Program-made: the position numbers and the translations under genes
The notes under the pieces: generated by a model
The model's input: only the letters and a program-made list of their open reading frames with translations
What the model was told of the DNA's origin: nothing
Database searches by the model: none
NCBI GenBank assembly: GCA_963662655.2
Contig: CAXXTU010000002.1
Location: 3,200,001 to 3,264,000 of the forward strand
Reading direction: 5' to 3'
Length of the DNA: 64,000 nucleotides
From: Candidatus Cloacimonadales bacterium
GTDB taxonomy: Bacteria > Cloacimonadota > Cloacimonadia > Cloacimonadales > JAIOQZ01
Shown here: piece after piece, positions 1 through 64,000 of the stretch
How the letters are laid out: every line of letters starts with the position of its first letter
Numbering within the stretch: the stretch's first letter is position 1

Positions 1-1104
1 AGTTTGTACATAAACGGAGAGCTTCAGGGCACCACTGACCTTACTGCCATTCCTAACTGGGGTGAAAAAAATCTGATGTTCGGTTCGTCTGAGTACTACG
101 GCGGTTACTTCCCGGGGCAAATGGATGAGGTTAGGTACTGGAATATCTGCCTTAGCCAAGATCAGATTCAAGCACAGCGTCACCGTATTTTCACCAGCCA
201 CGTTGATGGCCTTGTGGCCTACTGGCAGTTTAACCAGGAAGGTGATACCGTTATAGAACCAATCAGCGGTATAGATGGCCAAATCGAAGAAGCCGGTAGC
301 GGAAACCGTGTCCCATCAACTATCCCGGCTGGGTATGGCAACAGCTTTGTTCGACAAGAAGTAGAAGCCGGGATTAATTTCCCCGATACAGAGGCGTATC
401 TTACTATCCATAGTACTCCTGGTGGAACCTGCACCTTTACTCACCTACACGTTACCCCTAACCAGGTTACTGATGAACCGGACACAGTGTTTGGTAACGA
501 GTACTGGATTTTTGACCGTTACGGGTCTGTAAATGGGTTTGAGGCTGATTTAACATTAACCTCTGAAACCGCACTAACGGATGAAGACGAGCAGGATCCC
601 TGCCGCATTGCTTTGTTTACCAGAGCCTGTAATGCCGATTCTGCCTGGGTGTACCTGTGTTCAGCTTTTGAAGTTGATGCAGAAGATGCCTCTGCTACTT
701 TCAGTAACATATCCCAAGAAGGTCAATTTTTAATGGCGCGCTGGGTACAACAGATAGACACACCACAAGACATTCGTGTGTGTGTGTGGAATGACAGCTT
801 GCAGATTAGCTGGGATGCGGTTGCGGGAGCTACCTTCTACCACGTGTATGGCGCAATATCGCTAAACGATGAGTTCGTAAATGTTAGTGAAACCGGCTAC
901 TTTGGTAACGGGCAAAGCTTTGTCAGGAAACAAATGCCAAGCAGGGGGCTGGTCGGCCTGCCACAAATACAGACCACAAACACCGCCAGAACCGCCAGTG
1001 CAAGTAATGGCCATGGCAGAGACACCACCCGCCAGCGTTGTACCTGGAGCACAACGCTTGATTGTACATCCCGATTTTTTTATGTAAAAGCCATAAAACA
1101 GTAA
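1..1104 (+). CDS. LamG-like jellyroll domain secreted protein, 5'-truncated by the window edge, with FN3-like C-terminal domain
   Basis: Open from base 1. LamG_3-like motifs (LYING..., F.GQMDEVRYWN, LVAYWQFN). C-terminus DTPQDIRV..LQISWDAVAGATFYHVY...RFFYVKA. Confidence 0.75.
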   Translation, partial: SLYINGELQGTTDLTAIPNWGEKNLMFGSSEYYGGYFPGQMDEVRYWNICLSQDQIQAQRHRIFTSHVDGLVAYWQFNQEGDTVIEPISGIDGQIEEAGSGNRVPSTIPAGYGNSFVRQEVEAGINFPDTEAYLTIHSTPGGTCTFTHLHVTPNQVTDEPDTVFGNEYWIFDRYGSVNGFEADLTLTSETALTDEDEQDPCRIALFTRACNADSAWVYLCSAFEVDAEDASATFSNISQEGQFLMARWVQQIDTPQDIRVCVWNDSLQISWDAVAGATFYHVYGAISLNDEFVNVSETGYFGNGQSFVRKQMPSRGLVGLPQIQTTNTARTASASNGHGRDTTRQRCTWSTTLDCTSRFFYVKAIKQ

Positions 1105-1201
1105 CGGGTTTTTATAAGAAGGCAAGCAGCACCGAATGATCGTACAGCGCTATAGGATACTTGCACCGCCTGAATACTTTGAAAAGATGAAGAAGCACGA
1201 G

Positions 1202-1254
1202 AAAAAAACCGATCCGGGAAGGCGGGGAGATTTCGCTCTCCCTCCTTTCGGATC
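1202..1254 (-). terminator. Intrinsic terminator for minus-strand genes
   Basis: Imperfect GC-rich stem GATCCGGGAAGGCGGGGAGA/TCTCCCTCCTTTCGGATC preceded on + by an A run, which is a U tail on the minus strand. Confidence 0.6.
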
Positions 1255-1393
1255 ATATGACTCTAACCGGATAACTCTCATTTAGGGCGGTTTTCGATTC
1301 AGATGTCGTATTCCGTTTAATCGAAAAACGCAGGATACTACAACAAACTGGATCATAAACGATATGGGTATACGTCATTTCTATCGTGAAATG

Positions 1394-1525
1394 AGAAGTG
1401 GCTCCGGTAGTATGGACAGAAATCCGTCATGTATAAGTGGAATCTTGCCGGTGATGATGTCATGCAGCATCGGGTAGATGCTCCGAGCTTTTTCGATACA
1501 TTTCGTCGGACGTGGCCGTGTGGGC
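1394..1525 (-). mobile_element. Diverged right-end remnant of an IS3-family element
   Basis: AGAAGTGGCTCCGGTAGTATGGACAGAAATCCG...GATACATTTCGT aligns with 2964-3077. It includes the last codons of the transposase (EMYR...EHLPDAA*). Confidence 0.8.
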
Positions 1526-1567
1526 CGACCTGCTCGCAGGCGAATCCGATGACGATACAATCGACAG

Positions 1568-1798
1568 CTACACCTCCCATGAACTGATTGTAACTGCTTC
1601 CGTTACCGTACCACGATGCTCAATAACATAGAATTGTCCCATTATCCAATACGCGATACCAGCATGTCCAAAAAAGGAGGCTAATCCTGGACCTTCTCGA
1701 TAAAGGGCATGACCATATCCTGGTTGTGGAAGAGGTTGAGCTAAGCAGGCAATACTGATTGCTAGAATGATGCAAGCTAGAAATATGGTTTTTCTCAT
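1568..1798 (-). pseudogene. N-terminal fragment of a secreted protein, probably truncated by the IS remnant
   Basis: Signal peptide MRKTIFLACIILAISIACLA. ATGA overlap with the upstream gene. Ends abruptly next to the IS-derived sequence. Confidence 0.5.
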
Positions 1799-2937
1799 TT
1801 CTCACCTTCATACTCACTATACTCCCGATGGAACTGAAGCATAGATTCGCTATGCCAACCTGATTTATCCTTTAGATAGTTCACTGATAGTTGTCCTTCT
1901 CGCTGTACTTCATCATCTTTCCGAAGTTTAAGCACTTCGTGCACCATCTCAGGATTAAAGTGCATATCTCCAATTCTGATAGCTTTTAAGCCATAGATAA
2001 TGATTTCATCACTATGATCTTGCTTAGCAGAAAGCATCCATCTGACCGCTGCCTGGGATGGCCACAATTTTAAAGAAATGTCTGCGTGCTTGTGACCTTC
2101 AAATGATGTAGGACCATACCCAAACCTGCCAAGGTTGTCAATGAAAGACATTACTGCTTGCATTGTATTCATTTTCCCCATTCTTTCGAGAATCTCCAAG
2201 TATACAGTCATGGAGTCTGTATTCTGTGCTATCTCACTAAATGTCCTGAGATAATCCCATTCCGGAGTGAGTTCAATGTACCGAATGGCGAGCCTAAGCA
2301 TATTGTCTTGATAATCATATGGGCTGTGGATTACATCACTAATATATCGGTCGAACTCCTGACTACCAGAAGATCTGAGTGCAAAAACGAGAGAAGGCAG
2401 TAGTTCAGAAGAATCCGTTTGCTCAACCAGTTGAATTATTCTTTGTTGAACCAGAGGAGTTTTCCAAGAGAGGCTTGAGACAGCACTCCTTCTGTAGATG
2501 TCTTGTTCATCAGTATCTGATGCAATATTCAACAGAATTTCCTGTAGATCATTATATTTCTTATCCCCTTGCTTGATTCTTTGTTCTGCGATGCAAAGAA
2601 AATAATACCTGAAATGTCTATTAAATTCCTTACAACCAATAATATACAGAAGTTCATCTTCATATGGTTTTTCATTCCATTTCTCAATCAATGGTTCAAT
2701 CAAGAGCATCCCACTTCCGCTAAATTCTTCAGGGTCCAACGAAAGCTCGTATGTAAACTCGAAAAGCTCCTCTAAATCCAGTGATTCAAGAAAGCTGCGA
2801 TCCTGCAAGAATTTCTCTGTGTAATATTTGCTGTTTATCCTGTCGAAATCTAGCGTCACTGTCTTTTTCTGATCAGTGCAAGACAGCAAGTGTGCCATTA
2901 AAACTAGCACTGTGAGAAAGACAACTCTTCTTTTCAT
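1795..2937 (-). CDS. Lipoprotein, alpha-helical/HEAT-repeat-like, unknown function
   Basis: 380-aa ORF, GGAGG RBS, lipobox LLSC, helical repeat pattern (RRSAVSSL, LVFAL). Visibly AT-rich. Confidence 0.7.
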   Translation of the reverse strand: MKRRVVFLTVLVLMAHLLSCTDQKKTVTLDFDRINSKYYTEKFLQDRSFLESLDLEELFEFTYELSLDPEEFSGSGMLLIEPLIEKWNEKPYEDELLYIIGCKEFNRHFRYYFLCIAEQRIKQGDKKYNDLQEILLNIASDTDEQDIYRRSAVSSLSWKTPLVQQRIIQLVEQTDSSELLPSLVFALRSSGSQEFDRYISDVIHSPYDYQDNMLRLAIRYIELTPEWDYLRTFSEIAQNTDSMTVYLEILERMGKMNTMQAVMSFIDNLGRFGYGPTSFEGHKHADISLKLWPSQAAVRWMLSAKQDHSDEIIIYGLKAIRIGDMHFNPEMVHEVLKLRKDDEVQREGQLSVNYLKDKSGWHSESMLQFHREYSEYEGEK

Positions 2938-2963
2938 TCATCCTCCATAGGTTTGTAATTGGT

Positions 2964-3670
2964 AGAAGAGGCTCCGTTAGTTTGGACAGAAATCCGCATT
3001 GTATTAAGTGGAACCTTGCCGGTGATGATGTCATGCTGCATCGGGTAGATGCTCCGAGTCTTCTCGATACATTTCGTTGGGTGTGCAGCCACCGTGAGCC
3101 GAGTGTGGTCGCATCTGGTTATAGAAGTCCAGATATTTCTGCAGTGATCCTCTCGCGTCGCTGATACTGTCGTACGCCTTCAGATAAACCTCCTCGTACT
3201 TGATTGTCTTCCAAAGCCGCTCCACAAAGACGTTGTCCCGCCAGCAACCCTTGCCGTCCATACTGATCGAAACGCCATTTTCCTTGAGCAAAACCGGTAA
3301 ATTTAGCGCTCGTGAACTGACTGCCCTGATCCGTGTTGAATATCTCCGGGCAACCATGTATTTGCATCGCCTTCACGTCGGGTTAGCTGTCCTTGTCCTT
3401 ACGCGGACCACCGAACACCTGGGAAGCGTTGTCCAGCATCTGCTGTTTCCAGTCCGATATCTGGTTGGGATGTACGTCGAATTGTTCTGCAAGTTCGGCA
3501 AGCGTCCGGTCGCCCTTGAGCGCGGCCAGAGCCACTTTCGCCTTGAATTTCGCCGAGTGATACCGTCGTGGTCTTCTCATTCGCTTACTCCTTAAACACA
3601 CACTCTCTCTTTGATCAATCGGAGCAAGATTTCCACTTATACGCAAGTCCTAATTTCCGTGACCACTTCT
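2964..3670 (-). mobile_element. Internally deleted IS3-family element (about 0.7 kb)
   Basis: orfA 3383-3580 (HSAKFKAKVALAALKGDRTLAELAEQFDVHPNQISDWK). orfB fragments FNTDQGSQFTS and MDGKGCWRDNVFVERLWKTIKYEEVYL lie in different frames. Imperfect terminal IRs AGAAG(T/A)GG...TAAGTGGAA. The N-terminal half of orfB is missing. Confidence 0.88.
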
Positions 3671-4335
3671 GACTGGCGCATCGATAAAAAGGGATTTCAA
3701 ACGCCCTGGAAGCAAAAACATTGAATCGAGAAAATGATCTTGACAAAGCAGCGGCATAAATCTCAGATAAACTCAAGTCGTGTCTCAATTGTTACGTTGC
3801 TGAAAATCTTGGACATGGATTTTGAGATAATTGATGATGTCCTTGGAGGATGGGTTGAGAATATCTGTATTTCGGTTGACTCTCGCCTTGGAAGCCGCTC
3901 CCTGCAAACCTGTAGGGTGGAGTAGTTCCGGAAACGCGAGACCTTGTTGAACCTCCTCAGAGGATATTCGACCTATGCGCTTTTCGAAGTGTTGGGAACC
4001 GTAGTTTTGGATATGGAGAAATGGCTTGAGAAAACCTTTCGCGTCCTGGAATCCAACTCGTGAAGAGAAGAGGTGATCCATTTATATATCTTATCGGTCT
4101 TGTAATAACACTTTTACAGAACCATGTTCTACGCCACATCGGACAAAACAATTACTTCCCACGCTATAAACTGAATCGCAAATCAGACTCACTGCAGAAT
4201 GTGGGCATCAACCTCACATCGAAGCTAACTATATATAGAATCGTAAAATCGAAACTGGCAAGCCAACGCATGTTCTCAAACCATCACATCGTATTCCTTT
4301 AATTGGGTGCGATACATAAACAGAGGGGACGTACC

Positions 4336-7300
4336 ATGAAAAACAGGAAGTTTTCTATATTATTGAGTGTTATGGCCTTGGCCATGTTGTTGAGTGTAAC
4401 GAGTCTTTCCGCGGAGACAATTCATGTCGATGCCAGCGCGTCTGGAAGAGAGACAGGGGAATCCTGGACGGATGCATTTACTTCTTTGCACACTGCATTG
4501 AATTCGGCGGTTTCAGGAGATCAAATCTGGGTTGTGGAAGGCGTTTATTACGCCACAAGCAGTTTTATGCTCAGCTCGGGCGTGGAAGTCTACGGTGGCT
4601 TTGCTGGAACGGAAACGCTACTGACTGAAAGGGACTGGCAGGCAAATCAAACGATTCTAAGCGGCGATATCGGGCAGGATGATGTGAACGACGACGGTAA
4701 CTGGATTACCGAAAGCTGGGATCAGCAGGTCGGAACGAATGCTGATCATGTGGTTGTCGCTCCATATGGTGTGGACAGTACAGCAAGATTGGATGGTTTT
4801 ATCGTAACTGCCGGTTCTGGAACCACCTATTACGGTGGTGGCGGGATATTGAACTGGTATAGCTCACCCAGTTACTATAACTTGGAGATAAGGGGCAACC
4901 AGGGGCAAACGTATGGCGGCGGAATGCTGAATGCCAGCTCGTCACCACATGTAGAAAACGTTCTAATCGATGGCAACCGGTTGATAAACTATCTCTCGAT
5001 TGGTTATGGTGGAGGCATGTACAACTTATATGGAGGAAGCCCTTCTATAATCAATGTCCATTTTAACAATAATCTGGCATCTGCGGGGGGAGGATATGCT
5101 GGTGAAGATGTAAATCCATCTTTTGACAATGTTGTTTTCAGCAATAACATCAGCACTGGAGCTGGGGGAGGTGGCGTATATCTCAAAGATCAGTCAAGCG
5201 CAACCATGAATAATACCACTTTCAGATATAATCAGGCTTTTTCGGGAGGAGGTTTGTATCATGTAGGTGGTGGGACGCTAACACTTAGCAACGTAGCCTT
5301 CATTGAAAACACAGTCCTTTCCAGTGAAATTATAAATTGCGGCGGTGGATTGGAAGCTGCCTATGGGGTGACGGTTGATGCTGTAAATGTTTCCATCATA
5401 GGCAATACAGCAGCGGACAATGGCGGAGGCGTAAGCTTCACAGACAATTCTATAGGAACCTTCACAAATTGCCTATTTATCGGCAATCGATCTGTTGGAG
5501 GGACGATTGGCGGAGTGAGAGCATGCTGGGGATCCACAGTCACACTAACCAATACTACTTTCAATGGTAATCGTGCATCAGGCACAGGTGGAGCTTTCGG
5601 AACCGATTGGGGAGCGAACGCAATATCAGCCACAAATAGTATTATATGGGGTAATTATCCTGATCAGGTTCGCGGATCAGGAATATCCATTAGTTATAGT
5701 AATGTCCAAATGGACAGTGGTGTTTATGCAGGAACAGGCAATATCAATTGCAATCCCCTGTTCCTTGAGGCGGTTGACCCACTGGAAGCTCCCACCACCG
5801 GTGGCGATCTGAGAATCAATGGAATATCCCCTTGTGTGGATGCCGGTGAGAATAGTTTTAATTCAGAAGCGCTGGACTTCCGCGGTCAAGCCCGGATTCA
5901 GAACTCGACGATTGACATGGGAGCTTATGAGTGGACCGATGGAATCGATCCGTCTTTTCAGGTCATTTATGTGAATGCTATGGCGGATGGCAATAACGAT
6001 GGTTCAAGCTGGGTCGACGCCTTTAATTCATTGCAATCGGGACTCGATGCAGCCATTTCTGGAAATCATATCTGGGTAGCAAAAGGAACCTATGTTCCAG
6101 AAGATTCTTATGATTTAATCAATACACCTCGCAATTATCACTTCAGAATGATTGAAGGCGTTGAGATCTACGGTGGATTCTCTGGTACGGAAACTTCCAG
6201 CAATCAAAGAACCTGTTACGGGGTTGGAGAAGAAAACGAAACAATACTCAGTGGTGATTTGAATGGTGATGATGTAGTCAGCGGAACCGGGGAAACGCTC
6301 GCCTTTTCGAACTACACGGATAACTGTTTTCATGTAATCTACAATCCGGATCCTTTGACATCAACAAGCCTATTGAATGGATTCTCCGTAAGAGGTGGAA
6401 ACGCCGATGGCACAAATCCTCACAATAGCGGTTCCGGGATTTACAACTTCCACGCATCTCCTTCATTAACGAATGTGATTTTGATAGAAAATCAGGGGAT
6501 CTATGGAGGCGGTATTTATAATCAGGACGCTTCTCCAGTCGTCACCAATTGCATCATCTATCGTAATATTGCTCAAAATGGTGCAGGATCTGAAAATGAG
6601 ACATCTTCACCGGTTTTTATCAACACAACCATTGTAATGAATCTGGCAACGAATGCTGGCGGTGGATTGAATAACCATCTGAACGCCACCCCAACCTTCA
6701 ATAATTGCATCATTTGGGGAAATCATGCTCTCACCGGGAATCAGATGTATATATCTGGAGGTGGTACGACCACACTTAATTATTCCTGCTACTCCAGTCA
6801 GGATAATGATGTTATAATGAGCGGTGCGACCTTTTTCGCGGATAATAACAATACCACGGAAAATCCGGACTTTTGGGATGCTACAATCGGTGATTTCCGA
6901 CTTTGGGAAAACTCCCCCGCAGTCGATAACGGTCTGAACAGTTATAACAGAACATCAACCGATGTGCGTGGTCAAGCCAGAATCCAAAACACCACAATCG
7001 ATATGGGCGCTTACGAGTGGACACTTGGCGTCGATCCATACAGTATCGCTGGAATCCTATATGTCGATATCAATGCCGTGGGAGCGAACAATGGAGCAAG
7101 CTGGATGGATGCCTTTACCTCTCTGCAATCAGCGCTTGATATTGCCATACCCGGAGATCAAATCTGGGTGGCAAAGGGAACATATATTCCAAGTTCTTCT
7201 TACAATCTGACGAATACCCCCCGCTATTATCATTTCAGGATGATGGAAGGGGTCGAAATTTACGGCGGATTTTCCGGTACGGAAACTTCCATGGATGAAA

Positions 7301-10300
7301 GAACGAATTTCGGAATGGGAGACGAAAACGAAACCATTTTAAGCGGTGATCGATTCGGGGACGACATTGTAAGCGGAAGTGGAGAGACGCTGACTTTCTC
7401 CAACAATTCGGAAAACTGCTATCATGTAATCTACAATCCGGATCCTTTGACCACCGCAAGTGTTTTGAATGGTTTTACCGTGAAGGGTGGGCACGGAAAT
7501 GGAACAGACTCTTTTGACAGGGGTTCTGGCTTTTTCAATTCCGGGGCTTCGCCATCCATCACAAACGTTACTGTTACAGCGAATGAAGGTGATTACGGGG
7601 GCGGTGTCTGTAATTACAATGCATCTCCCATTATCACGAATTGCTTGATCTTTGGCAACAAGACCACGAATAACAGCGCTGGAATCGAGAACTCTACTTC
7701 ATCTTCACCTGTACTGACAAACACAACGATTGCAATGAATGTAGCCATGTATTACGGTGGCGGCATGTTGAATTACAACAATTGCTCTCCAGTTCTGCAA
7801 AACTGTATTGTCTGGGGAAATCTTGCAACGACCGGTAATCAGATGTACCTGATGGGTGGCGGCACAACGACTTTGAACAATTCATGCTACGCAAATGGCA
7901 CGAATGATGTGGTACTTGCAAGTGGTTCAGACATTCTTGATGCAACGACGAACAACATTTCTGTTGATCCTCTATTCATTAGCGCTGAAACCGGTGACTT
8001 GAGAATCGATGGCTCTTCTTCATGCGTGGATACCGGAGACAACAGCTACAACAGCGAATCCTGTGACATCCGAGGACAGGATCGCATTCAGAATACAACG
8101 ATTGATATGGGTGCATACGAGTGGACAGTCGGCGTTGATCCGCCCCTTCAGGTCATCTTCGTGGATATTCTTGCCGGTGGAAACAATGACGGTTCATGCT
8201 GGTTTGACGCTTACACTTCGCTTCAATCAGCTTTGAATGAAGCGGTTTCGGGTGATCATATCTGGGTGGCAAAAGGAACGTACAAACCAGAATATGACTA
8301 TGGATTAGGTGGTGGTTCCCGTTATTATCATTTCAGAATGGTGGAAGGAACTGAAATATATGGTGGGTTTGCCGGAACCGAGACTGGGGTCGACCAGAGA
8401 ACCAATTATGGTTTTGAAGAGGCAAATGAAACAATCCTAAGCGGTGATTTGAATGATAATGATGATTTTGATGTAACCAATGGTGGTTATCAGGGTACTA
8501 GCGGAAATGATAACTGCTATCATGTATTCTATCACCCAGACGGAATGAATCTAACAAATTCTGCCTTGCTTGACGGATTTACAATAACGGGTGGAAATGC
8601 AAACGAAGGGAGCAATCCTCATAACAGAGGAGGTGCATTTTACGTGTTCTCCTCCTCGCCAGTCATCAGGAAGGTGAATTTTGATTCAAATAAAGCAGAA
8701 AGCATTGGCGGCGCTGTATATATGTATAACAGTATGTCGTTCCTGGAAAATGTCTCATTTTCCAACAATATCTCATCAAATAGCGGTGGAGGCGTATACG
8801 TTTACAACGGTTCTCCAGAATTTGGTTGCTTGAGTTTTGCATCGAATTATGCGTACAATGCAGGTGCAATATATTTCAGAGAAACAACAGCGTCAATTCG
8901 GAACGCGATATTCACCGGTAACAACTCGGCTACTGACGGTGGCGCTTTATCTACGCACTCATCTTCGCTTACGATCGCCAACACGTTGTTTTCTTCTAAC
9001 ACGACGACCAATAATGGTGGAGCCATTATCTTCTACTCCAGTTCAGTCCAGTATGATGCCGTTTTGAATAACGTAACCATTTCTGAGAATCATGCCGGAC
9101 TGTCCGGAGGCGGTATCAGGTTTGCATCGGACAATGTGGCATCAACGTTAACCATCAATAATTGCGTTATCTGGAATAACACGGCAACGAGTTCTGGGAA
9201 TGAACTATCGTTGGTCAGCACCGGTTCAACAACTATAAGCTATTCCTGTTACAAGAATCTCGTCAATGACGTTGAAACATTGAATGGAATCCTCGACGCG
9301 ACCAATAACAACATCACGATTGACCCTCTTTTTATCGATGCCTTCACGCAGGATTTCCGATTGCTGGGCTGCTCACCTGCAGTCAATAGCGGTCTGAACA
9401 GTTATAACAGAACATCAACCGATGTGCGTGGTCAAGCCAGAATCCAAAACACCACAATCGATATGGGCGCTTACGAGTGGACACCTGGCGTCGATCCATA
9501 CAGTATCGCTGGAATCCTATATGTCGATATCAATGCCGTGGGAGCGAACAATGGAGCAAGCTGGATGGATGCCTTTACCTCTCTGCAATCAGCGCTTGAT
9601 ATTGCCATACCCGGAGATCAAATCTGGGTGGCAAAGGGAACATATATTCCAAGTTCTTCTTACAATCTGACGAATACCCCCCGCTATTATCATTTCAGGA
9701 TGATGGAAGGGGTCGAAATTTACGGCGGATTTTCCGGTACGGAAACTTCCATGGATGAAAGAACGAATTTCGGAATGGGAGACGAAAACGAAACCATTTT
9801 AAGCGGTGATCGATTCGGGGACGACATTGTAAGCGGAAGCGGAGAGACGCTGACTTTCTCCAACAATTCGGAAAACTGCTATCATGTAATCTACAATCCG
9901 GATCCTTTGACCACCGCAAGTGTTTTGAATGGTTTTACCGTGAAGGGTGGGCACGGAAATGGAACAGACTCTTTTGACAGGGGTTCTGGCGTTTTCAATT
10001 CCGGGGCTTCGCCATCCATCACAAACGTTTCTATTACAGCGAATGTAGGTGATTACGGGGGCGGTGTCTGTAATTACAACGCATCTCCCATTATCACGAA
10101 TTGCTTGATCTTTGGCAACAAGACCACGAATAACAGCGCAGGAATCGAGAACTCGACTTCCTCTTCTCCGGTACTGACAAACACAACGATTGCAATGAAT
10201 GTAGCCATGTATTACGGTGGCGGCATGTTGAATTACAACAATTGCTCTCCGGTTCTGCAAAACTGCATTGTCTGGGGAAATATAGCAACGACCGGTAATC

Positions 10301-10896
10301 AGATGTACCTGATGGGTGGCGGCACAACGACTTTGAACAATTCATGCTACGCAAATGGCACGAATGATGTGGTACTTGCAAGTGGTTCAGACATTCTTGA
10401 TGCAACGACGAACAACATTTCTGTTGATCCTCTATTCGTTAGCGCTGAAACCGGTGACTTGAGAATCGATGGCTCTTCTTCATGCGTGGATACCGGAGAC
10501 AACAACTACAACAGCGAATCCTGTGACATCCGAGGACAGGATCGCATTCAGAATACAACGATTGATATGGGTGCATACGAGTGGACAGTCGGCGTTGATC
10601 CCGGTGAATTGACAGCACCGGCGAATGTAACAATATCTGTCGGAGATAGCTCAATCCTGCTGAGTTGGGCTATAGTACCGAATGCTACGTCATTTATCAT
10701 TTATCGCTCGGAGTATCCTGACAGAGAATTTGTGCAGATCGGTACATCTGCGACGGAAAGCTACACGGACACAGAATTGCTGAGTGGATCCAGTTATTTC
10801 TATTTTGTTGTGGCAGCAAACCCCCTCCGAACTGATCAACAATGTGTAAACACCCGGCATCATCCCGGAGGAGGCAAACAAAAAGTTATCAAGTAA
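4336..10896 (+). CDS. Giant secreted right-handed beta-helix / choice-of-anchor Q repeat protein (5 modules) with FN3-like C-terminal domain
   Basis: Signal peptide. Five modules, each beginning I.VD..A.G...G.SW.DAF.SL and ending RGQ.RIQN.TIDMGAYEW. GGG-rich, Pmp-like beta-helix repeats. ATG at 4336 follows GAGGGG. Confidence 0.88.
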   Translation: MKNRKFSILLSVMALAMLLSVTSLSAETIHVDASASGRETGESWTDAFTSLHTALNSAVSGDQIWVVEGVYYATSSFMLSSGVEVYGGFAGTETLLTERDWQANQTILSGDIGQDDVNDDGNWITESWDQQVGTNADHVVVAPYGVDSTARLDGFIVTAGSGTTYYGGGGILNWYSSPSYYNLEIRGNQGQTYGGGMLNASSSPHVENVLIDGNRLINYLSIGYGGGMYNLYGGSPSIINVHFNNNLASAGGGYAGEDVNPSFDNVVFSNNISTGAGGGGVYLKDQSSATMNNTTFRYNQAFSGGGLYHVGGGTLTLSNVAFIENTVLSSEIINCGGGLEAAYGVTVDAVNVSIIGNTAADNGGGVSFTDNSIGTFTNCLFIGNRSVGGTIGGVRACWGSTVTLTNTTFNGNRASGTGGAFGTDWGANAISATNSIIWGNYPDQVRGSGISISYSNVQMDSGVYAGTGNINCNPLFLEAVDPLEAPTTGGDLRINGISPCVDAGENSFNSEALDFRGQARIQNSTIDMGAYEWTDGIDPSFQVIYVNAMADGNNDGSSWVDAFNSLQSGLDAAISGNHIWVAKGTYVPEDSYDLINTPRNYHFRMIEGVEIYGGFSGTETSSNQRTCYGVGEENETILSGDLNGDDVVSGTGETLAFSNYTDNCFHVIYNPDPLTSTSLLNGFSVRGGNADGTNPHNSGSGIYNFHASPSLTNVILIENQGIYGGGIYNQDASPVVTNCIIYRNIAQNGAGSENETSSPVFINTTIVMNLATNAGGGLNNHLNATPTFNNCIIWGNHALTGNQMYISGGGTTTLNYSCYSSQDNDVIMSGATFFADNNNTTENPDFWDATIGDFRLWENSPAVDNGLNSYNRTSTDVRGQARIQNTTIDMGAYEWTLGVDPYSIAGILYVDINAVGANNGASWMDAFTSLQSALDIAIPGDQIWVAKGTYIPSSSYNLTNTPRYYHFRMMEGVEIYGGFSGTETSMDERTNFGMGDENETILSGDRFGDDIVSGSGETLTFSNNSENCYHVIYNPDPLTTASVLNGFTVKGGHGNGTDSFDRGSGFFNSGASPSITNVTVTANEGDYGGGVCNYNASPIITNCLIFGNKTTNNSAGIENSTSSSPVLTNTTIAMNVAMYYGGGMLNYNNCSPVLQNCIVWGNLATTGNQMYLMGGGTTTLNNSCYANGTNDVVLASGSDILDATTNNISVDPLFISAETGDLRIDGSSSCVDTGDNSYNSESCDIRGQDRIQNTTIDMGAYEWTVGVDPPLQVIFVDILAGGNNDGSCWFDAYTSLQSALNEAVSGDHIWVAKGTYKPEYDYGLGGGSRYYHFRMVEGTEIYGGFAGTETGVDQRTNYGFEEANETILSGDLNDNDDFDVTNGGYQGTSGNDNCYHVFYHPDGMNLTNSALLDGFTITGGNANEGSNPHNRGGAFYVFSSSPVIRKVNFDSNKAESIGGAVYMYNSMSFLENVSFSNNISSNSGGGVYVYNGSPEFGCLSFASNYAYNAGAIYFRETTASIRNAIFTGNNSATDGGALSTHSSSLTIANTLFSSNTTTNNGGAIIFYSSSVQYDAVLNNVTISENHAGLSGGGIRFASDNVASTLTINNCVIWNNTATSSGNELSLVSTGSTTISYSCYKNLVNDVETLNGILDATNNNITIDPLFIDAFTQDFRLLGCSPAVNSGLNSYNRTSTDVRGQARIQNTTIDMGAYEWTPGVDPYSIAGILYVDINAVGANNGASWMDAFTSLQSALDIAIPGDQIWVAKGTYIPSSSYNLTNTPRYYHFRMMEGVEIYGGFSGTETSMDERTNFGMGDENETILSGDRFGDDIVSGSGETLTFSNNSENCYHVIYNPDPLTTASVLNGFTVKGGHGNGTDSFDRGSGVFNSGASPSITNVSITANVGDYGGGVCNYNASPIITNCLIFGNKTTNNSAGIENSTSSSPVLTNTTIAMNVAMYYGGGMLNYNNCSPVLQNCIVWGNIATTGNQMYLMGGGTTTLNNSCYANGTNDVVLASGSDILDATTNNISVDPLFVSAETGDLRIDGSSSCVDTGDNNYNSESCDIRGQDRIQNTTIDMGAYEWTVGVDPGELTAPANVTISVGDSSILLSWAIVPNATSFIIYRSEYPDREFVQIGTSATESYTDTELLSGSSYFYFVVAANPLRTDQQCVNTRHHPGGGKQKVIK
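6931..8141 (+). repeat. About 1.2 kb intragenic direct repeat, copy 1 (copy 2 at 9391-10601)
   Basis: Ungapped alignment at offset 2460, with about 18 mismatches counted by eye. Confidence 0.95.
9391..10601 (+). repeat. About 1.2 kb intragenic direct repeat, copy 2
   Basis: Same as copy 1. Confidence 0.95.
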
Positions 10897-11129
10897 CTCG
10901 AACAAGGAATTGCACCTTGATTTTGATCGTCACCATGCCAATCATGTTGTCATGAACCAAAGATTAAGCCGCGGGTTGCTGAACACTTCCTTGAAGTGAA
11001 CGTCCCGTCGTGATTGGTAAAATTGCGATCAATATCATCTCCAACCAGATAGCTGATAAGACGGCAAGAAGATTCTGAGCACAGCTTGTTTTAGCGGACT
11101 TGTGCCGGGATGAATTCAAATTCTGCCCG

Positions 11130-11400
11130 ACTACTTGCACTGTCTTGCATAAATCCATAAATAATCTCTGAATGGGCCTCTATGGAGGCCGTGTTCTTAA
11201 GCAACGAACATTTTCCATTGCTGTTTTCAACGTTTGCACACCTGAAGGTCTTCTTCTGAAGGTTTTCTTCTCGATGAATAAGATCGATCCACCTGTGATT
11301 ATTTGAAAACCTTGCCTTCTATAAAGGCGATAGCCCTAACGACTGCGCTGCTGGGCCAACTTCCGAAGTGCTTTTCTGAACTTGTCGTCCTCACGCTACA
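11130..11400 (-). pseudogene. Heavily decayed IS3-family orfB remnant
   Basis: Hand translation of the minus strand gives REDDKFRKALRKLAQQRSR*GYRL..., NHRWIDLIHREENL and PIQRLFMD. These match the IS3 pattern LA..R.R.GYR.L...NHKRV.R.YREE.L...PNQRWSMDF. Confidence 0.6.
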
Positions 11401-11464
11401 CCAACTTGTACAAATAGCTGCTACGATCTAGGCTGATAAGTCTTTAGGCTTGGAATAGCAGTTC

Positions 11465-11935
11465 GTGCTACAGCGTGCCGCAACGCATACAGGCAGCGAG
11501 AGCATCGTCTATGCCTGCGAGAGGGGCACCGTCGAGTACACGCCCAAGCTCAAGTACCGCATCGAGAAGAAGAACGCCGTCACCCGTGACGCCATCGCAG
11601 ATGAGGCCGTATGCGAGGACAAGCTGGAATCCGGCGCTATCAGCTCCAAGCAGCTCACGTCGTCCTGCGTGTGCCTGAGCAACATCAGAGCGGAAGTCCA
11701 GTGCGAGACCACCGGCAGAACCCCGGCTACCATCGGTTCGGACAAGTACGCTGTCCACAGCCTCGAGGAGTCCTACGACGTCGAGCCGCTGGTGCTGCTC
11801 ATCCCGATGTGCGACCTCACGCTGTTCATCGGCGAGGTTTCGCTGGCGCACGGGGTGGTCAAGGTAACGGTAGGTCTGGGTTCGAAGGGTACGGCGACGG
11901 CGCTCAAGTACCGGCTGGTTGCGATTAGAAATTGA
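11465..11935 (+). pseudogene. C-terminal fragment of a phage tail-fibre-like or structural protein
   Basis: Visibly GC-rich coding-like stretch with no convincing start. 10-residue repeats AVTRDAIADE/AVCEDKLESG/AISSKQLTSS resemble the AVT..KIA.. repeats of phage tail proteins. Confidence 0.5.
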
Positions 11936-12161
11936 GGTGAAAATGCGCGAAAATATCGCCCGTTTAGTTGTTGCGCATTTCATTGGCATTGAATACGATA
12001 CGCCCAGCCGCCCATGAACCGTTGCCTTGTATCCAACTGCAAGCCAGGCGTTTGCAATTTTCGTGATCCGATTTGACATTTCGCTGTCACAATTTGACAT
12101 TTTGTCCCGTCCTAAAATAGTTGACCAGCTTTTTCGTGTTTGATTTCATTTCGATTGCTTC

Positions 12162-13043
12162 CTACGCTGCGTTCAATATCTCGTTCGGTGTGCGGTAGCC
12201 CTGCGTGATGATGAGCCGTTCTTCGTTGTAGATCCGAACTGCTTCCTCTACGTACTTCAGCGCGTCGTCGAAGTCCCTGAATCTCCGTTCCAGCCCCAAC
12301 TCGTGCTTCAGAATCCCGTTGATGCGCTCCGCCTTGGCGTTGTCGTAGCACTTGCCCGGACCGGTCATGCTGGTGCGATAGCAGTAGCGTCGCAGCGCGT
12401 TCTGGAAGCAGGCGCTGGTGAATTGCGTACCATGATCGGAGTGGTGGATGCAGCCTTTGATATCCACGGCTCCGGCATTGCGCAACGACCTCATCGCCCG
12501 TTTCAGAGAGAGCGCTGGACCATGCGTGCGCAGGTCGGGCTGCAGCGAATATCCCAGGATCGCGTCCGAGTACTGATCCGAGGTCAGCGAAAGGTAGGCG
12601 AATCCGCGTTGCAACCGGATGTAGGTGATGTCGCTCGCGATGATCTGGCCGACGCGGCGAGCGATGATGTCCTTCACCAGGTTCGGGTGTCGACTGCGGC
12701 TGCCCAGGCTCGTGCGGAGGTATGAGCGGTACGCCGTCGACAGCAGCCCGTAGTCGCGCAGGATGCCGAACAGCCGGTCGCGACCAACCTCGAGCCCGTG
12801 CGCCTTCAGCATGTATTGCAGCTTCCGCGCCCCGACGCGTGGCTGTTTCACGCGAATCTCGCGCACGGCGGATACGATCTCCTCCACCTCCGCCTGGAGC
12901 CGATGGAGCCGCTTCCTGTGCTGGTAGTAGCTCTGCTTGCTGCGACCGAACAAGCCGCAAATCACCTGCATGTTCGCGGCTACTTCTCTTTCTTTCGCGA
13001 CAGCTCGACATTCGGTGATAACAGCGAACCAGTCTTTTTTTTT
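12162..13043 (-). CDS. IS3 transposase OrfB (DDE integrase core), read by -1 frameshift
   Basis: ASDITYI, IHHSDHGTQF and YDNAKAERINGILK motifs. Confidence 0.92.
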   Translation of the reverse strand, partial: KKKDWFAVITECRAVAKEREVAANMQVICGLFGRSKQSYYQHRKRLHRLQAEVEEIVSAVREIRVKQPRVGARKLQYMLKAHGLEVGRDRLFGILRDYGLLSTAYRSYLRTSLGSRSRHPNLVKDIIARRVGQIIASDITYIRLQRGFAYLSLTSDQYSDAILGYSLQPDLRTHGPALSLKRAMRSLRNAGAVDIKGCIHHSDHGTQFTSACFQNALRRYCYRTSMTGPGKCYDNAKAERINGILKHELGLERRFRDFDDALKYVEEAVRIYNEERLIITQGYRTPNEILNAA

Positions 13044-13387
13044 GCGCTGATGCCGTACTTGCGCTCGGTCACGTTCACGATCGCCTGCAACGCGCAGTTC
13101 TCCAGCACTTTCTCGCTCAACGCAGCCTGCAAATCCTGCACCTTCTTCTCCAGCTCCGCGATTGTCTTGTCCTTGTAATCTTCTTTCGCCATGCGATCTC
13201 GCTTTTGAGCTCCCTTGCGTCGCGCCGGCTTCACGGCGTCCTCTTTGATCCAGCGATACAGCGTGCGAACGGATATGTCGTACTGCTCCGCGAGCTCCGC
13301 CACGCAGTAGTCGCTCGTCAGCACGTGATGCAGAACACGCGCCTTCACCTCGCAACGCTTCGCCCGTCGTTTCACATTTTCTCCCAT
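12980..13387 (-). CDS. IS3 transposase OrfA (HTH)
   Basis: VAELAEQYDISVRTLYRWIK helix-turn-helix followed by a coiled coil. GGAGG RBS. Confidence 0.88.
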   Translation of the reverse strand: MGENVKRRAKRCEVKARVLHHVLTSDYCVAELAEQYDISVRTLYRWIKEDAVKPARRKGAQKRDRMAKEDYKDKTIAELEKKVQDLQAALSEKVLENCALQAIVNVTERKYGISAKKKTGSLLSPNVELSRKKEK

Positions 13388-13545
13388 ACCTGAGCCTCCT
13401 TCGACCCAACGGTCAACCTATTTCAGGACGGGACACTCTTTGCATTTGACACTACACGGATGAAGCCCCGCTCATGCGATGGTTTTTCTTGACACTTAAT
13501 GAAGGTCGTGCGAGTTTCAATATACTTTAGACATTGGGAGAAAAT

Positions 13546-14349
13546 ATGCTGCTTTACGATTTTCCGGATGCGTACGATCTCTTTTACAACGAGAGTTTCC
13601 AGCAATCGACCCGAGACTTCTACAGCAAGTTTCTGCTTAAGAAAAATCTTCGCGAGGTACTCGATTGCACTGCCGGTTCGGGCCAGATGACAATACCCCT
13701 CGCCCAGATGGGCTACAGCGTAACCGCTTCGGATATCAACCGCAATATGATCCGCAAAGCGAGGCTGAACTTCGTGAAGCTCGATCTCATGGCGAACTTC
13801 GTTACCAGCGATATTCTCGAGCTCGAAGAGAAGGTTAAGAGAACCTTCGACTGCGTCATGAGCACCGGGAATTCGCTCGCCCACGTGAAGAACGATCAGC
13901 TCGAGGATGCCGTTCGCCAGATGGATAGCGTACTCAAGCCGGGTGGGATGCTCTACATCGATTCTCGCAACTGGGACTTGATTCTGGAACGACGGCAACG
14001 TTTTTATCTATTCAATCCGCTTATCCGGGATCGTGGGCGCGTCAATTTCGTGCAGGTGTGGGACTACAATACCGATGGTTCGATGGTTTTCAACTTCCTC
14101 GTCTTCGAGGAGATTGAAAACAAGATTGTCAGCAAGCGCCAGTTTTACGTGATTTACTACCCCTTTACAGTCGAAAGGCTGAGGGAAATCCTGGTCTCGA
14201 TGAACTACAGGAATATTCATTTCTTCAAGCTGGGCGATCCGAGCGTCACCGACCTGTCACAAATCGACTGGTTCGCCGTTACAGCAGAGAAACCCTTCCC
14301 CGAAACAGATGACAACAAGAAGAAAAAGATAAAAGGAGGAAGCAAATGA
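13546..14349 (+). CDS. Class I SAM-dependent methyltransferase (glycine/sarcosine N-methyltransferase-like fold)
   Basis: VLDCTAGSG motif I, GNSLAH and LKPGG. Confidence 0.88.
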   Translation: MLLYDFPDAYDLFYNESFQQSTRDFYSKFLLKKNLREVLDCTAGSGQMTIPLAQMGYSVTASDINRNMIRKARLNFVKLDLMANFVTSDILELEEKVKRTFDCVMSTGNSLAHVKNDQLEDAVRQMDSVLKPGGMLYIDSRNWDLILERRQRFYLFNPLIRDRGRVNFVQVWDYNTDGSMVFNFLVFEEIENKIVSKRQFYVIYYPFTVERLREILVSMNYRNIHFFKLGDPSVTDLSQIDWFAVTAEKPFPETDDNKKKKIKGGSK

Positions 14350-14954
14350 AAGCTTTCAAACTACTTCTGGCTTTAGTTGCTGTTACACTGATTCTCACGG
14401 CATGCGGCGGTCCGGCCAAGACGGTCGAGCGCAGGGCGGTCGATGAGACCATCGACCTGAGCGGACGCTGGAACGACAGCGACCTTCAGCTCACAGCCGA
14501 GCAAATTGTGCGGGATGTTCTCTCTCGCCCGTGGCTGCCGGATTTCATTTCCGCAGAAGACCGAAAGCCGGTCGTGATCGTCGGTACGGTTCGCAATAAA
14601 ACCGCCGAGCATTTGGACACCGTGCCGCTGGTTAACCACATCGAGATGGAACTTATCAACAGTGGAAGGGTCACGTTCGTGGCGAATCAGCAGAAACGCG
14701 AGGAAATCCGCGGCGAGAGAATGGATCAGCAGACGCAATCCTCCGAGGACTCCGCGAAGAGACTCGCTGCCGAAACCGGCGCCGACTTCATGCTTCAGGG
14801 TGAGATCACCTCCATCGAGGACGCGGAAGGCGGACAGAAGGTGATCTTCTACCAGGTCGCGATGGAGCTCATCAATATCGAGACCAACGAAATCAAGTGG
14901 AAAAACACGAAGCAGATCAAGAAATTCATCTCTCAGAAAAGTTCAAAATTCTAA
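14346..14954 (+). CDS. lpoB: Penicillin-binding protein activator LpoB family lipoprotein
   Basis: Lipobox LTAC. DLSGRWNDSD, VRNKTAEH and GADFML.G.I motifs. Confidence 0.82.
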   Translation: MKAFKLLLALVAVTLILTACGGPAKTVERRAVDETIDLSGRWNDSDLQLTAEQIVRDVLSRPWLPDFISAEDRKPVVIVGTVRNKTAEHLDTVPLVNHIEMELINSGRVTFVANQQKREEIRGERMDQQTQSSEDSAKRLAAETGADFMLQGEITSIEDAEGGQKVIFYQVAMELINIETNEIKWKNTKQIKKFISQKSSKF

Positions 14955-14965
14955 GGGGATCGTCC

Positions 14966-16351
14966 ATGAGGAAAATGAACCTTGTTGCGATTCTTGCGCT
15001 GTTCGCGTTGCTCGTAGGGTGCGGCGCGCCGAAGAAAGAGCTTCGCGAGATCGAGAAGAAGCTCGAGAAGAGACAGTTCGACCAGGCATCGCAGCAGGTG
15101 GAAGAGATCAAGGAATCCACATATTCCAAGAAGGATCGCGTGGTGTTCTATCTCGACGCCGGTACCGTCCATCACTACAACCGCGATTTCGACAAGAGTA
15201 ACCAGCGGTTGGAGGAGGCGGAACGAGCGATCGAGGATTTATTCACGAAGAGCATCAGTCGCGCTGCCGCTTCGTATATCCTCAACGACAACATAAAAGA
15301 ATACGACGGTGAGGATTACGAGAATATCTACCTCAACGTTTTCAAAGCGCTGAACTACGTTGGTAAAGACAAGTTCGATGAAGCATTCGTCGAGATTCGC
15401 CGCATTAACAATAAACTCAATCTGCTTGAAGACAAGTACAGGGATTTGGCGGACGAATACAACAAGTCCAAGGACAGCAAGGCGAAGGTTGAAGTGGGAC
15501 GTAACAGGTTCCACAATTCCGCTCTGGGAAGATGGCTGAGCATGTTGATCTATCGCGCGGAAGGCGACATCGACAACGCGCGCGTGGACCGCGAGGCCAT
15601 CGACGACGCCTGGAAGACCCAGAGCCATATCTATGGCTTCGGGAAGCCGGATTTAAGCCATTATCTCGATGCAACGGACAAGGCGCGTATCGATCTGATC
15701 AGCTTCGTGGGAAAGAGTCCCGAAAAGAAGGCGCACACGCTGTACATCCACACGGAGAACAACCTGATCGTATTTGCTTCAACCGCCGAGAATGAGGACG
15801 GAAGGCAGGTCATGACGAACCTTGCACCGATTCAGTGGCCGGGGATCGAGAAGGGGCTTCACTTCAAGTTCGAGATTCCGTTCTTCGAGCCAAGAGGAAC
15901 CATCGTGAAGAGCGTGAAGGTTCTCGTCGACGGCAAGCAGGCCGGAGAGCTGGAGCTTCTGGAAGACATGGAAAAGGTCGCGATCGAAACCTATCAGGTG
16001 AAGAAGCCGCTCGTCCTCATGAAAACCCTCACGCGTACGATCGTCAAAGGGCTGGTGGCTGCCGAGGGCAAGAAGCAGATGGAGAAGGAGATCAAGGATC
16101 CTCTTCTGGCGTTCGGGGCGAGGCTCGCCACGGATATCGCCGTCGACGCGACGGAGAAAGCCGATCTGCGATTGTCGCATTTCTTCCCCGCGAAGGCGAT
16201 GGTGAAGGAACTGGAGGTCACGCCCGGCGAGCATCAGGTATCGCTCGAATACCGCGGCGCAGGTGGCCAGCTTCTCTACACGCACGATCTGGGAATCAGG
16301 GATTTTCAAGCGGGTAAGCTGAATCTGCTGGAGTCGTACTATCTGAAGTAG
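14966..16351 (+). CDS. COG3014-type lipoprotein with N-terminal TPR-like region
   Basis: Lipobox LVGC. Y.GEDYE and EKADLR motifs. Typical neighbour of lpoB. Confidence 0.75.
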   Translation: MRKMNLVAILALFALLVGCGAPKKELREIEKKLEKRQFDQASQQVEEIKESTYSKKDRVVFYLDAGTVHHYNRDFDKSNQRLEEAERAIEDLFTKSISRAAASYILNDNIKEYDGEDYENIYLNVFKALNYVGKDKFDEAFVEIRRINNKLNLLEDKYRDLADEYNKSKDSKAKVEVGRNRFHNSALGRWLSMLIYRAEGDIDNARVDREAIDDAWKTQSHIYGFGKPDLSHYLDATDKARIDLISFVGKSPEKKAHTLYIHTENNLIVFASTAENEDGRQVMTNLAPIQWPGIEKGLHFKFEIPFFEPRGTIVKSVKVLVDGKQAGELELLEDMEKVAIETYQVKKPLVLMKTLTRTIVKGLVAAEGKKQMEKEIKDPLLAFGARLATDIAVDATEKADLRLSHFFPAKAMVKELEVTPGEHQVSLEYRGAGGQLLYTHDLGIRDFQAGKLNLLESYYLK

Positions 16352-16387
16352 GATGAATCGTTGCTGCAACCCGATAAAGGAGATATA

Positions 16388-17401
16388 ATGCGTAAACTAA
16401 TCATAATCACATTACTTGTGTGCTCGGTTTTCCTGTTCGCGAAGAAGCAGGAAGCCCCCGAGTGGCTCGACAACCCCAAGTCGATCTACCCCGACGCGAT
16501 GTACCTGAGCGCTCTGGGTGAAGGCGATACGCGTCGCGGAGCTGAAAGCGACGCGGCGGGAAACCTCTCGCGCATCTTCGAGAGCAAGATCACCGTGGAT
16601 CAGACGTATCAGGAGCGCTACCGGGAATTGACCAAAGGCGTATCCTCCGAGACCGAGGAACTCTCGCAGATGGATCGCAATGTGGGTATCCAATCCGAGC
16701 AGACGCTCTTCAATATTCAGTTCGGGGAATCCTACACCGATCCCAAGGGACGCGTGCATATCGTCGCGTATCTCGATCGCATGAAAACGGGAGAAATCTA
16801 CAGCAGCAAGATCGAGGCGAACGCCAACCAGGTCACATGGTATCTGGGGCAGAAGAAGGAGACCGATGATCTCCTCAAGAAATACGCGCTACAGAACGCC
16901 GCGATTATCATCGCGACGAGCAATCGGGTTTTGCTGGAGCAGCTTCGCATCATCTCGCCGAATATGGCGGAATTCATCGACCTGCCCTACAAGATGACCG
17001 AGCTGGAGACGACCCTGCAAGAGATGGGGAAGAAGCTACAAATATCCATACAGATCAAGGGCGACGAGGAAAACAAGATTGCCAGCTCCCTGAAAGAGAT
17101 GTTAAGCGACGCCGGATTCAGTCTGGGCGATAGCGGTATCCTGAAAATCGATGGTGAAATCTCGTTCGAGATGGTCGATCTGGACAAGCAGGATCAGAAA
17201 TTCGTGCGCTGGGAGATCACGCTCGACCTGAACGATCAGCAAGGCGAAAACCTGATTCACTACTACGAAAAAGGACGCGACGGCCACATATCATATCCCG
17301 AGGCGATGGCACGCTCGATTCGAGAGATCGAGAAGAAGCTGAAAAAGCAGTTCATCGGTAAGCTGAACGATTACATCGATGGGTTAGTGATGACGAAGTA
17401 A
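16388..17401 (+). CDS. LPP20-like exported protein
   Basis: Signal peptide and PEWL..P...YP...YL...GEG motif. Confidence 0.65.
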   Translation: MRKLIIITLLVCSVFLFAKKQEAPEWLDNPKSIYPDAMYLSALGEGDTRRGAESDAAGNLSRIFESKITVDQTYQERYRELTKGVSSETEELSQMDRNVGIQSEQTLFNIQFGESYTDPKGRVHIVAYLDRMKTGEIYSSKIEANANQVTWYLGQKKETDDLLKKYALQNAAIIIATSNRVLLEQLRIISPNMAEFIDLPYKMTELETTLQEMGKKLQISIQIKGDEENKIASSLKEMLSDAGFSLGDSGILKIDGEISFEMVDLDKQDQKFVRWEITLDLNDQQGENLIHYYEKGRDGHISYPEAMARSIREIEKKLKKQFIGKLNDYIDGLVMTK

Positions 17402-17455
17402 TTGTGGTTTTGCCCGAGAGTCCATGCTACATTGTTCCTTGTACTGAAGTCGAAT

Positions 17456-17492
17456 CGCCCATTTTCTGATTTTATTTCAGTAATAATGGGCG
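17456..17492. terminator. Hairpin between the lpoB operon and the Fe-S operon
   Basis: CGCCCATTTTCTGA-N7-TCAGTAATAATGGGCG imperfect inverted repeat with no clear U tail. Confidence 0.45.
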
Positions 17493-17524
17493 TTGTGGAA
17501 TAAATCTTTCATACTGTCAAAGAC

Positions 17525-17539
17525 TTGCCAGAATGGCAA
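17525..17539. promoter_or_regulatory. Palindromic putative operator upstream of the Fe-S operon
   Basis: TTGCCA-GAA-TGGCAA perfect inverted repeat 30 bp before the start codon. Confidence 0.4.
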
Positions 17540-17568
17540 ACGTATTTCTGCATTATTTGAGGGGAGAT

Positions 17569-18138
17569 ATGAAAAAGATAATCTTTGCGCTTGTGATTGT
17601 GCTGGCGATGTTTATTCTCGTGGCCAAGACGCAATCCTATCACCATGTGGAGCCCGGCAAGTGTATCGGCTGCACGCTGTGCGTTCAGAAATGCCCTGTT
17701 CAGGCAATATCCATGCAGGACGGCAAAGCGGTGATCGATCGCGAAAAGTGCATCCAGTGCGGTCTTTGCATCAAAGCTTGCCCGGTGACGGCCATCTCCG
17801 TCGTGGAAGAAGCCGCGGCACCGGATTCTCTTGCGGAACAACCGGATAGCGTCGATACGCCCAAGCAGGAAGAGCCATCCACAGGCATGATCGAGACACA
17901 GGAAGAACCTGCACCCACTGTGGAAGCCGTTGAAGAGCAGATTGCCTCGACTTACTATCACGTACACGATAATAAATGTATCGGTTGCATGGTTTGCCCG
18001 AAATCCTGTCCCGTCGATGCGATTCACATGAAGCAGGGCGTGGCCGTAATCGATACGGAAAAATGCATTAAATGCGGTCTATGCAAACGCGATTGTCCTG
18101 TTGCCGCGATCTCCGTGGAAGAGAAACAATCCAGCTAA
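17569..18138 (+). CDS. Exported or membrane-anchored tandem 2x2[4Fe-4S] polyferredoxin
   Basis: Hydrophobic N-terminus MKKIIFALVIVLAMFILVA. Four CxxCxxCxxxCP motifs in two domains joined by an acidic Pro/Glu linker. Confidence 0.88.
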   Translation: MKKIIFALVIVLAMFILVAKTQSYHHVEPGKCIGCTLCVQKCPVQAISMQDGKAVIDREKCIQCGLCIKACPVTAISVVEEAAAPDSLAEQPDSVDTPKQEEPSTGMIETQEEPAPTVEAVEEQIASTYYHVHDNKCIGCMVCPKSCPVDAIHMKQGVAVIDTEKCIKCGLCKRDCPVAAISVEEKQSS

Positions 18139-18165
18139 TGATATAAAAATCACCTTGGAGCTTTC

Positions 18166-21100
18166 ATGCGTAAACAACGTTTACTGCTGATTCTGATGCC
18201 GTTGCTCTCCTTCTTCTTGTTCTACTGCACGGACAAAATCAGCAAAAATCCCGAAAACGACGGCGACGTTCGCGTCGAGTACTCGAGCTGTACCGCCTGT
18301 TATGAGTGTATGGACCTGTTCAGTTGTCCGCAGAATGCGATCTACATCGATGAAATGCGTGGAACCGCCACCATCGATCCTGATAAATGCGTCCGCTGTA
18401 TGCGCTGCATCACCGAATTCACCTGCGAGTACAATGCATTCACCTTCAAAGAAGATTTGATTCCGCCTGCGCCCATCACGGATTTCAGTGCGGTTTCCGA
18501 TTCGATGGGAACGATCGACATCAGCTTCACCGCGACGGGTGACGATTCCACGTCAGGAATCGCCTGGCGATATGAGCTCAACCTGAAAAACGCAAGTGGT
18601 GAAGTACTGCTCCCCGATTTCCAGCCCAACGCGCCAAAGATCGCCGGTTTGAAGGAAACGTGGCACCTGAGCGGCCTGGATTCCCCTCAGACGGTTGCCG
18701 TTGGCGTAAACGTGTTTGACGATTGCGGTTTGTACGCCTCTTCGCAGACGTTAATCGTGGATATTTCTTCCGATTATCCCGATGTTACGGCTCCCTCTGC
18801 CATCACCGATCTGATCGCCCAGCCGGATGCGGATTATGTCACCCTATGGTGGACCGCTCCCGGAGATGACGGCGATGAAGGCACCGCGGCAGCTTACGAT
18901 ATTCGATACAGCCGGACGGCGATTGACAGCCTGAGCTGGGATCAGGCAAGCGTCTTCGAGAATACTATTGCCCCCACTTCTCAGGGTGTGAAGGAGACCT
19001 GCCGGATAACATTGCCGGATCAGGCGAACTACTACTTCGCCGTGCGTGCGCTGGACGATAGCGGCAATATCGCGAGTGTTTCCAACAACGCCCAGGCCGC
19101 CATGACGGCGGACGTTACTCCTCCCGACCAGATAACCACGCTGGTGGCCGGAAACGAGACGACAACCTCGGTTACGCTCACCTGGGAGGCTGTAGGCGAT
19201 GACGGAAGCATAGGGGTTGCCGACGATTACGTCGTGAAATACCACGTGTTGCCTATTACTGCGCAAAATTGGCAAGCGGCCACGACGTACGACGCAGAGA
19301 TGTCTCCTCAACCCGCCGGTGAGACGGAAGAACTCATAATAGAAAACCTGGAAGAAGGATTTGAATACTACTTCGCGGTCAAGGCCGTCGATAACGCCGG
19401 AAACCAGTCGGCGATCTCCAATGTTGCCCACACGCAAACCGTGGACATCCCCGATGAGACGGCTCCTTCTGCAATCGACGATCTGGTCGTGAGCAACACC
19501 TCGACCAGCACCGCGCAATTGCGCTGGACCGCCCCCGGCGGCGACGGCGATGAGGGCTATGCATTTCAATACGTCGTCAAGGCGTCCACACAACCGATCA
19601 CCATTGATAACTGGACTGCGGTCGACGAAATTCCCAATGATTTGTCGCCACAGGTTGCCGGTTCGCAGGAATCGTTCATCGTGACGGGCCTGGAGGCAAA
19701 TACAACCTACTGGTTTGACGTCCGTGCGGTTGACGACGCGCTGAACATCGCAGATCTATCCAACGTCGCGCAGGGACAAACGGCATCCGAAGACGACACC
19801 GTCGCTCCAGGAGCGATCACCGATTTATTAGCTCACGAGGATGATCCAAACATCCTTCTGACATGGACATCGACCGGCGATGACGTCAGCGAAGGGACCG
19901 CGTCATATTACGAAATCAGATATTCTTTCGAGACGATTACCGGTTCCAACTGGGCGGAGGCGACACTTCTGCAAAATCTCCCCATACCCGAAACGGCCGG
20001 AACGCAGCAGCAATACATTTTTACATCTCCGCAGCAAAACACTGCGTATTACTTTGCGATCAAGGCTTTCGACGATGCGCTGAACGCGTCGGAGCTCTCC
20101 AACATCGCGGAGGGAGTGATTGCGGACGATATCGCGCCCTCGCAGATCGACGACCTGCAAGCGACAGCCGGCACCTCGGACATCGAGCTGCAATGGACCG
20201 CTCCTGGCGACGACGGCGATGATGGTACGGCGTTTTCATACGAAATCCGCATGAGCACGGTTGCGATTACCCAGGCGAACTGGGACGATGCCCAATTGCT
20301 GGAAAATCCCCCGACACCTTCTACCGCGGGGACGGCGGAAAGCTACACGGTTGTTGCGCCGCAGCAGGATCAGACGCTTTTTTTCGCCATTCGTGCGACG
20401 GATGACGCGGACAATGTCTCGGCTGTGTCCAACAACGCGGAATCGGGAATCTTCGATACAACTCCGCCGGCGGATATTACGGATTTGGATGCGACGCAAT
20501 CCGGTGAGGAAGCGCTTCTGACCTGGACGGCTCCAGGAGACGACGGTTTTACCGGTACGGCGGAAAGCTACGAGATTCGCTATGCCACGACGATTATCGA
20601 CGAGACCAACTGGGCCTCGGCCACGCTTCTGAGCAATGCTCCATATCCTGAATCGGCGGGAACGCAGCAGCAGTTCTCGGTAGCAGGACTCACGGCGGAT
20701 ATCCAATACTACTTTGGAATCAAGACCCTCGATGACGCCGATAACCAGTCGGGGCTTTCCAACATCGCCGATGTCACGCTGGGCGACGACACGGTTGCGC
20801 CTGCCGCCGTGACCGATCTCGAAGTGGTGGAAAGCTATGTGAACCTCTCGACGATCCGTATCTCCTGGACAGCCCCGGGGGACGACGGCATTACCGGCAC
20901 GGCGGATCATTACGAGATTCGTTATTCGAACTTGCCCATCACCGATGCCAACTGGAGTAGCGCTTCGCTATTCGGCAGTCCGCCCGATCCGGCAAGCGCT
21001 GGAACCGCGCAGACGTTGAATGTGACCGGCCTGGATGAGGGTGAATTGTACTACTTCGCGATCAAGGCGTTCGACGAGATCGGGAATGCAGGTGACTGCT

Positions 21101-21312
21101 CCAATTCACCGGCAGGGAAGATCGTCTACACGATCAGCGCTTCGCAGTGTCGTGATTGCAACCATTGCATCAACCGATGCGATCAGCACGCGATATACGA
21201 TGCGGGTCCTTACAAGGCGATCGATCCCGAACTTTGCATCGCGTGCGGCGAATGCGATCCGTACTGCCCGTACAACGCGATCAGCCCAGCAGTTATAGCT
21301 TATAACGACTAA
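18166..21312 (+). CDS. Lipoprotein with N- and C-terminal ferredoxin-like domains flanking eight FN3 repeats
   Basis: Signal ending LFYC. N-terminal CTACYEC-x5-CP and CVRCMRC-x5-C. Eight acidic repeats with consensus WTAPGDDG..GTA..Y.IRYS. C-terminal CRDCNHCINRC and CIACGECDPYCP. Confidence 0.88.
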   Translation: MRKQRLLLILMPLLSFFLFYCTDKISKNPENDGDVRVEYSSCTACYECMDLFSCPQNAIYIDEMRGTATIDPDKCVRCMRCITEFTCEYNAFTFKEDLIPPAPITDFSAVSDSMGTIDISFTATGDDSTSGIAWRYELNLKNASGEVLLPDFQPNAPKIAGLKETWHLSGLDSPQTVAVGVNVFDDCGLYASSQTLIVDISSDYPDVTAPSAITDLIAQPDADYVTLWWTAPGDDGDEGTAAAYDIRYSRTAIDSLSWDQASVFENTIAPTSQGVKETCRITLPDQANYYFAVRALDDSGNIASVSNNAQAAMTADVTPPDQITTLVAGNETTTSVTLTWEAVGDDGSIGVADDYVVKYHVLPITAQNWQAATTYDAEMSPQPAGETEELIIENLEEGFEYYFAVKAVDNAGNQSAISNVAHTQTVDIPDETAPSAIDDLVVSNTSTSTAQLRWTAPGGDGDEGYAFQYVVKASTQPITIDNWTAVDEIPNDLSPQVAGSQESFIVTGLEANTTYWFDVRAVDDALNIADLSNVAQGQTASEDDTVAPGAITDLLAHEDDPNILLTWTSTGDDVSEGTASYYEIRYSFETITGSNWAEATLLQNLPIPETAGTQQQYIFTSPQQNTAYYFAIKAFDDALNASELSNIAEGVIADDIAPSQIDDLQATAGTSDIELQWTAPGDDGDDGTAFSYEIRMSTVAITQANWDDAQLLENPPTPSTAGTAESYTVVAPQQDQTLFFAIRATDDADNVSAVSNNAESGIFDTTPPADITDLDATQSGEEALLTWTAPGDDGFTGTAESYEIRYATTIIDETNWASATLLSNAPYPESAGTQQQFSVAGLTADIQYYFGIKTLDDADNQSGLSNIADVTLGDDTVAPAAVTDLEVVESYVNLSTIRISWTAPGDDGITGTADHYEIRYSNLPITDANWSSASLFGSPPDPASAGTAQTLNVTGLDEGELYYFAIKAFDEIGNAGDCSNSPAGKIVYTISASQCRDCNHCINRCDQHAIYDAGPYKAIDPELCIACGECDPYCPYNAISPAVIAYND

Positions 21313-21328
21313 GAGATAAAGGATTCTC

Positions 21329-21565
21329 ATGAAACGAACGATTATTATTGCGGCGATCTTGATCGTTGCTTTATCGATACTGATTGCAGCAACCGAGACG
21401 AAACCGGAGGTCTTCCGGAAAGACTGTACAGGATGCGGTGATTGCGTAAAAGCATGTCCGGTGAAGGCGATAGAAGTCCACAATGGCAAGGCGGTGATCG
21501 ATAGCAGGAAGTGTATCAATTGCAAGCTCTGCACAACGAGCTGCACCTTCGGAGCAATCCGGTGA
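21329..21565 (+). CDS. Small exported 2[4Fe-4S] ferredoxin
   Basis: Signal peptide MKRTIIIAAILIVALSILIAA. Motifs CTGCGDCVKACP and CINCKLCTTSC. Confidence 0.85.
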   Translation: MKRTIIIAAILIVALSILIAATETKPEVFRKDCTGCGDCVKACPVKAIEVHNGKAVIDSRKCINCKLCTTSCTFGAIR

Positions 21566-21572
21566 GGCGCGT

Positions 21573-21845
21573 ATGAAGAAACTGCTGATCTATTCCGCTT
21601 TACTCATGATACTGCTTGGGCTTTTCATGACCGCCTGTGATAAAAAAGACTCGATCACGACATCCGCTTCCCCCTCCGCGTTTTACGAGATCGATAGCGA
21701 CGCTTGCATCTCCTGTGGGCGTTGTGTCGATGTTTGTCCATACAATGCCATCCAGTATGATGGGGAGGAGCCGGTCATCATCCAGACACGATGCAAGAGA
21801 TGTGGCGAATGTGTCTCCGTATGCCCGAAGGATGCGATCCAATGA
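21573..21845 (+). CDS. Lipoprotein 2[4Fe-4S] ferredoxin
   Basis: Lipobox MTAC, Ser/Thr linker, CISCGRCVDVCP and CKRCGECVSVCP. Confidence 0.85.
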   Translation: MKKLLIYSALLMILLGLFMTACDKKDSITTSASPSAFYEIDSDACISCGRCVDVCPYNAIQYDGEEPVIIQTRCKRCGECVSVCPKDAIQ

Positions 21846-23026
21846 GAAAAACCATCCTGTTTATCATCCTTGCAGGCATGAGTTGCGTTCTTCTCGGACA
21901 GACGGTTCTGAACTCCGAGATGGACAGCCGGGAAGGCTTTGTCGAGCGTTTATATCAATACTTCGATGTCCGGTTCGAGAATGGATTCGAGCTGAGCAAC
22001 ACCTTGTACATGAAGGTCAGCGAGGATCAGGACGAGCTGGAGCGGGATTACCTGAGAAATTACATTCGCGACAAGCTGCGTTTCTCCTTGTTCCGAGAGA
22101 GCTTCTATATTTCTTCGCACGTTGGAATTCAATACTATCACGACGAGCAGCACGAGACGCGTATCTCTGGTGCGGATGAGCAATACCGGCTCAAGAACGC
22201 TTTCTCCGGCGGTATTGATTTCTTCGGAACGTGGGACGGATTGGAGACGCTGCTCGAAGCGAGCTGGTTTGCGAACTACTATGATCGCTATGTGTTCAAC
22301 GACGCCGCGCAAAATTCCGATGATGATTGGGTCGTGAAGGAAGAGAAGAATCAGCTCGATAACGATGGAACCATCAAGGCGAGAATTGCCTATAAATTCA
22401 GCGATTATATCAAGCCGTTCGTGGAGGTGAATCACTTCAACGACATGAACGACATCGACACCTACGACTACACCGAGTACCGGCTCGGAAACCATTTGCT
22501 GAGCAAACTGGACAACCTGCATACTGTCGAGATGGAGGTTGCTGTCGTGAAGACGGACGCGTTCGAGAATCTTCCTGCCTATCTGGATTTCGATCTTCGT
22601 TTGACCAGCAAATATATCCATGACTGGATGTTCATCAACCGCGTCTCCGATAAAATCTGGAAGAACGATGACGAGAGCTCGAAAGCATACGGAAACGGTT
22701 TCTGGGAGTGTATCCTTCAGCATAATCTGAATTTCGATCGAGAGAACCGGGTCGACCGTTTCCTGATGGCGATCAAAAAGCATTTCGACGAGAACGTAAC
22801 CATCGCTCGCACTGGGTTGATGTACTACTTCGGGCCGTTCAGCCTTTACGGCGCATATCATTACTACTTCGGTAACGACCGTGTTAACAACTACAAGACC
22901 GGCATGGAACTTTCGTGGTACTACCCGGCTTACAGCGCGCGAATTTACTACGGCTTCTCGTTGATCGACGCGAGGTATGTCGAGAATACAACCGTTCACA
23001 GTATAAACATCGAGTTAGGCTATTGA
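21842..23026 (+). CDS. Predicted outer-membrane beta-barrel protein
   Basis: Signal peptide, alternating aromatic/hydrophobic strands, C-terminal SINIELGY (aromatic end, BAM-signal-like). ATGA overlap with the previous gene. Confidence 0.65.
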   Translation: MRKTILFIILAGMSCVLLGQTVLNSEMDSREGFVERLYQYFDVRFENGFELSNTLYMKVSEDQDELERDYLRNYIRDKLRFSLFRESFYISSHVGIQYYHDEQHETRISGADEQYRLKNAFSGGIDFFGTWDGLETLLEASWFANYYDRYVFNDAAQNSDDDWVVKEEKNQLDNDGTIKARIAYKFSDYIKPFVEVNHFNDMNDIDTYDYTEYRLGNHLLSKLDNLHTVEMEVAVVKTDAFENLPAYLDFDLRLTSKYIHDWMFINRVSDKIWKNDDESSKAYGNGFWECILQHNLNFDRENRVDRFLMAIKKHFDENVTIARTGLMYYFGPFSLYGAYHYYFGNDRVNNYKTGMELSWYYPAYSARIYYGFSLIDARYVENTTVHSINIELGY

Positions 23027-23027
23027 G

Positions 23028-24404
23028 ATGATTCAATCGTTGGCTGAAGGTTTTTCGCTCGGACTTGCGACCGGAATTGTTTGCCTCTCCACTTGCACGC
23101 CGATTTATCTGCCCTATCTGCTGAGCAGCGATCGCAAGCTGCTGAAGAGCTTTGGGGTGATCCTGGAGATATCCGCTGGAAGGTTCTTCTCTTATCTCAC
23201 GTTCGGCGCGATCGCGGGATTTCTGGGAGCGCAGATCGGTCAGGTGAATCGCGATTTGTTCACCGCGATTGCCTACATCATGCTCTCGGTGTATTTGATT
23301 CTCTCCGCTGTGAGGTCGCGGAACGAGCATAAAAAATGTGCGGTTCCCAAGATGGCTGCCATGACGCGCAGTCCTTTCGTATTAGGGATTCTAACAGGTA
23401 TAAACTTTTGCCCGGCTTTCCTCATCGCGCTTTCCAATGCGCTCAACCTCGCAGGCGCGTTGAGTGGAATGCTGCTGTTCATGGGATTTTTCTTCGGAAC
23501 TTCGCTGTTCCTGATCCCTTTGGCGTTGGCGAATTTTCTGACGAAGATCCGCCAGATGAAGCAGATCGCTCAGGTTGCTTCCGTGCTGATCGGTATCTGG
23601 TTCATCGGCAAGGGGCTTTTCATGCTCTATGGATACGCGGTGGGTACGGAGGTCAACAATCCGTTCGCGCCCGGCAAGGAGCTGGCGGTTGTTTCATCCG
23701 AAGCGGATATGGCGTATTTCACGGATTTGAGAGATTCGCTACAAGTTCGTACGGATGAGGCTGTCGATCTGCTAGAATTCAGCCCGGGTGGAGCCTTGGA
23801 GAAGAGGAAATCCGTGCTTTATTTCGTTAACCGGACACTGGTCGAGCAGGATTCAGCGGCATTCGAGGGGATGGATTATTTCGCAGTAGAAGCCGGCTAT
23901 CCCATCGGCGAGATGATGATGTATCTCACGACGGTCTTTCAGGGGTGTCCGGACGAAAGTGAATATGGTGACGGGAACAACAACCTGTGCTCCACATGCA
24001 CCCTGACGAAGGGACTTGATTTCTCGGGAAGGTTCCCGGTTGATTTCGAACAAAAAGAATTGTACATGATGGATGTGTTTGCTCCCGGAAATCAACTGGT
24101 CATTCTTGCGGACAACGACGATCCGTACTGGAAAGAACTTCAGAACACTTTGCAAGCCAATATACAGAAACCGATTCAGTTCATGCCTTTCGATCCCGGT
24201 AAAGACTTGCCGAACGAGGAGACGACTGTCTATATCATACCACAATCGGCCGAGCAGATAGCTCAGGACTCGGGGTGGATCGATTCGCTTCATACGATTG
24301 TCGTACCGAAAGGGTATTCGCCTCAGACCATCGCGGGATTTCTCAAGAAGTTCACGTTCAAGGTGGAAAATAGGCTAAGCTGGCATTTCGATGCCGACAA
24401 ATGA
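23028..24404 (+). CDS. DsbD_2/TauE-SafE-like multi-pass membrane protein with Cys motifs and a duplicated soluble C-terminal domain
   Basis: About 6 hydrophobic helices. GF.LGL..G..CL..C, GRF..Y...G and G...G.N.CP motifs typical of the DsbD_2 family. Confidence 0.72.
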   Translation: MIQSLAEGFSLGLATGIVCLSTCTPIYLPYLLSSDRKLLKSFGVILEISAGRFFSYLTFGAIAGFLGAQIGQVNRDLFTAIAYIMLSVYLILSAVRSRNEHKKCAVPKMAAMTRSPFVLGILTGINFCPAFLIALSNALNLAGALSGMLLFMGFFFGTSLFLIPLALANFLTKIRQMKQIAQVASVLIGIWFIGKGLFMLYGYAVGTEVNNPFAPGKELAVVSSEADMAYFTDLRDSLQVRTDEAVDLLEFSPGGALEKRKSVLYFVNRTLVEQDSAAFEGMDYFAVEAGYPIGEMMMYLTTVFQGCPDESEYGDGNNNLCSTCTLTKGLDFSGRFPVDFEQKELYMMDVFAPGNQLVILADNDDPYWKELQNTLQANIQKPIQFMPFDPGKDLPNEETTVYIIPQSAEQIAQDSGWIDSLHTIVVPKGYSPQTIAGFLKKFTFKVENRLSWHFDADK

Positions 24405-24429
24405 AACAGTTTCCGCATAGACAGACCAT

Positions 24430-24598
24430 AATGAGGGAGAGGAATTCAAGCCGTCTTCGGATGGGACGCTATCTAATTCGGGTGCGGCAATAAGAAGAGG
24501 ATATCGTTTCGCGCGTGGAATCGGTCGGGGGAATCGGCCGCATGGCATCGTTTATCGACTCGGAAGGCAATCGTACTTCACTCTGGTCAAAGCAATAA
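24430..24598 (+). pseudogene. Remnant of a VOC/glyoxalase-family gene
   Basis: Hand translation gives EFKPSSDGTL and IGRMASFIDSEGNRTSLWSKQ*, matching the F.DSEGNR..L C-terminus of VOC proteins. Confidence 0.55.
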
Positions 24599-24763
24599 TC
24601 GGGAAGGTACCGGCTTTTTTATGTGAGAAATGGTCTCTCGCGTGGCATCTTCGCCCGATTGCGCCGCTCCACCGTGGATATAATGCACCACGGAGCTATC
24701 GAACGTAAAAAATGTGGTGCATAACACCACGCCTGCGCGGCGAATCGAACCAATCTGCTCACG

Positions 24764-25282
24764 CTATGCGTGAATGGTGGAGAGAACCTTCCGGTAGACT
24801 TCCAAAGTACGTTCATCGAAGCAAACGAACAGCGTTTTTTCGATCGATGGGAATTCTTTGAGGGCTTCGATTACTGTGTTGATGGCAATTCTAGTGGCTC
24901 GTTCGAGCGGGAAACCGTATGCGCCGGTGCTTATGGACGGGAAAGCGATGGAGCGAATGTTGTTGTTCGCCGCGAGCTTCATGCTTTCGTAGTATGAGCT
25001 GCGAAGAAGCTCGTCTTCGTTGCTGTTGCCACCCCTCCAAACGGGGCCTACGGTATGGATGATGTATTTTGCGGGAAGCTTGAATCCCGGCGAAAGCTTC
25101 GCTTTGCCTGTGGGACACCCACCCAGGTTGCGGTTGTAATCGAGGAGCTCTTTTCCCGCTTTGCAGTGGATTGCTCCGTCGACTCCTCCTCCGCCGAGGA
25201 GAGAGTTGTTGGCTGCGTTCACGATGGCGTCCGTGTCAACTTGGGTGATATCTCCCTTGTGAAGCGAGATTCGCATTGTCAT
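24764..25282 (-). CDS. ymdB: Macro domain O-acetyl-ADP-ribose deacetylase
   Basis: GDIT, AIVNAANNSLLGGGGVDGAIH, IIHTVGP and AFPSISTGAYGFP. Confidence 0.92.
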   Translation of the reverse strand: MTMRISLHKGDITQVDTDAIVNAANNSLLGGGGVDGAIHCKAGKELLDYNRNLGGCPTGKAKLSPGFKLPAKYIIHTVGPVWRGGNSNEDELLRSSYYESMKLAANNNIRSIAFPSISTGAYGFPLERATRIAINTVIEALKEFPSIEKTLFVCFDERTLEVYRKVLSTIHA

Positions 25283-28122
25283 GACTGACTCCCGAAATGA
25301 TTGGTTCTGAACCACCCCGCCACCATGTCAACCAGCTCCACCGGGTTGGAAGCGTTCCTCAGCCTGGTTGGCGTTATCTGTTTGAAGAATTTGCCATAGT
25401 ACTTCGTTTCGACCCTCGTATCGAGAATCAATACAACGCCGCGGTCAGTTTTGTGGCGGATCAGACGACCGAATCCCTGGCGGTATTTCAGGAGTGCGTT
25501 CGGCAGCATGTAGTGCATGAAGGAGTCCTTGCCGTCATCCTTGAGCTTCTCGATGTAGGCTTCCACGATCGGCTCCGAAGGAACCTGGAATGGCAGCTTG
25601 TAGAGGATGAGGAGCGAAAGGGATTTCCCCTGCACGTCCACGCCTTCCCAGAACGAGGAAGTGCCCAGCAGCACGGCGTTTCCGTGCTCGCGGAACTGGT
25701 CCAGCATCGCGCTGCGGTTAAGTCCCTTGCCCTGCGCAAACATGACCACGTTGTTCTGGTACATGACCTCGCCAAGGTTTTCATACATCTGGTTCAGATC
25801 CTTGTAGGAGGTGAACAGCACCATGGAGCCAACACGCGAAGCGAGTAGCGTCTCTTTGATGAGCGTGGTGGCCTGATTGCCGAAAAACCGGTCGGTGTGC
25901 TCGGGCAGGAATCCCGCGACGCAAACTTCCGTCTGCTTCTCGTAGTCAAAAGGCGAGGGAACGACCAACTCGCGGATGTCTCTCGTCTCGACGAGGGAGA
26001 TTCCCATGCGGGTCGAAAAGTATTTGAAGGAGCCCCTCAGCGCGAGGGTTGCCGAAGTGAAAACGATGGTCGGGACGCGATCGTACAGAAGCGAGTTAAG
26101 CTTCTCGTCCACATCCAGGGGCGCGAAATTGAGAATGCCGTTCGGCACCTCCGGGTCCTTCGCGTAAAAGGACGAGAGCCAGAAAACGGTCTTGCTGAAG
26201 TCGGGTTGCTGGAGCAGCTCGAAGGTTTGCAGGAACTCCTTGCAGCGATCGATTGCCCCATCCAGATGCGTCATGTGGGTGTCGTATTCCACGAAGCTCT
26301 CGTGCGGGACATCCACCAGCGCGTCGCGCAGGGTTTGAAGCTCGTTGCGCAGGGTTCTGAAGAACTGGATCAGCTTGCCCATTTCGCTGTTCAGGAACGG
26401 GTATTCGTTGTTGTCCCGCACGCGCAGCTTTCCGTAGGATCCCTTTTTGTCGACCACCCGTCCCGTTTCCTGGAACAGAACCGGCAGGTCGTCGAAAGAA
26501 AGCGATCGCTGGATTTCCTCAATCTTCGCGTGGACGTATTCCTTGGTGGTTTGGTCGATCCTGCTCTTCGCGAGGGCTGCCTTGAGCTGCGGAAGCGAAC
26601 CGCCCTGGAACCGGCTGCGCTGGGAGTAGAGCTGCCGGATGAAGTAGGTGACATCCATGTGCCCAAGGGAGATTCCCAGATGGCTCGACGCGATGTCCGG
26701 CAGGTTGTGGGCCTCGTCGATGATGAGCTTGTCGTATTCTCCGAGCGTCGCGTTGTTGGAGAGGAGGTCGGAGAGCATGAGCGAGTGGTTGACGATCACG
26801 ATGTTGGCGTTTTCCGACGCCTTGCGTATCCTCATCAGATAGCATCGCTTGTACGCGCCGCACTTCCTTCCGTTGCAGAAATGCCGTTCGGTGCAGGTCT
26901 TGCGCCATACGGAGCCGAAGCGTGAGCGACTGAAAGCGCTGTTCTCCGAGACGTCGCCGGTCTTGGTGTAGTGCATCCACACTTCGAGCAGAAGCAGCCC
27001 GTCCGCGTCGAACGATGAAAGCGCACCCGGGATGTCGAAATGCAGCTCGTCCCATTTGCGCTGGCACACATAGTTGTCGCGTCCCTTGAGAATCACCGCC
27101 GAGAAGGGGATATCCACACTCTCCATGACCTGGGGTAGGTCCTTGTTGAAGAGCTGCTCTTGCAGGTTCTTGGTGTTTGTTGTGACAACGACTTTGCCTC
27201 TTTTATCGTGGGTATGGCGGATGGATGGAATCAGGTACGCGAGGGATTTCCCGACGCCCGTTCCCGCTTCGACCAGCAGGTATTCCTTTTCACGGAAAGC
27301 TTGCTCCACCGCGTGCGCCATTTCCACCTGGCCCTCGCGGAGTTCGTAACCTTCGAACGTATTCGCGAATCTTCCGCCTGTCCCGAAGATGGCTTCGATC
27401 GTGCTGAACTGCGTCTCATCCGGCTTGTGCGAGAGGATGTTGTCTGGAATCGTGAACGGGTGCTTCTTGGATTTCTGCAGGAGCGCGTACTTGCGCTGGT
27501 GATCCACGATTTGCTTGAGAAATCCCGCCGATTCCCTTCCTGCAGCCTCCAGGAGCTGCGCGATGGTGTTGTTCAGCTTGAGCGGAATGACGTTCAATAT
27601 CAGATCGGTGAGTTTGGCGAAAAGCTGTGCCGTCGCCCGGGCATCGTGGATCGCGCGGTGCGCGGATTCGATTTCGATGCCGAAGAATTCGCATACGGTA
27701 CCGAGCTTCTGGTCGCGAATAAACGGCAGGTAGATTCTGGCTAGTTCCAGCGTGTCCCGCGTGGGGTTGAAAAGCTTCGGCTGGCCAATTCTCTCCAGGT
27801 GGTGATTGATGAAACCGACATCGAAGGGCGTGTTGTGACACACGACCGGCGCATCGCCCAGAAACGCCTGCAAGCGTCTCAACGCTTGCTCGACAGGCAG
27901 GCCGGAAGCAAGCTGCGCGTCCGTGATGTGCGTGAGTACCTTGATGAAATTCGGTACGGGTCCCTGGGGCTTGACGAACTCGGAGAATTCCTCGGTCACA
28001 TCGCCGTTAACAACACGAATCGCCGCGATTTCGATGATCTCGTCATCGCGGGGATCAAGCCCGGTTGTTTCGATATCAAGCGTGATGAAGTGGGAGATCA
28101 ACTCAAAGTTTATCGAGTCCAT
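25279..28122 (-). CDS. dinG: Bifunctional DnaQ-like 3'-5' exonuclease / DinG-family helicase
   Basis: LDIETTG, HRAIHDA, EAGTGVGKS, IIDEAH, SFWEGVD and QGFGRLIR. Confidence 0.93.
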   Translation of the reverse strand: MDSINFELISHFITLDIETTGLDPRDDEIIEIAAIRVVNGDVTEEFSEFVKPQGPVPNFIKVLTHITDAQLASGLPVEQALRRLQAFLGDAPVVCHNTPFDVGFINHHLERIGQPKLFNPTRDTLELARIYLPFIRDQKLGTVCEFFGIEIESAHRAIHDARATAQLFAKLTDLILNVIPLKLNNTIAQLLEAAGRESAGFLKQIVDHQRKYALLQKSKKHPFTIPDNILSHKPDETQFSTIEAIFGTGGRFANTFEGYELREGQVEMAHAVEQAFREKEYLLVEAGTGVGKSLAYLIPSIRHTHDKRGKVVVTTNTKNLQEQLFNKDLPQVMESVDIPFSAVILKGRDNYVCQRKWDELHFDIPGALSSFDADGLLLLEVWMHYTKTGDVSENSAFSRSRFGSVWRKTCTERHFCNGRKCGAYKRCYLMRIRKASENANIVIVNHSLMLSDLLSNNATLGEYDKLIIDEAHNLPDIASSHLGISLGHMDVTYFIRQLYSQRSRFQGGSLPQLKAALAKSRIDQTTKEYVHAKIEEIQRSLSFDDLPVLFQETGRVVDKKGSYGKLRVRDNNEYPFLNSEMGKLIQFFRTLRNELQTLRDALVDVPHESFVEYDTHMTHLDGAIDRCKEFLQTFELLQQPDFSKTVFWLSSFYAKDPEVPNGILNFAPLDVDEKLNSLLYDRVPTIVFTSATLALRGSFKYFSTRMGISLVETRDIRELVVPSPFDYEKQTEVCVAGFLPEHTDRFFGNQATTLIKETLLASRVGSMVLFTSYKDLNQMYENLGEVMYQNNVVMFAQGKGLNRSAMLDQFREHGNAVLLGTSSFWEGVDVQGKSLSLLILYKLPFQVPSEPIVEAYIEKLKDDGKDSFMHYMLPNALLKYRQGFGRLIRHKTDRGVVLILDTRVETKYYGKFFKQITPTRLRNASNPVELVDMVAGWFRTNHFGSQS

Positions 28123-31100
28123 ACCGTTTCATTTTCTTGATGAGTCCCTGCCTGCTGAGGCCGAGATCCTTGGATGCCTGCGTCTGGTTGTAGCTCCTGG
28201 TTTCCAGTGCGTTGACGATCATCTTACGCTCGATTTCCTCGACGGCTTCCTTGAGCGTGGTTTTGCCCAGGAGGTCTACAGTCTCGGCGTTCTCGGCGTA
28301 CTTGAACACTTCCTCGGAGAGGTCGGACGGCTTGATGAACGCGTCGTTCTCGGCCAGCGTCACCGCACGCTCGATTTCGTTCTCGAGCTGGCGGATGTTT
28401 CCGGGCCAGTCGCAGTTCTGCAGGTACTTCATCGCTTCGTCGGTGATTCCCAGGACGTTCTTGGTCATTTTCTTGTTGTATTTATCCAGGAAGTGGATTC
28501 CCAGAAGCGGAATATCCGATTTACGATCCTTGAGCGACGGGACCCTGATCTTGATCACGTTAAGGCGGTAATAGAGGTCGAGACGGAACTCGCCCGATTT
28601 CACCTTGTCGCTCAGCAGGACGTTGGTTGCGCAGATCACACGAACATCGACCTTGGTTGTCTTGGTGGAGCCAACGCGCTTGATCTCTCCTTCCTGAAGG
28701 AATCGCAGGAGCTTGGCCTGCGTGGAGAGGCTGATGTCGGCGATTTCATCCAGGAAGAACGTACCGCCGTCCGCAATCTCGAAAAGCCCCTTCTTGTCGT
28801 ACGCGGCACCGGTGAATGCGCCCTTAACGTGACCGAAGAGCTCGCTTTCGAGCAGGGTTTCCGGAAGCGCGCCGCAGTATTGCGCCACGAACTTCTTGTT
28901 GCGGCGATTGCTGGTATAATGGATCGCCCGGGCGATGAGTTCCTTGCCGGTACCGCTGGAACCTTCCAGCAGAACGGTGGTCGGCGTGTTCTTGATTTTA
29001 TCGATAACCTGGAAAATCTCCTGCATCTTCTCGCTCTTTCCAATGATGTTGGTGAACCAGTTTGCAGCGTTGAGCTCTTCGCGGATGATCGCATGCGATT
29101 TTGCCAGATTGCTGTGTCGAATGTTCTCGATGATGACCACGATCTGGTTGCAGAGCGCGCTCATCAGGTTATACATCTTCTCGGTGAAGTAGTGGCTGCC
29201 GTGCATGCTGAACAGGAGTACCACGCCGAGGATATTGTTTCTGATAATGAGCGGGAAGGAAATGATGTTGTTGAACTGCGGCGCTTCATGGGGCTGCTTG
29301 ATGTTCATACCTTGAGAGGAAGTGAACGTCTCCTGAATATATTGCAACAGGATATCGTATTCCTCGTTATCGCTGGAGAAATGCTTGAAGATCAGGTACT
29401 CCCACGATTCCGGGGTGGAGCTGCTGTTGTAGAGCGAGAGAATTCCTCCGTCCGCCTCGGAGAGGCTGACCAGGTTATCCAGCGCGGAATCGAGCAGGAC
29501 ATCGAAATCGGAGATCGTGTTCAGCTTCTGCGTGATTTCGTAGAAGCGGTTGAGCAGCGATTCCTGACTGCGGCTCTCCTTGAGCTCGATGGCGTGTTCT
29601 TTGGTGATCTTCTGGATCAAGATGTCGTTCTGCTCCAGGAATTTGATGGTGTCGAAGTCCTTCACGATCTTCTTGTTGTTCTGGAGAATCTCTAGCGCTT
29701 GTTCCCACTCCTGCTTCTCGAAGAGAATCTGCGCGTATTCGTAGTTGGCTTGGGCGAGTTCGAAATGGTTCTTGGTCTCGATGAAAATCTCTATCGCCTT
29801 TTTCAGATAATCCTGCGCAACTTCGATGTTCTTCCTCTCCAGGAGAGCCATGAGATAGTAGGAGTTGCCGATCTCGAAGCGATTGTTGATCGCCTCCGCC
29901 ATCTTGATGGAGTGTTCCAGGTAGTAGACGGCGCTTTCGTAATTGCGCGTCTGGATGAAGTAATACGCCTGCTTCTGGCACGCTTCGATCATCGATTTGT
30001 CTTTGCTGTGGATGCTCTTGAAGAAATCGTAGCTTTCAACCAGGTAGGCGTACGCTTTACCGTATTTGTGCAGGTGTGTCAGGATGCTTCCGAGGTTGCC
30101 GTAGAGCTCGGCCTTCAGAATTTCGTCTTGCAGTTCGGGGACAATCTCCAATCCCTTGAAGTAGAGGTCGTATGCCATGGTATATTCGCCGCGTTTTTCG
30201 TACACAGCGCCAAGATTGTTGTAGGACCGGCACAGTCCGTCGAGGAAATCGTTCTCCTTGGAGCGCTCGACAGCATTCTCGTAATATTCGATCGCCCTGG
30301 ACCAGTTGCCCGACTTGAAGTAAAGCGCTCCGAGGTTGTTCAGCGCGCTGATCAGATTGCGGGTCAGGTTGAAGGTCAAGGCGGTTTCCATGGACAGGTT
30401 GTATGCCTCGATCGCCTTGTCGAACTCGGCGTTGTTCATGTAGGTTACGCCAATATTGTTGTATATGTTGGTGATGTTGTAGCGATCGCTCAGCATCTTC
30501 TGTATATGCAACGCCTTGTAAAGGTAGTCCAGCGACTGGATATAGTCGCCCTTATCCTCGAGTAGAGCTCCGAGGTTGTTGTAGCACACGGAGATTCCGT
30601 TCAGGTTGAAGCGCTGCTGCTCCTGGTGGAGGCTTTTCTCGTAAAATTCCTGGGTCTTGTCCCATTCCCCTTGAAGATAAGCGATGACGCCGATGTTGTT
30701 GCTGATCGCGGCTATCCCCTCCAAGTTGTTGGCCTTGGCGTAGAAGCGTTCGGCTTCCTTGTAAATCATTTCAGCCTTTTCCCACTGGTTGCTGCTGTAA
30801 AACACCTTGCCGCGAAGCTTTTTGATATCGGCGTTCAGGTTCAGCTTGACCTGCTCGTTTTTGATCTGGGCGGCGGTTTCCTGCGCTTCGTCCAATTGGA
30901 GAATGGAATCTTCGAACTTCTCGAGGCCGATCAGGATATCCGACTGAAGCAGCAACATCTTGCATTTCCAGTATGGATCGGTTGCGTTCCCCTGATACTT
31001 GCGGATAATCTCGAGAGCGAAAGAGGAGGAATTGATCGAGAACAGGCTGTCCGCCAGGCGGAACACAATCTCTTCTGCTGGCAATTGATGCGCGGTGCAA

Positions 31101-32368
31101 AGCTTGAGAGCCTGCCGGAAATACTCGGCGGAAGCTTCGTTGCGATTCAGGTAGCGATTGACGATACCAAGGTTGTTGTGGATTTCCACCAACTTCGACG
31201 GCTGGCTGTGCGTGCCGAGCATCGCGTTGTATATTTCCCGGAGATTCTCGAGGTCCACGATCTTTCGAAGATAGGTTACGATGGGCTCCCACAGCTTGGC
31301 GTTGTATTCACCCGCCATGTACTGGTAGTATGCCTTGTTGTGAGGGGAAAGCTCCAGTTTGTCGGCGTTCTTGAGAATGTTTCGTATCGCCTTTTTCTTG
31401 ATTTCCTGCGTCATGCTCTTGAAGAAGTACTTGAAGAACACGGCTTTGCGGATCATGTAGCGATCGTCTTTCTTGCGAATGATATCGTTTTCGATCAGCT
31501 TGTCCAGATCCGATTGAGTATGCTTGCACAATAGTTGGAGTCGCTCGTCGGTGGCGTTTTGATCCATGAGGAAGGTGTAGATCGCCAGGTCGAGCTGCTT
31601 GGGATTCAGCGATTCGGTAAGGACGCTGTGTATGGTCTGGGTCGTGATTTTCTCGTCGAGATACTTGGAGAGGTCAAAGGCCTTGGGCTTGCCTTTCTCG
31701 AAGAACCGGTTGAGAAAATGCTCCAGGATAAAGATGTTGCCGTCAGTCAGGTTGTGCAGGATTTCGGCTTTCGATGCGGTCTTGGCGTCCTCATCGGGGA
31801 ATAGGTTTTCGATAACCTGCTTGATGTGATCCGCCGACAGGAAGCTGAGGGTTATTTTATTCGAGAACGGGAAAGTTTCATGGTTTGTAAATGTAACGAA
31901 ATGGATTTTACGATCGTGTGCATATTGAATAAAATACTGAATGAAGTCGATCGTGTATTGATCCAGCAGATTGCAATTATCGATGAGGATGAGCTGAGAG
32001 TCGAGTCTTCGTTGATGGCTCAGGTTCTCGGTGAGGTAATAATAAAAGTCGTATTTCCGGTTCAGCCTGAAAGGTTGCGCTTTGTCAACGATCTCGTAAT
32101 ACTCGTCTTTGGAGATGCCGCTCATCATCTGGATCAAGGTGCTGAACTGGTTGAAACAGAACATCTCCGCCGTGAAGAGCTTGTACTCGGTTCTCTGTTC
32201 ATCGAGCGCTTGCTTGAGTCGCTCGAAGAGATACGTTTTTCCGGAACCGGAAGGACCAACCACCTCGACGAGCTGGCTGTCTTCTTTTTTCAGTAAATTG
32301 TTTATTTCTTTGATCGTTTCCGGTTGCGTAACGTATTGAAGTAAGGCGCGGTTTACTTTTTTATCCAT
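28103..32368 (-). CDS. Large sigma-54-dependent activator: P-loop NTPase + TPR array + GAF + AAA+ + Fis HTH
   Basis: N-terminal GPSGSGKT, many YNNLG TPRs, GSSGTGKE, ESELFGH.KGAFTGA, WPGNIRQLEN and a C-terminal HTH. Confidence 0.92.
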   Translation of the reverse strand: MDKKVNRALLQYVTQPETIKEINNLLKKEDSQLVEVVGPSGSGKTYLFERLKQALDEQRTEYKLFTAEMFCFNQFSTLIQMMSGISKDEYYEIVDKAQPFRLNRKYDFYYYLTENLSHQRRLDSQLILIDNCNLLDQYTIDFIQYFIQYAHDRKIHFVTFTNHETFPFSNKITLSFLSADHIKQVIENLFPDEDAKTASKAEILHNLTDGNIFILEHFLNRFFEKGKPKAFDLSKYLDEKITTQTIHSVLTESLNPKQLDLAIYTFLMDQNATDERLQLLCKHTQSDLDKLIENDIIRKKDDRYMIRKAVFFKYFFKSMTQEIKKKAIRNILKNADKLELSPHNKAYYQYMAGEYNAKLWEPIVTYLRKIVDLENLREIYNAMLGTHSQPSKLVEIHNNLGIVNRYLNRNEASAEYFRQALKLCTAHQLPAEEIVFRLADSLFSINSSSFALEIIRKYQGNATDPYWKCKMLLLQSDILIGLEKFEDSILQLDEAQETAAQIKNEQVKLNLNADIKKLRGKVFYSSNQWEKAEMIYKEAERFYAKANNLEGIAAISNNIGVIAYLQGEWDKTQEFYEKSLHQEQQRFNLNGISVCYNNLGALLEDKGDYIQSLDYLYKALHIQKMLSDRYNITNIYNNIGVTYMNNAEFDKAIEAYNLSMETALTFNLTRNLISALNNLGALYFKSGNWSRAIEYYENAVERSKENDFLDGLCRSYNNLGAVYEKRGEYTMAYDLYFKGLEIVPELQDEILKAELYGNLGSILTHLHKYGKAYAYLVESYDFFKSIHSKDKSMIEACQKQAYYFIQTRNYESAVYYLEHSIKMAEAINNRFEIGNSYYLMALLERKNIEVAQDYLKKAIEIFIETKNHFELAQANYEYAQILFEKQEWEQALEILQNNKKIVKDFDTIKFLEQNDILIQKITKEHAIELKESRSQESLLNRFYEITQKLNTISDFDVLLDSALDNLVSLSEADGGILSLYNSSSTPESWEYLIFKHFSSDNEEYDILLQYIQETFTSSQGMNIKQPHEAPQFNNIISFPLIIRNNILGVVLLFSMHGSHYFTEKMYNLMSALCNQIVVIIENIRHSNLAKSHAIIREELNAANWFTNIIGKSEKMQEIFQVIDKIKNTPTTVLLEGSSGTGKELIARAIHYTSNRRNKKFVAQYCGALPETLLESELFGHVKGAFTGAAYDKKGLFEIADGGTFFLDEIADISLSTQAKLLRFLQEGEIKRVGSTKTTKVDVRVICATNVLLSDKVKSGEFRLDLYYRLNVIKIRVPSLKDRKSDIPLLGIHFLDKYNKKMTKNVLGITDEAMKYLQNCDWPGNIRQLENEIERAVTLAENDAFIKPSDLSEEVFKYAENAETVDLLGKTTLKEAVEEIERKMIVNALETRSYNQTQASKDLGLSRQGLIKKMKRYGLDKL

Positions 32369-32461
32369 GATTCCCCTCATTTTCGCTGGCATTTGCTTGA
32401 TTTTTAGATAAATAGGTGCCTTTTCGTTAACGCCGATTACACATGCCAACTATGTTCTCAT

Positions 32462-32490
32462 ATAATGTCATGCCATAGATGTTTTGTCAA
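32462..32490 (-). promoter_or_regulatory. Sigma-70-type promoter
   Basis: TTGACA-N17-CATTAT on the minus strand, upstream of the activator-dinG-macro operon. Confidence 0.6.
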
Positions 32491-32596
32491 CTTTGTTTTT
32501 TGGGTAAAGAAAGTTTTCAGCTTTGTGAGCTTATAAAAAATTTCTACAAGGTTCGACAGGTGGGAATTATAATGCCATGATCTGATTATGAGGAAC

Positions 32597-33589
32597 TTAC
32601 AGCTTCCAGACTCTCTCTTCGAGCAGTTCCTTGAACGTTGTGTGAAGCACGGACGGCGTGATGGATTTCATGCACTGAAAATGTAATTTCGGACACTGCT
32701 TCGATCCGTGTAGTGAACATGGGCGACAGTTCAAATCTTTTTGAAGTACAACTGCGTCGGGATTCAACGGGCGGAAACCGAGGCGAGTGTGCGTGGCTCC
32801 AAAGATCGCAATTTGAGGCTTTTGCAGCGCTGCGGCGATGTGCATCGGGCCAGAATCTCCCGAAAGAAGGCACCCGAACCGGTTCATCAGATTTACAAGC
32901 TGACCGGTCTGCGTGCGCGCGCACAAATCGAATGTGGTGCGGGGGCATTGCCGGTGGATTTCAGCGCAAACTTCGCGATCACTCACAGCTCCTGTAAGAA
33001 TGAACTGACAATTCCACGAATCGGGTATGGATTCGATGAAGCGAATCCAGTAGTCGACGGGATATTGCTTGGTGAAGTGCATCGCTCCCGGCGCGATGCC
33101 CACCAGCGTTTTCGAAGGGGTGACGCTGTGCTCGATGAAGAGCTCGTCGATGAATCGCTCGTGCTCCGGTTGCGGCTTTATGACCGGATTGCGTAGGGGT
33201 TCTGCGATTCCGAGTTTGGCGATCGCGCTGTAATAGAGCTCGAGGGTCGTATCGATGCATTTCCCGGTAAGATGTTTGACGATCAGCCAGCGTGTGAGTT
33301 TCTGTTTGTTGTAGTAGACTTTCTTCTTCGCGTTTAAGCGAAGGAGGTTATACAGGCTGCCCGGCTTCGCCTGCAAATCGATGGCGATATCGTATTCCAC
33401 ATTCGGATCGATCCGATGCGCCGGGATGATTTCGTCAACGCCGCCGAAGCACTCGACCAGCGGCGCCATGGAAGGCTTGCAGCAGTAGTGGATTTCAGCT
33501 TGCGGATATTTCTCCCGCAGGATGGCCACGACGGGCTGCGTCAGGATGATGTCGCCCAGTGAACTCCAGCGGATGATCAGGATTTTCAT
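32597..33589 (-). CDS. Glycosyltransferase family 9 (LPS heptosyltransferase-like)
   Basis: MKILIIRWSSLGDII and SGDSGPMHIAAAL..P.IAIFG. Confidence 0.92.
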   Translation of the reverse strand: MKILIIRWSSLGDIILTQPVVAILREKYPQAEIHYCCKPSMAPLVECFGGVDEIIPAHRIDPNVEYDIAIDLQAKPGSLYNLLRLNAKKKVYYNKQKLTRWLIVKHLTGKCIDTTLELYYSAIAKLGIAEPLRNPVIKPQPEHERFIDELFIEHSVTPSKTLVGIAPGAMHFTKQYPVDYWIRFIESIPDSWNCQFILTGAVSDREVCAEIHRQCPRTTFDLCARTQTGQLVNLMNRFGCLLSGDSGPMHIAAALQKPQIAIFGATHTRLGFRPLNPDAVVLQKDLNCRPCSLHGSKQCPKLHFQCMKSITPSVLHTTFKELLEERVWKL

Positions 33590-34341
33590 TTGATAGCGAC
33601 CACAAATACGCGGTACTGACTTTCGGGATCGGTCAGGGGAGCATCGAGCTTCTCCAGGCTCGCAAACCAGCGCTTTGAAAATCCGGTTCTTGTTATCATA
33701 TCGGCAACGTCCTTCAGCTTGAAGGCCGTGTTGTACATGACTTCGTCGAAGCGGTCCCACGTTCCTTGCTCGTTCTTCACGAATCCCGACATGCGCGTGT
33801 AAGCGCGCTGCATCTCGTCGTCGAACAGGCCACGAATGATGATCGTCGCGTCGTTCATCTCCCGGACGCTGCTGTTTCCCCAGGTGGTTCGAAGTCCCAA
33901 CTCGGTATTGAGATCGAATACGAAGCATCCGCCTGGCTCGAGCGCGTGGTAGACGCAGCTCAGGGTCTTCTGCAGGCCGTTCAGGTTCGGAATGTGGTTG
34001 ATGGCGTCGTAGGTGGAGACGGCAAGGCGCACCTTGGAGCGCAGCTTGAAATTCTGTGCGTCGGCCTGAATCAGCTCCACGCGCCGATTTCGGATATGCT
34101 CCGTGTTGTTTTCCCTTGCGTACTCGAGCATGTGCTCGGAAAGATCGATGCCGGTAACCTTGTACCCTTTATCCGCGAATATCGATATCATCCTGCCGGT
34201 TCCGCAGCACAAATCCAGGAGGGTTGCGGGAACCTCGAACTGCTCCTCGAAAAAAGTCTCCAGTTTGGGTGCGACCATGTCCGTGAACTGGTTCCAGCGC
34301 AGGTTGTAGATTCTTGCAAAGTTCTTTCCATACGACTGCAT
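33586..34341 (-). CDS. Class I SAM-dependent methyltransferase
   Basis: LLDLCCGTG, GIDLSEHML and LEPGGCFVFD. Confidence 0.9.
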   Translation of the reverse strand: MQSYGKNFARIYNLRWNQFTDMVAPKLETFFEEQFEVPATLLDLCCGTGRMISIFADKGYKVTGIDLSEHMLEYARENNTEHIRNRRVELIQADAQNFKLRSKVRLAVSTYDAINHIPNLNGLQKTLSCVYHALEPGGCFVFDLNTELGLRTTWGNSSVREMNDATIIIRGLFDDEMQRAYTRMSGFVKNEQGTWDRFDEVMYNTAFKLKDVADMITRTGFSKRWFASLEKLDAPLTDPESQYRVFVVAIK

Positions 34342-34342
34342 G

Positions 34343-36952
34343 CTAATTCACCATTTCCTCTATGATTTGAGGTACTTCCTTCAGCGCGGATTCTATCGCA
34401 TCGACGTCTTTGCCGCCGGCCATAGCCATGTCCGGACGTCCGCCGCCTTTTCCGCCGACCAGCGTGGCGATCCTGCCGGCGATCTTGCCTGCGTGAGCGC
34501 GCTTGGTGAGGTCGTTTGTCACGATAACGATCAGGGATACCTTCCCCTCGATATCCGCCATCAGTACGCCGATTCCCGAGTGGATCTTCCCGCGGAGTTG
34601 ATCGCCGATATTGCGCAACTGGTTGCTGTCGTCGGCTTCCACCTTTCCGCAGGCGACTTTGATTCCCTTGATATTGATCGCACCGCCAACCATATCCGCG
34701 ATCACGTCTCCGGACGCCTTCAGACGGAGTGATTCGTTTTCCTGATGCATCGCCTTGAGCTCGTCCAGGAGCGACTGGATTTTCTGGATCGATTTGCCGG
34801 ACGGGACGTTGAGCAGGTTCTGAATCTCTTCCTTCTCGCTTTCCAGACGACGCACGTGGTCTTCGGCCTGGGTTCCGGTTATGGCCTCGATGCGGCGCAC
34901 ACCGGCAGCGCTGGAAGTCTCCGTGGTGATCTTGAAAAGCCCGATTTCGCCCGTGTAGTCGAGGTGCGTACCACCGCACAGTTCCTTGGAGAAGCTGTCG
35001 ATGGAGACTACGCGAACCTCGTCCTCGTACTTCTCGCCGAAGAGGGCCATCGCGCCTTCGTTACGGGCGGTATCGAGATCCATCGTTCTGGTGGATACGG
35101 GGAAGCACTCGCGAACTTTATCGTTGACCATGCGCTCGACGAGGCTTGCCTCGCGAGGCGACATCGCCTTGAAATGGGTGAAATCGAAACGCAGGTAGTA
35201 GGGATGAACCAGCGAGCCCTTCTGCTGTACATGCTCGCCCAGTACCTTGCGCAGGGCGGCATGAAGAAGGTGGGTGGCGGTGTGATTCCGCGCCACGTTC
35301 TTGCGGTATTCCTTCTCGATGGACGCGGTGAATTCCCGGTCCTGAATGATGCCTTTGACCAGCTTCCCGAAGTGGATAAACTGTTTTCCCTGCTTCTTAA
35401 CGTCCGAAATCTGGATTTCGATCTCCTCGTTGAAAATCCTGCCCATGTCGGCAACCTGGCCGCCCGATTCCGCATAGAACGGCGTGCGATCTAGGATGAT
35501 ACGGACGTTGTTGTCGTCATCCAGCGTATATTTAATGATGTGGCAATGGGTCGTATCGCGCAGATATCCGATGAACTCGGTCGGTTCATCGTCGCGGTAG
35601 GCGGTCCACTCGATATTCTCCATGTTCATGACGAACTTTCCGGCCTCGCGCGCTCTTGTCCGCTGCTTTTCCAGCTCCTCGTTGAACCCGTTTTCGTCCA
35701 CGGAGAGGCTTCTCTCTTCCGCGAGGATACGCGTCAGATCGAAGGGGAATCCGAAGGTGTCGTACAGCATGAACGCGTCGGCTCCGGGGATGGTGGTTCC
35801 ATCCATCGCGGAGACGATTTCCTCGAACTTCGTGAGACCCTTGTCCAGCGTGGTGTTGAATCGTTCCTCTTCCGCCTGAACGATCATTTTGATGTGCGCT
35901 TTCTTCTCGTTGAGCTCGCGGAAATGGTGCCCCATGACGTCGCAGACGACATCCACGAGCTTATACAGGAACGGTTGATGCTGGTTGAGCAATCTTCCGT
36001 GACGTGCGGCTCTGCGCAGGATGCGCCTGAGAACGTAGCCGCGTCCCTCGTTGGAGGGGAGTCCGCCATCGGCGATGGCGAAGCTGAGCGCACGGATGTG
36101 GTCGGCGATGACGCGATGGGAAGTGCCTTCTTCGCCTTCGTTGTATGCTACGCCTGTCATTTCGGCGATCGCCTGAATAATTGGCGCAAAGAGATCTGTG
36201 TCGTAGTTCGACTTTTTGCCCTGGAGAATCATGCAGACGCGCTCGAATCCCGCGCCGGTATCCACGTACTGGCTCTCCAGCGGGTGAAGCTCGCCTTCTT
36301 CATCACGGTTGAACTGGATGAAGACCAGGTTCCACAGCTCGATGATGCGATGGCAGTCGCCATTGACCTTACAAACGTGGCCGGGAACATCCTTCATGTT
36401 GCAGAACTCTTCTCCGCGGTCGATGTGTATCTCGCTGCACGGGCCGCAGGGCCCGGTGAGCCCCATCTCCCAGAAGTTGTCCTTGTCGCCGTGGTACTCG
36501 ATGTGCGAGGGATCGATATCGGTTTCGTTTTTCCAGAATTCGAATGCTTCCTGATCGCTGTGGTGTACGGTAGCGTAAAGGATGTCTTTCGGGAGTCCCC
36601 ATACCTTCGTAAAGAGCTCCCAAGCCCAGGAGATCGCCTCTTTCTTGTAGTAGTCGGCGAACGACCAGTTGCCCAGCATCTCGAAGAACGTATGGTGATA
36701 GGAATCCTTGCCCACCTCTTCGAGGTCGTTGTGCTTGCCGCCGGCGCGGATGCATTTCTGGGTATCGACCGCGCGCGGAAACTCCGGCTTGGTCACGCCC
36801 AGGAAGATGTTCTTGAACTGGTTCATGCCTGCGTTGGTGAAAAGCAGGGTGGGGTCGTCGAACGGAATCACCGGTGCGGATGGCACCTGATGGTGTTCCT
36901 TCGAGACGAAGAAATCGATAAACTGCTGCCGTATCTCATTGGATGTTCTCAT
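34343..36952 (-). CDS. alaS: Alanine--tRNA ligase
   Basis: DPTLLFTNAGMNQFK, HHTFFEMLGNWSF, NHTATHLL, ELCGGTH and GGKGGG. Confidence 0.98.
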   Translation of the reverse strand: MRTSNEIRQQFIDFFVSKEHHQVPSAPVIPFDDPTLLFTNAGMNQFKNIFLGVTKPEFPRAVDTQKCIRAGGKHNDLEEVGKDSYHHTFFEMLGNWSFADYYKKEAISWAWELFTKVWGLPKDILYATVHHSDQEAFEFWKNETDIDPSHIEYHGDKDNFWEMGLTGPCGPCSEIHIDRGEEFCNMKDVPGHVCKVNGDCHRIIELWNLVFIQFNRDEEGELHPLESQYVDTGAGFERVCMILQGKKSNYDTDLFAPIIQAIAEMTGVAYNEGEEGTSHRVIADHIRALSFAIADGGLPSNEGRGYVLRRILRRAARHGRLLNQHQPFLYKLVDVVCDVMGHHFRELNEKKAHIKMIVQAEEERFNTTLDKGLTKFEEIVSAMDGTTIPGADAFMLYDTFGFPFDLTRILAEERSLSVDENGFNEELEKQRTRAREAGKFVMNMENIEWTAYRDDEPTEFIGYLRDTTHCHIIKYTLDDDNNVRIILDRTPFYAESGGQVADMGRIFNEEIEIQISDVKKQGKQFIHFGKLVKGIIQDREFTASIEKEYRKNVARNHTATHLLHAALRKVLGEHVQQKGSLVHPYYLRFDFTHFKAMSPREASLVERMVNDKVRECFPVSTRTMDLDTARNEGAMALFGEKYEDEVRVVSIDSFSKELCGGTHLDYTGEIGLFKITTETSSAAGVRRIEAITGTQAEDHVRRLESEKEEIQNLLNVPSGKSIQKIQSLLDELKAMHQENESLRLKASGDVIADMVGGAINIKGIKVACGKVEADDSNQLRNIGDQLRGKIHSGIGVLMADIEGKVSLIVIVTNDLTKRAHAGKIAGRIATLVGGKGGGRPDMAMAGGKDVDAIESALKEVPQIIEEMVN

Positions 36953-37168
36953 GTTATCCTCATATATCAAGACCACGTCGGGTCGGAATTTCTATTTGGA
37001 GCAAAGTATTGCATCATGGTTTTTTGCGTCAAGAATGGTGTTCGATGTTGTGATCGAAATTGCGTTGAAGGGAATTGCAGGAAGTGACGCTGCACCTCCT
37101 GCTTATGATTATCCGGCGTGTTCAATTTCTCAGCGTGATATGCGTCATCCGTAATTCAATCCTGTTTC

Positions 37169-37448
37169 ATGATTTTTGTTCTGTTTATCGCATCGACCGG
37201 GCTCTTCTCTTTCGCGGGTGGCGACGGCACTTCGTCTTCGCCGTAACAGGTTGGCAGTGTCAACGAGTTTCAGGAGGTGAGCAGCTACCTCGATTCCTAT
37301 AATATCCAGCTGCCATAGCCCCGAAGTGTAACGTGTGATAACTATACCGACGGTTTGAGGAATATTCACGGGCCATCGGCTACTCGGTGTCGATCCATCG
37401 GACGCGACGAGGCGTTTCTACAAAATTGTTGTGAGCGATCAGCCGTAA
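37169..37448 (+). pseudogene. Collapsed pseudogene of the GLUG surface-protein family (N- and C-termini only)
   Basis: Reads MIFVLFIASTGLFSFAGGDGTSSSP*QVGSVNEFQEV, then VDPSDATRRFYKIVVSDQP*. These match both ends of the proteins at 43483-54898. Confidence 0.85.
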
Positions 37449-37471
37449 AGCCGACCGACAAACAGTATTTG

Positions 37472-37500
37472 ATAGCGCTCGGAGATGTTCTGAGCGCTAT
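37472..37500. terminator. Hairpin between convergent genes
   Basis: ATAGCGCTC-N11-GAGCGCTAT followed by a T run on +. Confidence 0.6.
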
Positions 37501-39095
37501 TTTTTCTTCTTTCTATCCTTCGAGTATGTGATAAGCGGCTTACCGCCCTTTTCATGGAATGATTTGATGATCATCTCGGCTTTGTCGAACGGAACGTTGA
37601 TGAACGAGAAGTTGTCCAGTACCTGAACATCCTTGATCTGTCTTTTCTTGATTATTACACGGCTTATGATCAGATCGACAAGCGATCTCTCGTTGATGCC
37701 GTCCCGTTTGCCCCGTGCCACGAAAAGGCGTGTAATCCCTTGCATGTCCAGATTATCAGTTCTTGAAGAGATTGGCTTGATAGCGCCGTAGATATCCGGA
37801 TTGATTTCGTCCTCGAAGCAATAATTCAAAATTGCAGCGAGAACGAGAGTTGGATTCTCCTTCTCCAAAAGGTTCTTTGCCCACTTGAAATACTTTTCTT
37901 CGATCTGGTCGCTCATGATCGTTTGCAGATCCCCCGCGATTTTCTGCTTCTTCACCCTGATGATTTCATCCACTTCGGGAATCGTGGATTTCTTGATATC
38001 GGTGTTGGCGAATTTCTGGATGTAGACGAGTCGCTTGTATTCGCTTGGTGTGATAAATGTGATTGCGGTACCCTCGTTGCCGGCTCGTCCGGTTCTGCCG
38101 ATACGATGCACGTACGCTTCGGCGTCGTGCGGAAGCGAGAAGTTGATCACGTGGGTCAGGTTGATCACATCGATGCCTCTGGCAGCTACGTCGGTGGCGA
38201 CGAGGATGTTGATCTTCATTTCCTTGAACTTGTTGAGCGTTCGCTCCCTCTTGCCCTGATGGATATCGCCGTGGATCGCCTCGGCGTCGTAACCGCGATC
38301 GAGAAGCTGATTCACGAGCGTATCGACGTCGTTTTTGGTACGGCAAAAGACGAGCCCGTAGAAGTTCTCCTCGATGTCTATAATGCGGCAAAGGGCTTCG
38401 AGCTTATCGGAGGCTTTCACCTCGAAATATATCTGCTCCGTTAGGTTCGTGGTCAGTTGGTCTTTTTCCACTGAGAGGAGCTTGTAGCCTTCCATGTAGT
38501 TGTTGGCCAGCTTCTTGATCTTCTCCGGCATTGTTGCGGAAAAGAGCAATGTCCGCTTCGATGAGTTCGTGTGCTTCATGATTTCTTCCATGTCATCGAT
38601 GAAGCCCATGTTCAGCATTTCGTCGGCCTCGTCAATGATGAGGTAGTCGATCTTGCTGAAGTCCAGCGTCCTACGCCTGATGTGGTCGATGACGCGTCCC
38701 GGTGTTCCTACGATGATCTGCACGCTCTTCTTCAGACGCCGGAATTGCTGCTCGATCGATTGTCCGCCGTAGATAGGAACCGTGCGCGTTTCTTTCCGAC
38801 CTCGCAGCGACCATATTTCTTCGGAAACCTGAATCGCGAGTTCACGAGTCGGGACGAGGATCAGCGCGCATACGTTCTCGGCTTCGGGGTCGATCATGTC
38901 CAGGAGCGGTAAACCGAAAGCTGCGGTCTTGCCGGTACCTGTTTGAGCCTGCGCGATGATGTTGCAGTTCTCTTGAAGCATGACGGGAATGGTAATTGCC
39001 TGGATCTCTGTGGGCTCTTCGAAGCCTTTTTCAGCGATTGCGTGCAGCGCACCTTCCGAAAGCCCCAGTTCATTGAAATTCATCTCTTTTTGCAT
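37497..39095 (-). CDS. deaD: DEAD-box RNA helicase with C-terminal DbpA-type RNA-binding domain
   Basis: AQTGTGKT, PTRELA, DEAD, SAT, ARGID and HRIGRTGRAG. Confidence 0.93.
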   Translation of the reverse strand: MQKEMNFNELGLSEGALHAIAEKGFEEPTEIQAITIPVMLQENCNIIAQAQTGTGKTAAFGLPLLDMIDPEAENVCALILVPTRELAIQVSEEIWSLRGRKETRTVPIYGGQSIEQQFRRLKKSVQIIVGTPGRVIDHIRRRTLDFSKIDYLIIDEADEMLNMGFIDDMEEIMKHTNSSKRTLLFSATMPEKIKKLANNYMEGYKLLSVEKDQLTTNLTEQIYFEVKASDKLEALCRIIDIEENFYGLVFCRTKNDVDTLVNQLLDRGYDAEAIHGDIHQGKRERTLNKFKEMKINILVATDVAARGIDVINLTHVINFSLPHDAEAYVHRIGRTGRAGNEGTAITFITPSEYKRLVYIQKFANTDIKKSTIPEVDEIIRVKKQKIAGDLQTIMSDQIEEKYFKWAKNLLEKENPTLVLAAILNYCFEDEINPDIYGAIKPISSRTDNLDMQGITRLFVARGKRDGINERSLVDLIISRVIIKKRQIKDVQVLDNFSFINVPFDKAEMIIKSFHEKGGKPLITYSKDRKKKK

Positions 39096-39541
39096 ATTAT
39101 CTCCATTTACCTTGAAAATTATGGAGATTGAATATACATAAATTTCAGGGTCATTGTTTTTGCTCTCTGAACTAACAATAACAAATTACAGCTTCAGGTC
39201 AATCTAAAACAACAAATTATTGATTGCGAAATAGAAAGCTCGAGACGAAGTATTTTTTATGTGCTTTCCATGTCAAAACAATTCGGTATTTATTTTTTAT
39301 ATAACTTCGGTTGCATCGGCAACTCTGATATTGGAGGAATGGAAATGATGTAGGACAAATCATGCAATCGATCTTAAAACAGCCAGGAGAGCCTTGAAAA
39401 ATAATGTCTGAAAACATGGCCCATTTTCTTTAACAAAATTGGGGATCATGAATGAAAAGTACTTGACATCCGATATAATTCTTTCCGTTCTCTATCAACT
39501 GATTACTTCAATTATGTGCTTAATAATGACATGGAGGAAAA

Positions 39542-40474
39542 ATGGTTCCAAGGTTTCTCTTGTTGTTCTCCCTCTGCTTGATTCACATTTGTCTCTCAGG
39601 GCAGATTATCCCGACGAATGGAATGGTCGTCCATTATCCATTTAATGGAGATCATCTCGACGCCAGCGGCAACGATCTGCATCTTTCTATGATAGGTGAT
39701 CCCATTCCCTGTCCGGACCGACACGGGAATCCCAATTCAGCATATTTCCTCGACGGTAGCGGCGACTACTTCTTTGTCGAAGACGATCCGCTGCTACGAC
39801 CCTTCCAATACACAGTCTCTGCCTGGTTTTGCTCGACGGGGCTTAATCAGTATGGCCGCATCCTGGAAAAGCGCTACAGCATCCCAAGCTTTCCGTGGAC
39901 ATCCTTTCTCCTGGAATACAACCGCGATCTCCACACAGCCGAGACACAACTGACCACCAATACAGGGAGGGTCGTTCTCAACTCGAGCGGTTCCGCACCG
40001 GCAAACGAATGGTGCCTTCTAACAGTTACATTCGACGGCGATTCGCTTCGACTCTATCTGAACGGACAACTGGACACGGCAATCCCCAAGACCGGAAATG
40101 TCTCTTACAGCTCCGAATCGCTCTTCATCGGTGTCGCTCATGGCGGTTGTAGCACAGCATATTGCTTCGACGGGGCAATCGACGACGTGCTGATCTACAA
40201 CAGGCCCTTGACAAACACCGAGATTTTGGATATGTATGTCGATGTTCCTGTTCCCGAAAATGTCGTGTTAACCGCTTCTGGAAGCGGAATCAATCTATAC
40301 TGGAATGCTGTTCCGGGAAGTGTCACATACAACGTGTATTCCGCTCCGATCCCAGATGCGGTGTTCCCTGCGGGTTATACCTTGGAGCAGGCGGGACTGA
40401 TCGTGTGCAGTTGGATCGATTCCGCCTCCATCGGCGAGCAGAAATACTACGTTGTGACTGCCGTGAAGGAGTGA
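39542..40474 (+). CDS. Secreted LamG-domain protein with FN3-like C-terminal domain
   Basis: Signal peptide. YPFNG...D.SGN, DRHGNPNSAY and F.G.IDDVLIYNRPL. Confidence 0.85.
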   Translation: MVPRFLLLFSLCLIHICLSGQIIPTNGMVVHYPFNGDHLDASGNDLHLSMIGDPIPCPDRHGNPNSAYFLDGSGDYFFVEDDPLLRPFQYTVSAWFCSTGLNQYGRILEKRYSIPSFPWTSFLLEYNRDLHTAETQLTTNTGRVVLNSSGSAPANEWCLLTVTFDGDSLRLYLNGQLDTAIPKTGNVSYSSESLFIGVAHGGCSTAYCFDGAIDDVLIYNRPLTNTEILDMYVDVPVPENVVLTASGSGINLYWNAVPGSVTYNVYSAPIPDAVFPAGYTLEQAGLIVCSWIDSASIGEQKYYVVTAVKE

Positions 40475-40577
40475 AGGCGTACTCCCTTAGCCTGCTGATT
40501 CGAACGCAACTTTTTGTGCTTGACATAACTCCATGAAAACGTGTATGAAAAGCGCACAATACCAATTGGAGTTATGA

Positions 40578-42944
40578 ATGACGTTGTTTGAAGCTGCGAG
40601 AAATGAAGTTGCGTCGCTGACCGGCCGCAAACGCCTGGTCGGTTTGTATATGAGATTCAAGGAGTTTCTGGAAGAGCGCGAAGAAGAGATGACGGAGCTT
40701 GCCGGGACTTTTTGCGATGAATCCGTCGAGGATCCTCAGGAGCAGGCGGACCGGTTGTTTCTGCTGACGCTGGTCAGCTTCAACGCGGAGGATGACCGGA
40801 AGGTCGAGATGTATGTTACCCGTGCGAAGGAAATCCTTTTCCGGATGGGCGAAGACGATCAGGCGTACGTGATGAACGATATCATGGTGGGTATTCATAC
40901 AGATGCGCAGGAATACAAGACCGTAATCCCCTACGCGCTCGAGAGCCTCAGGAATTACGAAAAGCTGAACGACGAATACCGCCTTGCACAGGTGTTGAAC
41001 AACCTTGGAATTTCCTATTCGAGCCTGAATCGTTTCTCTGATGCCCTGCCCGTGCTTAATCGTGGGCTCGCCTTGAATCTGAAGAACAACGAACCTGATA
41101 TCGTCAATTCATACAATAACATAGCGAGCCTTTACCTGCGTGTGCGGCTGTACAACAAAGCTCTCGCAACCTACAAACTTGCGTTGGAAGCATGCGAGAA
41201 ATTCGGGCTTGAAGCCATGGAATACATCGTGCTGAACAATATTGCCAACATCAATACGGACCTGGAGAACTACTCCGAGGCATTGCAGTATTACCGGCAA
41301 GCACTTCAGAAATGCGGTAACGACTACAGAAACATGGCGATTACAATCAACAACATTGGTATGGTCTTCTATTTTCAAGAGAAGTACAGCGATGCGATCG
41401 AGAACTTCGAGAAATCGCTCAAAATATGCCAGGAAAAACGCTTCTCCTATACCGAAGCGAAGAACCTGTACAACATTGGACACACCCATACGAAGATGAA
41501 TCGTTTCGACGAGGCCCGCACTCTTCTGCTGGAGGCTCGCCCGATGGTGGAAAACACGGGAGACTTACGGCTTCTGGCTGATGTCGATATTGCCCTTGCC
41601 GAATTGAACACTGCTACCAAACGCTATGATGAAGCGCTCGCGATCCTGGAGGATGTCTATCGCCGTCCCCATGACGAGTACAAGGATGTGGTCAATGTTG
41701 ATAAAGCATTTATCATGCTATACCGTGAGACGGATGACATAGAAAAACTGGCATTTTATCAAAGTAAGCTTCTTGAAAAATATGAGCAGAGGCACGAGAA
41801 AGATTTCACGCAACTGGTTGCCGAGATGCAAGTCGCGCTGGACTTGGAATTGAAGGAAAAAGAAGCCGAAATGCAGCGCCAGAAAGCGCTTGAGTTGCAG
41901 AAGAAGAACCAGGAGATTCTCGAGCAGAAGCATAAGCTTGAGAGGACCCTCGAAGAGCTTCACAAATCGGAGATCAGCTACGAGTTCCTGCAAAAGGAAT
42001 ACAAAGATCAGCTCGGTTCGATGATCATCGGCGAAAGCGAACCCATGCGGAGGCTTCACTCGCTCATCAGCATGGTTGCCGCAGCAAATGACACCTCGGT
42101 TCTTATTACCGGCGAGACCGGAACCGGCAAGGAGCTGGTGGCGAGGGCGATTCACGAATTGAGCAGCCGAAAGCGCCGCACCTTCTGCGCGGTTAACGCT
42201 TCGAGTATCCCCGAAACTTTGTTCGAAAGCGAGTTTTTCGGCTATCGCAAGAATGCCTTCACGGGAGCCGACCGCGACAAGGCCGGCTGGTTCGAGATCG
42301 CGAATGAGGGGACGCTGTTCCTGGACGAAGTAGGCACCTGGCGGTACGACATCCAGTCCAAGTTCCTGCGAGTGCTGGAGAGTCGCAAGATCGTTCCCGT
42401 GGGGGGAGACCGCGAGATATCCGTCGATTTCAGACTCATCAGCGCCACAAACGACGATCTCCAATGCATGATACAGGACAACGGCTTCCGTGCGGACCTG
42501 TACTACCGGCTTTCATCGTTCATCATCAACATTCCGCCCCTTCGCGAGCGGATCGAGGACATCCCGCCGTTGCTCGAACACTATGTGAACTACTTCAACC
42601 AGCGCATGAACAAGAAGATTACGCGCATCGAAAAGCAGGTGGAAGACGCGTTGTCCCAGTACACGTTCCCGGGGAACGTGCGTGAGCTGAAAAACATGAT
42701 CGAGCACGCCATGATCATCTCGAACACTTCGACTTTACGTCTGTCTTCATTTTCCATCCCGCAGCAACAGGCTTTTGACGATATCGTCATTCCATTGGAT
42801 GAACATGAGAAGTCGATGATTCTCAAGGCCCTGAAGCAGACGAAGTACCATCAGAGCAACGCTGCGGAGCTGTTGGGCCTCACGCCGAAATCGATGGAGC
42901 GGCGCATGAAAAAGTACAATATCGTCAAACCTAAAAGGCGATAA
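40578..42944 (+). CDS. TPR-containing sigma-54-dependent activator
   Basis: TPR array, coiled coil, GETGTGKE, ESEFFGY.KNAFTGA, FPGNVRELKN and HTH. Confidence 0.92.
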   Translation: MTLFEAARNEVASLTGRKRLVGLYMRFKEFLEEREEEMTELAGTFCDESVEDPQEQADRLFLLTLVSFNAEDDRKVEMYVTRAKEILFRMGEDDQAYVMNDIMVGIHTDAQEYKTVIPYALESLRNYEKLNDEYRLAQVLNNLGISYSSLNRFSDALPVLNRGLALNLKNNEPDIVNSYNNIASLYLRVRLYNKALATYKLALEACEKFGLEAMEYIVLNNIANINTDLENYSEALQYYRQALQKCGNDYRNMAITINNIGMVFYFQEKYSDAIENFEKSLKICQEKRFSYTEAKNLYNIGHTHTKMNRFDEARTLLLEARPMVENTGDLRLLADVDIALAELNTATKRYDEALAILEDVYRRPHDEYKDVVNVDKAFIMLYRETDDIEKLAFYQSKLLEKYEQRHEKDFTQLVAEMQVALDLELKEKEAEMQRQKALELQKKNQEILEQKHKLERTLEELHKSEISYEFLQKEYKDQLGSMIIGESEPMRRLHSLISMVAAANDTSVLITGETGTGKELVARAIHELSSRKRRTFCAVNASSIPETLFESEFFGYRKNAFTGADRDKAGWFEIANEGTLFLDEVGTWRYDIQSKFLRVLESRKIVPVGGDREISVDFRLISATNDDLQCMIQDNGFRADLYYRLSSFIINIPPLRERIEDIPPLLEHYVNYFNQRMNKKITRIEKQVEDALSQYTFPGNVRELKNMIEHAMIISNTSTLRLSSFSIPQQQAFDDIVIPLDEHEKSMILKALKQTKYHQSNAAELLGLTPKSMERRMKKYNIVKPKRR

Positions 42945-42960
42945 TTGACGATTTCGTCAA
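42945..42960. promoter_or_regulatory. Candidate upstream activator sequence
   Basis: TTGACGA-TT-TCGTCAA palindrome about 85 bp upstream of the sigma-54 site. Confidence 0.5.
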
Positions 42961-43043
42961 AAACGGGTCATTTTACGAATCTTTCTTCCTCACAAAACTA
43001 CCGAAAATCTTCTATCTTGCATAAATACAACATATTGCGTTAA

Positions 43044-43059
43044 TGGTACAGGTCATGCA
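43044..43059 (+). promoter_or_regulatory. Sigma-54 (-24/-12) promoter
   Basis: TGGTACAGGTCATGCA has exact GG-N10-GC spacing. It lies after an AT-rich tract and just downstream of a sigma-54 activator gene. Confidence 0.7.
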
Positions 43060-43084
43060 TTAATACTTGATAAAGGAGTATACT

Positions 43085-43423
43085 ATGCATGTCCTGCTGT
43101 TCAATTGTCCCGGAAGCACGGTTGAGGAAACAACCGAGCTGCTACAGATTTCGGAAGTGAATGTCTACCTGGCAGTCTCGCAGAGTGATGTCTTGCGCAT
43201 CTTGAATTCAACACGGATCGACGTGGCTGTGCTATCGATCCCGGATTTGGAAAAACGTCTCCTGAAGCTGCTGCATTCCTTTACGGAAACACAATTCTAT
43301 CTGTACGGGGCTCCACCCGCATCGCTGGCAAGCTACAAGAATCTGCACGCCGTTAATGACGGAAGTTACATCCCGGCGTTTCGTAATTTTCTTATGCCTC
43401 ACAATATTGAAGCAACATCATGA
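43085..43423 (+). CDS. Small degenerate receiver-domain-like protein
   Basis: AAGGAG RBS. CheY-like pattern MHVLLF...IDVAVLSI with Ser at the usual phospho-Asp position. Confidence 0.5.
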   Translation: MHVLLFNCPGSTVEETTELLQISEVNVYLAVSQSDVLRILNSTRIDVAVLSIPDLEKRLLKLLHSFTETQFYLYGAPPASLASYKNLHAVNDGSYIPAFRNFLMPHNIEATS

Positions 43424-43482
43424 TAAAATCATACAAAAGAATAAAGAGCATCTCAATTCAAACCTGCAGTTAAGGAGTAAGC

Positions 43483-46400
43483 ATGCGCATACGAGTTTTT
43501 TATATTCTAACAATTTTCATCTCGATCCTTCAGCTTTCCGCCTTCGCCGGTGGCGACGGCTCCGAAGGTAATCCCTATCAAGTGAGTACGCTTGACGAGT
43601 TGCAGGAAACTGGTCATTACTCTTACCGATACAAGCATTTCATTCAGATTAACGACATCGATGCAAGCCCCACGGCTACCTGGAACGACGGTGACGGCTT
43701 TGTTCCCATCGGCTACTACTCCAACAAGTTTGCAGGCAGCTTCGACGGCCAGGGATTCGTTATCGACGGGCTCTACAGTCACGGTTATTACGCCGATGGG
43801 TTGTTTGGCGTCACGGAAAATGCAACACTATCCAACATCATCCTGACCAACTGCACGATCATCGGCAATGAAGAGAGGCCCAGCGGTGGGCTTGTCGCGC
43901 ACATGCAGGGCGGAAGTATCACCGGCTGTATCGTAACCGGAAGTGTCACGGGAGAAGATAGCATTGGTGGAATTGCCGGAGAACTGGAAGGCGGCGAAAT
44001 CTCCCTGAGCTACAGCGATGTAATCGTTAGCACCATCGAGTACAGTTGCTGGGCCGGTGGTCTGGTCGGATATTCTTCGAATTTTGCCACGATTACCGAC
44101 TGCTATGCACGGGGCCCCGTCACGAGCCAGGAAGGAACTGTCGGCGGACTCGTGGGCTATCTGACAGGAACCACGGTCACACGTTGTTACAGCTCCGGAC
44201 TTGTAACCTCTTCGAGTACCACTTCTGGCGGATTGGTTGGAAGTAGCTCGCAAGCCGTAGTGGAAGTCTCGTTCTGGGACATCGAAACCAGCGGCAAGGA
44301 CACGAGCGCGGAAGGAACCGGCATGACCACCGCTGCAATGAAGGATCCTGTAACGTACTTCGGTGCTTGCTGGGATTTTGTCAGTGAAACCCTCAATGGT
44401 ACCGAAGATGTGTGGGACATGGATCAGAGCGGAAACGTGCATGGCGGATATCCATATCTCAATTGGGAAGACGGCGCAACCGAGTATCTGCAACCCCATA
44501 CACTGGTCGGATCGGGTACCGAGGCAAATCCCTTTCGCGTATCGGGTATTATGGACCTCTGGTGGTTATCGACGAACTCGGATCTATGGGACAAACACTT
44601 TGTGCAAACGACCGACCTCGACCTCAGCTCCACCCGCGAGTGGAATGACGGCGACGGCTTCAAACCTATCGGCGATGCTACAGTATATTTCACCGGGTCT
44701 TACAACGGCCAAAATTTTCATGTTGATAATCTATTTATCGACCGCGACACGGACGAAAACGGATTGTTTGGGAAGGTAGGCGCAGGAGAGATATCGAACC
44801 TGCAAGTATTGAACTGCGATATAACGGGTGCGTTCCGCACTGCAGCGGTTGTTGCTTATTGTAACGGCGGTACGATAACGAATTGCTATTCAACCGGAAC
44901 AGTCAGCACAAGAAACGGTGGCGGCGGAATCACGGGCCGAATCGTCGGAACGCTTGTAGATCAATGTGCAACGACGGTGGAGGTCAGCTCTTATTCTGAC
45001 GGTTCGTATTGTGGCGGCCTTGTCGGCGGCGCTATCGAGAGTAGTACGATTACAAACTCAAATGCGCTCGGAAGCGTCAGTGGCGATAGTCGGTGCGGTG
45101 GCCTGGTCGGAACGCTGGAAGGTTCCACGGTCGAAAACTGTTATGCTCATGGAAGCGTTCGTGGCGTTAGTCAATGCGGCGGTTTGGTTGGAACCTTTGA
45201 AGATTCGACAGTCGAAAACTGTTATGCGCTTGGAGGCGTCAGTGGCGAAAGCCAGTGCGGCGGTTTGGTTGGATCGCTGGAAGATTCGACGATCGAAAAG
45301 TGTTTCAGCGCTGGTTCAATCACTGCAAATGAGACTGTCGGTGGACTGGTTGGGTACGTTGCAGGAACCAACAATATAACGGGTTGCTTCTGGGATACGG
45401 AAACATCCGGGCAATCAACCAGCGAGGGAGGCGAAGGAAAAACGACTGCCGAGATGAAATATCTATATATGTATCACGGCGCTGGCTGGGACCTCGTGGC
45501 GGAAACGAGAAACGGAACCGCCAACACCTGGGATATCGACTTGAGCGGCACGGTAAACGACGGTTATCCCTTCCTCTCCTGGCAAGATGGAGATGTCGAA
45601 CTACTCGGCGGACCGAGTGGTTCGGGTACGAGCTCCGCCCCCTACCTCGTCGCTACCCTGTACGACCTCTACTGGATGGGTGCGAACAGCAACAAATGGA
45701 GCAAGCACTATCTTCAAACCGCCGATATTGACGCCACCGATACCGCAAACTGGTACGACAGTACGGGATTCTATCCGATCGGATCGACTTATTTCTCATG
45801 TTTCTCTGGTGAATATAATGGACAGGGGTATTCAGTAAACGGGCTGTTCATTCACGGGAGTAGTCGGGAATACGTAGGTCTCTTCGGATATGCCAGAAAC
45901 GCAACGATCAGAAATGTGATGGTGATCGAAGTCGATATACAAGACAGCGGATGCGCTGGCGCTCTTGCCGGAAGCGCTTATAACTGCACAATAAACGACT
46001 GTCAAAGCAGCGGTACGGTTGAGTCGTACGAAGCCGGTGGGTTAATTGGAAGGCTGATGGGCTCAACGCTCACCCGTTGTTCCAGTTCGGCGTATGTGAA
46101 TGGATCGGATGGCGCAGAGAACGCCAATGGCGCTGGCGGACTCATATTCAGCATCTCCGAATCTACAGTCCGCCATTCTTATGCGACGGGCGATGTGGAT
46201 TGTTATAGTATTGCCGGAGGGTTAACTTGTTCTCTATCCAACGGCGATATATACGATTGCTTCAGCACTGGAAATGTGGACGGGTTATGGAGCGGGGGTC
46301 TGGTTGGCAAAAACAGTGGTGAAATCTATTATTGTTACAGCACGGGCTCCGTTGCCGACGATCTCTGTGAAGGAGGCCTTGTCGCCTTCGATAATGGTGG

Positions 46401-47310
46401 ATGCGTTACCGGATCGTTCTGGGACATCGAGACATCGGGAAGAAGCGCGAGTGCTGGCGGAACGGGGCTCACGACCACCGAGATGCAGACGGTTTCTACC
46501 TACCTCGACGCCGGTTGGGACATGGCCGGAGAGGCGTTGAACGGTACCGAGGACATCTGGATTCTGCTGCCCGACCAATATCCTTCCTTTACGAACAACT
46601 ACATTGCGCCGGTCATTACGGTGGTAAAAGACGTTCCGGGCGACCAGGGGCACCAGCTCGAATTGGCCTGGAATTCTTGCGAGTTCGACACCTTCTATAA
46701 TCCCAGTCAGTTCTACGTGCTGTGGAGGCTGGCTGGCAATACCCGCGCCATTGCGCATGATGCCGTTATCATCGACCATCCTGTCGATTTCATCACGCCC
46801 GAGGAAGACGATACGCGCCCCATCATCCTGCAGGATCGCGATCAGTATTGGAGCTATGTGGTGACGGTCCCGGCATCGGCATTTCCCGTTTACGGCTACG
46901 TAGCGCCCACAGTGGTCGATTCCTGCGCCGCGATGACAGCCGCCGAATACACCTCTACCTACAAGGTAATCTTTTACTTCGAAGATGGATACCTCTCGTC
47001 GCAGTCCGTATCCGGTTACTCCGTAGATAATGTTTCCCCGTATGCCACATCGGGTGTAACGCTGGCATTGGGCAATACCCGCACCAGCTCAGCTACGCTT
47101 CGCTGGGACGAAGTCACCGAAGGCGGCTTTGGCGGCAATAGCTATCCTGAGTTAAATGGCGTCTGGTATCGCGTATATGCCGGTGATACACCCGATTTTC
47201 AATGTAACGAATCGACGTTGTTTCAGACAACAAGAAACACAAGTATCGAAGTCGATCCGGCAGATGCAGCAAGAAGATTTTTCAAGATCGTGGTGAGCGA
47301 TCAGCAATAA
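43483..47310 (+). CDS. Secreted GLUG-motif beta-helix surface protein (3 modules)
   Basis: Signal peptide, FAGGDG...NPYQV start, repeated GGLVG and FWD.ETSG, conserved C-terminal domain. Confidence 0.88.
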   Translation: MRIRVFYILTIFISILQLSAFAGGDGSEGNPYQVSTLDELQETGHYSYRYKHFIQINDIDASPTATWNDGDGFVPIGYYSNKFAGSFDGQGFVIDGLYSHGYYADGLFGVTENATLSNIILTNCTIIGNEERPSGGLVAHMQGGSITGCIVTGSVTGEDSIGGIAGELEGGEISLSYSDVIVSTIEYSCWAGGLVGYSSNFATITDCYARGPVTSQEGTVGGLVGYLTGTTVTRCYSSGLVTSSSTTSGGLVGSSSQAVVEVSFWDIETSGKDTSAEGTGMTTAAMKDPVTYFGACWDFVSETLNGTEDVWDMDQSGNVHGGYPYLNWEDGATEYLQPHTLVGSGTEANPFRVSGIMDLWWLSTNSDLWDKHFVQTTDLDLSSTREWNDGDGFKPIGDATVYFTGSYNGQNFHVDNLFIDRDTDENGLFGKVGAGEISNLQVLNCDITGAFRTAAVVAYCNGGTITNCYSTGTVSTRNGGGGITGRIVGTLVDQCATTVEVSSYSDGSYCGGLVGGAIESSTITNSNALGSVSGDSRCGGLVGTLEGSTVENCYAHGSVRGVSQCGGLVGTFEDSTVENCYALGGVSGESQCGGLVGSLEDSTIEKCFSAGSITANETVGGLVGYVAGTNNITGCFWDTETSGQSTSEGGEGKTTAEMKYLYMYHGAGWDLVAETRNGTANTWDIDLSGTVNDGYPFLSWQDGDVELLGGPSGSGTSSAPYLVATLYDLYWMGANSNKWSKHYLQTADIDATDTANWYDSTGFYPIGSTYFSCFSGEYNGQGYSVNGLFIHGSSREYVGLFGYARNATIRNVMVIEVDIQDSGCAGALAGSAYNCTINDCQSSGTVESYEAGGLIGRLMGSTLTRCSSSAYVNGSDGAENANGAGGLIFSISESTVRHSYATGDVDCYSIAGGLTCSLSNGDIYDCFSTGNVDGLWSGGLVGKNSGEIYYCYSTGSVADDLCEGGLVAFDNGGCVTGSFWDIETSGRSASAGGTGLTTTEMQTVSTYLDAGWDMAGEALNGTEDIWILLPDQYPSFTNNYIAPVITVVKDVPGDQGHQLELAWNSCEFDTFYNPSQFYVLWRLAGNTRAIAHDAVIIDHPVDFITPEEDDTRPIILQDRDQYWSYVVTVPASAFPVYGYVAPTVVDSCAAMTAAEYTSTYKVIFYFEDGYLSSQSVSGYSVDNVSPYATSGVTLALGNTRTSSATLRWDEVTEGGFGGNSYPELNGVWYRVYAGDTPDFQCNESTLFQTTRNTSIEVDPADAARRFFKIVVSDQQ

Positions 47311-47323
47311 TTGGGAGAGAAAC

Positions 47324-50300
47324 ATGAGATTCAGAACATTTCTTTTTATCAGCATCTTCGTCTTTTCAGTGAACCTTTTTGCCTTCGCAGGCGGAGACGG
47401 CTCGGAGGGAAATCCCTATCAGGTCAGCACCGTTAACGATCTTCAGGATTGCCAGAACTTCCTTACTTCGCATTTTATCCAGATTTGCGATATCGACGCA
47501 AGTGAAACATCCGGCTGGAACGATGGTGCCGGCTTCAGCCCCATCGGCGATGATTCGAATATGTTTCGCGGATATTACGATGGCCAGGGATACACGATCG
47601 ACGGGCTGTACATCGATCGTCCGAGTAGAAATTACACCGGCTTCTTCGGCAAGGTGAGAAATTGTGAATTACAAAATATCCGATTCGAAAATTGCAGCAT
47701 TACCGGAGCGATGTGCGTGGGAGCACTGGCAGGTGATGGCAGTAATATCTACGTTTCCGGCTGCTATGTCGATGGCACCGTATCGGGAAGTGAATATGTG
47801 GGATCCGTTGTTGGACATACTGGTGATGATTCATTGATTCAAAACTGCTCAAGCAATGGCTCTGCAACATCATCCGGTAGACAGGTGGCCGGAATCACCG
47901 CCTACTTGGGGCAGCTTTCATCCATCAAAAGGTGTTGTAATACGGCGCAGGTATATAGTCCGTCACGATGTGGTGGTATTGCTGGATTGTGTGCAGGCAA
48001 TTCAAGCATCCAATGCTGCTATAATACAGGAGCAATCATTGGGGATAGCATAATGGGCGGAATCGTCGGAAAAACATACGGAACAAGTTTCGTCCAGTGC
48101 TACAGTACAGGTTATGTATCGAGCGGTACGAATTCGGGGGGGCTGAGCGGACAGAGTTCGGGCTCGTCGTATAACGCTTGTTTCTGGAATGTGGAATCCT
48201 CCTATCAATCAACCAGTGCTGGCGGAATCGGACTGACGAGAGCGGAAATGAATACGCTATCGACCTACACCGACGCTGGTTGGGATTTCGTATCCGAGAC
48301 GGCCAACGGCACGAACGACTACTGGGATATGGATATATACGGCGATGCCTATTATCGTTATCCCAGTCTAGCGTGGGAAGACGGCGATGCGCAGTACCTC
48401 TATGTCCCCTCGGGATCCGGCATCGAATCGGATCCGTACCGGATCGAATCGATCGAGCACCTCGCATGGCTTTCGGCATCGATATCGGACTGGGATGCTT
48501 ATTTCATCCAGACATGTGACATCGACGCAGCCCCCGCAAGTAGCTGGCACGATGGCGAAGGTTTCTTCCCGATCGGAAATGTTGAAACCGCTTTTTCGGG
48601 CCACTACGACGGTCAGGGCTATGCAATCGACGGGCTGAATATCAACCGCCCCGACGATTACGATGTGGCGTTATTCGGCCGGATAAACGGCGGAGGCTCG
48701 ATCGAGAATCTCCACATGACCAACGTCGATATTACAGGCAATTCAACCGTGGGCGGGCTTGCGGGGTATATTGGGGAAGGCAGTCGTGTGAATGGCTGCT
48801 CGGTTACAGGTAACGTTACGGCACAATCCTATTCGGGACTACTGGTTGCCTCGGTTTATTCCGGCTCAACCGTTAGCGATTCCTGGGCGCAGGGTGTTCT
48901 GAACGTTGCCGGTGACTACGCGGGTGGTATTGCGTGCTCGATGTCCGATTCGTCATCCGTAGCTCGATGCTATACCGATGTCACGGTCAGCGGAGCCGAC
49001 TACGTCGGCGGACTTATCGGCAGGACGAGAGCCTCGGATGTCATCGACTGCTACAGCATGGGTTCCGCAACGGGCGAGAACGGTGTCGGCGGCTCGATCG
49101 GATATATCTTTGGCGGAACCCTCACCAACAGCTTCAGCACCGCGACTGTATCCGGTACAAGCATTGGCGCACGTAGCGGTGGTCTGATCGGTCTGACATA
49201 CGGAAGTACGGTACAGGATTGCTACGCCACCGGAGACGTGACGCAAAGCAATCAGGCAGGCGGATTGATCGGCTCTATCATGGATACGGATGTGATTCAC
49301 TGCTACAGCACGGGCAGCGTTGAATGCAATGGAGACTCTCACGGCGGCATGGTCGGCATCACGGACGAGCTTTCGGTCTGCACGGATTCGTTTTGGAACA
49401 CAGAGTCGTCCGGGCAGTCTGAAAGCCATGGCGGCGAAGGAAAAACGACTGCCGAGATGAAATCTCTCTACATGTATCATTCCTACGGATGGGACTTCGT
49501 GTCGGAACATTCGAACGGAACCGCGGATACGTGGGACATCGATTTGAACGGTTCCTGCAACGGCGGATACCCCGTTCTAAGCTGGGAAACGGGCGAACCT
49601 TATCTTGCCGGGCCTTCGGGTTCGGGTACGAGTTCGAGTCCATACCTCATAGAACAGCTTACAGATCTGTGGTGGATATCCGTGAACAACGATAAATGGT
49701 CGAAAGTCTATCTGCAAACTGCCGATATCGATGCCACCGATACAGCGAGCTGGTACCAGGGGAATGGGCTGCCACGGATCGGGATTTCATCAGGCAGTGC
49801 TTTCAGCGGTACGTACGACGGTGGCAATCATACAATCCGGAATCTTCACATGGTTAGCACGAATACCTGGGGCCTGGGCTTGTTTTCTTACTGTAATGGA
49901 GCGCATGTTCGCAACCTGGGTGTAATCGACGCGGATGTCGATGGATATTATAATGTCGGTGTCATCGCTGGGGATTTTCATTCTTCCACAATGGATCGTT
50001 GTTATGCTTCTGGACACACGGATGGATTTGGTGTGGTGGGAGGTGTCGTTGGTAAGGTCAGTAATTCTTCCATATCTGATAGCTACAATCATGCCACGGT
50101 TCATGGCGATTGGTCTGCAGGCGGCTTTGCGTCGTGGTGGGTCAACACTATTTACGATCGTACATTCACGAATTGCTACTCTATTGGTCGAGTCACCAGC
50201 AGCGGTACAAAAGGTGGCTTTTTGGGAAGTAACGACACGGGCAGGTCTCTACCAACCTGTTTCTGGGATACGGAGACATCGGGTCGAACGACCAGTGAAG

Positions 50301-52036
50301 GCGGTGTAGGGCATACCACCGCCGAAATGAAGATGCTTTCAACCTATATCGATGCCGGCTGGGACTTTGTGTCCGAATCGGATAACGGCTCAGATGACTA
50401 CTGGGATATGGACATATACAACACGTACAGCGATGGTTACCCGTATCTTTCCTGGCAGGATGGCGATGGGCAATCGATGTGTGTCGTTCAGGGTAGCGGA
50501 ACCACGGAAGACCCATACCTGATCGGCTTGTCGGCAGAATTGCAGTGGATGAGCAGATTCCCCTCCGAGTGGGATAAATGCTTCCGGCAGATTGCCGACA
50601 TCGACGCCGGCGATACGGAGAACTGGGACAACGGAAAGGGATTCAGCCCCGTCGGAAACACCAGTACAGCGTTTTCCGGTGAATATGACGGTCAGGGATA
50701 CAGCATTGACGGGCTATTCATCTATCGGGATTCGACGAACGAAAATGGGCTGTTCGGTCAGGTTACCGGCGGTACGATTTCGAACCTCAATGTGCTGAAT
50801 TGCAATATTACCGGCAAGTATCGTACAGGCGCAGTTGTCGCTTCCTGTCAGGATGCCACGATCGTGAACTGCTTGTCGTCCGGTATCGTCAGCACGAGTA
50901 ACGGCGGTGGCGGCATCGTGGGAAGAATGCGTGAGACTACGATCGAATACTGCGGTTCATCAGTAGATGTGAGTTCTTATAGTAGCAGTGGCAAAAACTG
51001 TGGCGGCCTGGTGGGGATTACCTCGCTGGACTGTGTCATCAGTAACTGCTATGCACACGGAACTGTCGAAGCGTGTAATTTTTGTGGTGGACTGATCGGC
51101 GACATGGAGGACACGGATATCGAATACTGCTACAGCAAAGGTGCCGTGACGGCCACTTCAACACCCGTCGGCGGATTGATCGGCGATATCTCGGGAGAGT
51201 ATGCTGTTATTGGCTGTTTCTGGGATACCGGGACATCCGGGCAGAGCACGAGTCCAGCAGGAACCGGCAAGACAACCGCCGAGATGCAGACGCTCTCCAC
51301 CTACACGGACGCAGGCTGGGATTTCCTTGGTGAATCCGATAACGGAACCGATGATATCTGGTTGATTTCAGCTGGTAATTACCCGGTATTCAATGATCTA
51401 ATCGCTCCGGTCATCACGGCGATTGAAGACGTTCCGAACGACCAGGGACATCAGGTCGTGGTCTATTGGAGCGAAGCCGGAACGGACACACACGAAGACC
51501 CCGAATCCTGCTACAAGTTGTATCGAGAGGTTGGCGACGACTTCGAACTTGTGGCAACGATCCCGGATGACGGAACCGAATATTCCTGTATCATAGCGAC
51601 GCTTGCCGATTCCAGCGCCGTACAAGCACCGGAAGAATATATGGCGACAATCAAGGTGGCTTACGTATGGAGTGGAGGCAGTATAGAGTCTGCAACCGCA
51701 AACGGGTACTCGATCGATAACATCGCACCGTATGCGACTACTGGCGTGACCCTGGTATTAAACAGCACTCGTAACAATTCCGCGAGGCGATCAAACGGTG
51801 GTTCGCGCACCCAATCTGCTATTCTCAGTTGGTCCGAGGTCACCGAGGGCGGCTTTGGCGGCAACAGCTATCCCGAGCAGAACGGCGTCTGGTATCGTGT
51901 GTACGCAGGTGAAATGCCCGAATTCGTATGTGACGAGACGACACTGCTCGGAACGACACAAAATACGAGTTATGAGATAACATCTATGGACTCGGGCAGA
52001 AAATTCTTCAGGATTGTGGTGAGCGATCAACCGTAG
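47324..52036 (+). CDS. Secreted GLUG-motif surface protein (4 modules)
   Basis: Same architecture as 43483-47310. Confidence 0.88.
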   Translation: MRFRTFLFISIFVFSVNLFAFAGGDGSEGNPYQVSTVNDLQDCQNFLTSHFIQICDIDASETSGWNDGAGFSPIGDDSNMFRGYYDGQGYTIDGLYIDRPSRNYTGFFGKVRNCELQNIRFENCSITGAMCVGALAGDGSNIYVSGCYVDGTVSGSEYVGSVVGHTGDDSLIQNCSSNGSATSSGRQVAGITAYLGQLSSIKRCCNTAQVYSPSRCGGIAGLCAGNSSIQCCYNTGAIIGDSIMGGIVGKTYGTSFVQCYSTGYVSSGTNSGGLSGQSSGSSYNACFWNVESSYQSTSAGGIGLTRAEMNTLSTYTDAGWDFVSETANGTNDYWDMDIYGDAYYRYPSLAWEDGDAQYLYVPSGSGIESDPYRIESIEHLAWLSASISDWDAYFIQTCDIDAAPASSWHDGEGFFPIGNVETAFSGHYDGQGYAIDGLNINRPDDYDVALFGRINGGGSIENLHMTNVDITGNSTVGGLAGYIGEGSRVNGCSVTGNVTAQSYSGLLVASVYSGSTVSDSWAQGVLNVAGDYAGGIACSMSDSSSVARCYTDVTVSGADYVGGLIGRTRASDVIDCYSMGSATGENGVGGSIGYIFGGTLTNSFSTATVSGTSIGARSGGLIGLTYGSTVQDCYATGDVTQSNQAGGLIGSIMDTDVIHCYSTGSVECNGDSHGGMVGITDELSVCTDSFWNTESSGQSESHGGEGKTTAEMKSLYMYHSYGWDFVSEHSNGTADTWDIDLNGSCNGGYPVLSWETGEPYLAGPSGSGTSSSPYLIEQLTDLWWISVNNDKWSKVYLQTADIDATDTASWYQGNGLPRIGISSGSAFSGTYDGGNHTIRNLHMVSTNTWGLGLFSYCNGAHVRNLGVIDADVDGYYNVGVIAGDFHSSTMDRCYASGHTDGFGVVGGVVGKVSNSSISDSYNHATVHGDWSAGGFASWWVNTIYDRTFTNCYSIGRVTSSGTKGGFLGSNDTGRSLPTCFWDTETSGRTTSEGGVGHTTAEMKMLSTYIDAGWDFVSESDNGSDDYWDMDIYNTYSDGYPYLSWQDGDGQSMCVVQGSGTTEDPYLIGLSAELQWMSRFPSEWDKCFRQIADIDAGDTENWDNGKGFSPVGNTSTAFSGEYDGQGYSIDGLFIYRDSTNENGLFGQVTGGTISNLNVLNCNITGKYRTGAVVASCQDATIVNCLSSGIVSTSNGGGGIVGRMRETTIEYCGSSVDVSSYSSSGKNCGGLVGITSLDCVISNCYAHGTVEACNFCGGLIGDMEDTDIEYCYSKGAVTATSTPVGGLIGDISGEYAVIGCFWDTGTSGQSTSPAGTGKTTAEMQTLSTYTDAGWDFLGESDNGTDDIWLISAGNYPVFNDLIAPVITAIEDVPNDQGHQVVVYWSEAGTDTHEDPESCYKLYREVGDDFELVATIPDDGTEYSCIIATLADSSAVQAPEEYMATIKVAYVWSGGSIESATANGYSIDNIAPYATTGVTLVLNSTRNNSARRSNGGSRTQSAILSWSEVTEGGFGGNSYPEQNGVWYRVYAGEMPEFVCDETTLLGTTQNTSYEITSMDSGRKFFRIVVSDQP

Positions 52037-52057
52037 ATAGCTGAAATCCTTTCATCT

Positions 52058-52084
52058 AAGGCCCGTTAACCGACGGGCCTTCTT
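52058..52084 (+). terminator. Intrinsic terminator
   Basis: AAGGCCCGT-TAACCG-ACGGGCCTT followed by CTT. Confidence 0.7.
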
Positions 52085-52213
52085 CGTTCATTATGAATAT
52101 CTGTTTCAAACACGGGTGAATGAAAGTGATCCTGGATTATAGTATTTTCTTGACGGACATTCATAATGGTTGTAAAAATTTACAAAATTCTATGATATCT
52201 TGGAGGTAATAGG

Positions 52214-54898
52214 ATGATAAGGAAAACTCTGGTTTCACTTCTGTTCCTGTTTGTTTGCATAACGCTTGTAGCGTTTGCCGGGGGAGACGGCTCTCAATCG
52301 ACGCCGTATCAGGTAAGTACGCTTGCTGAATTGCAGGATGTCGCGAATCATCTCGATAGCAATTTCATTCAGATAGCGGATATCGACGCAAGCGAAACGA
52401 GCGGCTGGAACGGTGGCGCTGGCTTCGATCCCATCGGCTCGCCCAGCGTTCCCTTCACCGGTCGCTACAATGGCCAGGGTTACGAGATCAGCAATCTGTT
52501 CATCGACCGTACGTCGTCCTCAAACATCGGCTTGTTCGGAGGAACGAGCGACGCCGAACTTTGGAACATCATTCTCGTTGATGGCGAAGTGATGGGAAAC
52601 GATCGCACCGGCGGCATCGTAGGCGCCATGTTGAACAGCACCATCAGAGATTGCTTTTCATCCGGCGTTGTTTCAGGCGACTTCTCGGTTGGTGGTATAG
52701 GAGGCAGAATCACTGGCGGATTTGCCATCGGATGCTACAGCATCGCGACCACATCTTGTGTCCTCACCGGCGAGCGAACCGGCGGGTTGTTCGGTCACGC
52801 CCTAACGGCGGCCTCCATCACGAACTGCTACTCGCGAGGCGCGGTCAACGGCGATAACAAGGTCGGCGGCCTGGTCGGCGAACTCGATCACGCAAGCATC
52901 GACCGTTGCTACAGCACCGGTCAGGTGACTTGTCTGGGGGACGATCGTGGCGGCCTGGTGGGTTCTGTAGGAGATTCTTGCGCTGTCACATTGTCGTATT
53001 GGGATACTGAAACATCCGGGCAGGATTCCAGCCCCGTTGGAACCGGGAAAACAAGCGAGGAGATGAAATATTTTTACATGTACCACGGCGCTGGATGGGA
53101 CTTTGTGGCGGAAACGCAGCGGGGAACCAACAATTACTGGGATATCGACACGAGTGGCGCAGAGAATGACGGCTATCCCTGCCTCGCATGGGAAAACGGC
53201 TATGATAACTACCTGCAGGCCCCGGCCGGAAGCGGCACGAATGCCAGCCCCTATCAGATTACGACGCTGTTCGATTTGTTCTGGATATCGGCAAACAGCA
53301 ACCAGTGGAATAAAAACTACCTCCAAATCGCTGATATCGATGCCAGCGACACCCGGAACTGGAACAGCGGAGCCGGATTCAAGCCGATTGGCGCAAGCCC
53401 CAGTAACTACTTCGGTGGTGTCTATGATGGTGGAGGCTTCGTGATAGATGGTCTGTACAGCTATCGATATCAGGACTTGGAAGGTATGTTCGGATTTTGC
53501 TATCAAGCCGCGTTCAGGAATCTCAACCTCACCAATGCTGAAATCGATGGGACTCACGACACAGGAACAATTGCCGCAACGCTTCGATATTCAACCATGG
53601 AGAACTGCCACAGCAGCGGAATCGTAACCTCCACATACTATGCGGGAGGGCTTATCGGATACGGTAATCACGCCAGTATTATTTCCTGTTCTTCTTCGGC
53701 GGATGCGTCAGGAGTATTCGAAAGTGGTGGACTGATAGACAATACCTCTGCCTGCGTAATTTCACGATGCTGGGCTACTGGCTCGGTGAATGGCAATAGC
53801 AGTGGAGGTCTCGTCGGCGCTCTGGGCAGCTCAACGATCGATAATTGCTTCAGTTCGGGCCAGGTGAGTGGAGACCGTGCAGGTGGCTTCGTCGGCGAAA
53901 CATACGGCGGCGCTTCATCAATTGAGTACTGCTACAGCACCGGCGCTGTCACAGGGAGCAGTCCGAAGGGATTTCTGAGTTCTGGGCAATGCGGGATAAC
54001 GTCTTGCTTCTGGGACACCGAAACATCAGGCCAATCCACCAGCAATGGCGGAACGGGACACACAACCGCCGAGATGCAGACGCTTTCGACGTACATCGAC
54101 GCTGGCTGGGACATGGCTGGTGAAGGGATAAACGGCACTGAGGACATCTGGGTGATATTTCCGGGCGAGTATCCCTCTTTCACATCCGGACTCGAGCCCG
54201 TGATCACCGCAGCCGTTGATATCCCGGCCGATCAGGGACACAAGCTCCAGCTGGTTTGGGACCGCGCGGCCCTTGATACCTCCTACAGCCCCAGCAATTT
54301 CTATACAGTCTGGCAGCTCGTTGGAAGTCCCCGCGCCATCGCGCCCGGTGCAGTCGTCATCGAAAGCCCGGCGGATTTCTCTTCGCACGTGGCTGACGAT
54401 ACGCATCCGGTGATTCTGCATGACCGAGACAGCTACTGGGCATGGTTGGCCACCATCCCCGCAATGATCTATCCGCAGTATGCGTATTTCGCGGCAACCC
54501 TTGTCGATTCGAGCGAGGCACTTGCTCCGGAGGATTACACCTCCACATACCATGTGTGCTACCATTACGATGTCAGCTATCTTACATCCAACGAAATGTC
54601 TGGATACTCGGTGGACAACATCGCGCCGTATGCGGCGAGAGGCGTGAGACTGGCCTTTGACGAAGGCCGCACCAGCTCAGCTACGCTTCGCTGGGACGAG
54701 ATCACCGAGGGCGGCTTTGGCGGCAATAGCTATCCGGAGCAAAACGGTGTCTGGTACCGCGTCTACGCAGGTGATTTGCCCGATTTTGTATGCGATGAGG
54801 CTCATCTACTTGAAACTACGCAGAATACGAGCTATGAGATAACATCTATGGACTCGGGCAGAAAATTCTTCAAGATCGTGGTGAGCGATCAGCCGTAA
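52214..54898 (+). CDS. Secreted GLUG-motif surface protein (2 modules)
   Basis: Same architecture. Possible own promoter TTGACG-N17-TAAAAA at 52150-52178. Confidence 0.88.
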   Translation: MIRKTLVSLLFLFVCITLVAFAGGDGSQSTPYQVSTLAELQDVANHLDSNFIQIADIDASETSGWNGGAGFDPIGSPSVPFTGRYNGQGYEISNLFIDRTSSSNIGLFGGTSDAELWNIILVDGEVMGNDRTGGIVGAMLNSTIRDCFSSGVVSGDFSVGGIGGRITGGFAIGCYSIATTSCVLTGERTGGLFGHALTAASITNCYSRGAVNGDNKVGGLVGELDHASIDRCYSTGQVTCLGDDRGGLVGSVGDSCAVTLSYWDTETSGQDSSPVGTGKTSEEMKYFYMYHGAGWDFVAETQRGTNNYWDIDTSGAENDGYPCLAWENGYDNYLQAPAGSGTNASPYQITTLFDLFWISANSNQWNKNYLQIADIDASDTRNWNSGAGFKPIGASPSNYFGGVYDGGGFVIDGLYSYRYQDLEGMFGFCYQAAFRNLNLTNAEIDGTHDTGTIAATLRYSTMENCHSSGIVTSTYYAGGLIGYGNHASIISCSSSADASGVFESGGLIDNTSACVISRCWATGSVNGNSSGGLVGALGSSTIDNCFSSGQVSGDRAGGFVGETYGGASSIEYCYSTGAVTGSSPKGFLSSGQCGITSCFWDTETSGQSTSNGGTGHTTAEMQTLSTYIDAGWDMAGEGINGTEDIWVIFPGEYPSFTSGLEPVITAAVDIPADQGHKLQLVWDRAALDTSYSPSNFYTVWQLVGSPRAIAPGAVVIESPADFSSHVADDTHPVILHDRDSYWAWLATIPAMIYPQYAYFAATLVDSSEALAPEDYTSTYHVCYHYDVSYLTSNEMSGYSVDNIAPYAARGVRLAFDEGRTSSATLRWDEITEGGFGGNSYPEQNGVWYRVYAGDLPDFVCDEAHLLETTQNTSYEITSMDSGRKFFKIVVSDQP

Positions 54899-54914
54899 AG
54901 CTCATTTGCATAAA

Positions 54915-54945
54915 AAAACTCGCCGGTTTGATGCCGGCGAGTTTT
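54915..54945. terminator. Bidirectional intrinsic terminator
   Basis: AAAACTCGCCGG-N7-CCGGCGAGTTTT between convergent genes. Confidence 0.85.
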
Positions 54946-54968
54946 GCATTTACACTTTTAAAAAAAGG

Positions 54969-56123
54969 TTACTTGAACTCTTCCTCGCCCTCGAAACTAC
55001 GATACGGATCGAAGCTCGTGAGGATTTTCTCGTCGTCTTCGGAAAACTCACCTGCAACGATGCGCGCGACAAGCTCGCCCATTCCCGGTCCCAGCATGAA
55101 TCCCTGGCCGCACATGCCCACGTTGTGAACGTAGTTGTCGTAGTCTTTCGTCTTGCCGACGATGGGGAATCCGTCCGGGGTCATGGGATACTGCCCACGC
55201 CAGGTTCTGCGGACTTTGAGATTTGCCAGCCGCGGATACAGGTCGAGCATGCGGACCGCAACCTGCGGCAGGAATACGGAAGTGGAATCCTGATCGATAT
55301 CGTAGATTGGCGGTTTCGGGGTGATACAGAAGATCACCTGTCCCTGTATACTCTGGTAGAAGTAGTAGTTCACCGAGTCGTCGACGGGACGCATATCCAC
55401 CACCATCGGGCCGAAGAAACGCTTTACCGGCTCGGTGATAGCTGCTTCATGGGTGTCCGGCTTGACCGGGATATCGATGTTCAGCAATTTTCCGATGGCT
55501 CTTGCACTGTTGCCGGATGCATTCACCACCCAATCGCATGCGTACGTTGCTTTATCGGTCTTCACGGATGTGATGTGACGATCATTCCTCTCGAATCCCG
55601 TAACGCTTTCGTTGAATCTGAATTCGACTCCAAGTTCCCGTGCGCGGAAGTAGTATGCGCTCATCGCGAGAAGGGGAGATGCGCTGCCGTCGTCAGGTGA
55701 ATATGTCGAGCCACGCAGGCCATTCATGTTGATTCCTGGAACCAGCTCGTTGTATTCCTCGGGTGACAGCCAGTCGATATTGAGCCCGAACGACTTCTGT
55801 ACCTTCAGGAGGTCTTTGAGCTTCTTCTCGTCCGCTTCATTGTATGCGGGATAGCTGTATCCGTTCTTCAGCCAGTCGATGCCATGCCCGTATTTCTCTT
55901 TCCAGGTGGAGAATATCTCGATGCTTCTCAGGCTGATCTGTATTTTACCATAGTCGGAGTGCGTTGCGCGGATGCCGCCAATCGCCTTCTTGTTGTTTTC
56001 CTGTCCCGGAGAAGCCTGGCGATCGATCACAACGACCTTCATTCCCTTTTCGGCAAGCGAGATCGCGGTGGGAACACCGACACTTCCTGCGCCAATTACT
56101 ACAACATCGTAAATCTCGGACAT
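54969..56123 (-). CDS. FAD-dependent oxidoreductase, proline dehydrogenase / sarcosine oxidase beta-subunit family
   Basis: VVVIGAGSVG, TPDGFPIVG and GQGFMLGP. Confidence 0.88.
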   Translation of the reverse strand: MSEIYDVVVIGAGSVGVPTAISLAEKGMKVVVIDRQASPGQENNKKAIGGIRATHSDYGKIQISLRSIEIFSTWKEKYGHGIDWLKNGYSYPAYNEADEKKLKDLLKVQKSFGLNIDWLSPEEYNELVPGINMNGLRGSTYSPDDGSASPLLAMSAYYFRARELGVEFRFNESVTGFERNDRHITSVKTDKATYACDWVVNASGNSARAIGKLLNIDIPVKPDTHEAAITEPVKRFFGPMVVDMRPVDDSVNYYFYQSIQGQVIFCITPKPPIYDIDQDSTSVFLPQVAVRMLDLYPRLANLKVRRTWRGQYPMTPDGFPIVGKTKDYDNYVHNVGMCGQGFMLGPGMGELVARIVAGEFSEDDEKILTSFDPYRSFEGEEEFK

Positions 56124-58198
56124 TACTCTTCTCCCTTCCCTTGTGCAAAGACACTGAGCGGTACTTCCACGAAAACCGGTCGAATGGTGTGAGGTACGAC
56201 GTTCTCCGCTGGAACGCCCTCCTCCCTGAACACCTGCTTCAAAAGGACATCGCAGGTTTTGCTTCCGCAAGGCCCCATCCCCATGTGGGTAATGGCCTTG
56301 ATATGATTGATATCGGTGATTCCTTCCCGGATGAGCTTGCGAACTTCACCCGCGGTTACGCGTTCGCACAGGCAGATCATCGCGTCGTCGGCAGTTTTCT
56401 CGATGATAATCGGTTGCGAGAGCGGTGCGGAAACTTCCTCCGGCTGGATACGGATGCCCACGATCTTCTTGGCGATGGCCTTCGGCGCTGCCACTTTCAC
56501 CAACTGGGTTTTGCGGTTCTTCACGGTGGTGATTGCGGAGACTTCAAGCTCGGCCAGCTTGTTGCCGTCGATATCCGTAACCTGGATCGCATCGCCCTTC
56601 ACGATGGGCTGGTTGCCGACTTCGTACGGCAGGGTAACGGTAGGATTATCCGCGTCTTTGCGGTAATCGACAAGTGTGATTGCCAGTCCCGGGCAGATTG
56701 CTACGCACTGCCCGCAGCCGATGCATTCACCTTCGTAGTATGGATTGCCCATGATGGGGTCGCCGTCCAGATGGATCGCGCCCGTGGGGCAGATGGATGT
56801 GCATGGATTGCAGGGAATTTCCTGAATGCAATGCGTGATGGGGAATACGCCGTATTCTTCTGGATGAACGCGTTGTGGCTTGATCGGTCCCGGGTGCTTC
56901 TTGAGCACTTCGGCCTTCTCGTACCAACTTTGCGGGATGTTGCCCGATTGCTCCTGCATGTCGTCGGCGATCTGAAGTCCGGCGATCTTGCCGTTGAACA
57001 TCGCCGAGGAAGCCTCTGCGATTTCCGCCGCGTCACCGGCTGCGTACGTGGGGATTCCTGCTTTTTCTGCTTCTATAGTGAGTTCGTCGACGCTGCTGAG
57101 GCCCACCGCGATCAGAATGGTGTCGCAGGTGAAGGTCTTCTCGGTTCCGGCGATCGGTTTGAATTTCTCGTCGATCTGGGTGATGGTGATCGAATCAACC
57201 GATTCCTCGCCGTTCGCGGAGAGGATCGAGTGGGATGTATAGATGGGGACGCCGAGTCGCTTGAGTTTGTCTGCGTGGACCTTGTATCCGCCGCATCGTG
57301 GCATGGCTTCCACGAGTCCGACCACCTCGATATCTGCCTGAAGCGCGTGGTAGCCGGCGATCAGCCCGACGTTTCCTCCGCCGATGATGAAGAGCCGTTT
57401 GGTGGGACGCACGAGGTCGCGGTTGACCAGCGTCTGGAACGCGCCGGCTCCGTAGATGCCGGCGAGCGTATTTCCGGCGAACTTCAGGAACTTCTCACGT
57501 GCGCCGGCCGTGTTGAGAATGACCTTCGGTGAAACGAGTTTGTACACGCCGTCCTTGAGGACGCCGACCTTCTTGTCTTTGAACACGAAAAGCGCGGTGC
57601 TGTTCGCCCAGCAGGTTATGCTGGGATCATTCGAAGCTTGTTCCGCCAGCATCTTTCCGATGTCGTTTCCGCGCGTTCCGGCGTAGGAATCTTCCACGGA
57701 TCCGAAGAATTTATGCGTTTGCAGCACCAGCTTACCGCCGAGTTCGCTCTTGTCGTCGACGATCAACGTCGGGATGCCGCGTTTACCCAGTTCCAGGGCG
57801 GCCGAGAGTCCCGCGGGCCCTCCCCCGATGATCAGTACGTCGGTCGCGATTTCCTCGATCGGGCTGAGCTCGATCGCTTCCTTGATGTCCGGGAGCTCGG
57901 GCAATCCCTCGACGCTCTCGACGATCATGTTTTCTTCCACCGGCGTCATGCACGATTTCACAGGGATGCCGTTCGCGATGACCGCGCACTTGGCGCACTG
58001 GCCGTTCGCGCAGAAAATGCCCTGCGCGCTGCCGTCTTTCTCGTGGTGGCCGAAAATCTTGATGTCGTTGGCCATCAGCGCGGAGGATATGACCTCGCCA
58101 CGGCAGGCTGTCAGAGGGGTTTTGTTCCAGTAAAAGGTTATTTTGTCACATTCCTTCTGCGGAAGGATGGGATGTTCATGGATTCGATTCGTGTCCAT
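56123..58198 (-). CDS. Fused alpha subunit (2Fe-2S + FAD/NAD + 4Fe-4S ferredoxin + BFD-like) of a proline/sarcosine dehydrogenase complex
   Basis: GIFCANGQCAKC, IIGGGPAG, CNPCTSICP, CIGCGQCVAICP and CLCE...GMGPCGSKTC. Confidence 0.88.
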   Translation of the reverse strand: MDTNRIHEHPILPQKECDKITFYWNKTPLTACRGEVISSALMANDIKIFGHHEKDGSAQGIFCANGQCAKCAVIANGIPVKSCMTPVEENMIVESVEGLPELPDIKEAIELSPIEEIATDVLIIGGGPAGLSAALELGKRGIPTLIVDDKSELGGKLVLQTHKFFGSVEDSYAGTRGNDIGKMLAEQASNDPSITCWANSTALFVFKDKKVGVLKDGVYKLVSPKVILNTAGAREKFLKFAGNTLAGIYGAGAFQTLVNRDLVRPTKRLFIIGGGNVGLIAGYHALQADIEVVGLVEAMPRCGGYKVHADKLKRLGVPIYTSHSILSANGEESVDSITITQIDEKFKPIAGTEKTFTCDTILIAVGLSSVDELTIEAEKAGIPTYAAGDAAEIAEASSAMFNGKIAGLQIADDMQEQSGNIPQSWYEKAEVLKKHPGPIKPQRVHPEEYGVFPITHCIQEIPCNPCTSICPTGAIHLDGDPIMGNPYYEGECIGCGQCVAICPGLAITLVDYRKDADNPTVTLPYEVGNQPIVKGDAIQVTDIDGNKLAELEVSAITTVKNRKTQLVKVAAPKAIAKKIVGIRIQPEEVSAPLSQPIIIEKTADDAMICLCERVTAGEVRKLIREGITDINHIKAITHMGMGPCGSKTCDVLLKQVFREEGVPAENVVPHTIRPVFVEVPLSVFAQGKGEE

Positions 58199-58333
58199 AC
58201 TCAACTCCTGAGGTACGATTGGAAACAAAAAAAAAGAGGTTGGAGCATTGTCAAGGAAAAGCGGGAAAACACGGTGCAACTTTCAGATGAGACCGGCCTG
58301 ATGCGTAAACGGAACGGGACGCCCAGACATTGG

Positions 58334-60763
58334 TTATTCAGTTTTTTGTTCGGGCAGTTCTCCACCATCGAGAAGTGTTTTCCATAGCCCGGGGACTCGC
58401 GCTTCGCTGTTTCGGGTATCGAAGGCCTTTGCCTCCAGTCCGTTGATCATTGAGAGATAGATCGTCGGGTCGGCTGTGCCGTCGTAACGACCGTCCGGCG
58501 TATAGGCAAGCCATTGGGTACCGTTCTTAACATAGACTAGCGACGCCAGATGTTCGCCCGTCGTGGAATCGAACAGGAAATACTCGCCCTCGATGCCACT
58601 TGTGACGATCCGGCTGCCGTCGTGATTGAAGCGGGGATGTACAGGCGATCCTCCGTGCCCAATATAAGCCGGTGGAAGCCTGAAATCATATGAAAGGATA
58701 TCATTGTAATGTAATGTGTCTACAACGCAGAAATCGGGTTTTCGGAATATCTTTGTGTAGCCGATGGCTATGTCGTCTTGTAAGCTGATTGCGGTACTAG
58801 CTTCGGCATATAATGCGCAGACTAATTTTGATTCCCTTATGTCATAGATGTTATATTCTTCGTGAACTGAATCCATTTCGTGAGTAAGTAAATATTTACC
58901 ACCGCTCAATATTCTGTAGGGTGCATCCTGCCCTTCAAAGGTACTTGGCTTCATAAATTCAACCGAATCGACGACAGTTTCGGATGCGATGTCCCACCAT
59001 TTGAAACACGCCTTTCTGCTGCCTCTCTTATCTGGAGTATAGGTTATGAGTTGCTTTCCGTTATCCGAAAAGGCGACAAAACTAGTTCTGACAGGATAAG
59101 TTATCGGCGAATTCCAGGGATTCTCCAAGTCGTGGAGTACTGTATTATCACGGTTTGCGGTTGCCAACCATTTCTCATCAGGGCTAATGGCGTATTTTTT
59201 AATTGCATGGTATGGATCGCTTGTTTCTGGATCATACAATCTTTCATGATCATATCGTACGGATAGTCCGTTTTCAAGATCGTACAATCGCACGTGGTCA
59301 CCTTTTTCGGCGACAAGATAGTTCATCGTTACGTTATATTTGCAATGCGGATCATATTCGATATCGAACTCCTTCATGTTCTGCAGCCGGAATTCCGATG
59401 ACTCAGCATCTTCCACGATTCGGAAGCCCATTGCCTTGGTCTTTTCGTACATCGACACAAATGTGTCCTCTTCTCGATTGAAGACGATGCGACCCAATTC
59501 AAACGAAGTATCGAGAACAGACTGTGTAGAGAAATCGGCAATATATGTTCGATTGTTTCTATTAAAAGTGGAAAAAGTGCAATATGGGGATAGCCAATTC
59601 GGACGACTCCATGAATAAATCTCTGAGAATTGCATACTTTCGATTTTCTGTGAGGATATCGAATAGCGGTACATTCGGTCGTTCGCGTCCTGCAGCAGGA
59701 ATTCGTTACTGGTTTCTGCATCGTAGATAGCTTTTATCGGAGATGTAGGTTCGGGATATTCCAGGACAGAATCGTTTCCGAGATCGATTACCATGAATGC
59801 CATGACACTGTCGCGTGTCTTTCTGTAATGATTATACGCTGGCCTTGCGACGATAGTGTTCTCGGCTTCGATGAATTTGATTTGATCCGTTTCATCCCAG
59901 GGAGTAGTGTAGTCTTTCAACAGCTCACCATCCGCGATTCTGTAAATTCTGATGTATCTCGATCCGCTTTTCACGAGTTTATCGTTGTTGATGATTGTAA
60001 ATCTGGGATGACGCATCGGTCGGGATTGGTCAAAATCGATTTTATTCCGGAATATTGAATTATGTATTGTGTCCCACCAGTACAACTCACTCCACTTTTT
60101 GCATGAAACCATTGGGATAAAGGTCGATCGGTGCTTATAATACGGGTATTGGTGCATTGGCATGTACGGTAAATCCTCTAACAAGGCTAAGGTATCACCG
60201 TTCACCATTGAAAGGATTTTCAATCCCTCTGGTCGGGAAAACAGTACTCTGTCGATATCCGGAGACAGCAATCCCCAGTTCACATCATCGCCGATATTCA
60301 GTATTCTGTTTGTCGAGATGCGCGACAGTGATTGCAAATGTTTACTCATTCCCAAGCTTCGTTCGCTATGTACGATATCCCCATCATGAAACATACACAA
60401 ACTGAAGAAGTTTCTGATCATATTCACTTCCCCTGTTTCACAATCAAAGGTTTTAATAATGGTTACGGTATTCGTTTCGACAATTTCTTCGATGAAGATT
60501 ATTTTTTTGGAATCGGGAGTGAAGAACAGATCAATAGGTCTCTCTTCGTATGTAAATAAATACGAAAAGTACTTGTACATCCTCTTGAAATCGCTATCCC
60601 ATAGCTGAATGCGCTGCCCATCAGAGATGGCAGCCCACTTGCCGTCCGGGCTGAACGCGAGAAAATGGAAATTGATTGCCCGATTGGGCGAGACGACCCA
60701 ATCGGAGGCAAGGCAGCCGGATATGATAATTACAAGCAATATGAGAATGGATGTTTTTCGCAT
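58334..60763 (-). CDS. Exported WD40-like beta-propeller protein
   Basis: Signal or lipobox ISGC. AFSPDGK, FTPDSK and ISPDEK blades. C-terminal WLAYTPDGRYDG motif. Confidence 0.75.
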   Translation of the reverse strand: MRKTSILILLVIIISGCLASDWVVSPNRAINFHFLAFSPDGKWAAISDGQRIQLWDSDFKRMYKYFSYLFTYEERPIDLFFTPDSKKIIFIEEIVETNTVTIIKTFDCETGEVNMIRNFFSLCMFHDGDIVHSERSLGMSKHLQSLSRISTNRILNIGDDVNWGLLSPDIDRVLFSRPEGLKILSMVNGDTLALLEDLPYMPMHQYPYYKHRSTFIPMVSCKKWSELYWWDTIHNSIFRNKIDFDQSRPMRHPRFTIINNDKLVKSGSRYIRIYRIADGELLKDYTTPWDETDQIKFIEAENTIVARPAYNHYRKTRDSVMAFMVIDLGNDSVLEYPEPTSPIKAIYDAETSNEFLLQDANDRMYRYSISSQKIESMQFSEIYSWSRPNWLSPYCTFSTFNRNNRTYIADFSTQSVLDTSFELGRIVFNREEDTFVSMYEKTKAMGFRIVEDAESSEFRLQNMKEFDIEYDPHCKYNVTMNYLVAEKGDHVRLYDLENGLSVRYDHERLYDPETSDPYHAIKKYAISPDEKWLATANRDNTVLHDLENPWNSPITYPVRTSFVAFSDNGKQLITYTPDKRGSRKACFKWWDIASETVVDSVEFMKPSTFEGQDAPYRILSGGKYLLTHEMDSVHEEYNIYDIRESKLVCALYAEASTAISLQDDIAIGYTKIFRKPDFCVVDTLHYNDILSYDFRLPPAYIGHGGSPVHPRFNHDGSRIVTSGIEGEYFLFDSTTGEHLASLVYVKNGTQWLAYTPDGRYDGTADPTIYLSMINGLEAKAFDTRNSEARVPGLWKTLLDGGELPEQKTE

Positions 60764-60984
60764 AAGCTCTCCCTATAGTACTTAGTAGAAAGAAGACGTA
60801 ATATGATCGGCCGTCAAGTTTTAAAAATGATTATATACGGTTGCGGGATTTTCCATTTGATATGATTACAGGACTGAATTCCGGGGCTTTTTTCAAGTCC
60901 GTAACGCGGTTCCCCCATTATCTTTTATCAATTATCCCAGCTCGCGGAGTATATCCTTGACAACTTCCAGCGCGTAAAGGGACT

Positions 60985-61548
60985 ATGAAGATTATGAAAA
61001 AAGCGATGTTTTTTCTCATACCACTGCTGCTGCTAATCGGTTGTGGCGGTGGAAATAGCGACCGGGGCGAAGAGGCCCTCGCACGCAAAATTTGCGAAGC
61101 GCTCCATGCGCAACGTGTCGAAACAATTGGAACTTGCATCATCAGCGAAGCCGATCTCGAATACCTCATGACCTACTTCTCGTTGAACACCAGGGAATAC
61201 CAGGCGATGACGCTCGAAGAGAAGCGCCAGTTCGAAGCGCTCTTCCAGAAGCGTCTGGACGAGATGAAGATCGCCTACAACGATCAGTACGAACGCATGG
61301 TCGATCAGATCGATCAGCTCTTGCAGTATTCGGGATTCGACTGGGACAAGCTTCGTTTCGAGGAATACCTAGTGGCTTTTCCCGACAGGGAAATCGAATA
61401 CATGCCCCGCTATGGGGAGTTTGTCGTCAGGTTTTCGATCGGCAAACAGAATTATAGCCTTCATACGGATGGAATCGTGAAAGTGAAAGGTGAATGGAAA
61501 TTGCAAATGGGCGAGTTCATTCTCGAGGAAGTAGACGACGATGCATGA
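60985..61548 (+). CDS. Hypothetical lipoprotein
   Basis: Lipobox LIGC. Overlaps the next gene. Confidence 0.65.
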   Translation: MKIMKKAMFFLIPLLLLIGCGGGNSDRGEEALARKICEALHAQRVETIGTCIISEADLEYLMTYFSLNTREYQAMTLEEKRQFEALFQKRLDEMKIAYNDQYERMVDQIDQLLQYSGFDWDKLRFEEYLVAFPDREIEYMPRYGEFVVRFSIGKQNYSLHTDGIVKVKGEWKLQMGEFILEEVDDDA

Positions 61549-62794
61549 AAAGATCGAGAAAGATAGTCTTCAGTTGTATTTGAAGCAGGTTCAGGAACAG
61601 TTTGAAGAGAGACCTGCTCTGGTTGTAATATACGACGTGATCGAGCAATTCGGGGAACTCGAGGAAACCTTGAAATCCACAGGACATATTGTGCGATTCA
61701 AGGATTCGTCGCCCGGTCAACGCCTGGATCAGGAAGATCAGGCCGATATGGTGATACACAATGTGCCGGACGTGAGCCGGATCGACGGTGTGTTTCACGA
61801 ATGCCTGACAAGCTGGCACGAGGCGTGTGTTCCGGTTCTCCTGATGCTCCCCGATGGCGAAGAGACCTTGCGCGAGAAGTACCTGAGTATGAATGTCGAA
61901 GCGGTCATCGTTGGCGCGTGGAAACCGGACGACATCCTCTGCCGTGTGACCAACCTGTTGAAGCTCCGCAGATATCAGCAGTGGAACGACATGCTCATGA
62001 GGCAGCTAACGGACCTCTTGCAGCGCAGGACGCACGATCTTATCGACGAAGAACGCCAGACGGTTATCGACAACCTTATAAACGGTATTTTTCATAACAT
62101 CCGGGGACCTCTGACCGGTATGTTCTTCGCCTGCGACAACATGGAGATGTCGGTTCAAGCCTTGACGCAAAGCATCGGCGGTTTAACGAGTCAGCGCGAG
62201 CTGGCCGATATCGACATGGGTGTGAAGATGATGCGCAAAGCCCTGGAGAAGATGAACGACATGCTCTGCAAGCTGCTCGAAAGAAGTGAAGCCGATAGCC
62301 GCGCCTTTCCGCAGGTCGTCGATCTGAACTCGCTCCTCACTCAGGAGATCGAACTCATGAAGGCCGACATGGACTTCAAACACCATATACGTCGTACGGA
62401 AGAACTCCATCCCGAGCCCATCTTTGTGAAGGTCGTGCGAGGCGAAATCTCGCAATCGATCTACTCGCTCATACGGAATGCCATTGAGGCCGTGGATGGC
62501 ATGGAAGGCCCCCATATAGCGATTCGAACCGATCTGAAAGATGGAATGGCCAACCTGTACATCGAAGATAACGGAAAAGGCATTACGCATGAAGTAGGGA
62601 TGAAAATCTTCGAGCCGTTCTTCAGTACGAAATCCAGGCAGCTCACTTTTGACCAAGGGATATCTGTCAGCAAGGGCCTCGGTCTGCACTTCGTTCTCCA
62701 ATCGCTCAGGGCGAATCAGGGTTTGATCACGGTAGATACGAAACCGGGAAGAACCTGCTTCCGGCTACGTTTCCCATTGTATGAAGAACCATGA
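61541..62794 (+). CDS. Cytoplasmic sensor histidine kinase with a degenerate receiver-like N-terminus
   Basis: H-box FHNIRGPL, N-box RNAIEA, DNGKGI, FEPFFSTK and GLGL. Confidence 0.85.
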   Translation: MHEKIEKDSLQLYLKQVQEQFEERPALVVIYDVIEQFGELEETLKSTGHIVRFKDSSPGQRLDQEDQADMVIHNVPDVSRIDGVFHECLTSWHEACVPVLLMLPDGEETLREKYLSMNVEAVIVGAWKPDDILCRVTNLLKLRRYQQWNDMLMRQLTDLLQRRTHDLIDEERQTVIDNLINGIFHNIRGPLTGMFFACDNMEMSVQALTQSIGGLTSQRELADIDMGVKMMRKALEKMNDMLCKLLERSEADSRAFPQVVDLNSLLTQEIELMKADMDFKHHIRRTEELHPEPIFVKVVRGEISQSIYSLIRNAIEAVDGMEGPHIAIRTDLKDGMANLYIEDNGKGITHEVGMKIFEPFFSTKSRQLTFDQGISVSKGLGLHFVLQSLRANQGLITVDTKPGRTCFRLRFPLYEEP

Positions 62795-63048
62795 TCGACG
62801 AACGTCCGGAAGAACCCATCGAGGTGATGTTTTACTTCGGCAAGGATAAACGATATCCGATGCGTTTCCGCTGGAAGGGCGAAGTGATCGATATCGAAAG
62901 CAATAACGGATACTGGATGCGTCACATCGGCAATGTCATTCACCACTATTACGCGGTGTCGGATCAGATTGGTCATTATTACGAACTCGAGATGAACGGT
63001 GAGACGCTTGCATGGAGAATCATGCGTTTCGTGATGGATATCGATTGA
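62791..63048 (+). CDS. Small conserved hypothetical protein (DUF6504-like)
   Basis: EPIEV...P.RFRW.G pattern. ATGA overlap. Confidence 0.55.
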   Translation: MIDERPEEPIEVMFYFGKDKRYPMRFRWKGEVIDIESNNGYWMRHIGNVIHHYYAVSDQIGHYYELEMNGETLAWRIMRFVMDID

Positions 63049-63150
63049 GCAAGCTTGTGTGTTCACGCGGATGTTCAATTTGGATAAATTGAGAGAACGT
63101 TAGATTATCGTTAAGAAAGAAGTTGATAATCACAGAATGCGGGAGAGTGA

Positions 63151-64000
63151 ATGAGCACAGAACCAAGCGTAGGCGAGATCGAGATTGAAGTAATCGGCAA
63201 TGGAATATCGGCGATTCTGAAGAGATTCTATCCTTATCTGCCGGATGGAACCCCAGTGACCACAGAGATTATCCTTGAAGAGCTGAAGAACAACAACGTC
63301 GTTTCCGGAATCGACGAAGACGCGATCAATTACTATCTCGCGATTGCCACGAAGAAGAACGAACCGCTATTGGATTGCCTGGTGGCATTCTCCACGCCTC
63401 CAAGAAGAAAAAGCACTCCGCGTCTTCATCTCCAGATCGATACCGATTTAAAGCCCGAGAATAAAGCCGGCTGGCATGCAATCTATCACAGCCTGAATCA
63501 ATACGATCCCGAGCTGGGCGGCGACGTTTACCCCAAGAAGCTCGCATTCCTCCACGAAAACCAGCGCATCGCAATCTATCAGCAGGTGCAGGAGAACGAG
63601 GAGGGCAAAAACATCTTCGGTGGCCGGATACCCCACCTTCGGGCCCACCCGGATGAATTCACCGCCGGCGCCAACGTGCACTATGATGACCGAACCGGCA
63701 CCTTTTCTTCCGGCGCATGCGGCTATCTGCTGATCTATGAGAACACGCTGCAAATCATCGATGCGTTCGTCCCCTCTTCCGACAAGATGAACCTCTATTT
63801 CCTTAACTTCCCTCGCTGGAACAAGGATTTCCCGAACCAGAACGAAATTGCCAAGTATAAACAGAAAAACAACATCGTCTTCGATATTATATTTGAGCAG
63901 GAGCATTTGGCCCTGGAGCCAATGACTCATCCTGTCGTATGCAGTGGAAAGTACCCCGGCGAATCGAGGGACGCGTCGATCGAGAAATTCTTCGAGATCG
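63151..64000 (+). CDS. FapA/DUF342-like protein, 3'-truncated by the window edge
   Basis: Absent from the ORF track, apparently because it runs off the window end. Hand translation begins MSTEPSVGEIEIEV...VTTEIILEELKNNNVVSGIDEDAI and includes EGKNIFG. Confidence 0.65.
   Translation, partial: MSTEPSVGEIEIEVIGNGISAILKRFYPYLPDGTPVTTEIILEELKNNNVVSGIDEDAINYYLAIATKKNEPLLDCLVAFSTPPRRKSTPRLHLQIDTDLKPENKAGWHAIYHSLNQYDPELGGDVYPKKLAFLHENQRIAIYQQVQENEEGKNIFGGRIPHLRAHPDEFTAGANVHYDDRTGTFSSGACGYLLIYENTLQIIDAFVPSSDKMNLYFLNFPRWNKDFPNQNEIAKYKQKNNIVFDIIFEQEHLALEPMTHPVVCSGKYPGESRDASIEKFFEI

Follow-up and report, generated by a model that had tools for sequence, protein, structure and literature searches.

A conserved operon of exported ferredoxins and a predicted outer-membrane barrel in Cloacimonadota, a candidate cytochrome-free electron path

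To our knowledge, two rules have long been held: iron-sulfur proteins leave the cytoplasm only in the folded state, via Tat, and outer-membrane conduits need multiheme cytochromes. In the known porin-cytochrome conduits (MtrCAB, Pcc, and PioAB), a plugless outer-membrane barrel is encoded together with redox proteins, one of them soluble and exported, the others lipoproteins. NapGH/PFD modules pair a NapH-family membrane protein with an exported polyferredoxin, and a NapH-NapG-type protein was shown to be Tat-dependent (PMC5449189). In the ApbE-flavinylated systems, membrane proteins resembling NapH or DsbD are the basis of extracytosolic redox chains that contain no heme (PMC8238504).

The window analysed here, a 64,000-nucleotide stretch of a Candidatus Cloacimonadales genome, contains a cluster of six genes on the + strand. 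Intergenic gaps of 27, 16, 7, -4, and 1 bp confirm the co-oriented, tightly packed arrangement given in the preliminary description. The genes are as follows.

G1, 17569-18138, + strand: two 2[4Fe-4S]-type ferredoxin domains behind a Sec leader, connected by an acidic low-complexity linker of ~50 aa
G2, 18166-21312, + strand: lipoprotein (Cys21) with a ferredoxin domain, 8 FN3 repeats, and a second ferredoxin domain
G3, 21329-21565, + strand: Sec leader and one 2[4Fe-4S]-type ferredoxin; core
G4, 21573-21845, + strand: lipoprotein with one 2[4Fe-4S]-type ferredoxin, a short tether, and a fixed C-terminus; core
G5, 21842-23026, + strand: predicted 20-strand outer-membrane beta-barrel without a plug; core
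G6, 23028-24404, + strand: six-helix membrane protein of the DsbD_2 family (PF13386); accessory

A recount of the ferredoxin motifs in G1, G2, G3, and G4 gave 4+4+2+2, a total of 12, as described before, and Pfam Fer4 scored above the cut-off in all four proteins. The reported absence of the canonical CxxCH heme motif also holds, both in a motif scan of G1-G5 and in G6 read by eye; the same two procedures revealed no twin-arginine motif. A promoter and terminator scan gave results at chance level. The preliminary description counted four exported proteins, which is correct for G1-G4; the barrel G5 also has a leader, and thus the total is five.

Conservation of the cluster elsewhere, on which the earlier reading had been made to depend, is borne out by the barrel, which occurs in 112 of the 232 genomes of Cloacimonadota, and by G3-G4 upstream of it at most loci inspected. 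These two small ferredoxins are its most constant partners, lying directly upstream at 8/8 loci in the first set, at 18/20 loci in another (the exceptions are one decayed locus and one with the barrel at the contig start), and at 9/10 loci in the third, where the exception is cut by a contig end. In the ten-locus set, the G3-G4-barrel trio is retained without G2. The core, as delineated by these sequence comparisons, is a small ferredoxin, a lipoprotein ferredoxin, and the barrel; it was not found in some Cloacimonadaceae-like genomes, one of which (G009, 2.2 Mb) is complete. The surface partners interchange and can be a ferredoxin-FN3 lipoprotein, a T9SS-tagged ferredoxin, or a T9SS-tagged DUF2271 protein. 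T9SS-tagged ferredoxins occur within other copies of the operon and also elsewhere in this genome, where SprA and PorV are present; a search with the T9SS ferredoxin returned one near-identical protein.

Signal peptides were called from hydropathy rules and conservation. Of the 37 ORFs in the genome with at least two strict ferredoxin motifs, only four, namely G1-G4, pass the strict signal-peptide rule; hence their export signals are not a matter of chance. A looser rule additionally flagged a T9SS-tagged ferredoxin, a NapH-like protein, and one false start. One could suppose that the leaders, called as they are by a hydropathy rule, are RnfB-like membrane anchors, with the ferredoxin domains in the cytoplasm, where iron-sulfur assembly takes place in every case known to us, and with the barrel as an unrelated neighbour. 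This is highly improbable in view of the basic N-termini, the fusion to FN3 repeats, and the constant presence of the barrel next to them. The original placement of these proteins outside the cytoplasm is likewise upheld by the conservation of the leaders, by the invariant Cys of the lipobox, and by copies of the domain that are fused to T9SS tails.

The two four-Cys motifs of each 2[4Fe-4S] ferredoxin domain are present and conserved. All 8 Cys of G3 are invariant in 39/39 aligned sequences, while in G4 the lipobox Cys22 is invariant in 36/36, seven cluster Cys are invariant, and one is retained at a level of at least 90%. The two N-terminal motifs of G2 have a longer spacer (CX2CX2CX5-6C), and the 8 FN3 repeats make up ~880 of its 1048 residues. 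Among the full two-ferredoxin homologues listed, the length of G2 varies from 598 to 1720 aa, and an ESM Atlas search with its residues 21-205 returned only FN3 clusters, under 0.8. The number of D/E per six residues past the lipidated Cys is 1.81 for G2 (21 sequences) vs. 0.84 for G4 (37 sequences). G2 is likely a surface arm of variable length and G1, whose homologues come after the NapH-like gene also at loci without the barrel, is likely a periplasmic tethered shuttle. Judging from domain layout, both are tethered carriers rather than continuous wires, since in G2 the 8 FN3 repeats stand between the ferredoxin domains.

The organism's missing Tat pathway was overlooked in the preliminary description. 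TatC was not found in this genome and was found in only 2 of the 112 genomes with the barrel, so that export must proceed by Sec, in the unfolded state; none of 98 Cloacimonadota-type G3/G4 leaders contains twin arginines. Intact dicluster ferredoxin domains are very probably exported by Sec and T9SS where Tat is lacking, which would need cluster assembly outside the cytoplasm by an as yet undescribed route. We know of no precedent for Sec export of an iron-sulfur protein, a point against a conduit. NifS/NifU were seen in cytoplasmic forms only, with no exported copy of iron-sulfur assembly proteins, and SufBD was not found in 4/4 genomes of the genus. Iron-sulfur clusters can self-assemble from iron, sulfide, and cysteine (PMC8505563). 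The exported domains are probably loaded with clusters.

Comparison with Fibrobacterota bears on this point. Four loci in this phylum hold a G6 homologue, three of them with exported ferredoxins and a barrel-like gene. The latter was matched by position; its profile comparison with G5 was not significant (probability 2.4%). TatC is present in all four genomes, three of the four loci encode a NapH-NapG fusion (true fusions with twin arginines), and twin-arginine leaders are found in 2 of 3 G3 equivalents. Some Fibrobacterota ferredoxins keep Sec leaders, which again counts against a conduit, as does the lack of significant profile similarity between the barrels. Since the lack of Tat and the solely cytoplasmic NifS/NifU make cluster loading hard, the exported domains might instead store metal or sulfide without conducting, buffer oxygen or redox changes, or sense Zn, Fe, or heavy metals, the operon protecting the envelope or reporting on it; two-component genes lie within the cluster at two loci (L147 and L148). 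However, twin-arginine leaders on the equivalents in Tat-positive genomes, the linkage to NapH/NapG-type and flavinylation-family proteins, and the strict 8-Cys dicluster pattern of G3/G4, which across the phylum keeps its Pro, Ile, and Gly positions as well, make such a role unlikely.

The preliminary description placed a DsbD-like membrane protein in the conduit. The family assignment stands, as G6 matches PF13386 (E 4e-20, 73 bits, cut-off 24.9), but its place in the core does not: a G6 homologue occurs in 77 of the 112 barrel genomes and was not found in the other 35, and G6 is unlinked from the operon in three genomes of the same genus. From this distribution, G6 is accessory and not the core inner-membrane unit. 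The protein has six helices, invariant C19, C23, C104, and C128, a Cys-x-Pro in helix 1, a Cys-Pro in helix 4, and two copies of an alpha/beta domain linked by a three-Cys linker. Its model had no Foldseek match under E 0.001; the best Z, 8.7, was to a generic receiver-like fold. A role of G6 as a universal maturation factor was considered and rejected, because genomes in which no G6 turned up still encode G1-type and G3/G4 proteins.

The likelier inner-membrane link, judging from co-occurrence, is a NapH-like membrane polyferredoxin, which has a homologue in 104 of the 112 barrel genomes. Its gene lies elsewhere in this genome, is within the operon in many relatives, and adjoins the barrel operon in 4/8 of the first loci. 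It is found in 180/232 genomes, more widely than the barrel, so that the link is not exclusive, which weakens the case for a conduit. Invariant H35, C38, C44, and C143 fall in loops predicted to face outward, and the protein also has two CX3CP motifs and cluster motifs at its C-terminus. The copy from this genome scores above the PF12801 cut-off; homologues reach 58-63 bits against TIGR02163 (cut-off 213). A quinol donor is doubtful, because MenB and MqnA/D were not found; the search for a quinone pool yielded one UbiA-family gene that could be assigned to no subfamily.

Among the 35 barrel genomes without G6, 28 have a DUF2271 gene no more than 3.7 kb away from the barrel; 27 of these 28 cases come from one family and so are not independent. 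DUF2271 was shown to be a substrate of ApbE flavinylation (PMC8238504), and ApbE was found in 5/5 genomes tested. All six DUF2271 proteins examined have a T9SS tail; at the site of the published [S/T]GA[S/T] motif they mostly have TSAS or SSAS, the motif itself being present in 1/6. Going by family assignments, DUF2271 in genomes without G6 is a redox part in place of a redox part; it was not found in this genome.

The beta-barrel character proposed for 21842-23026 is supported by the AlphaFold2 model of G5, a 20-strand barrel from residue 19 without a plug (pLDDT 87.8, pTM 0.78). G5 had no Pfam or NCBIfam family match and, among PDB sequences, nothing better than E 0.035. Word-index searches yielded only 4 and 12 proteins and a representative library 26; no Pfam family is common to more than 1 of 29 members. 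By fold, G5 matches generic barrels only, at 5-11% identity. TonB-dependent transporters (Z 17.7-15.8) are level with or above MtrB (6r2q_B; Z 15.7, rmsd 6.3, 343 aligned), itself one of many generic barrels matched, which speaks against a conduit.

These best matches, TonB-dependent metal receptors, raise the alternative of reductive metal acquisition, in which exported iron-sulfur carriers would reduce Fe(III) or another metal at the cell surface, the barrel would be the uptake channel, and G6 would handle metal or thiols at the inner membrane, so that the electrons serve nutrition rather than energy. The relationship of the NapH-like protein to CcoG and NosR fits this scheme, as does the tie of flavinylation systems to iron assimilation (PMC8238504). 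The scheme is nevertheless rather unlikely: TonB-dependent receptors have a 22-strand barrel with an N-terminal plug, whereas the modelled G5 has 20 strands and no plug, and the fold matches are generic. Read by eye, the ORF lists of the loci showed no TonB, Feo, or ABC metal transporter gene as a conserved neighbour, and anoxic habitats usually supply Fe(II).

A plugless barrel beside lipoproteins could also be a Slam- or LptD-like translocon that brings folded, cluster-loaded ferredoxin lipoproteins to the surface, with no electrons passing through it. One ESM Atlas neighbour cluster of the barrel, with SlipAM on 19% of its members, is a lead in this direction and only a lead. However, 27 of 30 ESM Atlas matches are without any family, the trio persists without G2, G3 is not a lipoprotein, and T9SS is already present, all of which render a translocon unlikely.

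The anatomy of the operon, its conservation, its modular partners, and the lack of TatC are matters of observation. The features that argue for a conduit are the retained 8-Cys pattern, the barrel in nearly half of the phylum's genomes, the position of G3-G4 upstream of it, the NapH-like homologue in most barrel genomes, the DUF2271 and T9SS-tagged ferredoxin partners, the Fibrobacterota loci, and the capacity of iron-sulfur clusters for self-assembly. We give an even chance to a predicted path in which iron-sulfur clusters, with no cytochromes involved, lead electrons from the inner membrane out to the cell surface. In this path, the NapH-like polyferredoxin would link cytoplasmic ferredoxin electronically to the periplasm, and G1 would shuttle the electrons on its flexible linker. 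Docked on or inside the plugless barrel, G3 and G4 would provide an insulated hop across the outer membrane, the role that MtrA has within MtrB. The electron partners of the surface carrier, which may be the near domain of G2, its far domain on the FN3 arm, the T9SS-tagged ferredoxin, or the DUF2271 flavoprotein, would be minerals, humics, or partner cells, and the most likely purpose is disposal of fermentation reductant. Apo-proteins would cross by Sec and take up iron and sulfide outside the cytoplasm, either spontaneously in anoxic sulfidic water or with help from G6, whose part would be to supply Fe/S or to hold cysteines in the reduced state. At none of the loci inspected was a terminal acceptor or enzyme linked to the operon, which counts against this path, as do the FN3 repeats inside G2, the rarity of the published motif among the DUF2271 proteins, their near-restriction to one family, and the failure to find DUF2271 in this genome. 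From the heme-free iron-sulfur conduit first outlined, the barrel fold, conservation, and export signals survive, and the DsbD-like protein as the core inner-membrane unit does not.

More tentatively, and with somewhat less than an even chance, the operon may represent a third conduit class, in which iron-sulfur clusters take the place of hemes or flavins and which is present in roughly half of the Cloacimonadota genomes. Here, apo-ferredoxins would be exported unfolded (Sec, Lol, T9SS), clusters would be built in the periplasm and on the surface, and the chain would thread a dedicated 20-strand porin, so that a cytochrome-free fermenter could pass low-potential electrons to and from minerals or methanogens without an intermediary. 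Such a conduit would put both long-held rules to the test at once. Even if the conduit reading fails, dicluster ferredoxins exported by Sec and T9SS without Tat would require a new cluster-assembly route. Digesters and anoxic sediments harbour abundant Cloacimonadota. On indirect grounds, one review suggests that these bacteria may favour direct interspecies electron transfer (PMC8892533). The operon proteins are small and expressible, offering a concrete means to test it.

No paper describing the operon was found in the literature searched, which lies mostly outside the subscription journals; the earlier statement that no system of such composition has been described agrees with this. The main text of PMC8238504 and the follow-up PMC11334425 contain no mention of a porin, barrel (beta-barrel in the former), or Cloacimon- names. 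The locus is like the porin-cytochrome conduits in layout but has no sequence likeness to them: it lacks heme motifs, a search of the 99% complete genome for cytochrome c assembly (PF01578) found nothing, the carriers are small ferredoxin domains on linkers, and MtrB is larger (649 residues) than G5 with its 20 predicted strands. G6 resembles CcdA/DsbD_2 membrane thiol proteins in PF13386, six helices, and the Cys-x-Pro and Cys-Pro motifs; it differs in the four invariant Cys, the extra outward alpha/beta domains, a model without a specific structural match, and no cytochrome c or thioredoxin partner seen at its loci. The pairing of membrane protein and exported polyferredoxin recalls NapGH/PFD modules, but here the NapH-like protein is below the NapH cut-off, its partner G1 has a Sec leader, and Tat export of a periplasmic iron-sulfur subunit is absent along with TatC. 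With ApbE-flavinylated systems the locus shares the heme-free chain, and relatives' loci share DUF2271, there beside the barrel (PMC8238504), whereas the carriers here are ferredoxins.

The six co-oriented, tightly spaced genes of the preliminary description (window 17569-24404, plus strand) were confirmed, with gaps of 27, 16, 7, -4, and 1 bp. They encode the following proteins.

G1, 189 aa: leader and two dicluster ferredoxin domains with an acidic linker between them
G2, 1048 aa: lipoprotein with a ferredoxin domain, eight FN3 repeats, and a second ferredoxin domain
G3, 78 aa: leader followed by ferredoxin
G4, 90 aa: lipoprotein with ferredoxin
G5, 394 aa: no family match
G6, 458 aa: DsbD_2 membrane protein

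The genome has 37 ORFs holding two or more strict ferredoxin motifs, and the only ones among them to satisfy a strict signal-peptide rule are the four genes G1-G4; the leader calls rest on this rule and on conservation, not on SignalP. G3 keeps all eight of its cluster cysteines in each of 39 sequences, and the lipobox cysteine of G4 is invariant in 36. As an alternative to export, cytoplasmic anchoring of these proteins appears very improbable. In loci L014:323-865, L047:4521-5039, and L057:4087-4653, a G1 variant carries, instead of the first ferredoxin domain, another domain of roughly 90 aa that matches no Pfam family. The co-oriented genes upstream (window 13534-17401, plus strand) encode a methyltransferase, an LpoB-family lipoprotein, a long lipoprotein, and an LPP20 protein; the inspected loci show no conservation of this set next to the operon. 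On the minus strand, the window contains an overlapping, transposase-like ORF pair (12112-13409; second copy near 1615400-1616700 of contig C2 of this genome) and a 1429-aa protein containing repeats (28106-32449), which has a putative sigma-54 activator domain at its end.

The beta-barrel-like character initially assigned to the fifth gene was borne out: the AlphaFold2 model of G5 (29 sequences) has 20 strands starting at residue 19 (pLDDT 87.8) and no plug. Fold searches return outer-membrane barrels generally, at 5-11% identity, including TonB-dependent receptors (Z 17.7-15.8) and MtrB (Z 15.7). By this model, G5 is a barrel that belongs to no assignable family. Among the alternative roles for a system with such a barrel, reductive metal uptake seems unlikely, and a protein translocon more unlikely still.

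The cluster is also kept elsewhere in Cloacimonadota. The barrel was found in 112 of the 232 phylum genomes with a wider profile (56 with a narrow one), counts that, like the other genome counts here, are descriptive and not tests, because related genomes are not independent of one another and many of the genomes are incomplete. In three batches of loci, the genes immediately preceding the barrel are G3 and G4 in 8 of 8, 18 of 20, and 9 of 10 cases; of the three exceptions, two fall at a contig end and the third is a decayed copy. In loci L069, L083, L161, L163, L164, and L169, a NapH-like gene, G1, and G6 are joined and G2-G3-G4-barrel is lost, which suggests that this outer module is deletable as one block; a 58-aa G2 remnant persists in some of the loci that lost it.

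Of the 232 genomes, 180 encode a NapH-like membrane polyferredoxin, as do 104 of the 112 with the barrel. In relatives its gene is often within the operon; the genome under study has a single copy.

C2:1473513-1474295, minus strand, NapH-like membrane polyferredoxin (locus L065)

The protein has invariant H35, C38, C44, and C143 in predicted outward loops, and a G1-like exported ferredoxin follows its gene in 4 of 5 loci from genomes without G6. G6, with four invariant cysteines and six helices, is present in 95 of the 232 genomes, including 77 with the barrel. It lies directly 3' of the NapH-like gene and G1 in some loci, is unlinked to the operon in the three same-genus genomes and some others, and is accessory. 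Its soluble domain is doubled in the genus of the studied genome and in genome G006, and its residues 307-325 (gene at window 23028-24404) form a CP..CxxC linker that L066, L067, and L077 share. In several genomes (L128:3152-5647, L130, L135, L159, L124), the gene immediately 5' of the operon or of G6 encodes a flavoprotein of 830 aa that combines dihydropyrimidine-dehydrogenase-like and DHO_dh domains.

The G2 homologues listed range from 598 to 1720 aa, the length being set by FN3 number, and G2 is missing from many loci. Elsewhere it is replaced by a ferredoxin with a T9SS tail, which is inside the operon in relatives and unlinked in the genome under study.

C2:1563089-1563871, minus strand, T9SS-tailed ferredoxin (locus L064): leader, dicluster ferredoxin, CarboxypepD_reg, T9SS tail

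This ferredoxin is probably tagged for surface secretion; the T9SS components SprA and PorV are present in the genome. Another candidate for exchange is DUF2271, a demonstrated ApbE flavinylation substrate (PMC8238504). Its gene lies at most 3.7 kb from the barrel in 28 of the 35 barrel genomes without G6, and all six barrel-linked DUF2271 proteins read carry a T9SS tail. Two observations count against such a swap: 27 of the 28 linked cases come from one family, and five of the six proteins have TSAS or SSAS instead of the published flavinylation motif. The genome under study encodes ApbE; DUF2271 was not found in it.

In this genome (99% complete), neither TatC nor a cytochrome c assembly protein was found, and two CxxCH motifs occur in just one ORF. 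Searches of it also did not find MenB, MqnA/D, or SufBD; one NifU and NifS-like proteins are present, all without leaders. Other genes presumably correspond to Rnf and Nqr operons. The sole UbiA-family gene (C2:1783390-1785041) adjoins a polyprenyl-synthase-like gene, a pairing that we take to resemble the ether lipid genes of archaeal type described for Cloacimonadota. Across the phylum, TatC was found in 9 of the 232 genomes and in 2 of the 112 with the barrel.

Four of the 75 G6 loci of the species collection belong to Fibrobacterota or Chitinispirillaceae. In three of these four, G6 is preceded by several exported ferredoxins in succession and a barrel-like gene, and an FN3-ferredoxin lipoprotein heads the series in two of the three. 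Three of the four also have, after G6, a NapH-NapG fusion whose interior contains a twin arginine; for this fusion type, Tat dependence has been demonstrated (PMC5449189). The G3-position proteins get their highest scores from the G3 profile (66-71 versus 41-54 bits); the barrel is equated by position, and the profile comparison of one gave just 2.4% probability. TatC is present in all four Fibrobacterota genomes with G6, and two of the three G3-position proteins have twin-arginine leaders, versus none of 98 Cloacimonadota-type leaders. Sec leaders are kept on several Fibrobacterota ferredoxins. This difference between the phyla points to the use of Tat where it is present and of Sec otherwise: in Tat-positive genomes, part of the ferredoxin set appears to use Tat, like cofactor-loaded proteins, and in Tat-less genomes the same gene positions appear to use Sec.

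The system combines exported-type ferredoxin domains, a plugless barrel, a fixed core, and redox-type partners, with no Tat and no hemes. Our preferred reading, held with about even confidence, is the Fe-S trans-envelope electron conduit of the preliminary description. The NapH-like protein would connect the cytoplasm with the periplasm, G1 would be the shuttle, G3 and G4 would move the electrons at the barrel or across it, and the surface work would be done by G2 or a T9SS-tagged carrier. By our estimate an FN3 domain spans about 4 nm, and the eight in G2 separate its two ferredoxin domains by more than a fixed wire could bridge unless the arm folds back. A non-conducting store or sensor is a distinctly doubtful alternative, close to the translocon in probability. 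For the preferred conduit, disposal of fermentation reductant is our best guess for the electron flow. The clusters would have to be loaded after Sec export; chemistry allows Fe-S clusters to self-assemble from iron, sulfide, and thiols (PMC8505563). G6 might be a source of reductant or Fe/S, a role limited by its absence from some genomes.

The cluster is real and widespread, with a function predicted from its genes, and it is apparently previously undescribed: no published description was found in the literature covered, itself a partial sample. Rnf, Nqr, and hydrogenases are covered in the accessible sections of a Cloacimonadota genome study, and the G1-G6 cluster is not among them (PMC8542988). 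A review proposes direct electron transfer in Cloacimonadota from pili genes and few hydrogenases (PMC8892533). The G1-G6 system has a point of contact with the flavinylation systems described in PMC8238504 and PMC11334425, whose main texts mention neither porins nor Cloacimonadota. The system also resembles NapGH, but differs from it in having no Tat. It falls outside the porin-cytochrome conduits, as it has no hemes, but its layout is alike.

Follow-up and report, generated by a model that had tools for sequence, protein, structure and literature searches.

The predicted lipoprotein described here has two ferredoxin-type domains, one on either side of an acidic stalk of FN3 repeats. It probably forms the outermost component of an as yet undescribed route by which electrons leave the cell without haem. 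More specifically, and judging from sequence, we put at about even the chance that a porin-ferredoxin conduit free of haem ends at the cell surface in this protein, that the clusters are loaded after Sec export, and that the gap along the stalk is crossed by collision. No such ferredoxin-barrel cassette was found in the published literature that we searched. The gene lies in a window of 64,000 nucleotides (the whole stretch of DNA that was analysed) from the genome (98.95% complete) of an uncultured, anaerobic member of the Cloacimonadota, together with the partner genes listed in Table 1.

Table 1. Stalk gene, its domains and the neighbouring cassette genes, with positions in the window.
Feature	Positions	Strand	Evidence
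Signal-peptide protein with two dicluster ferredoxin domains and an acidic low-complexity linker; predicted periplasmic shuttle	17569..18138	+	
Stalk protein, lipoprotein ferredoxin-FN3x8-ferredoxin, 1048 aa	18166..21312	+	ORF, profile matches, alignment, model
Predicted Sec/SPII signal peptide and lipid-accepting Cys21, no Tat motif	18166..18228	+	
Membrane-proximal dicluster ferredoxin domain, two CxxCxxC-x5-C	18268..18453	+	profiles, alignment
Eight acidic FN3 repeats	18454..21126	+	repeat analysis, model
Distal dicluster ferredoxin domain, groups with T9SS-tailed ferredoxins	21127..21309	+	profiles, alignment, tree
spFd, signal-peptide dicluster ferredoxin, 78 aa, core gene	21329..21565	+	
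lpFd, lipoprotein dicluster ferredoxin, 90 aa, core gene	21573..21845	+	
Predicted 20-strand outer-membrane beta-barrel without plug domain, core gene	21842..23026	+	model
DsbD_2 (PF13386) inner-membrane protein with duplicated C-terminal soluble domain	23028..24404	+	

The stalk gene has a GGAG 5 nt upstream of its ATG, and its product begins with MRK, a hydrophobic stretch and then Cys21; no twin-arginine motif was found at this N-terminus. The lipobox (LFYC) is atypical in the source copy, many relatives have ISC, SGC or WGC, and the source genome encodes Lgt and LolA. The signal peptide, and a Cys21 that is invariant in all 30 aligned family sequences, back the proposal of the initial annotation that this is an extracytoplasmic lipoprotein. 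The first Cys of the proximal domain stands 21 residues past the lipid Cys (19–21 across the family), and both of its motifs (Cys 42/45/48/54 and 75/78/81/87) have the atypical five-residue spacer. The distal domain has two CxxCxxCxxxC motifs (Cys 995/998/1001/1005 and 1024/1027/1030/1034). Pfam matches (fn3, E 1.5e-41; Fer4, 2.3e-11; Fer4_7, 4.8e-9) include ferredoxin profiles above their cut-offs (PF00037, 43.4 bits against 21.1; PF12838, 37 bits against 27), and both end domains appear to be of the 2[4Fe-4S] dicluster type, with cluster binding predicted. Sequence and profiles thus agree with the architecture first described, namely a lipid-anchor Cys, an atypical proximal dicluster, eight acidic FN3 repeats and a canonical C-terminal dicluster; the WTAPGDDG motif reported for the repeats is exact in four of the eight and a variant in the other four.

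The repeats are 109–114 residues long (n = 8); the first and last are position-specific caps, and the middle ones are interchangeable. AlphaFold2 modelled eight FN3-type domains (mean pLDDT 83, pTM 0.34). Over 891 residues the stalk has 140 D/E against 24 K/R and, as had been noted, no cofactor motifs: no cofactor or flavin site was found in it, and it holds three scattered Cys, five His and four Met. The flavinylation site [ST]GA[ST] is absent from both the stalk protein and the source barrel. Such a stalk, 30 nm long, free of cofactors, strongly acidic and flanked by acidic end domains, offers electrons a poor route. Structure searches by sequence returned nothing useful for the FN3 unit, only generic ferredoxins for the proximal domain and no useful solved relative for DsbD_2, while fold searches gave only generic FN3 arrays and generic barrels, and the Atlas matches were unnamed clusters of low recognition.

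Both ferredoxin ends are kept in 62 of 71 distinct relatives, and an assembly chimera, a possibility raised at the outset, was rejected on this ground. In addition, a single short-read contig covers 17400–23609 without differences in each of two runs, which come from one sample, possibly the source sample, and so are not independent. Four of the nine relatives not scored as two-ended are cut off at locus edges, one is named partial, one has a helicase-like tail, two were apparently missed by the search pattern or start choice, and one (L099) truly has only the N-terminal domain. The named carriers are Cloacimonadota; two-ended forms outside this phylum were considered and rejected, five non-Cloacimonadota or unnamed loci matching the FN3 part only. 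The initial annotation had allowed that homologues might lack the Cys motifs, whereas the 16 Cys are invariant in 30 of 30 sequences; the ferredoxin core (Pro, AI, ID) is invariant too. The proximal x5 spacer is present in every first motif (69 of 69) and in nearly every second one (67 of 69); it also turns up in a cassette ferredoxin that is canonical in other respects (L042, L046). Of 64 relatives, 32 have only one residue (x1) and 7 have two (x2) in the spacer of the second distal motif, a shortening that could disturb a dicluster.

The two small ferredoxins, to which the stalk had been suggested to dock, are indeed encoded beside it and are themselves exported by prediction (signal peptide, lipobox), but their association is with the barrel, not the stalk. 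Among 54 barrel loci, from a set chosen for carrying a cassette component, lpFd adjoins the barrel in 53, and the stalk protein is present in only 26 of those. The order stalk, spFd, lpFd, barrel holds in 26 of 26 loci, a count that includes L002, where it is blurred by an upstream ORF extension. Genes for lpFd and barrel occur in 99 and 96 of 201 genomes. The barrel (~390 aa, pLDDT 86, with a terminal aromatic residue) matches no Pfam or NCBIfam family and has no TonB-type plug. MtrB aligns with it at Z 15.3 and rmsd 6.2, at rank 14, tied with many unrelated barrels and with no profile match. In one clade of barrels, DxxTGA[ST] occurs at a single position close to residue 41; the 140 barrels gave 7 strict matches against a shuffle mean of 0.58. 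The DsbD_2 protein has invariant Cys19, Cys23, Cys104 and Cys128, with C23-x-P25 and C128-P129 invariant as well; it is recognised by PF13386 and scores 15.3 bits with PF02683, under the cut-off of 27.1. It is absent beside 22 of 54 barrels and present without a barrel in 10 loci. A further partner gene, found at 14 of the 54 loci and unlinked in the source genome, is commoner than the cassette (159 of 201 genomes); we call it only NapH-like because PF12801 recognises its product and TIGR02163 scores 68 bits, below the cut-off of 213.

The stalk protein can be replaced by other outer modules. For example, a T9SS-tailed ferredoxin fills the stalk slot in 7 loci and occurs with the stalk protein in 0 of 54, and such ferredoxins group with 11 of 13 distal domains (support 97/86, in a tree of 60 columns with unsettled bootstrap). 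An SP-DUF2271-T9SS protein with a TGAS/TSAS site is encoded no more than 3.4 kb from the barrel gene in 13 of the 21 loci that lack both the stalk protein and the T9SS ferredoxin, in the one locus whose stalk protein has no distal domain, and in none of the other 32; these counts are not independent, because the swaps follow lineages (DUF2271 mostly one family). DUF2271 is a tested ApbE flavinylation substrate (extract of PMC8238504). The [ST]GA[ST] site is present in 5 of 14 neighbouring DUF2271 proteins of relatives, and 8 of the 14 genes are on the opposite strand. In locus L102, a lipoprotein with a disordered acidic tether carries a ferredoxin that shares 58% identity with a distal domain, and a related cassette without FN3 stalk is found on two metagenome contigs. 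The outer modules found in place of the stalk protein suggest that the stalk is one interchangeable leash for the outermost carrier. The source genome has the stalk protein together with an unlinked T9SS ferredoxin, SprA and 190 CTD-like ORFs, and has no DUF2271 and no barrel flavin motif.

Proteins of this Fe-S type are normally cytoplasmic, or are exported folded by Tat after cofactor insertion in the cytoplasm, according to extracts of PMC10924467. No TatC was found in the source genome (the search control was positive in 11 of 14); TatC occurs in 7 of 201 genomes and in 1 of the 49 that match the stalk protein. No twin-arginine signal was found in 52 signal-peptide ferredoxin rows, and all carriers bear Sec or lipoprotein signals. 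The barrel, DsbD_2 and the NapH-like partner had escaped the initial annotation, as had the lack of Tat, which is the larger surprise. In addition, cytochrome c assembly (PF01578), MenA and a futalosine-pathway gene (PF02621) were not found in this genome, nor was a multi-CxxCH cytochrome among ORFs of at least 150 aa; its single UbiA-family gene adjoins a polyprenyl synthase-like ORF. It encodes ApbE and one NifU-type scaffold, and SufBD was not found.

In the conduit that we propose, low-potential fermentation electrons would pass to an acceptor outside the cell. The NapH-like membrane Fe-S protein would move them over the inner membrane, without quinone, to periplasmic ferredoxins. The carriers would cross unfolded and acquire their [4Fe-4S] clusters outside the cytoplasm, with the four-Cys DsbD_2 protein perhaps helping by keeping thiols reduced or by delivering cluster material. 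spFd and lpFd would sit in or at the plug-less barrel, and the proximal domain of the stalk protein would act on the membrane surface, close to where the barrel opens. One FN3 domain is 3.5–4 nm long, and the stalk would serve as a leash of ~15–50 nm on which the distal domain passes through the surface layer. The gap would be crossed not by conduction but by collision, either by bending to the molecule's own or a neighbour's proximal domain, or through soluble mediators.

The main rival is that exported apo-ferredoxin domains scavenge Fe/S or another thiophilic metal at the surface, which we consider unlikely. Export as apo-protein, as expected in the absence of Tat, the four invariant Cys of DsbD_2 and the single NifU-type scaffold without SufBD would all suit it; the distal motif is shortened in 39 of 64 relatives, and a capture role requires no electron path along the stalk. 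The stalk would then widen the catch range, and the load would pass through the barrel and the periplasmic ferredoxins into the cell via DsbD_2, a route that is equally improbable and sits poorly with a barrel without TonB-type plug. Fur and FeoB do follow the cassette in L089, but this linkage is seen in 1 of 54 loci, and Fur-like boxes upstream (3 of 51, shuffle mean 1.6) are not enriched, nor are Rex boxes (2 of 51); a promoter and terminator scan was at chance level. The flavin-site DUF2271 that replaces the distal ferredoxin, the flavin-type motifs of some barrels and the NapH-like gene point instead to electrons.

The number of FN3 repeats, which the initial annotation proposed to check among homologues, varies from 4 to 14 in two-ended relatives, with four the commonest (21 of 62), and the linkers between repeats are of a few residues; the 12-repeat copy (G053) has a stop codon in its N-terminal match. 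These lengths bear on the swinging arm proposed initially, in which the molecule folds back, its distal domain is charged by its own proximal domain, and it then extends to deliver. Retention of both ends in 62 of 71 relatives, the conserved first and last FN3 caps, and a model that predicts no fixed inter-domain arrangement (pTM 0.34) would be consistent with such an arm, yet looping back is hard with four repeats and such short linkers, and both the stalk and its ends are acidic. Moreover, the two ends share a mean of 18% identity outside Cys and fall in separate tree groups, which led us to reject internal duplication of one ferredoxin as their origin. As distinct lineages that occur separately in relatives, on a stalk of unconstrained length, they need not exchange electrons within one molecule, and we hold the swinging arm to be quite improbable.

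The location of a lipoprotein cannot be read with certainty from sequence, which leaves room for a strut that spans the periplasm, anchored on the inner membrane or on the inner leaflet of the outer membrane; its two ferredoxin ends would link the NapH-like or DsbD_2 proteins to the barrel. It would fit that, of the first 24 stalk loci, 12 have an adjacent NapH-like gene. The periplasm is about 15–25 nm wide, and 4–14 repeats are too variable for a fixed width. Two or more acidic residues follow the lipid Cys in 52 of 67 stalk-family members (lpFd is basic there instead, with 4 of 53), and Asp stands at +3 in 66 of 67, compared to 12 of 118 predicted lipoproteins of the source genome. This signature resembles the surface-export signal of Bacteroidetes, a polar residue followed by two or more acids (extract of PMC5080379), a rule whose basis is another phylum. 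The source copy (T-D-K-I-S) has a single acid and so misses the two-acid rule, which favours the strut, whereas the signature is family-wide. The distal domain groups with T9SS cargo, and the same FN3 type is found in proteins with T9SS, dockerin and carbohydrate-binding domains (Pfam). Both the strut and the linkage it would make thus seem to us very unlikely. As CcdA has a Cys-Pro pattern in helices 1 and 4 and DsbD_2 shows the same, Sec-exported Cys motifs could in principle be fed by this CcdA-like protein and cycle metal-free between dithiol and disulfide outside the cell, as an envelope redox buffer or in polysulfide reduction, but the mechanism and either role are highly implausible, since a relay would not need the invariance seen in the eight Cys together with the core (Pro, AI, ID), and 22 of 54 barrel loci have no adjacent DsbD_2.

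The porin-ferredoxin conduit would share its plan with MtrCAB, PioAB/MtoAB, Geobacter Pcc and PCC3/PCC4 as extracts of PMC5566968 describe them: an inner-membrane redox protein, a periplasmic carrier, a barrel and a surface lipoprotein, with a variable outer module. It differs in having no haem or haem-attachment genes, carriers that are 2[4Fe-4S]-type ferredoxins, a 20-strand barrel of ~390 aa where 24–32 strands are reported for MtoB/PioB (same extracts), and a cofactor-free stalk in place of a haem chain. NapGH and NapH-like modules likewise combine a PF12801 membrane Fe-S protein with extracytosolic carriers (extract of PMC8238504); here, the partners have Sec signals in Tat-less genomes, menaquinone genes were not found, and an outer-membrane barrel is included. 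With ApbE-flavinylated systems (DUF2271, DUF3570-DsbD; extracts of PMC8238504 and PMC11334425) cassette relatives share DUF2271, TGAS-type motifs and a DsbD-family protein, but the source-cassette proteins have no flavinylation motif. The ferredoxin-barrel cassette is absent from those extracts, with 'porin' in neither and 'barrel' not in that of PMC11334425. The eight-Cys dicluster fold is that of clostridial-type 2[4Fe-4S] ferredoxins and Tat-exported Fe-S proteins (extract of PMC10924467), and the cassette ferredoxins differ from the Tat type (NapG, HybA) in their Sec, SPII or T9SS signals and the lack of TatC. Finally, the repeats are of the WTAPGDD type of FN3 arrays (TIGR00868 CLCA C-terminal region, E 9.5e-69, far below the family cut-off; FCB FN3 surface proteins), and 71 of the 120 matches listed share only FN3 repeats with the stalk protein; other proteins of this type carry enzyme, binding or sorting domains, not ferredoxins.

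Taken as one joint claim, we tentatively suggest, at somewhat less than even chances, a third chemistry of extracellular electron transfer in diderms after haem and flavin: ferredoxins exported unfolded, loaded with Fe-S outside the cytoplasm and threaded through their own barrel, with a swappable surface module (an FN3-leashed ferredoxin, a T9SS ferredoxin or a T9SS flavoprotein), in about half of Cloacimonadota genomes, able to supply minerals or syntrophic partners with electrons at about −400 mV. Screens that count CxxCH motifs or look for flavin loci are blind to such a system. It would consist of small parts that lend themselves to tests in E. coli or in vitro, and the natural series of 4–14 repeats could serve as a ruler in studies of how a gap is bridged by a carrier on a tether. 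If true, it would break the rule that Fe-S proteins load their clusters in the cytoplasm and exit by Tat. Digesters, anoxic lakes and sediments commonly harbour Cloacimonadota, and in such habitats interspecies electron transfer is often invoked although no conductor is known; the conduit would give fermenters without cytochromes or quinones a direct route of electron exchange.

The stalk protein, a predicted lipoprotein with a ferredoxin domain at both ends of an FN3 array, is real, conserved and unusual. Its short, basic N-terminus is followed by a hydrophobic stretch and Cys21. As the initial annotation described, the proximal (N-terminal) domain carries two atypical CxxCxxC-x5-C motifs (Cys42-87), and the distal (C-terminal) domain carries two canonical CxxCxxCxxxC motifs (Cys995-1034). 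Between them lie eight very acidic repeats of 109-114 aa each (140 D/E vs 24 K/R over the 891-aa stalk), and both fn3 and Fer4 domains score above the Pfam cut-off; the WTAPGDDG word ascribed to the repeats is exact in four of the eight, the others having no exact copy. A stalk free of cofactor motifs had also been proposed, and agrees with its three scattered Cys and with a motif scan of the protein that found no flavin motif. AlphaFold2, run on a 30-row alignment, gave eight well-formed FN3 domains, moderate confidence for the distal domain, low confidence for the proximal one and a pTM of 0.34, which suggests that the protein has no fixed overall shape. The concern that the ferredoxin ends are an assembly chimera can be set aside, as contigs from two runs of one sample cover the whole gene and show no differences, and both ends are kept in 62 of the 71 distinct sequences pooled from proteins and loci.

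A query with residues 1-330 returned 375 matches; among the best 120 examined, 49 have ferredoxin motifs and 71 have FN3 repeats only, and the named carriers of the stalk protein among these are Cloacimonadota. FN3 number, earlier singled out for comparison among homologues, varies from 4 to 14 across the 62 two-ended relatives: 4 (21 sequences), 5 (15), 6 (16), 7 (2), 8 (6), 12 (1) and 14 (1). The sequences of the first and of the last repeat are tied to their positions, and the repeats in the middle can stand in for one another, which points to a spacer that is lengthened or shortened between fixed caps. In nearly all relatives, the first cluster Cys lies 19-21 residues past the lipid Cys. 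The proximal x5 spacer is constant (69/69 in the first motif, 67/69 in the second), and among 64 relatives the last distal spacer is x1 in 32, x2 in 7 and x3 in 25. Matches occur in 49 of 201 sampled genomes, a few through FN3 alone, and in none of the 88 genomes of family f2.

The stalk gene sits in a six-gene run: a signal-peptide double ferredoxin, the stalk protein, a signal-peptide ferredoxin (spFd), a lipoprotein ferredoxin (lpFd), a 394-aa unannotated protein and a DsbD_2 inner-membrane protein. The 394-aa protein is predicted to be a 20-strand barrel without a plug (pLDDT 86, pTM 0.75), and a fold search with this model matched generic outer-membrane barrels only. Of 64 loci, 24 were selected for the stalk gene, 20 for DsbD_2 and 20 for the barrel. 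The barrel is present in 54 of them, of which 53 also carry lpFd, 52 spFd, 32 DsbD_2, 26 the stalk gene and 14 a NapH-like membrane Fe-S protein. Across the 201 genomes the barrel is found in 96, lpFd in 99, DsbD_2 in 85 and NapH-like proteins in 159. From these counts we take spFd-lpFd-barrel to be the core and the stalk protein to be accessory. In three sister genomes the DsbD_2 gene is separate from the cassette, and in two loci it adjoins a NapH-like gene (see table); this pair suggests an inner-membrane module able to work alone. Two cassettes with very different neighbours, L102 and L103, possibly lie outside Cloacimonadota.

Features of the window, of contig C2 of the source genome (G000) and of loci from relatives
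Feature	Location	Strand	Description
Stalk protein	window 18166-21312	+	ORF, 1048 aa
DsbD_2 (PF13386) protein	window 23028-24404		C-terminal soluble domain duplicated in genus, 458 aa vs about 330
LpoB-family lipoprotein, 461-aa lipoprotein, LPP20 protein	window 14346-17401		consecutive, upstream of cassette; trio not kept beside cassette in relatives
IS3-type transposase-like ORFs	window 12162-13409	-	labelled by sequence appearance
Secreted 2197-aa protein	window 4303-10896		repeated beta-helix modules, one near-identical internal duplication
NapH-like (PF12801) gene	C2:1473513-1474361		only one in G000
T9SS-tailed ferredoxin	C2:1563089-1564069	-	outside window; signal peptide, dicluster ferredoxin, middle domain, T9SS-type tail
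UbiA-family gene	C2:1783390-1785149		sole one in G000; adjoins polyprenyl synthase-like gene
DsbD_2 adjoining NapH-like gene	L072:7888-9629; L067:5193-7552		barrel absent from fetched stretch
Fur and FeoB	L089:7710-10431		immediately follow the most complete cassette (seven genes)
Cassettes with very different neighbours	L102:2277-4667; L103:4172-6196		same ferredoxin-lipoprotein-barrel cassette
DUF2271-T9SS proteins (14 loci)	L082-L097, L099 (e.g. L099:1896-3077)		about 360-390 aa; predicted T9SS-exported flavinylation substrate
Other secreted DUF2271 proteins	L104-L115		510-560 aa, TPR-like at the start, VTGAS in DUF2271; in many Cloacimonadota, with no linkage to ferredoxins

The layout resembles a porin-cytochrome conduit, but the cassette is without haem and does not belong to that class; nor do its ferredoxins belong with Tat-exported Fe-S systems. 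A search of G000 (98.95% complete, 2 contigs) found no TatC, and TatC matches occur in 7 of the 201 genomes, one of them among the 49 stalk-protein carriers. Lgt, LolA, SprA and ApbE were found in G000, as was one NifU-type gene; cytochrome c assembly, MenA, a futalosine gene and SufBD were not. Given the phylum, its UbiA-family gene may act in making ether lipids, not quinones. By the accepted rule, stated in PMC10924467, Fe-S proteins receive their cofactors in the cytoplasm, and Tat export is hence necessary. The cassette ferredoxins would have to be loaded with clusters after export. In vitro, small dicluster ferredoxins can take up their clusters from Fe2+, sulfide and thiol. Residues behind the lipid Cys are acidic in the stalk family (D at +3 in 66/67) and basic in lpFd; the acidic stretch resembles the Bacteroidetes surface signals SDDDD and SDDFE given in PMC5080379, and the window's stalk protein has just one acid there.

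In the literature searched, with subscription journals largely outside it, no paper joined Cloacimonadota, ferredoxin and fibronectin. No description of the cassette appeared in titles or abstract openings, and the supplements of PMC8542988 and PMC8238504 may list its genes. The passages shown of PMC8542988 treat fermentation and Rnf, with no match to "fibronectin" and no such cassette, and those of PMC7382037 suggest conductive pili for Cloacimonadota; parts of PMC12057145, PMC11334425 and PMC5566968 were also compared.

Four outer modules alternate across cassette loci; the swaps follow lineages, and the counts below are not independent. First, the stalk gene lies immediately upstream of spFd (26/26 loci). 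Second, a signal peptide-ferredoxin-T9SS tail gene occupies the same slot in 7 loci, and no locus has it together with the stalk gene. Seven such ferredoxins, six from loci and one from G000, cluster with 11 of 13 distal domains at 97/86 support, though the tree has 81 rows over just 60 columns and its bootstrap is unsettled; the G000 ferredoxin groups with those of other cassettes. Third, of the 21 loci lacking both of these modules, 13 encode a signal peptide-DUF2271-T9SS protein no more than 3.4 kb from the barrel; so does L099, whose stalk protein has no distal domain, and none of the remaining 32 does. Eight of the 14 genes are on the opposite strand, and their flavinylation-type site is a strict TGAS in 5 and TSAS/SSAS in 9; flavinylation of DUF2271 by ApbE has been shown by experiment (PMC8238504). 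Fourth, the metagenome contig L102 encodes a lipoprotein whose disordered acidic tether holds a ferredoxin with 58% identity to a distal domain. In one barrel clade (L003, L049, L053, L054, L058), a loop inserted behind strand 1, near residue 41, carries DxxTGA[ST], an ApbE-type motif that the window's barrel lacks.

A porin-ferredoxin conduit with outward electron flow is the mechanism that we favour, and we consider it about as likely as not. The NapH-like protein would pass electrons to periplasmic ferredoxins, these to spFd/lpFd located at the barrel, these in turn to the proximal domain of the stalk protein, and that to the leashed distal domain and an acceptor outside the cell. The sequences establish the gene set, the signals, the absence of Tat, haem and quinone genes and the module swaps, and each transfer step is our inference. 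Against the conduit stand the shortened x1 and x2 distal motifs of relatives, a NapH-like gene more widespread than the cassette, the absence of DsbD_2 beside 22 of 54 barrels and its presence without a barrel in 10 loci, and the Fur-FeoB pair that follows one cassette; a scan upstream of cassettes gave no signal for Fur or Rex. The FN3 rise per domain gives a stalk of about 30 nm here, and the tunnelling limit is 1.4 nm, so that transfer over this non-conducting stalk must be by collision, within one molecule or between molecules. An obligate swinging arm is made less likely by stalks that are short and self-repelling and by ends that occur on their own. Across the cassettes the means of display changes and a redox-type head stays, and a flavin-site protein can replace an Fe-S one; this pattern is the main argument for a role with electrons over metal capture.
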